From Candidatus Marinacidobacterales bacterium (GTDB taxonomy: Bacteria > Acidobacteriota > Vicinamibacteria > Marinacidobacterales > DATDRI01), in the NCBI GenBank assembly GCA_965219415.1, contig CBDCNP010000002.1, forward strand, positions 3,648,001-3,712,000: 64,000 nucleotides of DNA. The letters run 5' to 3'. Below are positions 1-64,000 of the stretch, piece after piece (within the stretch, counting starts at the first letter, position 1; each line of letters begins with the position of its first letter). Made by a program: the position numbers and the translations under genes. The notes beneath the pieces are model-generated. The model did not search any database. It worked only from the letters and a program-made list of their open reading frames with translations, and was not told where the DNA came from.

Positions 1-502
1 TGCCAATGCCGAATGCCAGTGCTCCGAATGCTCCGTGCGTGCTGGTGTGGCTGTCCCCGCAAACGATCGTCATTCCCGGCTGCGTGGCCCCAAGCTCGGG
101 ACCAATGACGTGCACGATCCCCTGGCGCTCGTCGCCCAGCGGGAAGAGACGGACACCGAACTCCTCACAGTTGTGCTGTAACTGCCGCACCTGAGCTTCT
201 GTCTGTGGATTCGAAAAGACGACTTGGCCGCCCTTCTCGAGGGGGGTCGTCGGCGTCGAGTGATCCATCGTCGCCACCGTCCGTTCCGGGCGACGAATGG
301 GCAAACCCCTTCGGCGGAGTAGCTCGAACGCCTGGGGCGAGGTGACTTCGTGAACTAAATGAAGATCGATATAGAGAAGTGCAGGAGTATCTTCGACTTC
401 CGAACGAACGAGATGCGAATCCCAGACCTTACCGAAGAGCGTGCGATTGGTGCCTTTCTCCCCTTTGATCTCTCGGTTCTCCCCGTTAGCGGCTAGCGAC
501 AT
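1..502 (-). CDS. leuC: 3-isopropylmalate dehydratase large subunit, 5' part (runs off window edge)
   Basis: Not in ORF track. Manual translation from ATG at 502 (overlaps leuA end): [32 protein letters not shown]...[18 protein letters not shown]...[40 protein letters not shown]. Confidence 0.95.
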
Positions 503-2045
503 TGGCGAGCTCGGTACTCTGGGCGCTCTCGTTGGCCAAGCGGTTGATCACTCTGAGAAACGCGCGCGCACTGGCCTCCATGATGTCCTGGCTGGCCGCA
601 CGACCCCGATGACGCTGTCCCCGATGCTCGACTTCCACCGTCACCTCGCCCTGAGTGTCGGCTCCTGACCCTACACTGCGAATCTGGTAGTCCTTGAGCT
701 GGGCCTCGACGCCAGTCACGCGCTCGATAGCTTTGAACACTGCGTCGACTGGACCCGCTCCACAGGCGGCCTCACGGCGTTGCTCGCCGGCCGAGTGCTG
801 GAGAAAAACCGTCGCGGTGGAAACATCCGCGGTGCCTGTGCTCACGTGCAGATCCTTGATGTCCCAGATAGCGGATACCTCCTCCATCCGGTTGTCGATG
901 AGGCCCTCGATGTCGGCATCGTGGATATCCTTCTTCCTGTCCGCGAGCTTCTTGAATTCTCGAAAGACGCTGTTGAGCTGCATTTCACCCAGGTGGTAGC
1001 CCATCTCCGCCAAGCGCTCCCGGAACGCGTGTCGCCCACTGTGCTTGCCGAGCACCAGGTTGCTCTTGCTGAAACCAACGTCTTCCGGCTTCATGATCTC
1101 GTAGGTCAGACGATTCTGAAGGACGCCGTGCTGGTGGATACCTGCCTCATGAGCGAACGCGTTTTGGCCGACAATCGCTTTGTTTCGCTGTACGTGGATC
1201 CCGGTAACCTGTGCCACCAAACGGCTGGTCGGATAGAGACCCTTGGTTTGGACCCCGGTGGTGACCTTGAAGTAGTCGTGCCGTGTTCGAATGGCCATGA
1301 CCAGTTCTTCAAGGGAGCAATTACCAGCACGTTCGCCAATTCCGTTGATGGTGCATTCGACTTGCCTCGCCCCCTCGCCCACCGCGGCGAGACTATTGGC
1401 AACCGCGAGGCCCAGGTCGTTGTGACAATGGACGCTGATGATGGCGTCGTCTATGTTGGGCACATTCTGTTTGAGGTGCCGAATGAGGCTGGCGAACTGC
1501 TCGGGCATCGCGTAGCCCACGGTGTCCGGGATATTGACCGTACTCGCCCCAGCTTCGATCGCTTTCTCGACGACTTCCGACAGGAAATCCGGCTCGGTAC
1601 GCGCCGCATCTTCGGGAGAGAACTCAACATCCTCACAATACTCACGAGCCCGCTGGACGCTCTCGACCGCCCGCCGGACGATCTCTTCCTTCGCCATCTG
1701 AAGCTTGAACTCCCGGTGGATGGCACTCGTGGCCAGGAAAACATGGATACGAGCTCGAGGTGCGTCGCGCAATGCGTCCCACGCGCGGTCGATGTCCTCG
1801 TTGTTGCAACGAGCGAGGCCGGCGACGGTCGGACCTTCCACTTCTCGAGCGATCGCTCGCACCGCTTCGAAGTCTCCAGGGGACGCAATCGGGAAGCCGC
1901 CCTCGATGATATCGACGCCGAGGTCGCGAAGCGCGTGCGCAACCTGGAGCTTTTCCTCCAGATTCATGCTGGCGCCGGGGGACTGTTCGCCGTCTCTCAG
2001 GGTGGTGTCGAAAATGATGACGCGATTCGAAGCTTCTTTCTTCAT
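486..2045 (-). CDS. leuA: 2-isopropylmalate synthase
   Basis: [31 protein letters not shown] motifs; C-terminal regulatory domain (GxGPVDA); adjacent to leuC. Confidence 0.97.
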
Positions 2046-2160
2046 CTCGTCGACTCTCTCGTTATCATCGAAGTGACTTATCCCCTTAATTATCAGCGGA
2101 ATAGGAGCGCCCTTCGGTATGATTGTTACTGGCCGTACAGCAAGTTACTGACCGCTCGGT

Positions 2161-2189
2161 AATGTACACCGGCGCGAGGGTATTGTCAA
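2161..2189 (-). promoter_or_regulatory. sigma70-type promoter of the leu operon
   Basis: Minus strand TTGACA-N17-TACATT about 115 bp upstream of leuA start. Confidence 0.7.
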
Positions 2190-2205
2190 GCGGGGGTCGG
2201 GGCCA

Positions 2206-3209
2206 TCAGGGGTTGAAATCTCGCGGGCCGGGCTGCTGATGCCCGAGGATCGCATGCGGCCGGTAGGGGCCTCGAGGCGGGAGATCTCGTCATCCGTGAG
2301 GTCGATGTCCACGGCCGCCGCTAGCTCTTCCAAGTGCGACACGCGGGTCGCACCGATGATGGGAGCAGCGACACCAGGAACCGATAGAAGCCAGGCAAGC
2401 GCGATCTGAGCCGCCTTGAGCTCTCGCGCTTTGGCGACTTCCAGCAGAGCGTCGAGCACGTCGAAGTCTTCCTCTTTGAAGTACATCTCGTCCGCGTACG
2501 AGTCGGACTCGCTTCGGCGGGTCGTCTTGCTCTCCCTGGTCCGGCTTCCGGTCAGGAAACCGCGCGCCAGAGGGCTCCACGGAATCACCCCAACGCCCTG
2601 GTCCAGACAGAGTGGAATCGTCTCTCGCTCTTCCTCCCGGTAGACCAAATTGTAGTGGTTTTGCATGGCTACGAATCGGTGCCACCCGTTTCGATCGGCC
2701 GTAGAGAGCGCTTTCGCGAACTGCCACGCAGACATGCTGCTTGCACCGAGGTAGCGAACCTTGCCGGCACGGACCAGGGAGTCCAAGGCATCGAGGGGTT
2801 CCTCGATGGGAGTCTCCGGGTCCCACCGGTGAATTTGATAGAGATCGATATAATCGAGGCCCAGTCTCTTAAGGGAAGCGTCGCAGGCCGAGATGACACG
2901 CTTACGCGACAGGCCGCCACGGTTCGGTCCCTTGCTAAATGGGAAGAAAAGCTTGGTGGCAAGGACATAATCCTCGCGGGACGCCATCTCTCGAAGATAT
3001 TTTCCGGTAACCTCTTCACTCACACCCTTGGAATACATGTCCGCTGTGTCGAAGAAGTTGATCCCCAGATCGAAGGCTTTCTTGAAGTGCTCGCGCGCTT
3101 CCTCGACCCCAAGGATCCACGGACGCCATTCCGGATCTCCATAGGTCATACAGCCAAGGCTCAAACGGGATACCTGGAGTCCGGTGTTGCCAAGATGAAC
3201 GTATTTCAC
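2206..3209 (-). CDS. aldo/keto reductase (frameshift near 3' end, ~2268)
   Basis: LGNTGLQVSRLSLGCMTYG, FFDTADMY, LYQIHRWD, PWSPLARG. Restoring one C in the C-run gives the usual C-terminus EAPYRPHAILGH...stop at 2206. Confidence 0.88.
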
Positions 3210-3216
3210 TTCCGCC

Positions 3217-5154
3217 CTACTCCGCTTCCGATTTCTTGCCGAGAGCAAAAAGAACGCCGGTCATGACTGCCACGCCCACTAGTATCGAGATCCATGGAGA
3301 AAGTCCGTAAGCCGAAGGTATATCGCCCACCAGGATACCGACGGTAGCCGCCAACAACGCGTAGGGAAGCTGGGTGCGAACGTGGTCAACATGATCCGCC
3401 CCCGACGACATGGAGCTGAGGATTGTCGTATCCGAGATGGGTGAACAGTGATCTCCGAAAACGGCTCCTGCCAGGACCGAGCTGACCGACCCCAACAACA
3501 CGGTTTCCGCTTGGGCGGCGCTCAACTGCGCCTCGATGCCGAGCGCGTTGACGAGTGGAATGACCAGGGGCATGAGAATGGCCATTGTGGCCCAGCTCGT
3601 TCCAGTCGCAAAGCTCATCAACGCAGCGATCAAGAACGTCAGAGATGGAACCCAGAAGGGCGAAAGGTTTCCGCGCATTTGCTGGATCAGGTAATCCGCG
3701 GTGTGTAGCTCCTCCGCCAGCGAACCGATAGACCAAGCAAGAATGAGGATGACGATCCCAAGCAGGAGGAACTTCATACCTTGTAACAGGGCATTGATCG
3801 CTTGAGTGATGCTCAAGATGCGCTGAGTCAGCGACATGAAAATCGCAACAACGCAGCCCGAAAGAGACGCCCACAGCAGCGCAACATAAGAGTCCGCACT
3901 GCTAACGATTTGCCCGAGACCGTATTCACTCGTACCGTCGGCTTGCAAGGCTTGTATTCCAGTCCAATAGATCCCGAACATACCCACCAAAATGATGGAA
4001 ATAATTGGGACCAGTCCGTTGTACCACCGTGCCGGCGCGTCGCCGCCGAGCTCCGGAGTGTCTTCGCTAATCTCCATGACCGGCTGGGCACCGTCGCGCA
4101 GCACCTTACCCGTCCGGCGGGCACGGCGCTCCGCGGTGAGCATCGGTCCAAAGTCTCTGCCCGTGGAAGCTATGAGGAGAGCCAAAACGAGCGCGAAAAT
4201 GGGGTAGAAGCGATACGGTATGCTGCGAACGAATACCGCATAGGCGTCGAGCGGTGAATCGATCATCGCTAGCGCCTGCTGAATCAAGCCGACCTCGTAA
4301 CCGATCCATGTGGAAATAAGGAAAAGGCTCGCTACCGTGGCGGCGCCGGTATCCACGTAAAAAGACAGCTTTTCTCTCGAGATTCGAAGTTTGTCGGTAA
4401 TCGGTCGCAACAGGTTGCCGCGAATGAGCACGTTCGAGTAGTCGTCGAAAAACAAGACGATGGCGGTGAGCCAAGCGGCGAGCTCGCCGCCGCGTGCTGT
4501 TTTCGCGTAACGAGTGATGACGTTGGCGATTCCCCTCGCGCCACCGTTGCGGGCAATAAGCCCCATGACGCCACCGAAGAGCATGCTGAAGACCATGATC
4601 TGAACATTGGTCTTGTTGGTCATGGAGTTGACGATGTAGTGGTCCAAGACACGAAAGAACCCACCTATGATGTCGAAATCGAAGACGAATACCGCACCCA
4701 ACCAAATACCGGAATAGAGCGAGATCACCACCTGGCGAAAAATGAGCGCCATAGCGATGGCGAGTAGCGGGGGGAGAATACTGAGGAGACCGGGAATGAC
4801 TCGCAACGACTTTTTCGACGAAACCTCCGCGTCTCGTACCTCGAGCACTAAGGTCCCGCTCTTGCCAACGACCGCATCGGTGATGACGAGCTTACCTTCC
4901 TCGAAATTCGGCTGGATCCGTCCATCGTCACGTTGGATACCAGTCACGGTGGGAGCACCCCGATAGGCAGGAATCACCGCGCCTTCGCCATCCACCGCTC
5001 TGATCTCGACCGGGAATCGCACTCCGGTGAGAACGAGCTCAGGTGCTTCGATCTCGAATCCCTCCACGGCTGTTTCCTGTGCCTCGGAAGCGCCCGCGAA
5101 CCAAGCCATCGCTAGTAGAAACGGGAGCGACCCGCGAAGCATCACTTTCTTCAT
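3217..5154 (-). CDS. Na+/H+ antiporter NhaC family membrane transporter
   Basis: Signal peptide, many TM segments, FFDDYSN, FATGTSWATM, GDHCSPISDTT, HVRTQLPY motifs. Confidence 0.9.
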   Translation of the reverse strand: MKKVMLRGSLPFLLAMAWFAGASEAQETAVEGFEIEAPELVLTGVRFPVEIRAVDGEGAVIPAYRGAPTVTGIQRDDGRIQPNFEEGKLVITDAVVGKSGTLVLEVRDAEVSSKKSLRVIPGLLSILPPLLAIAMALIFRQVVISLYSGIWLGAVFVFDFDIIGGFFRVLDHYIVNSMTNKTNVQIMVFSMLFGGVMGLIARNGGARGIANVITRYAKTARGGELAAWLTAIVLFFDDYSNVLIRGNLLRPITDKLRISREKLSFYVDTGAATVASLFLISTWIGYEVGLIQQALAMIDSPLDAYAVFVRSIPYRFYPIFALVLALLIASTGRDFGPMLTAERRARRTGKVLRDGAQPVMEISEDTPELGGDAPARWYNGLVPIISIILVGMFGIYWTGIQALQADGTSEYGLGQIVSSADSYVALLWASLSGCVVAIFMSLTQRILSITQAINALLQGMKFLLLGIVILILAWSIGSLAEELHTADYLIQQMRGNLSPFWVPSLTFLIAALMSFATGTSWATMAILMPLVIPLVNALGIEAQLSAAQAETVLLGSVSSVLAGAVFGDHCSPISDTTILSSMSSGADHVDHVRTQLPYALLAATVGILVGDIPSAYGLSPWISILVGVAVMTGVLFALGKKSEAE

Positions 5155-5178
5155 ACCTGCTGGAGTCCTTCCTGCGCG

Positions 5179-5937
5179 CTATGCGCTCATACCGAAGTGG
5201 GTTTGGAGCGCCTCTTCCCATTCAGCCCGCTCGCGAATGGGAATTTCTTGCTTGGTGCTTCCGTGGGTCGTGACGAGTCGATCGGGCAGAAGCGTGACCC
5301 GTCCGTCCGGGAGCGCCTTCGAGCAGATGGTGTTCTGCGTGAAATGGGAATGAGGGGACGTCTGGTGATAACGGCAACCGTCCGTGAAATCTTCGAGCTT
5401 CCGCGGTTCCAGGGTGAAGCGGTATTGGGGCTGGAAGATCGCTGCACCTTCGGGCTGGCGGTCCAAGAACCACCAGTCCTCTTGTTGGCGTAGGCGGTAG
5501 ACGTGGCCGAGCTGCGCTACCTCCGCAACGGCGTCTAAGACCAGCGGATGGCGAAAAGAGTCCCCGAAACCAACGTCGGCAAGAAACGGGCGATCGAGTT
5601 CCACGCGGAGGGTCATATGGTCGAATGGAATCCCCCATGTGCCGTCCGGCTTCGCCACTTCGGCGGCGAGGACACGGACCTCGAAACCGAGATGTCGCAG
5701 GAGCCAGGCAAAGGCAGTGTTGAGCTCGTAGCAAAATCCTCCGCGGCAGTCGGTCACGATCTTTCGCAGGATTCGCTCTTCGTTCATTTCGATGGGTACG
5801 CCTCGGTGAATATCGAGGTTCTCGAAGGGAATCGTTAAGAGATGGCGCTCATGGACCCGCCGAAGCACGTCCAGGTCGGGGTCCCCGGCTCTCTCAAGGT
5901 CGAGCCGGCTCAGGTAGCTTTGAACATCCATCGGCAT
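5179..5937 (-). CDS. arylamine N-acetyltransferase
   Basis: IPFENLDI, RGGFCYELN (catalytic Cys), DHM, DVGFG. Confidence 0.93.
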   Translation of the reverse strand: MPMDVQSYLSRLDLERAGDPDLDVLRRVHERHLLTIPFENLDIHRGVPIEMNEERILRKIVTDCRGGFCYELNTAFAWLLRHLGFEVRVLAAEVAKPDGTWGIPFDHMTLRVELDRPFLADVGFGDSFRHPLVLDAVAEVAQLGHVYRLRQQEDWWFLDRQPEGAAIFQPQYRFTLEPRKLEDFTDGCRYHQTSPHSHFTQNTICSKALPDGRVTLLPDRLVTTHGSTKQEIPIRERAEWEEALQTHFGMSA

Positions 5938-6074
5938 TCCAGGAGCGCGGGCATCATACCGACCCGCAGGGCCGCATGTCCAGTCCCCTCAGGGGTTTCC
6001 GACGACGGGTCTCGGCGTCCTTGAGCGGGCGAACGTAGGCGAGGGATACTATAGCCGTTGATTGGTTGGGACAC

Positions 6075-7127
6075 ATGAAACGCCGAACCCGACGCTCCAA
6101 GAAACCAAAGACCGGTCCGTCTCAATGGGAACACCTGCCCGAGAAAGATTTGCTTGCGCTGAGGCTTAGAGACCTTGGCCTCACGATCGAAGGTACGGTA
6201 CTCGAGGAACGGATCGAGCAAGTGTGTTGGGAGCTCGACGAACGGGGCATCCGTTTCCGACCCCACTTTTGGCCTTCCGACGACTGGTTTACCCCGGACG
6301 GTGTTCCCGGCATTGCCATCCCGTTCTACCTAGCCCACCCTCGACTGGCTCAGCTCGAACGGGCCAAGATGCTTGAGGTGGAAGGCGGAACCCCACGCTC
6401 CTGCCTTCGTATCCTCCGGCACGAGGCCGGGCACGCCATCGACAACGCTTACGGCTTGAGACGGCGGCGCCATCGCATCGAGCTCTTCGGAAAGTCGTCG
6501 GAGCCCTATCCCGACCATTACTCTCCTCGTCCCTATAGCAAGAGCTACGTGATCCATCTAGACTCGTGGTACGCACAGAGCCATCCCGACGAGGACTTCG
6601 CCGAGACCTTCGCGGTCTGGTTGAACCCTGAATCCGAATGGCGCAAGAGGTATTCGGGTTGGCGCGCGCTGGCAAAACTGGAGTACATGGACGAGCTCAT
6701 GCGGGAGGTCATTGCGAGCAAACCGAAGGTCAAAACGCGTCGCCGGCTGGACCCTCTGTCTCGCCTCCGCAAGACCTTGGGCAAGCACTACGAGGAAAAG
6801 CGAGAGCGCTATCAGGTGGACTATCCGAAATTCTGCGATCGAGACCTCCGGCAACTCTTTTCGGACGCTCCCGAGTACCAGACCAATACACCCGCCGCAA
6901 CTTTCTTGTCCAAGAAGCGCAAGGAAGTACGACGCAGCGTCGCGCGGTGGACGGGCGCTTACCAATATACTATCGACCAAGTACTGGCAGACATGATAAG
7001 ACGCTGTCGGGAGCTGAAGCTGCGGGTTGTGAAACCCGAGGCGGAAACGACTTTCGATTTTACCGTCCTTCTCACCGTGCAAACCATGAACTATCTTCAC
7101 AGCGGCCGACATCGATTGAGTCTATGA
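6075..7127 (+). CDS. putative zinc-binding metallopeptidase
   Basis: HEAGH (HExxH) plus YAQSHPDEDFAETF; stop overlaps next start (ATGA). Confidence 0.8.
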   Translation: MKRRTRRSKKPKTGPSQWEHLPEKDLLALRLRDLGLTIEGTVLEERIEQVCWELDERGIRFRPHFWPSDDWFTPDGVPGIAIPFYLAHPRLAQLERAKMLEVEGGTPRSCLRILRHEAGHAIDNAYGLRRRRHRIELFGKSSEPYPDHYSPRPYSKSYVIHLDSWYAQSHPDEDFAETFAVWLNPESEWRKRYSGWRALAKLEYMDELMREVIASKPKVKTRRRLDPLSRLRKTLGKHYEEKRERYQVDYPKFCDRDLRQLFSDAPEYQTNTPAATFLSKKRKEVRRSVARWTGAYQYTIDQVLADMIRRCRELKLRVVKPEAETTFDFTVLLTVQTMNYLHSGRHRLSL

Positions 7128-8146
7128 AAACGTACCGCATCCTTGCGCTCATGCACGAAGGTTTGGTTCCCCCCGACGATATTAGCGGCCACGACGTCGC
7201 CGCTGTCGAATGGAAGATGGAGTATGACGTCATCAGTACCTTGGAAGAGATCGGGCACGAGGTTCACCGACTGGGCGTGGGCAGTAATCTCGGCGCGATC
7301 CGAAAAGCGATCCACGATTTCAAGCCTCACATCGTCTTCAACCTATTGGAGGACTTCGACGATGTGGCTATCTACGACCAGAACGTGGTGAGCTACCTCG
7401 AGCTCATCAAGACGCCCTACACCGGCTGCAATCCGCGGGGCCTGATGTTGGCCCGGGACAAAGCGATCTCCAAGCAACTCCTTACGTACCACCGCGTCGC
7501 CGTTCCCGACTTCCATGTCTTCCGGCGAGGAAAGGGGGTCCGAAAACCGAAGCGGCTCTCTTTTCCTCTGATCGTCAAGTCTCTTATTTTGGAGGGCTCG
7601 GCGGGCATCTCCCAGGCTTCCGTGGTCGGAGATCAGGAGCGACTCAAAGAGAGGGTTCAGTTTATCCATGAAACCTTCGAAACCGATGCTATTGTGGAGC
7701 ACTACATCGACGGGCGAGAGTTTTACGTGGGCGTGATGGGCAACCAGCGCCTGCAGGTGCTTCCAGTGTGGGAGCTTCGTTTCACGAACCTGGCCGTTGA
7801 CGTGCGCCCCATCGCAACCGGCCGCGTGAAGTGGAACACCCGTTATCAGAAAAAGCATGGGGTGAGGACCGGGGCGGTGAAGGACCTGCCGGATGAGAAG
7901 CGAGCAGCGATACAACATCTGTGCAAACGGGTTTACCGGATACTGGGTCTCAACGGGTACGCGCGGCTCGATCTCAGACTCGACCAGAACGGAAAAGTCC
8001 ACGTCCTAGAGGCGAACCCGAACCCCCAACTAGCTTACGGCGAGGACTTCGCCGAATCGGCGGAAAAAGCCGGGATCAGCTACGAGGAGCTCATGCAGCG
8101 AATCATCACCCTAGGGCGGCGCTGGCAGCCGGAGCGATATCGATGA
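7124..8146 (+). CDS. ATP-grasp ligase, D-Ala-D-Ala ligase-like
   Basis: PYTG, DKAISK, FPLIVK, GSAGIS, EHYIDGRE, GYARLDLR, LEANPNP; true start at ATG 7124. Confidence 0.85.
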   Translation: MKTYRILALMHEGLVPPDDISGHDVAAVEWKMEYDVISTLEEIGHEVHRLGVGSNLGAIRKAIHDFKPHIVFNLLEDFDDVAIYDQNVVSYLELIKTPYTGCNPRGLMLARDKAISKQLLTYHRVAVPDFHVFRRGKGVRKPKRLSFPLIVKSLILEGSAGISQASVVGDQERLKERVQFIHETFETDAIVEHYIDGREFYVGVMGNQRLQVLPVWELRFTNLAVDVRPIATGRVKWNTRYQKKHGVRTGAVKDLPDEKRAAIQHLCKRVYRILGLNGYARLDLRLDQNGKVHVLEANPNPQLAYGEDFAESAEKAGISYEELMQRIITLGRRWQPERYR

Positions 8147-10027
8147 CGATCCACATGCGTTCGATCCCATACCGCCTCGCCTTTTTCATTGCATTCACGT
8201 TTTCAACACTATTCTCCTGCGGCCCTTATGGGAGTAGCTGGGAAGATCATGCCGGCTGGGTGCGCTTTCATTACGACAAGCAGGAGTACATGGTGCCCAT
8301 GCGGGACGGCGTGGAGCTCTTCACCATCGTCTATACGCCCAATAACAAAAAGGAGGCGCTCCCGATCCTCCTCTACCGAACACCGTACTCCATTGCGCCG
8401 TACGGCTCGGACGAGTTCCGGGATGTACTCGGACCTTCCCCCGAGTTCGATCGAGATGGCTACATATTCGCCTTCCAGGACGTCCGCGGGAAGTTCAAGT
8501 CGGAGGGAGAGTTCGCGGTTATCCGGCCGCTGGCCCCGAAACCCAAAGGGGCGACCGACGTCGACGAGAGCACCGACAATTTCGACACCATCGAGTGGCT
8601 TTTGGCAAACGAGGCAATAACGGGCGCGTCGGACAATGGGGGATCTCCTACTCCGGTTGGCAGACACTCATGGGCATGGTCGATGCGCATCCGGCGCTCG
8701 CCGCTTCGTCCCGCAGGCTTCGCCCTCCGATATGTTCATCGGCGACGACTGGCACCATAACGGTGCCTTCCGCATCATGTACGCGTTCTCCTGGCTTTCC
8801 CGGAATGCCCGTCGACGGGACGCTCCCACCGAGGAGCGGGCCGGTCCCTTCGACTACGGCACACCATCTGGATACGATTTTTTCCTCGACGCCGGAGCGG
8901 CGGCGCGGATCGACGAGCTCTATTTTCACGGAGACGTGCTCGCATGGAACGACTTCATGGAGCACGGCAACTACGACTACTATTGGCAACGACAGAACGC
9001 TCTCCAGAATCTTCATGGAATCGACCACGCAACACTGAACGTCGCGGGGTGGTTTGATACCGAGGATTTCTACGGCCCGATGTCGATCTACCACACCATC
9101 GAGGAGAAAAACCCAGGAATCGAGAACACGCTGACTGCGGGTCCGTGGCTTCACGGCGGCTGGCGTAGCATGGAAGGGGATCACCTGGGGTGCGTCGAGT
9201 TTGATTCGAAGACCTCTTTGTACTTCCAGCGCGAAGTACAGTTTCCTTTCTTTCAGCACCATCTCAAGGAAAAAGGAGATTGGGAGGCGTTGGAGGCGGT
9301 GGTTTTCGAGACCGGCTCGAACGAGTGGAAGCGCTATGACAGCTGGCCGCCCGAAGACTCGGAGAACACCAAGCTCTATTTGCGGGCCGACGGAAAACTA
9401 TCCTTCGAGGCGCCGACCGGCTCCGACGCCGATTCTTACGTGAGCGATCCAAACAAACCAGTACCCTTCTCCGCCGAGATCCGAACCACGCTGGGCCATT
9501 TGTGGAAGGTGGAGGATCAACGATTCGCGTCAACGCGCCCGGATGTGCTGGTCTACGAGTCAGACGTTCTGGAAAAGGATCTCACCATCGCCGGTCCGAT
9601 CCTCGCGAACATTTTCGTATCGACCACCGGAACGGGATCCGATTGGATCGTCAAATTGATCGACGTCTATCCCGGCGATGCACCTGCCAGCACCTTCTGC
9701 GATATACCGATGGGCGGTTTCCAAATGCACCTCGCCGGGGAGATCATGCGGGGGCGGTTTCGAAACAGTCTCGAGGATCCGCAGCCGATGAAGCCTGGCG
9801 AAGTCACGCCGATTGTCATCGATCTTCGCGACCGCTATCACACCTTCAAGGCCGGGCACAGCATTATGGTCCACATTCAGAGCTCGTGGTTCCCGGCCTA
9901 CGACCGGAACCCTCAAATTTACGTAGACATTTACCGGGCCCAACCGGAGGACTACCAATCCGCGACCCAGACGGTTTATCGCTCGGCCCAGTACCCCTCT
10001 CACCTCGTTTTAGGAGTGCTGCCTTAA
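8143..10027 (+). pseudogene. CocE/NonD family alpha-amino acid ester hydrolase, two frameshifts (~8610, ~8705)
   Basis: VPMRDGVEL, RTPY, QDVRGK, then GRVGQWGISYSG in a second frame, then GDDWHHNGAF...SSWFPAYDRNPQ in a third. Confidence 0.85.
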
Positions 10028-10032
10028 GGCAT

Positions 10033-10682
10033 TTACCTCCAACTGAGCGTGTCGAAACGTTCGCCGGCTTTCATGACTAGGTGAATCTTGTGCCACGCCC
10101 AGCGCTCTTCGAGCGGATTGGCCTGGAGTGATATCATGTCGGCGAGCTTGCCGGGCTCCAAGGTTCCGAGATCGTCACCTAAACCGATGTTTTGAGCGCC
10201 GACCGCGGTGCCGGCACGGATCGCATCCATCGGTGTGAAGCCGCCCTCGACCAAGAGCTCGATGGCGTTTCCAATGCCGCCGACGTAGAGCGGGTCCATC
10301 CCAAGACTAATAGGAACACCTGCCTCGAAGGCCGCCAGAACTTGGGTCTGTTGTGTCCGGATAGAAGGGGAGAAGTCGCGTCCCCGGCGGTTCTCGTCGA
10401 AGTCATCGTAGGGGCGATCTTCGGTCTCGACCTCCGGGTGAGCCTTTCGGTGCTCGAAATATTGTTTCTTTTCGAAATCGATCCAATCTCCCGGCCCGCG
10501 CGCACCGGTGTCCATGAACTCCCAAGTGGACTCGTCCGGTCGGAAGCCAACGTACACCAGCGGAGTGAAACAGACGGCGGTACCGCGCTCTAGCATCATG
10601 TCGATAATCTCCGGGGTCATGGGCCGGGCATGCTCGATGGTATCGACGCCGGCTAGAATGGCGGTCTTCATCGAACGGCCCC
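10033..10682 (-). pseudogene. amidohydrolase, C-terminal fragment only
   Basis: AGVDTIEHA, GFTPMDAIRAGT, GTLEPGKLADMI; N-terminal half absent and replaced by an opposite-strand C25 fragment. Confidence 0.8.
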
Positions 10683-11038
10683 ATCCCAACCTCACGAATG
10701 GGGACCGGCTGCCAGTGATCGCCGTGATGGGCTGCCACCTGGGCAATTACTGGTTGCCTGGCCATTCTTCACTCGCGGAAGACCTCGTGCTCCATCCCGA
10801 CGGTGGCGCGGCAGCGGTTTGGTCGCCTGCCGGGCTCTCCTACAATCCGCGACGACGGATCCTGGGGGAGGCCTATCTCCGCGCCGTCTATGAAGAGGGG
10901 GTCGATATTCTAGGCGACGCCGTCTTGCATGCCTTGTCCGTTGCCGCTACGAAACATGCAAGCGGACGGCGTGAGGTCCTGGAGACTCAGGTTCTCCTCG
11001 GCGACCCGGCGCTAAGACTGAAGAGCGCCCACCGATAA
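10683..11038 (+). pseudogene. peptidase C25 (gingipain-like) domain, C-terminal fragment
   Basis: LTNGDRLPVIAVMGCHLGNY...SLAEDLVLHPDGGAAAVWSPAG...LGDAV...LLGDPALRL matches the C25 C-terminal pattern; no start or N-terminus. Confidence 0.75.
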
Positions 11039-11105
11039 CGGAAAGTTATGCGGCCATAATGACTCTTTCCAACAAACCACACATAGCAGCGGGAGAGCAG
11101 ATGGA

Positions 11106-11285
11106 ATGACGAAACCGGATAAGCCTTCCGAACCCCAACCAGAAGAGAATTCCGGCGAGCAGCGAGACAAGAAAAAGCCCTACCAGAGGCCACGGGTGAC
11201 TTTTCGGGAACCTCTCGAGGGTGTAGCCTCCATTTGTAATCCTCCCGGCAAAGGCGCCCCACCTTGCGAGTTCGCTTCTTCCTAA
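11106..11285 (+). CDS. putative RiPP precursor peptide (59 aa)
   Basis: Below ORF-track cutoff. MTKPDKPSEPQPEENSGEQRDKKKPYQRPRVTFREPLEGVASICNPPGKGAPPCEFASS; upstream GGGAGAG RBS; KKPYxxP RRE-binding motif; first gene of the maturase operon. Confidence 0.85.
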   Translation: MTKPDKPSEPQPEENSGEQRDKKKPYQRPRVTFREPLEGVASICNPPGKGAPPCEFASS

Positions 11286-11293
11286 GCGAGACT

Positions 11294-11728
11294 ATGAGAG
11301 AGGAAGTCCTGTCCGCCCTCCGGGAATTGGGAATCGAGCAGCCTCTGCGCATCAGAGTTCGAGGTTTCTCGATGGCTCCCGATCTTCCGGACGGTGCGAC
11401 CGTCGAGATCTCACCTCGAATGATCTACTTGCCCGGGGACGTTATCGCTTTCGTGGCGCCTAATGGAGAGCTGAGGGTCCACCGCGTCCTCGGCTATCGA
11501 TGGCAGCTCTCCCACTGGCGCGTAGTTACCAAGGGGGATAACGCGAGCTGGATCGACCCCTCGGTGACGCCGGATCAAGTGCTAGGCCTCGTGCGAGGTG
11601 GCGACTGCGCACGCTCCATCTACGAGGTTCCTATCAGCCACCGTTTTCGAGCCGTCGGCCTCTTGCTCCGGAGGCTCGTCACATGGTGTGCCGCGATCCA
11701 TGGGCGAGAACATCATGAACTTCGGTAA
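11294..11728 (+). CDS. S24/S26 family peptidase
   Basis: RVRGFSMAP (catalytic Ser), PGDVIAF, VHRV (His), VTKGDNA; no N-terminal TM anchor. Confidence 0.85.
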   Translation: MREEVLSALRELGIEQPLRIRVRGFSMAPDLPDGATVEISPRMIYLPGDVIAFVAPNGELRVHRVLGYRWQLSHWRVVTKGDNASWIDPSVTPDQVLGLVRGGDCARSIYEVPISHRFRAVGLLLRRLVTWCAAIHGREHHELR

Positions 11729-12656
11729 TCAGTTCCTGAGCTGCCCCGATCTGTTTCCCGCCCGTCTCGCCGGTGAACCTTGGGGGAAGCGGAGCGTGGC
11801 GATCGACTTCTTGGGAAAGCGGTACTTGGTCACGGGGCTCAACAAAGAACAAGCCGACGCAATTCATGCTCACTTCGGTCCCTACTGTCTGCCCGGCGAT
11901 TCCACAGTTTCACCCGAGGTAGAGATTCGGATTTATCGAGCGGACGAAGAAGACTTCAGAAGCTTCGATCTCCGTGGCTGGGACTACACCCTCGACATGG
12001 ACTACCGGGTTGACTCCGTCCGAGTGGCCGGACTCGATTTCATGGGACTTCTCGAGTGCCGCCACGATCTCGTCGCGGCTATTTGGACTTCGGCTCGAGA
12101 CGCGGACGGCTTCTGCGGAGTCTTCGAGAACTTCCTCCGCGTGACCGCCCAGTATCATTTGCTCAGGTCCGGTGGAGTTTTGCTACACAGTGCCGCCTTT
12201 GTCATAGAAGGCACTGCCTATGTCTTCCCCGGCCGCTCCGGGGCGGGCAAGTCGACAGTCTGCCATCTGGCCAAGATACAGGGATGGCGGATCTTGAGCG
12301 ATGAGCTCAACGCTGTCTCGATGCAAGAAGGTCGTGCACTCGTTCGGCAAGTGCCGTTCGCCGGCGACTTCGGGCGGACGAGTTGCTCGAGCAAGTCGTT
12401 TCCCTTAGCCGCCATCTTCAAACTGCGCCAGGCGGAGGACGACACCATCCAGCCGATCTCGCCATCGCAATCGCTCGGCTCGATGTTGTCGTGCGCGCCC
12501 TTCGTGAATCTCGACCCTCACCGATGTGAAACAGCCTCAACCGTGTTGGAGGAGATCGCCTCGGGCCACCCGGGCTTCACACTGAGTTTTTCCCTTGGGG
12601 GGAACTTGAGAGCACTCGAGAGATTCTGTTCTCGCTCGGAGGTACCGGCACTATGA
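11715..12656 (+). CDS. HprK-related P-loop kinase-like protein (ScmC-like)
   Basis: LLHSAAF...FPGRSGAGKST Walker A, LSDE, PFAG. Confidence 0.75.
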   Translation: MNFGNQFLSCPDLFPARLAGEPWGKRSVAIDFLGKRYLVTGLNKEQADAIHAHFGPYCLPGDSTVSPEVEIRIYRADEEDFRSFDLRGWDYTLDMDYRVDSVRVAGLDFMGLLECRHDLVAAIWTSARDADGFCGVFENFLRVTAQYHLLRSGGVLLHSAAFVIEGTAYVFPGRSGAGKSTVCHLAKIQGWRILSDELNAVSMQEGRALVRQVPFAGDFGRTSCSSKSFPLAAIFKLRQAEDDTIQPISPSQSLGSMLSCAPFVNLDPHRCETASTVLEEIASGHPGFTLSFSLGGNLRALERFCSRSEVPAL

Positions 12657-12934
12657 GCTACGCCTTGTGCAACGACGTCCGCTACCGGCTCCTCCTCAAC
12701 GAGGCTGTTGTCATTCGACAAGATGCAGCCAAAGTCCTCGGATTGAACCTTGTCGGAGCCCGAGTCCTAGAGCTGATCGACCAGGGGCATGGCCAGAGAG
12801 TGATCCTGACGTCACTCGCGGAGGAGTTCGATGTCGCTCCGCGGGAGCTCGAAGCAGATGTGAGTGCTTTCTTGCGAGAGCTCGTGGAGCTCGAGATTGT
12901 CGAGACTGTTCAAACCGCAACCGGAGCCAACTGA
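12653..12934 (+). CDS. PqqD family RiPP recognition element
   Basis: 93 aa; LNLVGARVLELID, LAEEFDV, LEADVSAFLREL..LEIV pattern. Confidence 0.9.
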   Translation: MSYALCNDVRYRLLLNEAVVIRQDAAKVLGLNLVGARVLELIDQGHGQRVILTSLAEEFDVAPRELEADVSAFLRELVELEIVETVQTATGAN

Positions 12935-12935
12935 C

Positions 12936-13998
12936 ATGGGCTACCACGACGTGATGAAACGCATGGCCGATGAACACGCCCTCATGTCGGTGCTCTTGGA
13001 GCTCACTTACCGCTGCAATCTGGATTGCTTTTTCTGTTACAACGATCTCAACCTCGAGGGCGAACGCCTGTCAACCAACAACTATCTTCAGCTACTCGAA
13101 GACCTGCGCAACTTACAGGTGATGGTCCTCGTCCTATCCGGTGGGGAGCCTCTGACTAGTCCGGCGTTTTGGCCTCTCGGACGCAGGGCTAGAGAGTTGG
13201 GCTTCGTGACCCGCGTCAAATCGAACGGGCACGCCGTCGGAAAGGATGTCGCTCGCCGGCTCAAGAAAGAAGTAGACCCTTATGTCGTCGAGGTCAGCCT
13301 ACACGGCGCTTGCGCCGAGACCCATGACCGCCAGACTCGGGTCGAAGGAAGCTTCGACAAGCTGACCGCTAACCTAGAAGAGATGCGGCGGGCCGGCTTG
13401 CGGGTTAAGCTCAACAGCACGCTCACCCAATGGAACGAGAAACAGATCGCGGAGATGTTCGCCCTCGCGGACGACTTGGATATTCCGCTTTCCATGGACG
13501 CCGTGGTTACCCCGAGAGATGACGGTGATCGCGAGCCCCTCGCAATCGCAGCCTCGGCCGAAGGGGTGGCGCATCTCTATTCATTGCTGCGAGAGCGAAA
13601 AGGGCACCCTCCCCAGGAGATTCTTTCCGGTTGGCACGAGTGGACGGAAAAATTGCGGTACCGGCTCCGCGACGCTCGCGGTCGATCCCTTTGGAAACGT
13701 GTACCCGTGCATTCAGTGGCGCAGGCTGGTTGGGAATCTACACCGACATTCGATCGAGGAGATCTGGGGCGGATCCAAAGCGCTCGATGAGATCCGACGA
13801 TTGAACACAGACGCGGGGCGATTGGTAGACAGCTTGGGTCCCGCGGGCCAAGACATGGGATTCTGTCTCGGGCTGGCGGAAGAGCTGACCGGCGATCCTC
13901 TCGCTCTTTGTCCCCAGGCCGAGCGAAACCTGGGTGTCCTGCGAGAGCTACAGACGAAAACCGAGACGATACGGCTGCCTATTTACGGGCAGGACTGA
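12936..13998 (+). CDS. radical SAM / SPASM-type peptide maturase (frameshift ~13600-13640)
   Basis: ELTYRCNLDCFFCY (CxxxCxxC), LSGGEP; second frame CGTGSATLAVDPFGNVYPC...GNLHRHSIEEIW...FCLGLA...TGDP. Confidence 0.88.
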
Positions 13999-15626
13999 TT
14001 GTCTTCGGGTCTCGATCGAGCCCGACAACAACTCCCACAATAACACTGAGAAGGGCGGCGTTCGCGGGCAAATGAAGACTTGAAATCGGTAAAACTATGA
14101 AGCGCGATTGCCAACGCCGCAGAGCAATATCCGGCGTGTAAATAGCGTGCGGCACGGTCACCGAGTAGCCTTTGTCGAGTGCGCCAAGCCGCCTTCCAAA
14201 CGCAGGCTACGAGCCACAAGAAAAGTAGTAGCCCGGGCACACCCAACTCTATGAGGAGCTGCAAATAGTCGTTGTGGGCGTGGGTGTAGGAGACAGCCCC
14301 TCCAAAGCTTCGGTAGATGGGGAAGACCTGGCCGAATGTCCCTAAACCCGATCCGGTAAGCCAAAAATCACTGGTCGCCTGCACGCTGTCCGACCACACT
14401 CGCTGACGCCCCACTTCCTCGTTCCAAAGCTCGGAGACCGCGTCGAAACGCTGAGCCAGGATACCCATTCCAAACCAAATCATGATTCCGGCGACGACGA
14501 AAGAGATTGCTCGAAGGCTTCGCGCCGCGTAGCGCGCCCGTTCGCCAGCACGAACTTCGATCGGCCCTGCTCCTGGTGATCGTGAGCCAACCAGTACGGT
14601 GAAAAGTGCAAGGGCGGCTACCGCAGCGATGATCCCCGACCGGGAGAGCGAAAAGAGGAGTCCCAGGCCAATCACGATAAGTCCGAAGCCTACGATGACG
14701 AACTTGGCTCGCGACTCTTGCCGGACGACATCGGCTAGGCGCGAGAAGCCGGTTCTTTGTGCGTCACTGGTGTCGACACGAGCCATCCTGGCCCCGATCC
14801 AACCGGCGCTGCAGAGCAAGAGCATCTCCATGCTGGCAGCGTAATGGTTGGGGTTGCCGAACGTCCCGCGAGCTCGGAGTCCCACATCCGATGGATCGGC
14901 GCCGAGCAGTTCCTGCAATCCAACAAGCCACTGAGTGATCCCGTACAGGCCAGCCGCGACGCCCACTATCAGGAGCATCGACGAGAGGCGGTCAACGGAG
15001 CGGCGATTCGAAGCCAAGCAAACACCAACGTAGAAAAGAGCGAGGTAGGCCACCCAAAGGCAAAGTCCGCGCTCGATTAGAAAGCTAGACAGTGTTATGG
15101 GTGCTTCGATCGAAGCTTCTTCGTCGAGCATGAGGCCTTGAGCTGCCATCCGGATCTCGCTCGCCCGTGGGGATAGCCGAAGCATCCAACCTTCACGCAG
15201 TGGTAGTAAGGACGCTCCCATCCAAACGGTGAGCAGCAAGAGGGGCATTCCCAAGCCGGCTCGCTTGAATTCGTATCCGGCAAAGAAGAAGGAATCTGGG
15301 CGCCTCTCGGTACGGCCCGGAAGCAGAATCTCGACTCCCGCTACACTTCCTCGCGCAGGAAAGAGGCCTAGACTCAACAGACGGCTGACGGTGGCTAGGT
15401 GCGGATACCGAACGGCGAAAGGCAATTTCCGCGAGGCACGCCGCTGCTCCAAGTTGCGCGCCCTTTCTTCCGGGTTGGTACACCACAAGACACGCAAGAG
15501 AACCCACGACAAGAGACAACCCGCCCCGAGCTCGAGGAGGAGGGTCGCCCACGGCGAGTAGCCTCCCCATCCCAGGGTCACGCAAACCAGCAATAGCACG
15601 ATGGCGTAAGGAAGGTGACGGGGCAT
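13979..15626 (-). CDS. O-antigen ligase family protein (frameshift ~14080)
   Basis: GTFGNPNHYA, SLSRSG, GSGLGTF, HAHNDYLQLLIELG; HSFTDF continues as SLHLPANA in another frame. Confidence 0.85.
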
Positions 15627-15633
15627 TTGCTTG

Positions 15634-16833
15634 TTACGAACCTTCTGCGGATGGCTTGTTCAGAAGCAGGAGTTGTCTAAGCTCTCGATCGGCTTGTGAA
15701 TGTCGTGGGTTTAGCCGCAGGACTTCCCGGTAGGACTCAATCGAGGCTCGCCGGTTCCCGGTCTTGCGGTACGCACGGGCCAAGCCAAGCCGTATGTCGG
15801 GATCGTGCGGAGCAGCTTCGGTGGCCTTCAGCAAAAGGCTCTCTGCCATGACCGCCTGCTCCGCCTTCAGATACTGGTAGCCCATGCCTCTCAAAAGCCC
15901 CACGCTAGCCGAAGACGATACGCCGGCATGCCGCTCCACCTTCCTTAGTGCTTCGCTGAAGGCCTCATAAGCTCGCTCCGGCTGACCTAGCTCGAGGTGG
16001 GCCCTCGCGATCACCAAAGCAGCACGAGCAAAATGTGTCCCCACACGCCCCGAGCGATCTTCCTGCTCGAGCCACTCTTGTCCCGTTCGAAGCGCGATAG
16101 CGGGCGCGTTCCACTCGAAGGCCCATCGTGCCGCGTCGAAGAAAAGTTCCCTCTCCGAGGCTGATTCGAGAACCTCGGCGAGAACGTTCAGAGCCTCGGT
16201 TCTGTGCCCCGACCCGGCGAGGGCTAGTGCCAGCTCTTTTCTTGCCGGAACGGTCTCAGGCGTCAAGTCGCGCCACCTGTCCGCTGGCACGCCACTCCAG
16301 GCGACGAGCTTCAACGAGCTGGGGACGAGGTCGGGCTCGAGCTTCATCGCCAACGCCAGGTGACCCAGGCCGCGACGGTGAGCATCGCCGGACTGATCCG
16401 AACTCTGCGACGCAACCTTCCTTATTCGAAGCGGTTCGAGCCTAGGTGTAAGCAACCATTGCGCATACGTGAAACGAAGACGTCCATTCGTGGGAGAAAG
16501 CTCGATGGCCACTTCGAAGGCCCGCTCGCTCAGCTCGCGTTCTTCCAGTCGATTCGCTAGAAAAGCTGCAAGTAGAAATGGCGACTGATAGGAGGCGGGA
16601 GCCTCTTTCAACGATTGGCGAAGATAGGGTCGAATGCGGCTCGAGAAGTCCTTGGACTCGATGGCGTGACGAGTGAGGCCTAACGTTGCTTCTGGATGTC
16701 GCAGCCGCAGGTTCGCCCCGAGATCGATCTCACTGGGAGATCGCGCCCACCTCTCTTGCTCATAGAAGAAAAACGAGGCCCCAGCATAGGCGCCAGCGAC
16801 GACGGCAAGGATGCTAGTCAGCACAAACCGCAT
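15634..16833 (-). CDS. TPR-repeat membrane-anchored/periplasmic protein
   Basis: N-terminal hydrophobic segment; TPR patterns such as LGLARAYRKTG...YREVLRLNP. Confidence 0.7.
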   Translation of the reverse strand: MRFVLTSILAVVAGAYAGASFFFYEQERWARSPSEIDLGANLRLRHPEATLGLTRHAIESKDFSSRIRPYLRQSLKEAPASYQSPFLLAAFLANRLEERELSERAFEVAIELSPTNGRLRFTYAQWLLTPRLEPLRIRKVASQSSDQSGDAHRRGLGHLALAMKLEPDLVPSSLKLVAWSGVPADRWRDLTPETVPARKELALALAGSGHRTEALNVLAEVLESASERELFFDAARWAFEWNAPAIALRTGQEWLEQEDRSGRVGTHFARAALVIARAHLELGQPERAYEAFSEALRKVERHAGVSSSASVGLLRGMGYQYLKAEQAVMAESLLLKATEAAPHDPDIRLGLARAYRKTGNRRASIESYREVLRLNPRHSQADRELRQLLLLNKPSAEGS

Positions 16834-16855
16834 GGTGTTGCAGAAAGAATGGAGT

Positions 16856-17585
16856 CTATTTCCCTACCACCAGCGAACGCCTCACCTTGGACACGGAGTC
16901 GGCCCGCGACTCGCCAAAGGGCGCTGACACGAGGCGGGCTTCGGGGAGCACGTCACTCAACACGAGCCGGATCGCCCCACCCTTCTCCTCGAACGAGTAC
17001 TGCTCCAAGCGGCGAAGGGCGGACTGCACCATGTCTTCGGAGTAAGGCCCCATCTTGCCGATACGGATCTTGGGGTGTCGGGTCATGGAGACCGACTCGC
17101 TGTTGAGCTGCAGTTCTTCGTGGAGTTTCTCCCCCGGGCGAAGGCCGGTAAAAACGATTTCCACATCCTCGAACGGCTTGAGACCCGAAAGCAGGTCATG
17201 TCGCGCGCGAGATCCAGAATGCGCACCGACTCGCCCATGTCGAGAATGTATATTTCACCCCCTTCTCCCATGGCACCCGCCTGGAGAACTAGTTGGGCCG
17301 CTTCCGGAATCGTCATGAAATAGCGCCTCACCTGGGGATGGGTGACGGTCACCGGTTCACCCCGCGCGATCTGTTCTCGAAAAATGGGGATAACGGATCC
17401 GGCCGAGCCCATGACGTTTCCGAACCGAACTGCAACGTAACGAGTCGGAAAGCGACGCCCGAGATCCTGCACGATCAGTTCCGCCATCCTCTTCGAGGCT
17501 CCCATGATGGAAGTCGGTCGGACCGCCTTGTCGGTAGAAACGAGTACAAACGTACTCACCCCGAGCTCACCGGCCAGCACCTCGA
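16856..17585 (-). pseudogene. CapD-like nucleoside-diphosphate sugar epimerase/dehydratase, C-terminal fragment with frameshift
   Basis: [38 protein letters not shown], then [12 protein letters not shown] in another frame; 5' two-thirds missing. Confidence 0.88.
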
Positions 17586-18104
17586 GGGACGGTACGAACT
17601 TCGTGCCAATCTTCACGCTGTCCGCTGATCGCTTTCAGGCTCGAAACGGTGGAGCTGTTTCCGAAGTTGAAGTGAGAAGCACCTTTCTTCTGACTAACCG
17701 CGAGCGGGTTCAACACGACGTTGCGGAAATGATTGAGCTCGATATTCTCCTTCAGCCTCGTGAGATTATCTGGGTGAAGGCTCAAAGGCGTGCACCCGCC
17801 CTTTTTCTCCCACCAGTTGCGCTAATAGCAACGTGTAAAGCCCATGGTGGGCGCCGACGTCCAGTACAACGTCGCCCGGTGCAACCCACTCTCTGAGGCG
17901 TCTTCTCGCGTCTAACTCGTGGCGGAGCAGGAGCTGAAAGTCTCCGCCCTCTCGAGGATAGAGAGCGAAACGAAAAGGGCATCCGAGCTCGCGGTGGGTC
18001 ACCACCCACCGCCTTGGAAGCAGGTGTAGAGCCTTGCGCATGACGACTTTGGGAACGACTGATTTGATCGCACGATGCACATATGGACCGAGATGGTTGT
18101 TCAT
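17586..18104 (-). pseudogene. FkbM family methyltransferase, N-terminal part, frameshifted and truncated
   Basis: VLDVGAHHGLY, VHAFEPSP, NLTRLKENIELN; ends at EVRTV where it joins capD sequence. Confidence 0.82.
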
Positions 18105-19329
18105 GGAGTGGGCCCCCAGGCGCGACCGGCTGAGGCGGGCGCTCCATCCTGCATGAGAATGGGAGCGCGTTCTTTCGTGTTGGATCGTCTGGGTGGCGCC
18201 GATACCCGCATCCGCCTCGCGCTCAATGCGATGACCAGGAAGGGCAGGGCTCCGTTCTTGAGAAAGAAGAACACGACGTTGTCTGAATCGGACACGAGAA
18301 GAACGAAACTCAGGTTGATCAGGACGGGGTAGAGGAGAAAACGCGCGTCTTCTGGCCGTAGGGTGGTCAGCATGTGCCGCACCCTCTGAACGAAGCACCC
18401 AAGAATCGCGAAGGCGAGGGCCGCCGCAAGCGGACCGAAGTTGAGCATCGCCTCCCCGGCAAGGCCGTAAACGCGAGATGATTGCAACTTTCCCGGAACG
18501 TACGAGCCGGCCCCGTACTGAGCCTCTGTCCCTTCCTTGACTTTCGTTGGGGGACGGCTCGCCAGAGCGCCCGCGGCACGACCAGTGCCGCCGCCCCTAA
18601 GTAGGTCCGCCCCATTCCGAAACGATAGTCGTCGGGGTATAACAACAACCGATAAAGGAGGAATGCCTGGACATCGCTCCGCGCCAAGTCGCTGAGGATG
18701 GTGGCCTCCAATGTCCGACCCGTCTAACCCGCCAGTGCGGTAACACCTTCGCTCGTTTTGAAGGCCTCCAAGGCTTCTACACCAAGAGCCTTATAGAAGC
18801 CGTAGAGGTACATGAAGGAGATCAGAAAAACGATGCCTACCAGGATCACCTTCTTCGGTACCTGTCTCACCCAGAAGTGAATGATGCCGACTGCCCAGAA
18901 GAGGCCCCATATGGTGTTGCTCCGGCTTCCACGGAGTCCTCCGAAAAACAGCTTGAACGATAGATAGACCAGCAACACCCCAATGATTACGCTCCAGGAA
19001 TACCCGACCCGGCGATGGTGCGCATAGACCGCGAAACCCATGAGCGCGATGATCGGGAAACTTTCGGAGATCATGAACACCCATCCCATTCCCTGGAACC
19101 CCTCGGACTCCGTATAGGCGGTCATGTAACCCAGCACGCCGCACATCCATACCGGAAGGACGAACCAATGGACGAAACGACCGGAAGACGCAATGGTCAA
19201 GATCAGAACAAGACAGCACAAGTAGCAAGCCAAGAAGAAACTACCAGTCGAAATGTGGGTATACGCGTCAGCGGGCAGTCTTCTGGTGGGTTTCCCGAGA
19301 GTAGATGGCCCTGGTGCGTGCTCAGACAC
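18101..19329 (-). pseudogene. polysaccharide polymerase (Wzy-like) membrane protein, disrupted
   Basis: Hydrophobic, GGLRGSRS, EAMLNFG; in-frame TAG at 18724-18726, frameshift ~18555, probable internal deletion ~19130. Confidence 0.65.
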
Positions 19330-19916
19330 GATAGATCGACTCCATATGTTTGACGCTCTCCTCTATGTTGAACGAACTGTTTTCCACCAGAGCAAGTGCC
19401 TCACGTCCCATCAACTCCGGACGCGTATCACGCGCGGCGAGGATCGCGTCTGCCCACACTGGTGCCGGGGAGGTGAGCGGCAGCCGTCGCAACAGGGGCC
19501 CCACGACATCCGCTTCTGGCGGGACGACATCCGCTATCACACAGGGCAATCCGGCTGCTTGAGCTTCCACGAGCGCCAACCCCAAGCCTTCCCACAACGA
19601 GGGGAAAAAGAACACGTCTGTTGCACCTACCATCAGGCGAGGAACATCGGTTCTGGTTCCCGCGAAGACGAATCTGTCCGCCATCTTGAGTTTGTCCACT
19701 TTTCGTTCGATGATTGGTCGCAGTTTGCCGTCCCCAACGAGCAGGAATCGAGCGTTAACGTCGCGGCGGGCGATTTCGCGAGCAACTTCTATCCATAAGT
19801 GATGGTTCTTCTGTTCCGTAAAGTTCCCCACATGCCCCACCACGAAGGCGTCGGCGGGGATTCCAAGCTCGGCTCGCACAGAGGACTTGTCAATACGCGA
19901 GCGAAAAGGGGACAGG
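19322..19916 (-). pseudogene. GT4 glycosyltransferase, C-terminal fragment truncated at IS256 end
   Basis: GHVGNFTEQKNH, FPSLWEGLGLALVEAQAAGLP. Confidence 0.88.
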
Positions 19917-20420
19917 GAGTCAAGCCCATTCTTAGTTGAAACTCTCCACGGCTCACGTTTAAGCGACCTTCTTCTTCGATACGGTTGATGTCTTCGCCTC
20001 GATCTTCAGTTCCCGCTTGAGAGCTTCGCGAAGCTTGGGAAGATGGCGGTAGCCCACCACCTTCCTCAAGCGCGGTTCGATGTCTACGAGCGCCGTTGCC
20101 AACCAGCGCCGTTGCCAACCAGCGCTGGCGTTGGCTCGAGTTCTTCCAGTGGTCGACCTTCGCGCAGCGTTCCTCGACGAGAGCATTGACGGACTCAAGG
20201 CAGTTCGTCGTCTTGAACGAACGGCCCAGCACCGCGTGCACGCCGAGTCGATGCAACGTCAGCGTCTCCTCGAGGCCTTCCTCCAGGCTGCCAGCTGCGG
20301 ATTGGTTCCGCTCTTCTAACTCACCGTGGAGTTGCTCGAGCGCAGTGAGGGCCTCTTCGTACTCCTGGACTTGACCCGCTTTCGTGGACACCTAATCCTT
20401 ATGGGAGACAGGAGTCCACG

Positions 20421-20735
20421 ATGTCAAAGCAGGGAAACAGATACGCGGCCGAGTTCCGGCGCCAAATGGTAGAGCTGGTGCGAGCGGGCCGCGGCTCCGA
20501 AGAGCTGGCGCGAGAGTTTGAGCCCTCGGGCCAGACGATCCGGAACTGGGTGAACCAGGCGGATCTCGACGAGGGTCGCAGGCAGGACGGTCTGACGAGT
20601 GAGGAGCGTGCGGAGCTCCGCCGCCTGCGACGGGAGAACCGTCAACTACGGTTGGAGCGGGAGATCCTCTCAAAAGCCGCGGCCTGGTTCGCTCGGGAGA
20701 CCGAGTCGGTACCACCGAAGCCTTCCGATTCGTGA
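20421..20735 (+). CDS. IS3 transposase OrfA
   Basis: HTH plus leucine zipper ELRRLRRENRQLRLEREILSKA; A4G slippery site at CAAAAG. Confidence 0.92.
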   Translation: MSKQGNRYAAEFRRQMVELVRAGRGSEELAREFEPSGQTIRNWVNQADLDEGRRQDGLTSEERAELRRLRRENRQLRLEREILSKAAAWFARETESVPPKPSDS

Positions 20736-21583
20736 GGGCGAACCAGGATTCACTACCGGTTGCCACGATGTGCCGACTGCTGGACGTCTCCGCCAGCGGC
20801 TACTATGCGTGGCTTGAGCGTGCCCCGTCGGCCCGCGCGGTGTCGGATGCGGAGTTGCTTGAGAAGATCCGGGCGATTCACACCGCGTCGCGGAGCACGT
20901 ACGGCGCGCCGAGGATCCTCCACGAGCTACGAGAGACACACGAGCTCCACGTCTCACGCAAGCGTGTAGCGCGGCTGATGCGCGAGGCTGACATTCAAGG
21001 TGTTCACCGGCGCAAGAGGGCGCACACTACGATTCGCTGTGACGACGCCCGTCCCGCCCCCGATCTCGTCGACAGGAATTTCGAGGTGGACCGGCCCGAC
21101 CGCCTGTGGGTCGCCGATATCACCTACGTGCCTACGTGGTCGGGCTTCTTGTTCCTCGCCGTCGTGCTGGACGCCTTCAGCCGACGCATCGTCGGATGGG
21201 CAATGGCTACCCACCTGCGGACGTCGCTCGTCTTGAGCGCCCTCGACATGGCGCTGTTCCAACGCAAGCCCGGCGACGTCACCCATCACTCGGACCAGGG
21301 CACGCAGTACACGTCACTAGCGTTCGGCCAGCGATGCCGGGAGGCCGGGGTGCGACCGTCGATGGGTTCGGTCGGGGACTGTTACGACAATGCGATGTGC
21401 GAGAGCTTCTTCGCGACGCTCGAGTGCGAGCTGATCGAGCGCCGGTCGTTTCGCTACCACGCTGAGGCGCGCATGGCGACCTTCGATTTCATCGAAGGCT
21501 GGTACAACCCGCGACGACGACACTCCGCCATCGACTATTGCTCGCCTATCCAATTCGAAAGGAGGTACTATCGCGACGCTTGA
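20732..21583 (+). CDS. IS3 transposase OrfB (DDE)
   Basis: WVADITYV, HHSDQGTQY, DNAMCESFF. Confidence 0.95.
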   Translation: MRANQDSLPVATMCRLLDVSASGYYAWLERAPSARAVSDAELLEKIRAIHTASRSTYGAPRILHELRETHELHVSRKRVARLMREADIQGVHRRKRAHTTIRCDDARPAPDLVDRNFEVDRPDRLWVADITYVPTWSGFLFLAVVLDAFSRRIVGWAMATHLRTSLVLSALDMALFQRKPGDVTHHSDQGTQYTSLAFGQRCREAGVRPSMGSVGDCYDNAMCESFFATLECELIERRSFRYHAEARMATFDFIEGWYNPRRRHSAIDYCSPIQFERRYYRDA

Positions 21584-35246: not shown

Positions 35247-36268
35247 AGCGACCCCTCGTAAAGGACTTTGCGGTCGCCGGTGACGATCTCTCCAATCACC
35301 AACGGTGCGTGGCTCGACAGGAGCTCGAGGGCTTCCTGTCGATGCTGGCTCGCCACCATGACAACCAAGCCGATCCCCACGTTGAACGCGCGCAGCATCT
35401 CGCTCTGCGGGACCGAACCCTTGCGCCTCAGGTAGTCGAAGAGCTCGGGAAGCGCCCAACTACCCAAGCGAACGCGCGCCGAAGTGCCGCTTGGCAAGAC
35501 CCGCGGGATGTTATCGGTGAGGCCGCCACCGGTAATGTGGGCCATCGCCTTGACCAACCGCTTTTCGAGAAGAGGCTCTACCAATGGAAGGTAGCAGCGG
35601 TGTGGAGCGAGGAGAAGGTCGGCTACCGAAGCACCTAATTCTTCCACGATACTTTCTGGGCTCAGTCCTTCCTTCTCGAAGAGGATCTTTCGGGCCAGGG
35701 AGTAGCCGTTGGTGTGAAGACCGGTGGAGCCGAGTCCAATCAGCACATCGCCTGGCTCGACACTCGATCCATCGATGATGTCCTCTCGCTCCACGACACC
35801 TACGATGGTCCCTGCCAGATCGTACTCGCCCTCTTGATAAAACCCAGGCATCTCGGCCGTCTCTCCGCCCAATAGCGACACCTCAAACTCCTCGCAGGCC
35901 CGAGCGATCCCGGAGACCACCGCCTCCGCCACGTCGGGCACGAGCTTCCCCGTCGCTAAGTAGTCAAGGAAGAAAAGGGGGCGAGCCCCCTGCACGAGAA
36001 TGTCGTTGATGCAGTGGGAGACGAGATCGTACCCCACCGTATCGTGACGGCCAGAGGAGAAAGCGACTTTTAGCTTAGTTCCGACTCCGTCCGTGCTTGC
36101 GACCAAGACCGGCTCACGGTACTTGGTGGTGTCCAGACGGAAGAGCCCGCCGAAACTTCCGAGGTCTCCGAGGGTTCCAGCGGTGAAGGTCTTACGAGCC
36201 AGCCGGCGGATCTTCTCCATGGTTTTGGCCGCCGCATCGATATCGACCCCTGCCGAGGAGTAGTCCAT
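35243..36268 (-). CDS. purM: phosphoribosylformylglycinamidine cyclo-ligase
   Basis: MDYSSAGVDI, TDGVGTK, GGETAEMPG, GLHTNGYSL, HITGGG. Confidence 0.96.
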   Translation of the reverse strand: MDYSSAGVDIDAAAKTMEKIRRLARKTFTAGTLGDLGSFGGLFRLDTTKYREPVLVASTDGVGTKLKVAFSSGRHDTVGYDLVSHCINDILVQGARPLFFLDYLATGKLVPDVAEAVVSGIARACEEFEVSLLGGETAEMPGFYQEGEYDLAGTIVGVVEREDIIDGSSVEPGDVLIGLGSTGLHTNGYSLARKILFEKEGLSPESIVEELGASVADLLLAPHRCYLPLVEPLLEKRLVKAMAHITGGGLTDNIPRVLPSGTSARVRLGSWALPELFDYLRRKGSVPQSEMLRAFNVGIGLVVMVASQHRQEALELLSSHAPLVIGEIVTGDRKVLYEGSL

Positions 36269-36315
36269 GCGGGTGATTATCTCACAGCGCGCCCGACCCG
36301 TAAGGGCCGCCGGCC

Positions 36316-36541
36316 GGTCCGCCTTCGCCAAAAGGCTTCGGCGGATCCGCCGTAGCTCGAACGCACGTGGACGTGTTGAGCGAAGGCGGAGAGGAATTGC
36401 CGAGCGATTCGGCCGTGGCAATGGCCCGAGCGCAGCCTTGAGCCGATGCGGAGTCGCTTGCCGACGAAGCATTTCGGCGTGGGGGTGGGGCCCCGCGCCA
36501 TCAAGCAAAGAGCGAGGGCGGCGAGCGAGCGCGGAGCGAGC
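36316..36541. repeat. cluster of REP-like palindromes
   Basis: TCCGCCTTCGCCAAAAGGCTTCGGCGGA, CCGCCGTAGCTC...GAGCGAAGGCGG, GGCGTGGGGGTGGGGCCCCGCGCC; related copy at 22866-22891. Confidence 0.6.
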
Positions 36542-36706
36542 ATAAGTCCTGTTGACTGGCGGCGCGAGAAATTATAGGCTTCGCATCCGTAGGGGAGCCC
36601 AATCCAGTCAGAGACCGAAGTCCCGCCACAGGTCGAGCTAGAGCCGCACCGTTGGACGGCGGGTGGGGGGGCTTTACTAACCTTTTTCGAGTTTGGAGGT
36701 TTGTTT

Positions 36707-37330
36707 ATGTCGAGGAGATCGATTCTGCTGAGCATGGCGGTAGCCGGCTTGGCTCTTTACACGCCACTCTTGCTCGCCCAGGATGCGAAGTTCGAAGCAT
36801 TCGATGGTGAATCCGACCGTGGTAGCGCCAGCATCGCCTACTTCAGCCAACCTTCGGAGGACGAGTTCAACGCGGAGGGAGGGTTTGTCATCACTTATGG
36901 TCGGCCCGAGTGGCGAGCCGAGTATGACGAGCAGTTCGACGAGCTAACCAAAGGAAAGCGGTGGCGCTTCGGAAACAATTCCTGGACGACCTTGGATACG
37001 AACATCCCGCTTAAGATAGCGGGAGCCAAAGTCGCTCCCGGTTACTATTACCTAGTGCTCGAACGCGGCCAGGGTGACGACTGGGCGTTGGTGATTCTTG
37101 ATCCCGAACCACTCCAGAAGAAAAAGATGGATGCCTCCGGGGCCGAAGAGACTACCGGGGGAATCAAGGCTCCGTTGACAACGAGCATGACTGCGGAACC
37201 TGCCACAAAGCTCACGGTAAACCTAACTAAGAATGACAACGACCTAACCAAGGCGTCGTTGGACATTCAGTGGGGCAAGCGCAAGCTCTCCGCTCCGATC
37301 GACGTGGGAGTCGAAGTCCCAAGCTCCTAG
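36707..37330 (+). CDS. DUF2911 family exported protein
   Basis: Signal peptide; ITYGRP, WRFGNNSWT, VAPGYY, IQWG. Confidence 0.7.
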   Translation: MSRRSILLSMAVAGLALYTPLLLAQDAKFEAFDGESDRGSASIAYFSQPSEDEFNAEGGFVITYGRPEWRAEYDEQFDELTKGKRWRFGNNSWTTLDTNIPLKIAGAKVAPGYYYLVLERGQGDDWALVILDPEPLQKKKMDASGAEETTGGIKAPLTTSMTAEPATKLTVNLTKNDNDLTKASLDIQWGKRKLSAPIDVGVEVPSS

Positions 37331-37345
37331 AGAACGAACAAAGGT

Positions 37346-37400
37346 AGAGCGCATCCGCCGCCTGGCCATGTCCGGCGAGTGAAGCGGATGCGCTTTTTCT
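37346..37400 (+). terminator. intrinsic terminator
   Basis: AGAGCGCATCCGC...GCGGATGCGCTTTTTCTTT. Confidence 0.65.
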
Positions 37401-37403
37401 TTC

Positions 37404-37865
37404 CTAACCCCTTTTTCTGACGATTCTATCCAGCGAAAAGCGGCCCGCGCCCATCAGAATCAGCGCAACGAAGATCAGAACATAGACGAGCGCCTTCTCC
37501 GGATCTCGCCAGCTCTCGATGGTCTTCTCCGATGCCTGGTAGATGCCGAGCCAGACGAGCAAATGCAGGTGGAATTTGTGGCGTATGAATCCAGCCACCA
37601 GCATTGTGAAAGCAGAGAATGATGCGGCCACGCGAGTAAAGAGTCCGAGCGCGACTAGAAGACCGCCCGCGAACTCGGCGAGAGCCGCAGCCCAGGCGAA
37701 CAAGCCGGGCATCGGGAACCCGAGCCGCCCAACCCCCTCGATGAACCCGGCGCCTTCTCCCGAAACGAGGGCCGCGATCTTTCCCCAGCCATGCGCCAAA
37801 GCTAGCCCCAGTCCGGCCAAACGCAATACCAACAAGGCCACGTCTTTAATCATCGTTTGTTTCAT
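37404..37865 (-). CDS. DoxX family membrane protein
   Basis: LRL..G..LAHGWGK, AEFAGG, GAGRFSLD. Confidence 0.88.
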   Translation of the reverse strand: MKQTMIKDVALLVLRLAGLGLALAHGWGKIAALVSGEGAGFIEGVGRLGFPMPGLFAWAAALAEFAGGLLVALGLFTRVAASFSAFTMLVAGFIRHKFHLHLLVWLGIYQASEKTIESWRDPEKALVYVLIFVALILMGAGRFSLDRIVRKRG

Positions 37866-37881
37866 CTCCCTAGCACACCGG

Positions 37882-40800
37882 TCACCTTTGTGATGGCTTG
37901 GTTATGACTTCTTGGTGAATCTCTTGAAGGCTTCGTGGATCGAATCGACCTTGCTTCAACGCTTCGATGCCGGCCACGGTCGCGTTGGCACCAGTGAGAG
38001 TCGTGATACAGAGGACGCCATGCTGTATGGCCGTCATGCGAATCGCTTCTTCGTCATAGAAAGACTTTCTTCCGAGAGGCGTATTCACTATCAGGTCGAC
38101 CTTGCCGCTGATCAGATGGTCGACGATATGTGGACGACCTTCGTTGACCTTGAACACTCGCTCGGCGGATAGCCCGTTGGACTCGAGAAAGGCCGCCGTC
38201 CCGCGGGTGGCCACGAGGCGGAACCCCAGCCGCGTTAGTCGCCGCGCAACCGACACCAAGCCGGTCTTGTCATTATTGTTTACGGAGAGGAAGGCGGTCC
38301 CAGAGGTCGGAACCTTGTGGCCGGCCGCTATTTGCCCCTTCGCGAAGGCGCACCCGAAATCATAGGAGATGCCCATGACCTCGCCGGTCGACTTCATCTC
38401 CGGTCCGAGAAGGGTATCGACCCCCGGAAACTTCACGAAGGGAAACACCGGCACCTTGATGGAGACTTGCGGGACGGGGAGCTCTGGGGGTAGCCCAAGA
38501 GAAGCCACCGATTCACCCAACATGACCCGAAGCGCCGCCTCGACGAGGGCAACACCGGTCGCCTTGCTTACGAACGGAACCGTTCGTGAAGCTCGCGGGT
38601 TGGCCTCGAGCACGAAGACTTTCCCGTCCTTAATCGCGTACTGGACGTTGAGGAGTCCTTTCACCTGGAGCGCTCGCGCTATCTGTCGAGTGTAATCTCG
38701 GATCGTATCGAGATGCGCCGGCTCTACCAAGTAAGGAGGTAGGATGCTCGAACTATCCCCGGAATGAATCCCCGCTTCCTCGATATGCTCCATGATCCCG
38801 CCGATCAAGACGTCCACCCCATCGGACAAGGCATCGACATCGACCTCGAAGGCATCCTCCAAGAAGCGGTCCAGGTAAACCGGATGAGAAGGTGAGGCGT
38901 CCACGGCGTGGCTCATGTATTCCTGGAGATGCTCGCTGTCGTAGACGATAGCCATCGCCCGGCCGCCCAACACGTAAGACGGGCGCACCAAGATGGGGTA
39001 GCCAATGGCTGATGCCGCCTCGAGGGCCTCCTCGACCGAGCTGGCGGTGGCGCTCTCGGGTTGTGGAATTCCGAGCTTGGCTAGGAGCGCCGAAAATCGT
39101 TGACGATCTTCGGCGATGTCGATGCTGTCCGACGAAGTACCAAGGATGGACACTCCCGCCGCCTCGAGAGAGCGAGCCAGCTTGAGCGGTGTCTGTCCTC
39201 CCAATTGCACGACGGCCGCTTCAGGCCGTTCCGCGTCCACGATGTGAAGAACGTCCTCCAAAGTGAGTGGTTCGAAGTAGAGTCGATCCGAGGTGTCGTA
39301 GTCCGTCGACACCGTCTCCGGGTTGCAGTTGACCATAATCGACTCGACTCCTGCTTCCCGAAGCGTGTACGCCGCCTGGCAGCAACAGTAATCGAACTCG
39401 ATACCCTGCCCGATTCGATTGGGACCGCTCCCCAAGATCATGAGCTTCCGCCGATCGCTCGGCTCCACTTCGCTTTCCGATTGGTATGTGGAGTAGAGGT
39501 AAGGCGTGTGAGAAGCGAACTCCGCGGCACAGGTGTCGACCCGTTTGAAGACCGGCATGAGTCCCTGCTTCTTTCTTTCCTCTCGGATCGACTCCTCGCT
39601 GCTGTTGGTCAAAACTGCAATTTGTCTGTCCGAGAAGCCACAGGCCTTCGCCTCGGCGAGAAGCGAATCGGTACCCTCTGAAACCAGTCGATCCTTGAGC
39701 TCGACGATGAGGCGGAGCTGCTCTAGAAACCACGGGTCGACTTTACTGAGCCGGTGAATCTCCTCAACCGAAAACCCTTGCGACAGGGCGCCTATCAACT
39801 GTGCCAGCCGATCCGGCGTCGGTACCGGAAGGCGTTGTCGGAGCTTGCTAGGATCCGCGACTTCGGGATTCAAGACACCGGCCCCTTCATCGTTCCGCTC
39901 GAGTGAACGGAGCGCCTTCAATAGCGCCTCTCGAAAGTTGGATCCGAGAGCCATCACTTCCCCAACCGATTTCATTTGCGTCCCCAGCGTCCTATCGGCC
40001 TTGGGAAATTTCTTGAAGCTCCACCGTGGCATCTTGACCACCACGTAGTCGATGGTGGGTTCGAAGCTGGCGGGAGTGGTGCGGGTGATGTCGTTTTCGA
40101 TCTCGTCCAGACGATAGCCGAGCGCAACCTTCGCAGCGATCTTTGCGATCGGGAACCCGGTTGCCTTGGAAGCTAGTGCCGAGCTGCGAGAGACGCGCGG
40201 GTTCATCTCGATGATCACCATGCGCCCCGTCGAAGGCTCGACCGCGAACTGGATGTTGCTGCCACCCGTCTCCACGCCAACCGCATCGATGACGCGACGA
40301 GCCTGATCGCGCATCTGCTGGTATTCCACGTCGGTCAAGGTTTGCGCAGGCGCCACGGTGATGGAGTCTCCGGTATGAACCCCCATCGGATCGAGGTTTT
40401 CGATCGAACAGATGACGGTAAAATTCGAAGCGCCGTCCCGCATCACTTCGAGCTCGAACTCTTTCCAGCCCAGCAGGGACTCTTCGATGAGTACCCGTCC
40501 CACCGGTGAGAGGAAGAGCCCGCGCTTCATCAGCTCAACGAACTCGTCCAAGTTGTAAGCGACGCCTCCGCCCGCTCCACCGAGCGTGAAAGAGGGCCGT
40601 ATTATCGCGGGGTAACCTAACTCTTCGACGAACGCCACCGCTTCTTCGACGCTACCCGCATACCCGCTTTGCGGAACGTCGAGACCCGCCTCGGTCATCG
40701 CTTGCTTGAACAGTTGCCGATCTTCGGCGAGCTTCACCGCTTCGAGATTGGCTCCGATGAGGCGGACACCGTGTCGATCGAGCGCGCCCGAATCGGCGAG

Positions 40801-41103
40801 CTCCACCGCAAGATTGAGCCCAGTCTGCCCACCGACGGTCGGAAGGATCGCATCGGGCCGTTCCCGCTCTATGATGGGCTCCACAAACCTACCGGTTAGA
40901 GGCTCGATATAGGTGCGGTCGGCGAGCCCCGGATCGGTCATAATCGTCGCCGGGTTCGAGTTCACGAGAATTACTCGAACACCTTCGTGGCGCAACACTT
41001 TCACGGCCTGCGTCCCCGCGTAGTCGAACTCGGCGGCCTGACCGATCACGATCGGGCCCGAGCCCACCACCAAAACGCTTTCGATACTCTTGTCTCGGGG
41101 CAT
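37882..41103 (-). CDS. carB: carbamoyl-phosphate synthase large subunit
   Basis: [15 protein letters not shown], two ATP-grasp halves, MGS domain. Confidence 0.98.
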
Positions 41104-41105
41104 GC

Positions 41106-42194
41106 TCAGCCTCTCCGATCTTCGAGCATCTTGACGAAGTGATCGAAGAGATAGTGCGCGTCGTGTGGGCCCGGTGCAGCTTCGGGATGATACTGGATGC
41201 TCATCGTGGGACTGTTCTTGAGGCGAAAGCCCTCCAACGTGCCGTCATTCAAGTTGAAGTGAGTCAGTTCCACAGGAAGACCCCGCAAAGAATCTTCCTC
41301 AACGGAGAATCCGTGGTTCTGCGATGTGATCTCGACGGCCCCATCGGAAACCCTTTTGACCGGATGGTTCGCGCCGTGATGGCCGAACGGAAGCTTGAAG
41401 GTCTTGCCGCCGACCGCAAGGCCGAGCACTTGGTGTCCGAGGCAGATTCCGAAAACCGGCAAGCGCTCCATGAGCTCTTTGGCTGCTTCGACGGCGTACG
41501 TGAGTGGCTTCGGATCGCCGGGCCCGTTGGAGAAGAAAATACCGTCAGGCCTGAGAGATAATGCCTCGCGCGCCGGCGTCTGGGCAGGTATTACCGTGGT
41601 GCGGATGCCGCATGCGGCGAGACTTCGGAGAATCCCTCGCTTCATCCCCAGATCGTAGGCCACAATATGGAATCGCTCTTGCGCGGTGGCTGGCCAAGAA
41701 TAGGGCTCGCCGCAGGTTACGACCTTCGCTAAATCCGTACCGATCATCTCCGGGGCGCGGCGAGCCGTCTCCGCATGCTCTTGGACCGGGGCTTCGGTCG
41801 TCGTGAGGACGGCGCGCATTGCTCCCTTTGAACGGATATGCCGCGTCAGAGCGCGGGTGTCGATTCCGCAGATGGCGGGAATGCCGTGTTCGGTCAGGTA
41901 CTGCGACAGAGTGTCCTCGGCACGGTGATTGCTGGCCACCGGTGACGGCTCGCGCACTACGAGAGCCTGGACCTGCGGACGGGCGGACTCGACATCCTCG
42001 GAGTTGACCCCGTAGTTACCTATATGGGGATAGGTGAGGGTAACGATCTGTCCGCAGTAGGACGGATCAGTCAGGATTTCCTGGTAGCCGGTTAACGCGG
42101 TGTTGAAAACGATTTCGCCCGTAGCGTCACGGGCGGCACCAAAGGACCGACCCTCGAATGAGTGCCCGTCCTCCAGTACTAAGTATGATTTCAC
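41106..42194 (-). CDS. carA: carbamoyl-phosphate synthase small subunit
   Basis: SNGPGDP, GICLGHQ, QYHPEA. Confidence 0.98.
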
Positions 42195-42304
42195 CCTAAG
42201 AGAGACCCCGGGGATTGTAGACGATCCTGGCCGAAACGCAAAAAGCCAACCACGGGGCTAAAGACGCCCGTAGCCAGCGTGTTATCATGCGCGGCGAACG
42301 CACT

Positions 42305-42460
42305 ATGAAAGCCCTTTCCTTCCTCTCCGCCGCATTGTTGGCAATCGGTTGGGTCTGGTTTTCGAATTCCGCGGCGCGGGCCCTAAACGACGAGCCTCAC
42401 CTCGCGAACGTGCGGCAGCTGACTCAGGGTGGCGAGACCCACATCTTCATCGCCGACTGA
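42305..42460 (+). pseudogene. TolB/PD40-like protein reduced to its two termini
   Basis: MKALSFLSAALLAIGWVWFSNSAARALNDEPHLANVRQLTQGGE|THIFIAD*IP*. Confidence 0.65.
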
Positions 42461-42470
42461 ATCCCTTGAG

Positions 42471-43583
42471 ATGACCCGCGAAGCGCCCGATGTCGTCATC
42501 ATAGGAGGCGGCGTCATCGGGTCGGCGATCGCGCTCCGCCTTGCCCAGGAGAATCTACAGGTAACGGTTTTGGATCAATCAGAGCCTGGCCGGGAAGCCT
42601 CAGGGGTCGCGGCGGGAATTCTGTCCCCTCAAGCGGAGTCCAACGGCCCGACACCTTTTTTCCAGCTTGCCCACGCGAGTCGAGCACTCTATCCATCCTT
42701 TGCCGACGAGCTCCGGGAATTGACAGGTGTAGACGTGGAGCTTCGACTGGACGGCGTGGTCGCGGTGGCGGAAACCGAAGCCGAAGACAAGGAGCTTGCC
42801 GCGCGGTTCCAATGGCAGAGCGAGGCGGGGTTCGCGGTAGAAAAACTGAAGGCCAAAGAGCTGACCGAGCTCGAACCGTCACTTCGGCCGGGTCTGCGGG
42901 GAGGCATCTTTTTTCCGAACAACGGTCATGTCGTCGGCCCAAAGGTTACCGAGGCGGTGATCCTGGCAGCCGCTAGCGCCGGCGTACGTTTCGAATCGGG
43001 GAACCCGGCCCGACGGATCCTACACAAAAACGGAAGAGTGACCGGTGTGGAAGCGGCGAACGGGGTCTTGGCCTGCGCTCAAGCCGTCAATGCCGCCGGA
43101 GCGTGGTCGGGTTTCGATTCGACCCTGCCGTTCGCGATTCCGATTCGACCGGCTCGTGGGGACATCGTGGCTCTCAGGGGAGAGCCAGCGCCGCGGCATG
43201 TCGTTTACTCACACGAACTCTATGTCGTGCCCCGGCTCGACGGCCGCATCCTGTTGGGAGCGACGATGGAGTTCGCCGGCTTCGACAGCACGGTCAAGGC
43301 GGCCGGCGTCCATAAGCTCATCGCCGGGTGCTTCGGACTTCTTCCCGATCTAGAACGTGCGGAATTCGATTCCGCTTGGGCGGGACTCCGTCCCTGCACA
43401 TCCGACCAACTACCCATCCTCGGCACCACTCCGATCGAGGGGCTGCACCTGGCGACCGGCCATTGCCGGAACGGCATTCTCTTGGCTCCTGTTACGGCTC
43501 GAGTCGCTGCCGATGTCATCACTAAGGGGACTTCAGAATTGGACCTCTCTCCGTTCTCCGTCTCTCGATTCGAGAACACGTGA
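42471..43583 (+). CDS. thiO: glycine oxidase
   Basis: IIGGGVIG, ASGVAAGIL, WAGLRP, GHCRNGILLAP. Confidence 0.85.
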   Translation: MTREAPDVVIIGGGVIGSAIALRLAQENLQVTVLDQSEPGREASGVAAGILSPQAESNGPTPFFQLAHASRALYPSFADELRELTGVDVELRLDGVVAVAETEAEDKELAARFQWQSEAGFAVEKLKAKELTELEPSLRPGLRGGIFFPNNGHVVGPKVTEAVILAAASAGVRFESGNPARRILHKNGRVTGVEAANGVLACAQAVNAAGAWSGFDSTLPFAIPIRPARGDIVALRGEPAPRHVVYSHELYVVPRLDGRILLGATMEFAGFDSTVKAAGVHKLIAGCFGLLPDLERAEFDSAWAGLRPCTSDQLPILGTTPIEGLHLATGHCRNGILLAPVTARVAADVITKGTSELDLSPFSVSRFENT

Positions 43584-44269
43584 GCTCCTTCTACCCACCC
43601 CTAGAGCCGGAGACACCTGCAAGGCCTGCACAGATCGTCCGGGAAACTCTCCTCTCCCGAAAGCCGGAAGGCTCCAGTGGTTGGATCGCTTTGGCGAGCG
43701 TCGCGGTGCTGTGCGGAGTTTCGGCGATCTATTGGACGGACTTTCTCGGGCTCACCTCTGAGCTCGCAGCGACGCCGGAAATGGTTTTCGACCGCAAGGA
43801 GTATTGGCGACTCCTCACCACCATCGGCACGCATGCGAACTTTCAGCATTTGCTGAGCAATGCCATCGTCTTCGGAGTCTTGAGCTACTTGCTCTACGGG
43901 TACTTCGGTCCGGTCGCTTATCCGGTACTCGCTTTGGCGGGAGGCGTCGCGGTCACGGCAGTGTCCTTGTCGACTTATCCACCGATGACGATCCTGGTGG
44001 GCGCTTCGGGAGTCACTTATCTGATGGCGGGGTTTTGGCTCACCCTCTATCTTTTCGTCGAGCGACGGTTTTCGGCAACGAAAAGACTTTTGCGCTCGAT
44101 AGGATTCAGCCTCATCGTGTTGATGCCGACGGCGCTCGAGCCGACGGTGAGCTACCGCACTCACTTGTTCGGTTTTGGAATCGGTATGGTGCTCGGGGTA
44201 GGCTATTTCTACTTCAACAAGGCAAGGTTGCGACGTGCCGAGCGCGTGGAGGTTGAGCTCGACTACTAG
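43580..44269 (+). CDS. rhomboid family intramembrane protease
   Basis: WRLLT, HLLSN, VGASG, THLFGF. Confidence 0.88.
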   Translation: MSSFYPPLEPETPARPAQIVRETLLSRKPEGSSGWIALASVAVLCGVSAIYWTDFLGLTSELAATPEMVFDRKEYWRLLTTIGTHANFQHLLSNAIVFGVLSYLLYGYFGPVAYPVLALAGGVAVTAVSLSTYPPMTILVGASGVTYLMAGFWLTLYLFVERRFSATKRLLRSIGFSLIVLMPTALEPTVSYRTHLFGFGIGMVLGVGYFYFNKARLRRAERVEVELDY

Positions 44270-44330
44270 CAGGGTGCCAGGAAGCCGAGCCGAGCGGTCA
44301 GCTGTCCCGCAGCATTGATGGTTGATGCAC

Positions 44331-44968
44331 TTAGAAGTAGAACCTGAGCTCGCTCTCGCGGACGCTTCGTAGCGGATTGGAAAGCTGCGCTAGCAGTGCC
44401 ACCGCGTGGCTACGGTACATGTCGATCCTCTCCATCCGTCGCTGAGCCTTCGGGTCGCCACTCTCTCGGAACAACTGGCGCAACTCCGACAACCGCCCGT
44501 CCGCCTCTTCCAAACTCAACGCGACGGAGATGAAGACCATGAGATCGATCTGGCGGCGACTGAAACCTCGGCTCTGCCAAACCAGGTCTTCGCGCAAGAG
44601 CGCTTGCTGCACCCGCAGGCTACGCTCGGGATCGAATCCCTCGGCGACCTTCTGGAGATATGCGGTCGCGGATCGAGTCAGCCGAGGCACGAGGCCGTGC
44701 GCCTGCTCTCGAGAAAAGGACATGGATCGATTTGGCTCGCCAATGGCTCTCGAAGCGAGCACGACCCTGCCTTGGACGGAAGGTCGGAGGCATCTTCGCC
44801 ACCGGGGCCACCAGGGCCACCAGGGCTCCCCGGGATCGAAGTACCACCCGCTTGTACCGATGTAGGCACAATCCCACACAAGGTGAGGGAGACCAAGGCC
44901 AGCATCAAGGCGCCCCTGGCAACGCCTGAGACAGCTAACCTTTTGTACTTTAAGGGGTTTTCCTTCAT
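44331..44968 (-). CDS. hypothetical exported protein with GPG linker, probably frameshifted
   Basis: Signal peptide plus PGSPGGPGGPGG in one frame, helical C-terminal region (MSFSREQA...LRFYF) in another. Confidence 0.4.
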
Positions 44969-45140
44969 TACCCCACCTCCACAGTTTGCGTCGGGAACGT
45001 CCTGGAACATCTTTAATAAGATACATAGGCAAATTGGATGCCAGGAATGGGGAGGAGTAGAGCTGGAGGAGGGCCGTCCAAACTAGGTTTTGCCAAGGGT
45101 TAACGTGGGCAGGACGGCGGTGAAACTACGCAGGACGGCT

Positions 45141-45953
45141 CTAGCTTCGGCGAGTTCCCTCGCCGCCATAGGCGAGGGCCATGGCGCGCTCGGTCACCTT
45201 GGCGTAAAGGCGACCGAGCGCACCGCGGATCTCCGGGTGTGCCTCCCAAAACGGAGGAACCCCGAGCCGCTTGAGAAGCGAGACCGACACCGCCGGAGGA
45301 CCCACCGACACGTGAAAGGTCTTCAACGAGTCACCGGCTTGCCAGAATTCGTTGATCAACTCGCGTAGCGAGGGTGCCTTTTCCCGCACCCCGGGGCGAC
45401 CCGACGCTTCGGCGGCTCGGTGCGCGCGGAGTGTTTTGAGAATCTTTTCTCGATCCCGACCGCGAATGCGAAAGAGTAAGAAAGGATCTTGATCCAACTG
45501 CTCTGCCAGAATGTAATGCACCGCGGCGATATGCTTGCATGGATTTGCGGCATCCGGGCACGAGCACTCAGTCACGAGGTCGCCCTGAGAAGTAGGAAAC
45601 AAGGACAGTCCCGCGCTTTGAAAGGCGTCCTCGATGTTTTGCGGCATCTCACCCGCAAGCAGCTTGGCGGCGAACAAGGCCTGAGAGGCTAGAGTCTGCA
45701 AAGCCTTTTCCCACTGCGCCCGAGTAAGCGACTTCACCCGAATCGTCACTCGATAGGGATCGTAGCGAGAACCCTGGATGTCTGCTTCGATTCGCCCGGG
45801 ATCGATCTCGAGTCGCAGCACGCGACCGGAGCGCGCGTAGCGACGCCCCCTTTCTAGCCGGCTCGCCAGACCGAGAAGCTCGAGGGCGGCGATCCACCGC
45901 TGCGCCCACCATTGCTCTGCGAACACGTCTCGTTTTTTACGCTGGGAAGTCAT
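45141..45953 (-). CDS. SWIM zinc finger protein
   Basis: RLERGRRYAR, CSCPD..NPCKHIAA. Confidence 0.92.
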   Translation of the reverse strand: MTSQRKKRDVFAEQWWAQRWIAALELLGLASRLERGRRYARSGRVLRLEIDPGRIEADIQGSRYDPYRVTIRVKSLTRAQWEKALQTLASQALFAAKLLAGEMPQNIEDAFQSAGLSLFPTSQGDLVTECSCPDAANPCKHIAAVHYILAEQLDQDPFLLFRIRGRDREKILKTLRAHRAAEASGRPGVREKAPSLRELINEFWQAGDSLKTFHVSVGPPAVSVSLLKRLGVPPFWEAHPEIRGALGRLYAKVTERAMALAYGGEGTRRS

Positions 45954-45965
45954 CGTCTCATCCCA

Positions 45966-48900
45966 CTAGTCTTGTACCGCGTCGCGCAGTGCGAAGAGCT
46001 CCTTGAGATCGATCGTTGAAAGTTCGGTCAACCAACCTTCTCCGGCACGCACCACCAAACCCGCGAGCTCTTTCTTTTGTTCGATGAGCTCGTCGATTTT
46101 TTCTTCCACGGTGCCGGCACATATGAATTTGTGTACCGAAACCGATCGTGTCTGGCCGATTCGGAAAACGCGATCGGTTGCTTGGTTCTCGACGGCCGGG
46201 TTCCACCAGCGATCGAAATGAAACACGTGCCTCGCACGCGTGAGGTTCAAGCCGAATCCCCCCGCCTTGAGTGAAAGCACAAAGACACTTGGGCCCGGCT
46301 CTTCCTCTTGGAAGCGAGTAATCATTTCCTCACGCTTGCGCACGGGAACGGCGCCGTGAAGGAAGAGCACTTCGGTCGAGAGCGCTTCACGCAAATGCCG
46401 ATGCAACATGCGACCCATCTCAGCGAACTGAGTAAAGATGAGAGCTCGATCTCCCTCTGCCAACACTTCTTCCAGCATTTCAGTGATTCTGGTGAGCTTG
46501 CCAGAACGGCCATCGAGATCGCTATCGTCCCCGAGGTAATGGGTGGGATGGTTGCACACCTGCTTCAGTCGCGTGAGCGCAACGAGAACCTCGCCCTTAC
46601 GGCCCATGCCCTCGGAACGATCGATGCGACTCAGGCTCTCGCGCGCCACGGCCTCGTAGAGTGTCGCCTGCTCTCGAGTCAGGCTGCAGAAAACCTTCAT
46701 TTCGTTCTTCCGCGGTAGATCCTTGATGACCGTGGGGTCGGTCTTCACGCGGCGCAGCACGAAGGGTTGAACGAGACGGCGGAGCTCTTCGGTAGCCTCT
46801 GGATCGCGGTACCTCTCGATGGGCACCGCGAAACGTCGCTTGAAGGCAAGATGGGAGCCCAGGTACGTGGGGTTCAAAAACTCTATGATCGACCACAGCT
46901 CGGAAAGACGGTTCTCCACCGGCGTGCCGGTAAGAGCCACCCGGACCGGTGCGGCAAGGCGCTTCACCGACTTCGTCTGTTTAGCGGCGGGATTTTTTAT
47001 GTTTTGAGCCTCGTCCAAGACCAAACCATCCCACTGGACCGCGGAGAGGTGTTTTAGATCACGATGCACCAAGCTGTAGCTCGAGACCACCAAGTCGTGT
47101 CGGGCCGCTTGTCGGACGAAGGCGTCCCCTTCACGGCGCCCCAATCCATGATGAATCAATACTCGCAACGCCGGTGCGAATCTCTCCGCCTCCTTCCTCC
47201 AATTGCTCATTACCGAAGTGGGGCAGATCAGAAGGAACGGACGTTTCAGCTCGCCGGCTTTCCGGCGATGAAGGAGGAGCGCTAGCATCTGAATGGTTTT
47301 TCCGAGCCCCATATCATCTGCCAGGCACGCCCCGAAGCCCCACTTCCCCAGAAAAGAGAGCCAGGAAAGTCCGGTAACCTGATAAGGCCGAAGCTGTCCT
47401 TGGAAGTCCGCCGGCGGGTCGAGCGTGGGTAGAGACTCAGTGCCCCCAAGCCTTCCCAAGAGTGTTTCGACCCAGCCATCCGCCTCCAATCCACGGACCG
47501 GCAAGCCGTCTTCACCCCGGCCCAGTCCCAACTGCAGGACTTCTCGAAGCGGCATTACCGCCCGCGACGGTCGCGAGCCGATCACCTTCAGCGCTTCCGC
47601 GACGTGCTCCTCTTTGAGCTCTACCCATCGTCCGCGCAGGCGGACCAACGGCTGCTTGAGCGAGACGAGCTGGAGAAACTCCTCACGGTCCAAGCTCTCG
47701 TCACCGAGCGCGACTTGCCAATCGAACTCAACAAGTGCCTCGAGACCGAGAGAAGAGTCGACCCTTCCTGGATCCTCGGGTGCCGCCACGCGAAGCCTCA
47801 ATCCGAAACCCGCCTCCTGCTTCTCCCACCAGGACGGGACGAGAACGCCGAAGCCGCTTTCGCGCAACAGAAAAGCTGACTCGCGGAGAAAAAGATACGC
47901 TTCGTCCAAGTCCAAATCGCAATACTCGGGCCTAGATTCTTTCAAGCTATCTTCGATAGGTGAGAAAAGGACGGACGCGCGGCCGAGCGCTTCGAGAGTT
48001 CGTTCCTGTGGACGGTCCATCCGGCGTTGGAGGTAGCGCCAACTCCGCCCAGCATGTCGCCAAATTCGGCGCAACGGAATGAGGAGGCTCGGGTCGTCGA
48101 CCGCCTGCAGAAAAAACCGGAGCTTCCATCTTTCACCGGCCCCGGTACCTTCTCCTTCGGGTGGTTCGAGTCGGAAAGCGATCCGAAAAGGCGCTTCGGT
48201 CTCGTCCTCCAAAGACCTGCGCCACTCCGCCAACTCGAGCTCCAGCGAACGCCTCTCGTTTCCGGTCACGGAAAGGGCGCCCTCGGAATCCAGTAGGGCA
48301 GCCGCGAAGTGGGCACCTTGGGTATCGATGACACGAGGTCTCAGCCTCAGGCGGGATGCAGCCTGACGCACGAACACATTGACCGCGGTCGCCAGGAAAT
48401 CGTTCAACAAGTCGTCCGGCTCGACACCCTTGCTATTGGCTCGAGAGAAGGCGCGGCAAACCGGAGGCATCGTCGAGGCCAAAACTTCCACCCGCTCGTG
48501 CTCCTCATCCAGCAAAGGCTCCCAAAGAGCGCGGGCCCGCGAGTTCGAGCCGTCCACTCCGGGTAAGAATCTCTGGCGCGCGAGGAGCTCGAGTGTCATA
48601 CGCGCCGCAGTGGCCCAAAAACGTACATCCTGCCCTAGCCGTACGCGAACCGGGGTTCGATCGAGCTCGGCTGGGAGGCTCGCCAACCATCCGAGCGCGG
48701 TCATTGGCGTGAGTGATAGGCCAGGGATTCGCCATTTAGCCAAGCGTTTCGGGGAAGTGACTTCACGCTCGCCGACAATCAATTCTGGGGACGCCACCGG
48801 CTCTCGGTGAAGGGTGGGTAGAAGAAAGTCCGACTCGGCTCGTGAGAAGCTGGCGTCGGAACCGTTTTCCCCGAATGCCCCGAAGATCTCCTCTTCGATT

Positions 48901-49046
48901 TGCCGGCGAGGCGAATGAAACGGGTGAAGGGGTGCGCCATCGGTTTTGGTGCGACCGCGAGGAGACATGGGCGAACCGGTTTCGCCCCAGAGAAAGAACG
49001 CTCCTCCTCCAGATGATGGGATCCAAGTTCCGTGGGCGACAATCAC
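45966..49046 (-). CDS. SNF2 family DEAD/DEAH-type helicase
   Basis: LADDMGLGKT, DEAQ, TGTPVEN, DRWWNPAVENQATDRVFRIGQ. Confidence 0.95.
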   Translation of the reverse strand: MIVAHGTWIPSSGGGAFFLWGETGSPMSPRGRTKTDGAPLHPFHSPRRQIEEEIFGAFGENGSDASFSRAESDFLLPTLHREPVASPELIVGEREVTSPKRLAKWRIPGLSLTPMTALGWLASLPAELDRTPVRVRLGQDVRFWATAARMTLELLARQRFLPGVDGSNSRARALWEPLLDEEHERVEVLASTMPPVCRAFSRANSKGVEPDDLLNDFLATAVNVFVRQAASRLRLRPRVIDTQGAHFAAALLDSEGALSVTGNERRSLELELAEWRRSLEDETEAPFRIAFRLEPPEGEGTGAGERWKLRFFLQAVDDPSLLIPLRRIWRHAGRSWRYLQRRMDRPQERTLEALGRASVLFSPIEDSLKESRPEYCDLDLDEAYLFLRESAFLLRESGFGVLVPSWWEKQEAGFGLRLRVAAPEDPGRVDSSLGLEALVEFDWQVALGDESLDREEFLQLVSLKQPLVRLRGRWVELKEEHVAEALKVIGSRPSRAVMPLREVLQLGLGRGEDGLPVRGLEADGWVETLLGRLGGTESLPTLDPPADFQGQLRPYQVTGLSWLSFLGKWGFGACLADDMGLGKTIQMLALLLHRRKAGELKRPFLLICPTSVMSNWRKEAERFAPALRVLIHHGLGRREGDAFVRQAARHDLVVSSYSLVHRDLKHLSAVQWDGLVLDEAQNIKNPAAKQTKSVKRLAAPVRVALTGTPVENRLSELWSIIEFLNPTYLGSHLAFKRRFAVPIERYRDPEATEELRRLVQPFVLRRVKTDPTVIKDLPRKNEMKVFCSLTREQATLYEAVARESLSRIDRSEGMGRKGEVLVALTRLKQVCNHPTHYLGDDSDLDGRSGKLTRITEMLEEVLAEGDRALIFTQFAEMGRMLHRHLREALSTEVLFLHGAVPVRKREEMITRFQEEEPGPSVFVLSLKAGGFGLNLTRARHVFHFDRWWNPAVENQATDRVFRIGQTRSVSVHKFICAGTVEEKIDELIEQKKELAGLVVRAGEGWLTELSTIDLKELFALRDAVQD

Positions 49047-49268
49047 GTGATCTCGTTCTCAGAAAGCCGATGCGGCGTGTTCCGCCCAGGCGATCCCTCC
49101 AGTTTAGCACGAGGCGACCGAGCCCAAGCCTCCGAAACAAGTGCCACCCTTTTGGTGAAAAAGAGGGCCGACTCTCTAACTCATTGATTCTAATTGGTAT
49201 TCAGGCAGGGAGGTTGGCGGATAGTGCAGTTTGGAGCTATCCGGTCTCGGCTGGAAATCCTGAAAAAC

Positions 49269-49397
49269 GGGTGCTTCCGCAGTCAAGTGTTGGCAGCCGC
49301 CGCGTAACCTGTTCGCGTGCTAGAGTTTTAGCCTGATTTCGAGAGGCGCAGTTCTTTCGTCGATGCCGGCTGGGCCGAGTTTTGGCACAGGACGGGG
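49269..49397. repeat. 129-bp direct repeat, copy 1 (probable IS end)
   Basis: Matches 50453-50581 with 2 substitutions. Confidence 0.9.
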
Positions 49398-49399
49398 TG

Positions 49400-49590
49400 T
49401 TTCCCGTCGGACGAAATCCTGGATCTCCAGACGTGCGAAGAGCGACTTTCTCGAGAGCTAGCTCGGGACGAGCCTTGAGGGAGGAGATGAGAGCGCGAAC
49501 AAACGACGAAATCATGCAGGCATGATGCCGGTAGACTGGAGACTAATCAAGTTCGGGGCGCGCGGATGAATAAATAGAAGGCACAGGCCA
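49400..49590 (-). pseudogene. 5' remnant of an integrase-core-type transposase
   Basis: MISSFVRALISSLKARPELALEKVALR resembles the LxxENxALRxQL N-terminus; preceded by a CTGTGCC...TTCATC end. Confidence 0.5.
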
Positions 49591-49605
49591 AGAGCGGACA
49601 ATTCC

Positions 49606-50289
49606 GTGAATTTTAAGATTCCCCCAAACATGGCTGGACGGAAAACTAAACTCACCCCCGAGCGCCAAGAGAAGATCCTCAGGTGCGTTCGAGCAGGGAT
49701 GAGCTATAAGGATGCAGCGCAGTCCGCTGGCATAACCCCAGAGACACTTTGCAGGTGGCTCGCACGTGGGAAGGTAGAGAGCGGCCTATTTCATGAATTT
49801 CACGAGTCCGTCCAGGAGGCCCTGGCACACTTCGAATGGGTTCACCTCGAGAATATCGAGCGGAGCGCCCTCGAGCGGAGCGCCCTCGAGGAGAGCAAGA
49901 TTATCCGGCAGACGGTGAAATACAAGGGCGGCGAAATCCTAAACGGCCAGTCGAAAGACGGGAAGGTCAAGTACGCTACGATCGTGTCGAAGTTTCGCCC
50001 GCCGAACTGCGAGGCTTCGATGTGGCTGCTCGCGCGGCGGTTCCCCGAGAGGTGGGGGCCACAAGCAAAAGGAGCAGCTCACGAAGGAAAGGCTCCCGAT
50101 AGACAAGCCACTGTCATATTCTACAAACTGGATAAAAATGGACGTGTATGCGACTTGGTGCTCCCCTCCGATCCTCACTTTAGTAGCGAAATGCTGAAAG
50201 CACCCGATTTTCTGCGGAGTATTCAGAAGGCGCTATTGGCGGCGGGTCATCCAGTAGACGAGTTTGGGCATCCGCGTCCGACTGCATAG
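49606..50289 (+). CDS. HTH protein resembling phage terminase small subunits
   Basis: GRKTKLTPE...AAQSAGITPETLCRWLARG...ASMWLLARRFPERWG. Confidence 0.55.
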   Translation: MNFKIPPNMAGRKTKLTPERQEKILRCVRAGMSYKDAAQSAGITPETLCRWLARGKVESGLFHEFHESVQEALAHFEWVHLENIERSALERSALEESKIIRQTVKYKGGEILNGQSKDGKVKYATIVSKFRPPNCEASMWLLARRFPERWGPQAKGAAHEGKAPDRQATVIFYKLDKNGRVCDLVLPSDPHFSSEMLKAPDFLRSIQKALLAAGHPVDEFGHPRPTA

Positions 50290-50452
50290 AGTCCGTGTCC
50301 GCCCCGCCTATCGCGGAGCACCCGTGGCCGAATCACGGCGGAGGACAACGATGGAGCCTGACCAGAAGCCCGCTGCGCTGGACGGTTCCCCCGCTGATGC
50401 TCAGGGTGCCGACCACAATTAATGATGAAGGTCACGCAACCGATGCACCGAT

Positions 50453-50581
50453 GGGTGCTTCCGCAGTCAAGTGTTGGCGGCCGCCGCGTAACCTGTTCGC
50501 GTGCTAGAGTTTTAGCCTGATTTCGAGAGGCGCAGTTCTTTCGTCAATGCCGGCTGGGCCGAGTTTTGGCACAGGACGGGG
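50453..50581. repeat. 129-bp direct repeat, copy 2
   Basis: Matches 49269-49397. Confidence 0.9.
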
Positions 50582-50599
50582 GACCAGGCAATGAATGGT

Positions 50600-51063
50600 C
50601 CTATCGAACGCGCGACCAATATGGATTTTGCAGAGCTATTGTCTCGCGAGCTTTGGAGCAAGCTTGGTGCCGAGAGAGATGCATACGTATTACTAGATGG
50701 TTTTCAAAACGCCTATACCGACCCTGGTCTAAATACAACTCTCCGCGATTTGGGACGATTCTCTCAGATGTTGCAAAATGGGATCTATAACGGTGAGCGA
50801 ATCGTACCGGAGGAATGGATTCAGGATTTTAGGCGCAATGGTGATCAAAATGCTTGGAAGAACAATCCTAACTTTATCAAGACGAAGGGGAAGGCACTCC
50901 GGGATACAAGAACGGTTCCTACCGCAGCTATTGGTACGTGACAAATCCGGAAATCGGCCGCTACGCAGCACGAGGTTTAGCTGGTCAGCTAATTGTGATT
51001 GATCCGTCCGCCAATGTGGTGATCGTAAAGTTCAGTTCTAATCCTGCTTCCGGGCGGCGATAG
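50600..51063 (+). pseudogene. serine hydrolase (beta-lactamase/NylB-like), C-terminal fragment
   Basis: LWSKLGAERDA, TLRDLGRF, YRSYWY, RGLAGQLIVIDP..VVIVKFSS; frameshifted, lower GC. Confidence 0.75.
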
Positions 51064-51126
51064 TGGCGCGGTTGTGTCTGCTGCTACAGTTGCAATAATT
51101 GAGACAATTTCTGAATAGAGATTGAC

Positions 51127-52158
51127 TTAGTCATCGATGGCGGTCGGGTCGGCGTTCGACTCGGCCGGGCCGTAAGCGAGGCCTTCCGCTTGCATCGCCT
51201 GGCGGTAGGCAACGGCCAGGGCGTCGAATTTCAAGTGGAGCTCACTCGCGAGATCGAAAGGCACTTGCTCGGGACGCTGCGACTCCACGATGCGCTGGTC
51301 TTGCCCAAAGATCGTGACTTCGAATTCCTGGAGCACGCTGTCGGGCTGCTCGAGATCGTAGTTCCGGCCGATGATGCAATAGCCCCGACAGTGGTTGGCT
51401 CGAATGGGTTGTGATGCGAAGAAGTAGACCATCCCCTTCTCCCCACCCCAACCGAGCCAAAGCACGATGGTGTAAGGAAGGTGGAGCTCGTAGCGGCTGA
51501 TGCGGTCCGGCGCTTGGGCTTGCTCGTTTCCAAACACGGGAAACTCCCCCGTGTTGGGAGCCTCGGGCCGGGTCACCTTGTAGTGCAGGACGTGCCCCTT
51601 TGTATCCACGGTGTAATCGGGAACGACCGGTCGCTCGATATCGCCCAGCAAACCCGGATGCACCCAAGGGAAGTGTCCAAAGTCGGTGAAGTTCTCGACC
51701 TGCCGCGATGCATCAGCCTTCCACGTGAAGGGACCGGTGTTCACGATTTTCCAGTTGCCGTCTTCGAGCTCGGGAACGTCCGGAAGCTGGTAGGCGGGCT
51801 CGTGAAGCGCAACCCACACCAGACCGTAGCGCTCCTGACAACGGTACGCCGGCACCCGCGCCTTTTTGGGAACGGTCGGGTTCTCCGTTTGCGGGATACG
51901 CACGCATGCGCCGGTCCGGTCGTAGCGCCAACCGTGGTAAGCGCAGACCAAGTTCCCCGCGTCGAGCGAGCCGAGCGAAAGCGCCGTGCCTCGATGAATG
52001 CAGACGTCTTTCATCGCCACCGGGCCTTCGTCTCTCGTGCGCCACAGGACGATGGGCTCGTCGAGAAGGGTCACGCCCAGCGGCTCATCGAATGAAAGCG
52101 AATCGCTGTAAGCAACGGGATGCCAACAACGTTCGACTTTGTCCGAAATGGAGCTCAT
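51127..52158 (-). CDS. Rieske non-heme iron oxygenase (VanA/demethylase-like alpha subunit)
   Basis: CIHRG...CAYHGW Rieske motif; ENFTDFGHFPWVH mononuclear Fe motif. Confidence 0.9.
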   Translation of the reverse strand: MSSISDKVERCWHPVAYSDSLSFDEPLGVTLLDEPIVLWRTRDEGPVAMKDVCIHRGTALSLGSLDAGNLVCAYHGWRYDRTGACVRIPQTENPTVPKKARVPAYRCQERYGLVWVALHEPAYQLPDVPELEDGNWKIVNTGPFTWKADASRQVENFTDFGHFPWVHPGLLGDIERPVVPDYTVDTKGHVLHYKVTRPEAPNTGEFPVFGNEQAQAPDRISRYELHLPYTIVLWLGWGGEKGMVYFFASQPIRANHCRGYCIIGRNYDLEQPDSVLQEFEVTIFGQDQRIVESQRPEQVPFDLASELHLKFDALAVAYRQAMQAEGLAYGPAESNADPTAIDD

Positions 52159-52211
52159 ATCTTCCACGAGCGAATGTACCTCATCGCGATTCCGCGACGC
52201 AAGGAGCGATT

Positions 52212-53522
52212 GTGAAAGCTGGCTCGGCGAGGATAGGATGTCTTCGTTGGAGGAGTCGCTTCTTGAAGAATCAAGCTTTGCTCGTGCTGCTTCTGACGCC
52301 AGTTTTCTCTTTCAACGGTCTCGCCGAAATCTACGACCTCGGTGGCATGTACACCTACCACTACCATGATGGTCGTTACGCCGACTGGGGGGATTTCGAG
52401 CTGCACGGGGCGCGCATTGCCATCCAGGAAATCAACGAATCCGGCATTCTTGGTGAAGATCGTATTCGCATGACGGACGAGAACACCATCGACTACCACT
52501 GCTGGCCGGAGAACGCGGCTCTCATGGCGGAGACGCTCATGAAGAAAGGCATTCTCGTTCTGACGGGCGCGGATTGTAGTGGCCCCGCCGTCGAAATTGC
52601 GAAAGTCGGTGCGAAGTACGAAATTCCCGTCATCTCGAACGGCGCCAACGCATCGATGCTCTCGTCGGCAGACGAGTTTCCTTACTTCGTACGCGTGGTA
52701 ACGCCGAGCGAGCGGTATGAAGGCTATCTTATCGATGCGGTGGCGCATTTCGGCGTCGAGGAGATTGCGTACTTCTACACGACCGACGCGTGGGGCCTGG
52801 GAGCCAGAAACGTCATCCACGAATATACGGAGCAAAGAGATATTAACATCGCTCAGGAATACGGCTATCCGCGCGACACAGCTTTCGAAGAAATCAGATC
52901 GTATATGGAGAAAGTCAAGCAGGCTGGGATCAAGCACATCGTCAACACCAGCCCCACACCAGACACGGTGACGATGTTTCGCGCACTACACGAGCTGGGG
53001 ATGAACGAGCCTGGCTATTCCTTTTATGCTGCCGAGATGATCTCAGCGGACGAGGCGCCTGAGGCCGTCCTTGGCAGCCTCGGCTATTTCGCTCCCATGG
53101 CCGAGCTGGTGCCTTCGCCAAAGTTTTCTCGATTCAAGAGCGCACTCGAAAAACGTCTCGGCAGGGCTGTCGACGCGTCCTCCAAAGCTTTTTTCTACGG
53201 AGCCTTGAGCTACGACCACATGCTGGCGGTGGGCTACGCTATCCGGGATATCAAAGACGCCGGCGAAGACGTGACCAGCCAGAACATGATGAAGTACTTG
53301 CGAAAAATGGATTTCGACGGCGCGACCGGACACGTCTCGCTCGTTCCCGGCACCAATGACCGAGCCAACATGCCCGTTCAGATATTCAACAGTCACGGCT
53401 ACAAGTCCGATGGCAAGACCGTCGACTTCGTTTCCGTGGGAAGCGTGGATCCGGCGACCGGTCGACTGACGATGGACGAAAGCGCCATTGTTTGGCCAGG
53501 CAACGTCACAACTCCGCCCTAA
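52212..53522 (+). CDS. type 1 periplasmic ligand-binding protein (ANF-receptor-like)
   Basis: Signal peptide; AIQEIN, GADCSG, IPVIS, LSSADEFPYFVRVV, YDHML, FDGATGHV. Confidence 0.75.
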   Translation: MKAGSARIGCLRWRSRFLKNQALLVLLLTPVFSFNGLAEIYDLGGMYTYHYHDGRYADWGDFELHGARIAIQEINESGILGEDRIRMTDENTIDYHCWPENAALMAETLMKKGILVLTGADCSGPAVEIAKVGAKYEIPVISNGANASMLSSADEFPYFVRVVTPSERYEGYLIDAVAHFGVEEIAYFYTTDAWGLGARNVIHEYTEQRDINIAQEYGYPRDTAFEEIRSYMEKVKQAGIKHIVNTSPTPDTVTMFRALHELGMNEPGYSFYAAEMISADEAPEAVLGSLGYFAPMAELVPSPKFSRFKSALEKRLGRAVDASSKAFFYGALSYDHMLAVGYAIRDIKDAGEDVTSQNMMKYLRKMDFDGATGHVSLVPGTNDRANMPVQIFNSHGYKSDGKTVDFVSVGSVDPATGRLTMDESAIVWPGNVTTPP

Positions 53523-53685
53523 CAATAGTCGCGTCGTCGCCCAAGCTTCAGAAAAGAAGCGCCGAGACGTAGAGCGAAGCCGTTGCACAGAAAGCGTGCG
53601 GTGCATACAATCCCCGATGGAAATCGGTAAAAACCCCTATCCTTTAATTGAGAGTGCGAAGCAATCAAGACGTTGGAGCTACGTG

Positions 53686-55302
53686 ATGCTTGAATCCATC
53701 GCCGGCAGCCCGCAAACGCCGGAATACGATGTGTTGATCCGAGGTGGCACCCTCATCGACGGCACGGGTCAACCCGGGGTCATCGGCGATCTCGCCATCA
53801 AGGGAGACCGAATCATCGCAATCGGTGACGTCGACGGAGAGGGCGCGCTGACGATTGACGCCGGCGGGTTGATCGTCGCTCCCGGCTTTACCGATTCGCA
53901 CTGCCATTCCGAGTCGGGACGCATCAAGCACGGCGGACACGGGCCGTCGTTTGCTTACCAGGGTTTCACCACCGAGGTGTACGGGGAGACGACGTCTATG
54001 GGCCCGCTGGGCGGCAAGATGGAGATGGCGTTGCTGGACATCATGATGCCGGAAGGCCTCGAGACCGAGTGGACGACGTTCGGAGGATTCCTCGACTTCA
54101 TGGAAGACCAAGGTATCTCCATCAACGTAGTTTCCTACGTCGGCTCGGGGGGCGTGCGCGCCTACGCCATGGGTTACGACGACCGAGCTCCCAGCGAAGA
54201 GGAGCTGGCGGAGATGAAGGCACTCATAAGGCAGGCGATGGAGGAAGGCGCCTTTGGTGTGTCCAGTGGTATGAGCTACGTCCCCAACATTTATATGTCC
54301 ACTGACGAGCTCGTGGAGCTTGTCGGCGAGGCTGCGCCCTATGGGGGCATTTACGCGAACCACTGTCGCGCGATGAACGGCACCGATCCGAATGCCATCC
54401 GGGAGGCCATCGAGATCGGAGAAAGAGCGGGTACGCCGGTTCATTTTTTTCATCTCAACTCGACGGCTTCCACACGCGCAGATGAGTACCTGGCCATCAT
54501 CGATGAGGCACGGGAGCGCGGGCTCGACGTCACCGGAGATAGCTATACCTACACGTGGGGAATCACACCCCTTTTCTCATACATCCCGGCCTGGGCCCAG
54601 GAGGATGGCCGGGAAGCCATGCTGGCGCGGCTCCGCGACCCAGAGCATCGGAAACGGATCGCTGCGGGATTCGTTGACGAGCCTCCCTACCTTGCCAACA
54701 TCGGCTGGCACCATATTCGCCTCGGGGTTCGTGATCCCGAAATCAATGGAAAGCTGGTCTCGGAAGTGGCCGAGATGCGGAAGCAGCCGCCGGAAGAAGT
54801 TTTCATGGATGTCGCGCTGGAGCAAAACGGCGAGGGGATGGTCATTGATTGGAACAACGAGGAAGAGACGCTACGCCAGGTGCTCGTCCAATCTTACGTG
54901 AGCGGAGGCACGGACGGGGGAGCCCTCGATCTGGAATGGGACGATCTCGATCCGCTGGTGCATCCCCGGCACATGGGCACGGTGCCCCGCTGGCTGGGAA
55001 CTTATGTGCGGGAGGAGAAGCTGATGACGTGGGAAGAAGCGATACGAAAGCTCGCCGCGCTTCCCGCCGAGATTCTTGGGATCGAGGACCGAGGCCTTCT
55101 AAAAGAGGGGAACTTCGCCGACGTCGTGGTCTTCGACCCGGAGACGATCGCCGACAAGGCCACGTTCGAGGATCCGTTTCACTATTCCGTTGGCATGCTC
55201 CATGTGTTCGTCAATGGTGAGGCGATCGTTAAAGATGGCCAATACACAGCAGCGTTGCCCGGACGGGCCTTGCGCGGCCCGGGCTACAAGAAGACGAGCT
55301 GA
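53686..55302 (+). CDS. N-acyl-D-amino-acid deacylase family amidohydrolase
   Basis: DVLIRGGTLIDGTG, PGFTDSHCH, HPRHMGT, ADVVVFDP. Confidence 0.88.
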   Translation: MLESIAGSPQTPEYDVLIRGGTLIDGTGQPGVIGDLAIKGDRIIAIGDVDGEGALTIDAGGLIVAPGFTDSHCHSESGRIKHGGHGPSFAYQGFTTEVYGETTSMGPLGGKMEMALLDIMMPEGLETEWTTFGGFLDFMEDQGISINVVSYVGSGGVRAYAMGYDDRAPSEEELAEMKALIRQAMEEGAFGVSSGMSYVPNIYMSTDELVELVGEAAPYGGIYANHCRAMNGTDPNAIREAIEIGERAGTPVHFFHLNSTASTRADEYLAIIDEARERGLDVTGDSYTYTWGITPLFSYIPAWAQEDGREAMLARLRDPEHRKRIAAGFVDEPPYLANIGWHHIRLGVRDPEINGKLVSEVAEMRKQPPEEVFMDVALEQNGEGMVIDWNNEEETLRQVLVQSYVSGGTDGGALDLEWDDLDPLVHPRHMGTVPRWLGTYVREEKLMTWEEAIRKLAALPAEILGIEDRGLLKEGNFADVVVFDPETIADKATFEDPFHYSVGMLHVFVNGEAIVKDGQYTAALPGRALRGPGYKKTS

Positions 55303-55334
55303 GCCATAGTTCTGATAGAAGAGGGAGAAGACCG

Positions 55335-57261
55335 ATGAGAGAAAGAGTAAGACCCTTGATGCTGGTGGTGCTGTTTCTCCTTTTGTGCACGGCGGGCACG
55401 GCGCTGGGGGCGGCCGAGCTGACTCCCGAGCAGGCCATCCAGGTGCGTCGTGTGTCGGATCTGCAGTTGTCGCCTGATGGCAGCCGGGTGGCCTTCGTGG
55501 TGACCGAGCCGCCAGTGGGGGACCGGGAGAACCGGGACATTTACGTATTAGAGGTGGCAGCCAATCAGGTGCGGCGCTTCACCACCTCGCCGAAGCCGGA
55601 CCGTTCGCCGCGGTGGTCGCCGGACGGGAAGACGCTGGCGTTTCTCTCCAACCGCGAGGAGACGACGCAGATTCATCTTTTGCCTTTGTCGGGGGGCGAG
55701 GCGCGGGCATTGACGACGGGCAAGAGCGGGGTGGAGAACTTCGAGTGGTCGCCGGACGGGAAGAAGATTACTTTTATCGCTCCCGAGGCGAAGACCGAGG
55801 AGGAGGAGAAGCGGGAGAAGGAGAAGGACGATGCCTACGTGGTCGAGCGGTCGGAGAAGCGACCGCAGCTTGGGGTGATCGAGGTCGAGACGGGGGCGGT
55901 TAAGCAGTTGACGCGCGGGAGGTGGGCTGTTGGGAGTCCGGCGTGGCTGCCGGGAAACCGGTTGTTGGTGATCGCGACGGATCATCCCCACTGGGATTTG
56001 GAGACGGAGAAGCTCTATTCGATTTTGGCCGACGGCGGGCAGATGACGGTGATGGCCAGTCCGCGCCACTCTTTTAGGCGTTTGCAGGTTTCCCCCGACG
56101 GGCAAAGCGTCGCCTATATAGGGGCGCGCAACGATGGGTTCGATGCTCATGATCTTCACCTCCAGCCTCTTTCTGGTGGGCCCGCCCGGAATCTGACCGG
56201 TGCTTCGATCGATCGGCCCATCAGTGCGTTCCAGTGGCGCAAGGACGGGAGTCTTCTGGTGTTGGCGCAGACGGGGTTTTCGACGACCTTCTATAGCGTT
56301 AGCAAAGAAGGGCGGGCGCGCAAGGGGGAAACGCTTGAGGTGCAACCGGGCAGTTTTGTGGAGGGGGCTGATTTCCTGGCCTTTGCGGGGGAGACGGCCA
56401 CCCGGCTGCCTGAGTTGTGGCTCTCGCGGCGCGGGGATCCGGCGGAGAAGGTGACCTCCTTCAACAAGGAGTGGGACGCCATTACGTTGGTGAAGCCGGA
56501 GATCATCCGGTATCCCAGTTTTGATGGGACACAGATCGAGGCGGCGCTCTACAAGCCTGCGGGGTACCGGGAAGGCACCCGCGTGCCTCTGGTGGTGCTG
56601 GTTCATGGCGGCCCCACACATCCCGTTTCTACGACTGGGCGCAGCTCCTGGCGGGACGAGGCTTTGCGGTGATCACCCCCAACATTAGGGGTTCAACCGG
56701 TTATGGTCACGAATTCGTTCTCTTGAACCGCTTTGAGTGGGGCGGGGGCGACTACAAGGATGTCATGGCCGGGGTTGATTACCTGATTGAGACAGGGATT
56801 GCCGATGCGGAGCGTCTGGGAGTTGGTGGTTGGTCTTACGGAGGCTTCATGGGGGCCTGGGCGGTGACGCGCAGACTGACCGCTTCAAGGCCAGCGTCTC
56901 CGGCGCGCCGATGACCGACCTGGCCAGCGAATTCGGCACCGAGGACTCTGGGACCAATCCGCTTGACACGTGGAACCTCGGCACCCCCTATGAAAATCTG
57001 GATCTCTTTGTCCAATTCTCCCCCGTGACCTTTGTTAAAAACGCTAAGACTCCTACGTTGCTCCTGTGTTGTGAGAAGGATACCATCGACCCGATTGGCC
57101 AGTGCCAGCAGTTTTATCGAGGGTTGAAGCGCTACGGTGTGGAAACCGAGTTTGTGGTGTACCCGCGCGAGCCCCACGGACCTCGGGAGGAGAAGCACCG
57201 AATCGATGTGCTGAAGCGGATGCTCCACTGGTTTGAAAAGATCCAGGGCTCGCCCAGTTAG
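55335..57261 (+). pseudogene. S9 family peptidase with PD40 propeller, frameshifts ~56620 and ~56870
   Basis: WSPDG repeats, VHGGP, PNIRGSTGYG, GWSYGG, YPREPH spread over three frames. Confidence 0.88.
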
Positions 57262-57271
57262 GTCACTTCCG

Positions 57272-58984
57272 ATGAAACTCGCCTGCTCCGCCGGCCGCCA
57301 AGCGCTCGTGCTCGTCGCGCTGAGTATCCTGTGGCCTGCGTGCCGTGGCGCCGACCCCGGCGCGTTGGCGCCCGCTGAGCTCCTATTCCGCAACGGCGCC
57401 GTCTACACCGTGAACCCCGCCGAGCCCTGGGCTCAGGCGGTGGCGATCTCGAGCGGCCGTATCGTCGCGGTCGGCTCGGAGGAGGACGTGGCGAGTTGGG
57501 TGGGCTCCGACACGCGGGTGGTCGATCTCGAGGGCAGGATGTTGCTCCCCAGTTTCGGCGACTCTCACGTCCACCCGCTGAACGATCGCGAATGCGACGT
57601 GAGCGACATCTTCACGCAAGAGGAGCTGTTCTCGGCGATTCGGGATTGCGCGGCCGAGGGAGGGTCCGAAGATTGGATTCGAGGTGGGGGATGGGCGCTC
57701 TTTTTGTTCCCCGACGCCAATCCCCACAAGTCGCTACTGGATGAGCTCGCCCCCGGACGGCCCGTCATTCTGACGTCGGCCCACGGACACTCCACCTGGG
57801 TCAGCTCCCGCGCCCTCGAGATCGCCGGTATCACCGGCGAGACGCCCGATCCGCCCGACGGGCGTATCGAGCGCGATCCCGCCTCGGGCGAGCCGACCGG
57901 CACTTTGCACGAAACTGCGAGCCGATTGGTCTACGAGCATCTGCCAGAGCTTACCCGCGAGCAGCAGGTCGAGGCGCTCCGGCGTGGGCTCTCGATGGCC
58001 AACGCCTTCGGCATCACGTCGTTTCAGGATGCAAGCGCCAGCCGCCGATCCCTCGAAGCCTACGCCGCGCTCGATGCCGCCCGGGAGCTCACCGCGAGGG
58101 TCGTCACATCACTACGCATCGACCTGGACAAAGGGCTCGAGGAGCTACCTCGCGTGAAGGCCTTACGGGACGAGTTTCACGGTGCACGGTTCAAAGCGAC
58201 GAGCGTGAAGCTCGGTCTCGACGGCGTGCTCTACAACCACACCGCGGCGCTACTCGAACCCTACGTCGACCGTCCCGGGGAACGTTGGCACCCCAATATC
58301 GAGCCCGATCCACTGAACGCGCTCGTTGCCACCTTGGACGCGGAGGAGTTTCAAGTCCACGCGCACGCCGTGGGCGATGCGGCCGTTCGCATCGCCCTCG
58401 AGAGTTTCGAGCATGCTCGGAATCTCAACGGCCCACGCGACTCGCGACACCACATCGCCCATATCGACCTCGCCCACCCCGATGATTTCTCCCGGTTCTC
58501 CGCGCTAGAGGTGATCGCGAACTTCCAGCCACTTTGGGCCCAGAGGGACGAGATGATCGTCGACCTCGTCGAGCCTCGAATTGGAATTGAGCGCACTCGT
58601 TGGGTGTTTCCCATCGGTAGCATCCTCGAGTCCGGAGGCCGGATCGCGTTCGGAAGTGACTGGACCGTCTCCTCAATGAACCCTCTCGAAGGCCTGCAGG
58701 TCGCTGTCACCCGCCGCGGCCTGACCGCCGGTCCAGGTGAAGCTTGGTACGAAGAAGAGCTCGTCGACTTGGAGACGGCGATCGCGGCATACACCATCGA
58801 CGTCGCCTACTTGAACTTCCAGGAAGGACAGTCCGGATCGATCGAGGTGGGGAAGCTCGCGGATCTGATCGTTCTCGATCGCAACTTGTTCGAGATACCA
58901 CGGCACGAGATCCACGAGGCAAAAGTGTTGCTGACGCTCCTGGAGGGTGACGTGGTCTACCACGATGCGAGTTGGAGTTGGTAA
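57272..58984 (+). CDS. amidohydrolase 3 family (YtcJ-like)
   Basis: DSHVH, HAVGD, IAH, FGSDW, GKLADLIVLD. Confidence 0.88.
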   Translation: MKLACSAGRQALVLVALSILWPACRGADPGALAPAELLFRNGAVYTVNPAEPWAQAVAISSGRIVAVGSEEDVASWVGSDTRVVDLEGRMLLPSFGDSHVHPLNDRECDVSDIFTQEELFSAIRDCAAEGGSEDWIRGGGWALFLFPDANPHKSLLDELAPGRPVILTSAHGHSTWVSSRALEIAGITGETPDPPDGRIERDPASGEPTGTLHETASRLVYEHLPELTREQQVEALRRGLSMANAFGITSFQDASASRRSLEAYAALDAARELTARVVTSLRIDLDKGLEELPRVKALRDEFHGARFKATSVKLGLDGVLYNHTAALLEPYVDRPGERWHPNIEPDPLNALVATLDAEEFQVHAHAVGDAAVRIALESFEHARNLNGPRDSRHHIAHIDLAHPDDFSRFSALEVIANFQPLWAQRDEMIVDLVEPRIGIERTRWVFPIGSILESGGRIAFGSDWTVSSMNPLEGLQVAVTRRGLTAGPGEAWYEEELVDLETAIAAYTIDVAYLNFQEGQSGSIEVGKLADLIVLDRNLFEIPRHEIHEAKVLLTLLEGDVVYHDASWSW

Positions 58985-59059
58985 AAAAACAATTGGCGAT
59001 TGCTCAGCAGGTCCGGTAGGAATCGCCTGTCACCGATTCGTAGCGTTTTAATCCCAGAT

Positions 59060-60166
59060 TCATCCCGTTGCCCTCGCGGTGTCCCGGCCGCCCGTGATCT
59101 TCCAGACCCCAACCGTCACGATGGGAAGCGCATAGATCAACAGGAAAAAGAACGTCATGGTCCCATAGCCGCGCGCGATGAGATCTATCAGGCCGAACTG
59201 AGCAAGCAGTGCGCCGACAATCAACAGCCCAATGGCTATCGCAGGACGCAGGTACGTCGGCATGGTGTGGTTCCGTTCTGCATAGACTCCCGCGATTCGC
59301 TCGTTGACTCCGTGGATCATGCAGGTGCCGGTTTCGATCAGCGTGCCGAACAGGACGATCTGGAAGATTAGCTGAAACGCTCGGGACCCGAGGATACCGA
59401 GGAGGTAGTTGGCAGGCACGGGCCGTTCCAGAATCTCGGGGTACTGGCTCACCATGCAGAAGTAGAAGAGAATCGCCGGAATGATGACGATGGGACCGGC
59501 CAGGCCACCCGCGATGACCGCGTCACGCTTGGTCTGACCGTGGCGCATGACGAATAGAATTGGGGGGACGGACGAAAGGTTATACCCTGCGTACCGTATG
59601 CCATCCCCTATCCAGCCCAGGCCGATACCACCCGTGCTGAGGTTGGTGGCGATCTGCCCCCCGAACCGGGCGACGCACCACACGAAGAAGACTATGTACA
59701 CCCCGTACAGGACGAACGACCATTGCGCCAGGAACCGCTCGATGATTGCCGTGCCCCGAAAAGTCAGAAAGCCGACCGCCGCCATGATGCCGATGACCCC
59801 GACGGCGTAGGGCAGCGAGAAGATCTCCCGCAGAATCGCCCCCGCGGCGGCGGCGATGACCGCAAGGATCAGGAGAAGCATGGCGAAGTAGATGATCTCG
59901 TACAGGAACCATCCCCGGCCTAGCAGGTGCTTGAAGAGAGTGCGATAGTCGTAGCACTGGAACGTCTGGGCGAACGCGAAGGTGGCCGCGCACACCGCGC
60001 TGAACGCCAGCATCGACACGACCATCGCCAGGAGCCCCGGGAGGGGCCCGCCGCTGAGAAAGAACTCCACCAGCTCGCGGCCGGTGCCGTAGCCGCCCGC
60101 AATCACGACAGATTGAAAGACAAAGCCAGGCAACAGGTACTTCTGAAAGAAGGGAGACTTGACCAC
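59060..60166 (-). CDS. YkvI-like membrane transporter
   Basis: VIAGGYGTGRELVEFF; about 10 TM segments. Confidence 0.8.
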   Translation of the reverse strand: MVKSPFFQKYLLPGFVFQSVVIAGGYGTGRELVEFFLSGGPLPGLLAMVVSMLAFSAVCAATFAFAQTFQCYDYRTLFKHLLGRGWFLYEIIYFAMLLLILAVIAAAAGAILREIFSLPYAVGVIGIMAAVGFLTFRGTAIIERFLAQWSFVLYGVYIVFFVWCVARFGGQIATNLSTGGIGLGWIGDGIRYAGYNLSSVPPILFVMRHGQTKRDAVIAGGLAGPIVIIPAILFYFCMVSQYPEILERPVPANYLLGILGSRAFQLIFQIVLFGTLIETGTCMIHGVNERIAGVYAERNHTMPTYLRPAIAIGLLIVGALLAQFGLIDLIARGYGTMTFFFLLIYALPIVTVGVWKITGGRDTARATG

Positions 60167-60357
60167 GGTCGGACTCCTCGAAGTTTGAGTGCGAGTGCGG
60201 CCCTACACGCGTTGCGGCCCTACCACCGCCCGAGCGCAGCCCGGAACTAATGGACTCGATGCGCTGTTAGGTTTCAAAGCGCCGACAGCACATGGGATTT
60301 GCCACAGGAAACTCATCCGCAAAGAATGGAAATGGAGTGGTAGAAAAGTAAGCTTAT

Positions 60358-62058
60358 CTATGTTTTGTTAAACAACAGCAATTCTCCAGCTAGAGAATCA
60401 TTATATTTGCCATTTTCGATACTTATATTTCCATTGATCATTACATATTCTATTCCAGTACTGTACTGGTGCGGCTCTGCGTAGGTGGCGTTATCTCTGA
60501 CGGTTTCAGGATCGAATATAACTATATCAGCTTTGTATCCCCTCGCCAGTTGTCCTCTTTCCTTCATCTGAAGCAAAGAGGCGGGGAGTGAAGTCATCCT
60601 TCTTACGGCATCTTCCATGCTCATTACCCCTTCTTCCCGAACGTACTTTCTGAACACACGGGGGAAGGTTCCATAATTACGAGGGTGAACCGAGTTTTGG
60701 GGATCATAAGCCAGTGCCCCTCCGTCACTGGAAAACATCAGCCAGTCATACTGCATGGCATATTTCATATCGTCTTCCGACAGGGCTCCACCGGAAAGGA
60801 TCACATCATCTCTTTCCTCTATGAATAGGTCTACAACTATGTCAAAAGGATCCCTCTTTTGCTCTTCGGCGAGATCGGACATGACCCTTCCTATCAGATG
60901 AGTGTTTTTCTTTGCATGTACAATTGCATAGGAATCCCAGCCCCATGTGGCGACACCACTTGGTCTGTTGGGCCATCCCACAACGGTCGCCTCCTTGATC
61001 TGATCCCGCTTTGCTCGATCGGAAAGGGCTTCTTCAAGCTCTTCCATATACTGTTCCTTGAACTTTTCCCTTTCTCCATTCGGTAAATTCCGATCCCTCA
61101 TCTTTATTTTGAGTTCTGCCAGGGGTTCCATGTCCTCTGGAAAATTAAACCACCTTGTGAGGGAGCTCGTTGCAGCCATGTTATAGGGATACATATCGGC
61201 TACTACGTAAATTCCCTCTGCCCGAGCATCATTAATCAGTTTCGCAGCAACTTCCATCAATCCCCAATAATTCTTCCCACATAATTTGAGATGGGATATA
61301 TTGACCCGCACTCCTGATTCTTTCCCGACTTGGAAGTTTTCTTTCAAGGCTTCACGTACGTATTCTCGTTCACTGCGCTTATGAGTGCTGTAAATTCCAC
61401 CAAATTCACTAACAACCTTCGCTAAGGCAATAATTTCTTCGACATTAGCGTAGAGACCGGGGACATATTCTAAACCTGTGCTCACTCCCCAGGCACCTTC
61501 CTCCATTGCCTGGCGAAGAATGGCCTGCATTTTTTCAATCTCTTCATCTGTCGCCTCTCGTGGCTCCATCCCCATGACAGCTTTTCGGATCGTGCCATGG
61601 CCAACCTGAAAAACAGCGTTTGTTCCGATGCCTTGCTTCTCCCATTTTGACTTCGTCACTGCAACTTCTAATGATACCGATCCACCGCAGTTCCCTGTCA
61701 CAACCGTTGTCACACCCTGGGTTATATAGTTGAGATTGGCCTTGCTCTCAGGATGGCCCAATCCCCCGCCGAATCCCCCATCGCAGTGAGTATGCATGTC
61801 AATAAATCCGGGAGAAACAGCCAGTCCCTGAGCATCGATGGTCTTGTCAGCAGCTCTTCCACTGAGCTCCCCGATCTCGACAATGGTATCGCCTATGATT
61901 CCGATATCGCCAGAAAACCCGGGGCTTCCTGTGCCGTCGACGATATTCCCATTGGTTATGAGAATATCAAGTTTTTCTGCCTCGTTTTTAGCGCAAACAA
62001 CACATGAAAACACAATGACTATGGATGTGGTAAGGTTTGTTAAGCAACGTTTGAACAT
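60358..62058 (-). CDS. N-acyl-D-amino-acid deacylase family amidohydrolase
   Basis: PGFIDMHTH, QGVTTVVTGNCG, STGLEYVPG, HPRNYGTFPR; lower GC. Confidence 0.9.
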   Translation of the reverse strand: MFKRCLTNLTTSIVIVFSCVVCAKNEAEKLDILITNGNIVDGTGSPGFSGDIGIIGDTIVEIGELSGRAADKTIDAQGLAVSPGFIDMHTHCDGGFGGGLGHPESKANLNYITQGVTTVVTGNCGGSVSLEVAVTKSKWEKQGIGTNAVFQVGHGTIRKAVMGMEPREATDEEIEKMQAILRQAMEEGAWGVSTGLEYVPGLYANVEEIIALAKVVSEFGGIYSTHKRSEREYVREALKENFQVGKESGVRVNISHLKLCGKNYWGLMEVAAKLINDARAEGIYVVADMYPYNMAATSSLTRWFNFPEDMEPLAELKIKMRDRNLPNGEREKFKEQYMEELEEALSDRAKRDQIKEATVVGWPNRPSGVATWGWDSYAIVHAKKNTHLIGRVMSDLAEEQKRDPFDIVVDLFIEERDDVILSGGALSEDDMKYAMQYDWLMFSSDGGALAYDPQNSVHPRNYGTFPRVFRKYVREEGVMSMEDAVRRMTSLPASLLQMKERGQLARGYKADIVIFDPETVRDNATYAEPHQYSTGIEYVMINGNISIENGKYNDSLAGELLLFNKT

Positions 62059-62519
62059 CCCCTACCTCCTTTCTACGATTTTTCATCATCATGGTATTTG
62101 TGCAACTATCAATAGTCAACTTACCCTCCGCAGCAGGGCGATCCCGACGCGTTCAACCAATGGCTCACCGACAAGATTCAAATGGGCTCGGACACGGATC
62201 GACCGCAGGCGAGGCCGAGGAGTACGGTTGCAATCAACGAGAATCTGGGACGGCTCCAAGAGCCTCTCATGTTTCCCCCTCTTAACGGGACATGTAGCTA
62301 AGGTGAGAACGCAACAGTGAACTGTTCGGCTGTGGAACACTTCCCTTGATCCAGCTTCTCGACGATGCTAGTAAAGTCAAGAGCTGACGACAACCTCCGC
62401 TGTCACCGTGTTTTTGAAGGCGACCTCCATGGTGATGGGTGTTTTAACCATGGTAGGGTTTGAAGTCTCCGATTCGAGCGAGGGCTCGATGGGCCAAAAG
62501 CATGAAAAGGAGAGAAAAA

Positions 62520-63492
62520 ATGATGAGGCATCGGATAATTATATTCTTCGCGGTCTTGTTTGTAACAATCTCTTTCTCCGCGAATTTTAGGGTGGTCATG
62601 TATTCAAACGGCGGTGAAGAGAAATGCGACATTCTTATCGAGAATGCAAAGATTGTCGATGGAACAGGAAACCCCTGGTTTCGAGGAGACATCGGAATTT
62701 CAAAAGACACGATCACGGCCATAGGTCACCTTAAAGGAAAAACGGCAGACCAAATCATCGATGCCAAGGGAATGGTCGTCTCCCCGGGATTTATCGATCT
62801 GCACAGCCACTCCGATGACAGCTTCGGTAGTCCAAAGTCAAACGCCAATCTCAGCATTCTTACTCAAGGAGTTACCACGGTTGTGACAGGTAATGACGGA
62901 GGCGGCTCATTCGAGATTGCCGAGACGAAAGCGAAATGGGAGAAACTGGGTATTGGAACCAACGCCATCCTTCTGGTCCCGCACGGCACTGTCCGAGAAT
63001 ACGTCACTGACGAGGCACCCCGAGCCGTTACGAAAAAAGAGCTAGAGAAGATGAAGTCGATTGTCAGGCAGGCAATGGAGGAAGGAGCCTGGGGTTTGGG
63101 TACAGGCCTACAGTACCGCCCCGGCCGCTATGCCGATACAGAAGAAGTCATTGCGCTCGGCAAAGTTGTCGCTGAATTTGGAGGAGTCTACAACAGCCAT
63201 CAACGCCATGAAGGAAAATACATGGTTGAAGCCACTCAGGAAACGATAAGAATCAGCGAAGAGACCGGCTTACCCGGCAATGTGACGCATGTTAAGGCGG
63301 GGGGAAAAGGCAGTGCTTGGGGATTGATGAAAGAGGCTGTGAAAGTAATCAACGACGCTCGGGCCAAAGGGCTGAGCATCACCGCAGACATGTATTCCTA
63401 CGCGGAGGCGGGAGGAGGGTCGCTATCATCGGTCTTTAACATTCCCGGCGACATGGAGCCTTTGGCAGGATTGAGGAAAAAAATGAGGGATC
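62520..63492 (+). pseudogene. N-acyl-D-amino-acid deacylase paralogue, 3'-truncated
   Basis: PGFIDLHSH, QGVTTVVTGNDG; similarity to the 60358-62058 paralogue stops after KKMRDR. Confidence 0.85.
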
Positions 63493-64000
63493 GTCATAGA
63501 CGCCACCCAATCTGCTGGGGCGGTTCCAGTCGATGTCACATCTTCCGAGGTTGATGCGTTGGTCAGCTCAGCCTACAAGTGGCTTTGCGGGCCATTCGGC
63601 GTTGCAGTTATTTATCTAGCACCCGATTTACAGAACAAATTGGAGCCTGGTTTGGTCGGCTGGCGGAGCCATAAAGACATGTGGGATTTTCAGGCAGACC
63701 GGCTAGAATATCCGGACACGGCCAAGCGGTTTGAGTTCAGCACAATGGCCCACGGCTGTCCCATCGGCCTGGCGCGCTCCATTGAATACCTTCTAGAAGT
63801 GGGGGTGGAGAGAATCTTCGAGCATAACAAGCTTCTATCTTCTGTGCTTATTCAGGGGTTGGAGGAACGAAATGCAGAGATTATCTCACCACAGAATGAC
63901 GAAGAACGGTCATCCATAGTTGCCGCTCGTTTCCCAGGAGAAAATTCATCTGAAATTGCAAAACGTCTCAACGAAGCAAGAGTGATGGTCTCAGCCAGAA
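63490..64000 (+). pseudogene. class V PLP-dependent aminotransferase, internal/C-terminal fragment
   Basis: Manual translation: IVIDATQSAGAVPVDV..VDALVSSAYKWLCGPFG...GWRS...AKRFE; no N-terminus; runs off window. Confidence 0.82.

What the first reader, a model, noticed from the sequence alone, without database searches (positions are those of the whole stretch)
11106..13998. Candidate uncharacterised RiPP system: hidden 59-aa precursor, S24/S26 peptidase, HprK-like kinase, PqqD/RRE and radical SAM/SPASM
Seen: five tightly spaced or overlapping co-oriented genes. The first is a 59-aa ORF absent from the ORF track. Known: YxxP leader motifs bind PqqD-type RREs, and rSAM/SPASM enzymes make Cys-thioether or C-C crosslinks. 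An HprK-like + PqqD + rSAM set recalls the SynChlorMet cassette, whose product I do not know to be characterised. Inferred: a crosslinked and possibly phosphorylated peptide, released by a dedicated signal-peptidase-like protease. No lasso cyclase or lanthipeptide enzyme is present, so it fits neither class.
Basis: partly seen in the sequence, partly recalled or inferred. Interest (0 to 1): 0.88.

Follow-up and report, generated by a model that had tools for sequence, protein, structure and literature searches.

The report
Decayed acidobacterial peptide-maturation gene cassette
A small hidden peptide gene and its four tailoring-enzyme genes are real and belong to a widespread, still uncharacterised peptide-modification system of Acidobacteriota, but the copy in this genome is partly broken.

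Summary
At 11106-13998 (+) lie a 59-aa ORF, an ER/archaeal-type signal-peptidase-I-like protease, an HprK/PEPCK-fold kinase, a PqqD-type RRE and a radical SAM enzyme. The last has a reduced SPASM domain and is split by a frameshift at 13620-13632.

The short ORF is a gene. It is 92% identical in a sister genome (dN/dS 0.15) and belongs to a peptide family with 1076 protein clusters. That family matched 81 of 401 sampled Acidobacteriota genomes and nearly always sits beside the orthologous radical SAM gene. The peptides share a YxxPx[ILV] leader, an AxA-like cleavage site, a Cys-x(6-13)-Cys loop holding Lys/Arg, and a C-terminal Ser.

The cassette passes no curated family cut-off (SynChlorMet, HPr-rel-A, GeoRSP, sacti-/ranthipeptide, MftC, PqqE). 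The closest characterised system is the Bacillota LPP pathway (2026), which shares the protease, RRE and kinase but has no radical SAM enzyme.

A giant PorU-like C25 protease is the peptide's usual neighbour and survives here only as a 3' stump (10684-11038). The frameshift recurs in contigs from two studies. The surrounding polysaccharide locus is decayed. The family is a strong uncharacterised RiPP lead, but this copy is probably inactive.

The parts
10684..11038 (+). 3' remnant of a giant PorU-like Peptidase_C25 gene. The open frame is 10508-11038, but only the last ~115 codons are homologous to the full-length gene.
   Evidence: PF01364 scores E 7.5e-18, aligned to profile positions 255-374 of 374 only. 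Synteny with the sister genome L022 (89.8% nt identity) begins at window 10684; L022 carries a frame of at least 1780 codons ending 61 nt before its precursor gene. tblastn with the full-length L040 and L041 proteins hits only window 10691-11029.
11106..11285 (+). Precursor peptide gene (59 aa). The leader carries Y26-x-x-P29-x-V. The predicted cleavage site is G-V-A|S-I-C. The predicted 18-residue core holds C44 and C54, K49 in the loop, and a C-terminal Ser-Ser.
11294..11728 (+). Soluble ER/archaeal-type signal-peptidase-I-like (clan SF) protease, the predicted leader peptidase. Ser26, His63 and Asp82/Asp88 are conserved, with no invariant Lys. It has an N-terminal helix and no HTH domain.
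   Evidence: The analogy is to LppS (catalytic S29/H68/D93) in PMC13381572, section 11.
11715..12656 (+). HprK/PEPCK-fold P-loop kinase. H158, K179 (Walker A) and D196 are invariant. Position 197 is Glu here and in L022, and Asp in the other 6 aligned sequences.
   Evidence: The His-Lys-Asp-Asp motif of lasso-peptide kinases is taken from passages of PMC9266682.
12653..12934 (+). Discrete PqqD-family RiPP recognition element (93 aa).
   Evidence: PF05402 scores 48.1 bits, above cut-off. The best NCBIfam matches are lasso PqqD models, all below cut-off. The best solved relative is the lasso protein TbiB1 (5v1u), E 3.8e-5. The complex model with the precursor gave weak support.
12936..13619 (+). 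Radical SAM core of the maturase (228 homologous codons, CxxxCxxC cluster motif). This frame then runs on out of register to a stop at 13790.
13620..13632 (+). Frameshift site, with a net +1 nt relative to the intact sister gene.
   Evidence: DNA and protein alignment with L022, read against the ruler. No indel was seen in Logan contigs from two studies that span the site.
13621..13998 (+). C-terminal auxiliary-cluster domain of the maturase in the +1 frame (reduced SPASM, twitch-like). The CX13GX4C motif and one further Cys are conserved in the family. The CX2CX5CX3C block is absent.
   Evidence: PF13186 scores 34.3 bits. TIGR04085 scores 20.7 bits, below its 27 cut-off. Alignment of six intact orthologues.
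13983..16833 (-). Context genes, convergent with the cassette: a Wzy_C/O-antigen-ligase-like membrane protein (13983-15626) and a TPR protein (15634-16833). A Polysacc_synt_2 fragment follows at 17083-17616.

Best explanation
This is one copy of a conserved, uncharacterised Acidobacteriota peptide-maturation (RiPP-type) system. It is partly inactivated in this genome.

Shown here:
- A ~60-aa peptide family is genetically coupled to an orthologous radical SAM enzyme. Most loci also carry an HprK-fold kinase, and many carry a discrete PqqD RRE.

Inferred mechanism:
1. The RRE binds the YxxPx[ILV] leader motif and presents the peptide to the enzymes.
2. The kinase phosphorylates the near-invariant C-terminal Ser, as HprK-like kinases do for paeninodin-type lasso precursors.
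3. The radical SAM enzyme has one CxxxCxxC cluster and a reduced auxiliary-cluster domain. It installs a crosslink in or around the Cys-x(6-13)-Cys loop that carries the conserved Lys/Arg. A Cys-derived thioether is the most likely chemistry.
4. In this sub-type, the soluble Ser/His/Asp signal-peptidase-I-like enzyme removes the leader after the small-x-small site (G-V-A|S here), with the RRE's help, as LppS does.
5. A giant PorU-like C25 protease usually sits next to the peptide gene. It is a further partner with an unknown role: processing, conjugation or regulation.

In this genome the C25 gene is reduced to a stump and the radical SAM gene is frameshifted in the linker before its auxiliary-cluster domain. 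A fully matured product is therefore probably no longer made.
For: Anatomy and domain assignments:
-.

The peptide is a real gene family:
- It is 92% identical in L022 with omega 0.145.
- 1076 protein clusters match at E<=0.01. All names shown are 'hypothetical protein' and none has a Pfam domain.
- 81 of 401 sampled phylum genomes match at E<=0.01.

Genetic coupling:
- In 9 loci picked by kinase similarity: peptide 8/9, PqqD 9/9, rSAM 9/9.
- In 14 loci picked by peptide profile: rSAM 12/14, kinase 10/14, PqqD 6/14 (7/14), S24-like 2/14, C25 12/14.

Peptide grammar, from 137 peptides parsed:
- A basic residue in the Cys-Cys loop in 137/137 (136 Lys, 1 Arg).
- C-terminal Ser in 135. One further peptide is a regex artefact whose real end is also Ser, and one ends in Thr.

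A paralogous rSAM plus HprK-like cassette, in this genome and in relatives, carries a second peptide family with the same grammar: YxxP leader, Cys-Lys, C-terminal Ser.

Published analogies:
- C-terminal Ser phosphorylation by HprK-like kinases, with a His-Lys-Asp-Asp motif (passages of PMC9266682).
- An SpI-like, RRE-dependent leader peptidase in LPPs (PMC13381572 sections 6, 7, 11, 12).

RRE-precursor model: ipSAE 0.49 against a best control of 0.00. This mark was reached by 58 of 80 solved complexes and 2 of 110 mismatched pairs. At 0.60 or under, only 7 of those 80 solved complexes reached it, as did both mismatches that passed, so the tool rates it weak support. The runs share at least 92% of their contacts and the partner's pLDDT is at least 55. 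RRE-leader complexes have been solved, so the pass may be from memory.

Decay of this copy:
- Frameshift, reproduced with 0 gaps in contigs of runs X1 (study P1) and X4 (study P2).
- C25 truncation.
Against: - No chemistry was measured. The radical SAM reaction, the phosphorylation site and the cleavage site are all analogies.
- The radical SAM enzyme scores far below every curated maturase cut-off. Its best NCBIfam matches are NirJ and AhbD (114 and 104 bits for the intact L022 protein), followed by MftC (100.8 against a cut-off of 265). A non-thioether reaction is therefore quite possible.
- Only 3 Cys are conserved in the auxiliary domain.
- The core is unusually conserved for an antibiotic-type RiPP.
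- I annotated no exporter next to the cassette.
- The S24-like gene is absent from most loci, so leader removal by it is not general.
- 2 of 14 peptide loci (L047, L051) have none of the enzymes within 8 kb. L025 has the enzymes but no peptide within 6 kb.
- omega is 0.14-0.26 for all six segments, including the domain after the frameshift. The break sits in a variable linker. A functional split enzyme therefore cannot be excluded.
- One of the two contig sources may be the window's own sample.
Confidence: 0.7

Rival explanations
1. The peptide is a dedicated partner of the PorU-like C25 enzyme and of polysaccharide machinery, not a free antibiotic-type RiPP. In one version, the crosslinked loop presents its Lys/Arg as a P1 residue to the gingipain-type protease, acting as a substrate-like inhibitor or latency factor. 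In another, the sortase-like C25 enzyme conjugates the peptide to a surface glycan through its modified C-terminus.
For: - A 1400-1780-aa C25 protein lies directly beside the peptide gene in L022 and in 12 of 14 peptide-selected loci.
- L044 has two tandem C25-peptide pairs served by one enzyme set.
- The C25 proteins align over ~500-630 residues to the T9SS sortase PorU model NF033707, at 165-216 bits.
- Lys/Arg is present in the Cys-Cys loop of 137/137 peptides.
- The order-level relatives (family f2) place the cassette inside an exopolysaccharide locus: Wzz/BY-kinase, NTP_transf_5, BBP2 porin, Bac_transf, GT4.
- The window copy abuts Wzy_C, TPR and Polysacc_synt_2 genes.
- The core is strongly conserved.
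- The sortase-like role of PorU is taken from the title and abstract listing of PMC4560394.
Against: - None of the 8 f2 loci has a C25 gene within 6 kb.
- C25 genes are multi-copy in these genomes, with 22 matches in G008.
- The PorU model cut-off of 420 bits is not reached.
- Nothing here tests protease specificity, inhibition or conjugation.
- The comparison of the loop with canonical inhibitor loops is recalled, not tested.
Confidence: 0.2
2. The peptide is the precursor of a small peptide-derived cofactor or signal, in the manner of PQQ or mycofactocin. It would be made from the conserved C-terminal residues by the rSAM and PqqD pair and then trimmed by proteases.
For: - A discrete PqqD plus rSAM pair, with rSAM similarity to MftC and PqqE over much of its length. 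TIGR03962 scores 100.8 bits, aligned 20-292 for the intact L022 protein. PqqE (6c8v) is among the best solved relatives.
- The C-terminal tail of the peptide is very strongly conserved.
- No exporter is present in the cassette.
- There is a single copy per genome in most cases.
Against: - The MftC and PqqE cut-offs are missed by wide margins.
- No Tyr/Glu or Val-Tyr type terminal pair is present.
- The kinase, the surface-protease neighbour and the polysaccharide context fit a cell-envelope product better.
- The cassette is absent from most genomes of the phylum (320 of 401 without a match), which is unusual for a core cofactor.
Confidence: 0.07
3. The short ORF is a chance open frame and the four enzymes act on something else.
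For: High-GC DNA yields many spurious ORFs. A 121-aa antisense ORF (10987-11352) overlaps the short ORF.
Against: - The peptide family is conserved across the phylum, in different positions and orientations relative to the enzymes.
- omega is 0.145.
- A ribosome-binding-site-like GGGAGAG lies upstream.
Confidence: 0.01

Closest known systems
Linear polyphosphorylated peptide (LPP) pathway of Bacillota: LppA/LppK/LppB/LppS (Popov et al. 2026, PMC13381572; sections 6, 7, 11 and 12 read)
   Same: - A soluble archaeal/ER-type signal-peptidase-I-like Ser/His/Asp leader peptidase, a discrete RRE and an HprK-like kinase are encoded side by side.
- The leader carries YxxPx[V/I/L].
- If the two YxxP motifs are put in register (my own alignment by eye), the LPP cleavage point falls exactly after the small-x-small site of this family.
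- Both are associated with polysaccharide loci.
- The relatives in family f2 also carry the PF14907 nucleotidyltransferase that LPP and paeninodin clusters carry.
   Different: - LPP clusters have no radical SAM enzyme, and their cores are variable and 35-200 aa long.
- LPP phosphorylation is on Ser3 of the core. Here that position is the invariant first Cys, and the conserved Ser is C-terminal.
- No MsbA-type exporter or nucleotidyltransferase is in the window cassette.
- The LPP paper describes LPPs as restricted to Bacillota, whereas this system is in Acidobacteriota.
- The RRE here is closer to lasso TbiB1 (E 3.8e-5) than to the only other PqqD-family chain matched (9x8z, E 0.34).
Paeninodin-type phosphorylated lasso peptides (PadeK, ThcoK, PsmK kinases; PsmN nucleotidyltransferase), from passages of PMC9266682
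   Same: - An HprK-like kinase with His-Lys-Asp-Asp-type residues (H158, K179, D196, D/E197 here).
- A near-invariant C-terminal Ser in the precursors.
- A B1-like discrete RRE.
- A YxxP leader.
   Different: There is no B2 transglutaminase-type peptidase and no Asn-synthetase-type cyclase near the cassette or on this contig. A radical SAM enzyme takes the place of the class-defining enzyme.
SynChlorMet (ScmC-F), HPr-rel-A and GeoRSP cassettes. These are NCBIfam/TIGRFAM-defined and, as far as I recall, have no characterised product.
   Same: They combine an HprK-related protein, a PqqD-family protein and radical SAM/SPASM proteins. Distant homology is detectable (ScmC E 2.7e-10, HprK_rel_A E 1.7e-11).
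   Different: Every model scores far below its curated cut-off, so this is a separate family. A search for 'SynChlorMet' in the paper library found no paper.
Radical SAM/SPASM thioether RiPPs (sactipeptides and ranthipeptides: AlbA, SkfB, StsB, PapB, CteB)
   Same: An RRE-assisted radical SAM enzyme acts on a Cys-containing core. StsB, SkfB, PapB and AlbA models, and the SkfB and CteB structures, are among the detectable relatives.
   Different: - All scores are far below cut-off.
- The auxiliary domain keeps only 3 conserved Cys and lacks the CX2CX5CX3C block.
- The core has only two Cys.
- The added kinase, SpI-like protease and C25 partner have no counterpart in those classes.
Type IX secretion sortase PorU (Peptidase C25)
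   Same: The neighbouring giant protein carries a full C25 domain (PF01364, up to 234.6 bits) and aligns to NF033707 over ~500-630 residues.
   Different: - It scores below the PorU cut-off (165-216 bits against 420).
- It is much larger, and the L022 protein carries DUF11 repeats.
- No T9SS context was examined.
- In the window only the last ~115 codons remain.

Membership tests
SynChlorMet cassette (TIGR04248-04251) | ScmC-type HprK-related protein at or above 125 bits | tested here: not met
   40.1 bits for the window protein and 39.0 bits for the L024 orthologue.
SynChlorMet cassette (TIGR04248-04251) | ScmD PqqD-family protein at or above 100 bits, and ScmE/ScmF radical SAM proteins at or above 400 bits | tested here: not met
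   ScmD scores 22.7 bits. ScmE/ScmF score 62.6/66.7 bits for the window N-terminal part and 75.2/56.4 bits for the intact L022 protein.
HPr-rel-A system (TIGR04352/TIGR04353) | HprK_rel_A at or above 200 bits and PqqD_rel_X at or above 35 bits | tested here: not met
   43.7 bits and 23.4 bits respectively.
GeoRSP system (TIGR04302-04304) | PqqD at or above 100 bits, rSAM at or above 400 bits, and SPASM protein at or above 300 bits | tested here: not met
   22.7 bits, 57.8 bits (63.2 for L022) and 15.8 bits.
LPP family (PMC13381572) | SpI-like (SipW/archaeal-type) Ser/His/Asp leader peptidase next to a discrete RRE | tested here: met
   - The best NCBIfam hit is TIGR02228, below cut-off.
- Ser26 is kept in 6 of 7 homologues. 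H63, D82 and D88 are invariant and there is no invariant Lys.
- The fold best matches chains of the human signal peptidase complex.
- Direct homology to LppS itself was not tested, because no LppS sequence was in hand.
LPP family (PMC13381572) | HprK-like kinase | tested here: met
   Foldseek matches to PEPCK and HprK/P. Walker A, H158, K179 and D196 are invariant.
LPP family (PMC13381572) | PF14907-type NTP transferase and MsbA-like exporter in the core cluster | tested here: not met
   - There is no NTP_transf_5 tblastn hit in window 5000-18700.
- The genome's PF14907 genes lie elsewhere on contig C3, at 386025-386747 and 1753866-1754592.
- None of the flanking ORFs scanned with Pfam is an ABC transporter.
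- Two flanking ORFs had no family, and shorter ORFs were not scanned.
LPP family (PMC13381572) | Leader consensus YxxPxVLxHQxIxFETxxS, and phosphorylation as the only primary modification | tested here: not met
   Only the YxxPx[ILV] part is shared. A radical SAM maturase is present in 9/9 and 12/14 loci.
Lasso peptides | B2 transglutaminase-type leader peptidase and Asn-synthetase-like macrolactam cyclase in the cluster | tested here: not met
   PF13471 has one sub-threshold match, on contig C1. PF00733 has one match, also on contig C1. Neither is on the window's contig.
Lanthipeptides | LanC-like cyclase domain | tested here: not met
   PF05147 has no match in the genome, which is 96.33% complete.
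Sactipeptide/ranthipeptide maturases | Curated maturase models (StsB 625, AlbA 850, SkfB 300, PapB 340, SCIFF maturase 425 bits) and a full seven-Cys SPASM motif | tested here: not met
   - Best scores: StsB 92-99 bits, AlbA 44.7, SkfB 48.9, PapB 56.2.
- The SCIFF maturase model scores 16.7 bits on the window's C-terminal ORF.
- Only CX13GX4C plus one further Cys are conserved.
Mycofactocin / PQQ | MftC at or above 265 bits; PqqE at or above 381 bits; PqqD (TIGR03859) at or above 46 bits | tested here: not met
   100.8 bits, 87.9 bits and 23.8 bits.
RiPP biosynthetic cluster in the general sense | A short precursor with a conserved leader, an RRE, and a peptide-modifying enzyme genetically coupled across taxa | tested here: met
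   Binding of the RRE to the leader has only weak modelled support. Modification itself cannot be tested with these tools.
T9SS sortase PorU (for the truncated upstream gene) | NF033707 at or above 420 bits | tested here: not met
   165-216 bits for the intact homologues in L040, L041 and L022. The Pfam C25 domain itself is met.

The most novel reading that the evidence does not exclude
The cassette makes a crosslinked, C-terminally phosphorylated mini-peptide whose biological role is tied to the cell envelope rather than to antibiosis. It would be either a dedicated Lys/Arg-loop regulator of a giant PorU-like C25 protease, or a peptide that this sortase-like enzyme couples to exopolysaccharide. 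That would make it a new, phylum-wide class of RiPP, with a radical SAM step of unknown chemistry carried out by an enzyme with a three-Cys auxiliary domain.
Probability: 0.2. Interest if true: 0.9.

Novelty: new variant of a known kind. Interest (0 to 1): 0.7.

Why it matters
Acidobacteriota are abundant and hard to culture, and their ribosomal peptide chemistry is almost unexplored.

- This work defines a peptide family (1076 clusters in the protein collection, all unnamed) with fixed genetic partners. Those partners combine three modules that are each known separately but have not been described together: a radical SAM maturase, an HprK-like peptide kinase, and the SpI-like leader peptidase first described in 2026.
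- The core is far more conserved than in typical antibiotic RiPPs, and it travels with a giant C25 protease or sits inside exopolysaccharide loci. This points to a physiological role in the cell envelope or biofilm. The LPP authors raised the same question for LPPs and paeninodins and left it open.
- Intact orthologous cassettes (for example in L022, L041 and L024) give a direct route to the product by heterologous expression.
- For this genome in particular, the result matters for annotation: the locus should be marked as carrying a frameshifted maturase and a truncated C25 gene.

Tried and rejected
- **Membership of curated families.** SynChlorMet, HPr-rel-A, GeoRSP, mycofactocin, PQQ, sacti-/ranthipeptide and lasso membership were all rejected on curated cut-offs or missing genes.
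- **LexA-type S24 autoprotease or regulator reading of the peptidase.** Rejected. It has no HTH domain, an invariant His and no invariant Lys, and its best fold match is the signal peptidase complex.
- **Frameshift as a homopolymer assembly error at the A5 run 13646-13650.** Rejected. The alignment places the change at 13620-13632, and contigs from two studies reproduce it.
- **Promoter and terminator scan of 10600-14300.** It found 0 promoter-like sites and 3 terminator-like sites, against 3.2 expected. This is uninformative.
- **Expression.** No RNA holder was listed among the sequencing runs, so this is no evidence either way.
- **Run X6.** Its contigs leave 13623-13690 uncovered, so it says nothing about the frameshift beyond 13622.
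- **PF27840.** This is the precomputed Pfam label on most kinase homologues. It is not in the local Pfam library, so I could not read its name.
- **Literature.** Seven full-text searches and term look-ups in PMC12710340, PMC7470986, PMC10288494 and PMC8692599 found no description of an rSAM plus HprK-like plus PqqD system or of this peptide family. Supplementary tables of PMC10288494, PMC7470986 and PMC13381572 were not seen and might list such clusters.
- **Interrupted genes in relatives.** Four of the 8 f2 loci show interrupted genes: kinase in L026, rSAM in L027, kinase in L029, and a 3-kb insertion in the rSAM gene of L030. I did not check these against reads. They may be assembly errors, so I draw no conclusion from them.
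- The one search of protein representatives and the metagenome-contig scan were not used.

Full report
**What is there.** On the + strand between 11106 and 13998 there are six open frames that make five genes.
- A 59-aa ORF at 11106-11285, preceded by GGGAGAG 8 nt before the ATG.
- A 144-aa protein from the ATG at 11294.
- A 313-aa protein from 11715.
- A 93-aa protein from 12653.
- A radical SAM protein from 12936, whose C-terminal domain continues in the +1 frame to 13998.

The junctions overlap by 14 nt and 4 nt, or leave gaps of 8 nt and 1 nt, so the set looks like one operon. The window is G000:C3:3648001-3712000 of an 8.05-Mb, 3-contig genome. The nearest named relative (89% identity for the kinase) is a MAG labelled Candidatus Marinacidobacterales, which belongs to Vicinamibacteria, Acidobacteriota.

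**Domain assignments.**
- PqqD is the only part that passes a curated threshold outright: PF05402 scores 48.1 bits against 23.4. Radical_SAM (62.5 bits) and SPASM (34.3 bits) also pass.
- The peptidase hits archaeal signal peptidase I (TIGR02228, E 5e-8) and Peptidase_S24, both below cut-off. An alignment of seven homologues keeps Ser26 in 6 of 7. His63, Asp82 and Asp88 are invariant and there is no invariant Lys. An AF2 model (pLDDT 77.9) best matches chains of the human signal peptidase complex (7p2q_A, E 1.3e-4), ahead of LexA/lambda repressor and bacterial SPase I. It is therefore an ER/archaeal-type, Ser/His/Asp, soluble SPase-I-like enzyme with an N-terminal helix.
- The kinase has no hit in the local Pfam and only weak NCBIfam hits: HprK_rel_A 43.7 bits against 200, and ScmC 40.1 against 125. 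Its AF2 model (pLDDT 87) matches PEP carboxykinase (E 3e-8) and HprK/P (E 5e-6). H158, the Walker-A K179 and D196 are invariant. These correspond to the His-Lys-Asp-Asp motif reported for lasso-peptide kinases (passages of PMC9266682).
- The RRE's best solved relative is the lasso B1 protein TbiB1 (E 3.8e-5).

**The short ORF is a gene.** In the sister genome (L022) it sits in the same place and is 54/59 identical, with 5 non-synonymous and 9 synonymous differences (omega 0.145). The other five coding segments give omega 0.14-0.26.

In eight more distant loci of the same order (kinase 33-43% identical), a homologous 57-64-aa peptide is present in seven. There it is encoded just downstream of the radical SAM gene on the opposite strand. 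Conservation across a change of position and orientation excludes a chance frame.

A profile of nine peptides finds 1076 protein clusters at E<=0.01. All names shown are 'hypothetical protein', none has a Pfam domain, and the taxon labels seen are Vicinamibacteria, Thermoanaerobaculia and Blastocatellia. The profile also matches 81 of 401 sampled genomes of the phylum (this tally includes the unpublished genome G209).

**Peptide grammar.** Parsing 137 peptides (114 of the 120 listed clusters plus 23 peptides from the window and the loci) gives a consistent pattern:
- a YxxPx[ILVM] leader;
- an E-x-x-A stretch;
- a first Cys, then 6-13 residues that always include a basic residue (136 Lys, 1 Arg), then a second Cys;
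- a short tail ending in Ser. Ser ends 135 peptides; one more is a regex artefact whose real end is also Ser, and one ends in Thr.

The window peptide has the shorter loop type, with nine residues between the two Cys.

**Genetic partners.** One search gives the counts.
- Nine loci were chosen by kinase similarity (L022-L030). Three further hits on contigs under 2.7 kb were left out. These loci hold the peptide in 8/9, PqqD in 9/9 and rSAM in 9/9.
- Fourteen loci were chosen by me from the better rows of the peptide search (L040-L053), so they are not a random sample. These hold rSAM in 12/14, the kinase in 10/14, PqqD in 6/14 (7/14 at the smaller database) and the S24-like gene in 2/14 (L040, L041).
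- L047 and L051 have none of the enzymes within 8 kb.

Two architectures appear.
- In family f2, the cassette is Wzz/BY-kinase, PF14907 nucleotidyltransferase, kinase, PqqD, rSAM and a convergent peptide, followed by a BBP2 porin, an FAD oxidoreductase, Bac_transf and GT4. This places it inside an exopolysaccharide locus.
- Elsewhere, including the window's genus, a 1400-1780-aa protein with a full Peptidase_C25 domain lies directly beside the peptide gene. This is seen in L022 and in 12/14 loci. L044 has two tandem C25-peptide pairs.

These C25 proteins align over roughly 500-630 residues to the T9SS sortase PorU model, at 165-216 bits against a cut-off of 420. C25 genes are multi-copy in these genomes, but the adjacency is too regular to be accidental.

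**State of this copy.** There are two lesions.
1. Relative to L022, the radical SAM gene changes frame within 13620-13632 (net +1 nt). This falls in the variable linker before the auxiliary-cluster domain. Logan contigs of run X1 (study P1) and run X4 (study P2) span 11000-14100 with no gaps. A contig of X7 covers 13597-13747 without gaps. One of these sources may be the window's own sample. Even so, the lesion is reproducible and not an obvious assembly slip.
2. Nucleotide synteny with L022 starts at window 10684. L022 has a C25 frame of at least 1780 codons ending just before its peptide gene, whereas the window keeps only the last ~115 homologous codons (ORF 10508-11038).

Upstream of that stump lie further gene fragments: an amidohydrolase C-terminus and an S15 peptidase without its N-terminus. 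Downstream lies a Polysacc_synt_2 fragment, followed by IS copies. The low omega values reflect the shared history with L022 and do not show present function. A working split maturase cannot be excluded.

**The radical SAM enzyme.** Intact orthologues are 330-369 aa long. They carry CxxxCxxC, then CX13GX4C and one further conserved Cys. The CX2CX5CX3C block of full SPASM domains is absent. This suggests a single auxiliary cluster (twitch-like), which is an inference. The best NCBIfam scores for the intact L022 protein are NirJ 114, AhbD 104, MftC 101, StsB 92 and PqqE 88 bits, all far below cut-off. The best solved relatives by sequence are BlsE, PqqE, SkfB and CteB. No known reaction can be transferred to this enzyme with confidence.

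**Closest characterised system.** Popov et al. 2026 (PMC13381572; sections 6, 7, 11 and 12 read) describe LPPs of Bacillota. [quoted passage not shown] Their leader motif is YxxPxVLxHQxIxFET, and the clusters often lie in capsule loci.

The window cassette shares the protease-kinase-RRE trio and the YxxP motif. If the two motifs are put in register (my own alignment by eye), the LPP cleavage point coincides with the small-x-small site of this family: G-V-A|S in the window and A-M-A|A in most others. That is also what signal peptidases I prefer (textbook -3/-1 rule).

It differs in four respects:
- it has the radical SAM enzyme and the conserved two-Cys core;
- its conserved Ser is C-terminal, as in paeninodin-type precursors;
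- it lacks an exporter and a nucleotidyltransferase in the window;
- it is in a different phylum.

**Support for the coupling logic.** A paralogous radical SAM plus HprK-like pair is present in this genome (contig C1, degraded) and in relatives. Between its two enzyme genes lies another small ORF with the same grammar: a YxxP leader, Cys followed by Lys, further Cys residues and a C-terminal Ser. S24-like genes also occur next to PF14907 genes elsewhere in related genomes. The modules are therefore reused in several combinations.

**RRE-leader model.** The modelled complex scored ipSAE 0.49 against a best control of 0.00. The mark was reached by 58 of 80 solved complexes and 2 of 110 mismatched pairs. 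At 0.60 or under, only 7 of those 80 solved complexes reached it, as did both mismatches that passed, so the tool calls this weak support. The runs agree in at least 92% of their contacts and the partner's pLDDT is at least 55. Similar complexes have been solved, so the pass may be from memory.

**Verdict.** The family is an uncharacterised RiPP-type system. It is a new variant built from known modules, with an unknown class-defining reaction and an unexplained tie to a PorU-like protease and to polysaccharide loci. The copy in this window is probably no longer functional. I found no publication describing it. Supplementary files of the genome-mining papers could not be seen.

Noticed in passing
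window 22722-29054 (- strand): A complete rRNA operon: 5S, 23S, two tRNAs and 16S. The 23S match spans 3952 nt for a 2925-position model that is matched end to end, so about 1 kb of extra sequence sits inside the 23S gene. A 162-aa ORF (24255-24743, -) lies within it.
   Followed up: no
window 19910-21923 and 29976-32560: The rRNA operon is bracketed by repeated DNA. There are inverted 1224-nt arms (20402-21625 / 31337-32560, 99% complementary) carrying rve-integrase ORFs, plus direct repeats of 200-300 nt.
   Followed up: partly
window 6066-10746 and 17083-17616: Several neighbouring genes look truncated or frame-broken. There are overlapping frames across 6066-10027, an S15 peptidase aligned only from profile position 123, an amidohydrolase C-terminal fragment, and a Polysacc_synt_2 fragment aligned to profile positions 114-244 of 293. 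The whole neighbourhood appears to be decaying.
   Followed up: partly
G000 contig C1, about 1230800-1233260 (L038 6802-9260, - strand): A second, paralogous cassette. It has a radical SAM/SPASM gene (291 aa), a small ORF with a YxxP leader, Cys-Lys and a C-terminal Ser, and an HprK-like gene broken into three frames. A PrsT-like TPR gene lies next to it. The same arrangement with intact kinases occurs in L015, L017 and L021.
   Followed up: partly
L035, L036, L037 (genomes G028, G036, G001): Distant homologues of the S24-like peptidase sit directly next to PF14907 (NTP_transf_5) genes. This is another recombination of the LPP-type modules in Acidobacteriota.
   Followed up: no
L041 10423-10788 (- strand): In this S24-like homologue the position of the catalytic Ser holds Cys, while His, Asp and the rest of the motif are kept. 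It may be a Cys-nucleophile variant or an inactive copy.
   Followed up: no
L030 7836-10834: In genome G014 the radical SAM gene of the cassette is interrupted by about 3 kb between its core and its SPASM part. The inserted DNA was not examined.
   Followed up: no
P0134: One kinase homologue of 403 aa carries both the kinase label (PF27840) and PF05402. It is a natural kinase-PqqD fusion, which supports the idea that the two proteins work together.
   Followed up: no
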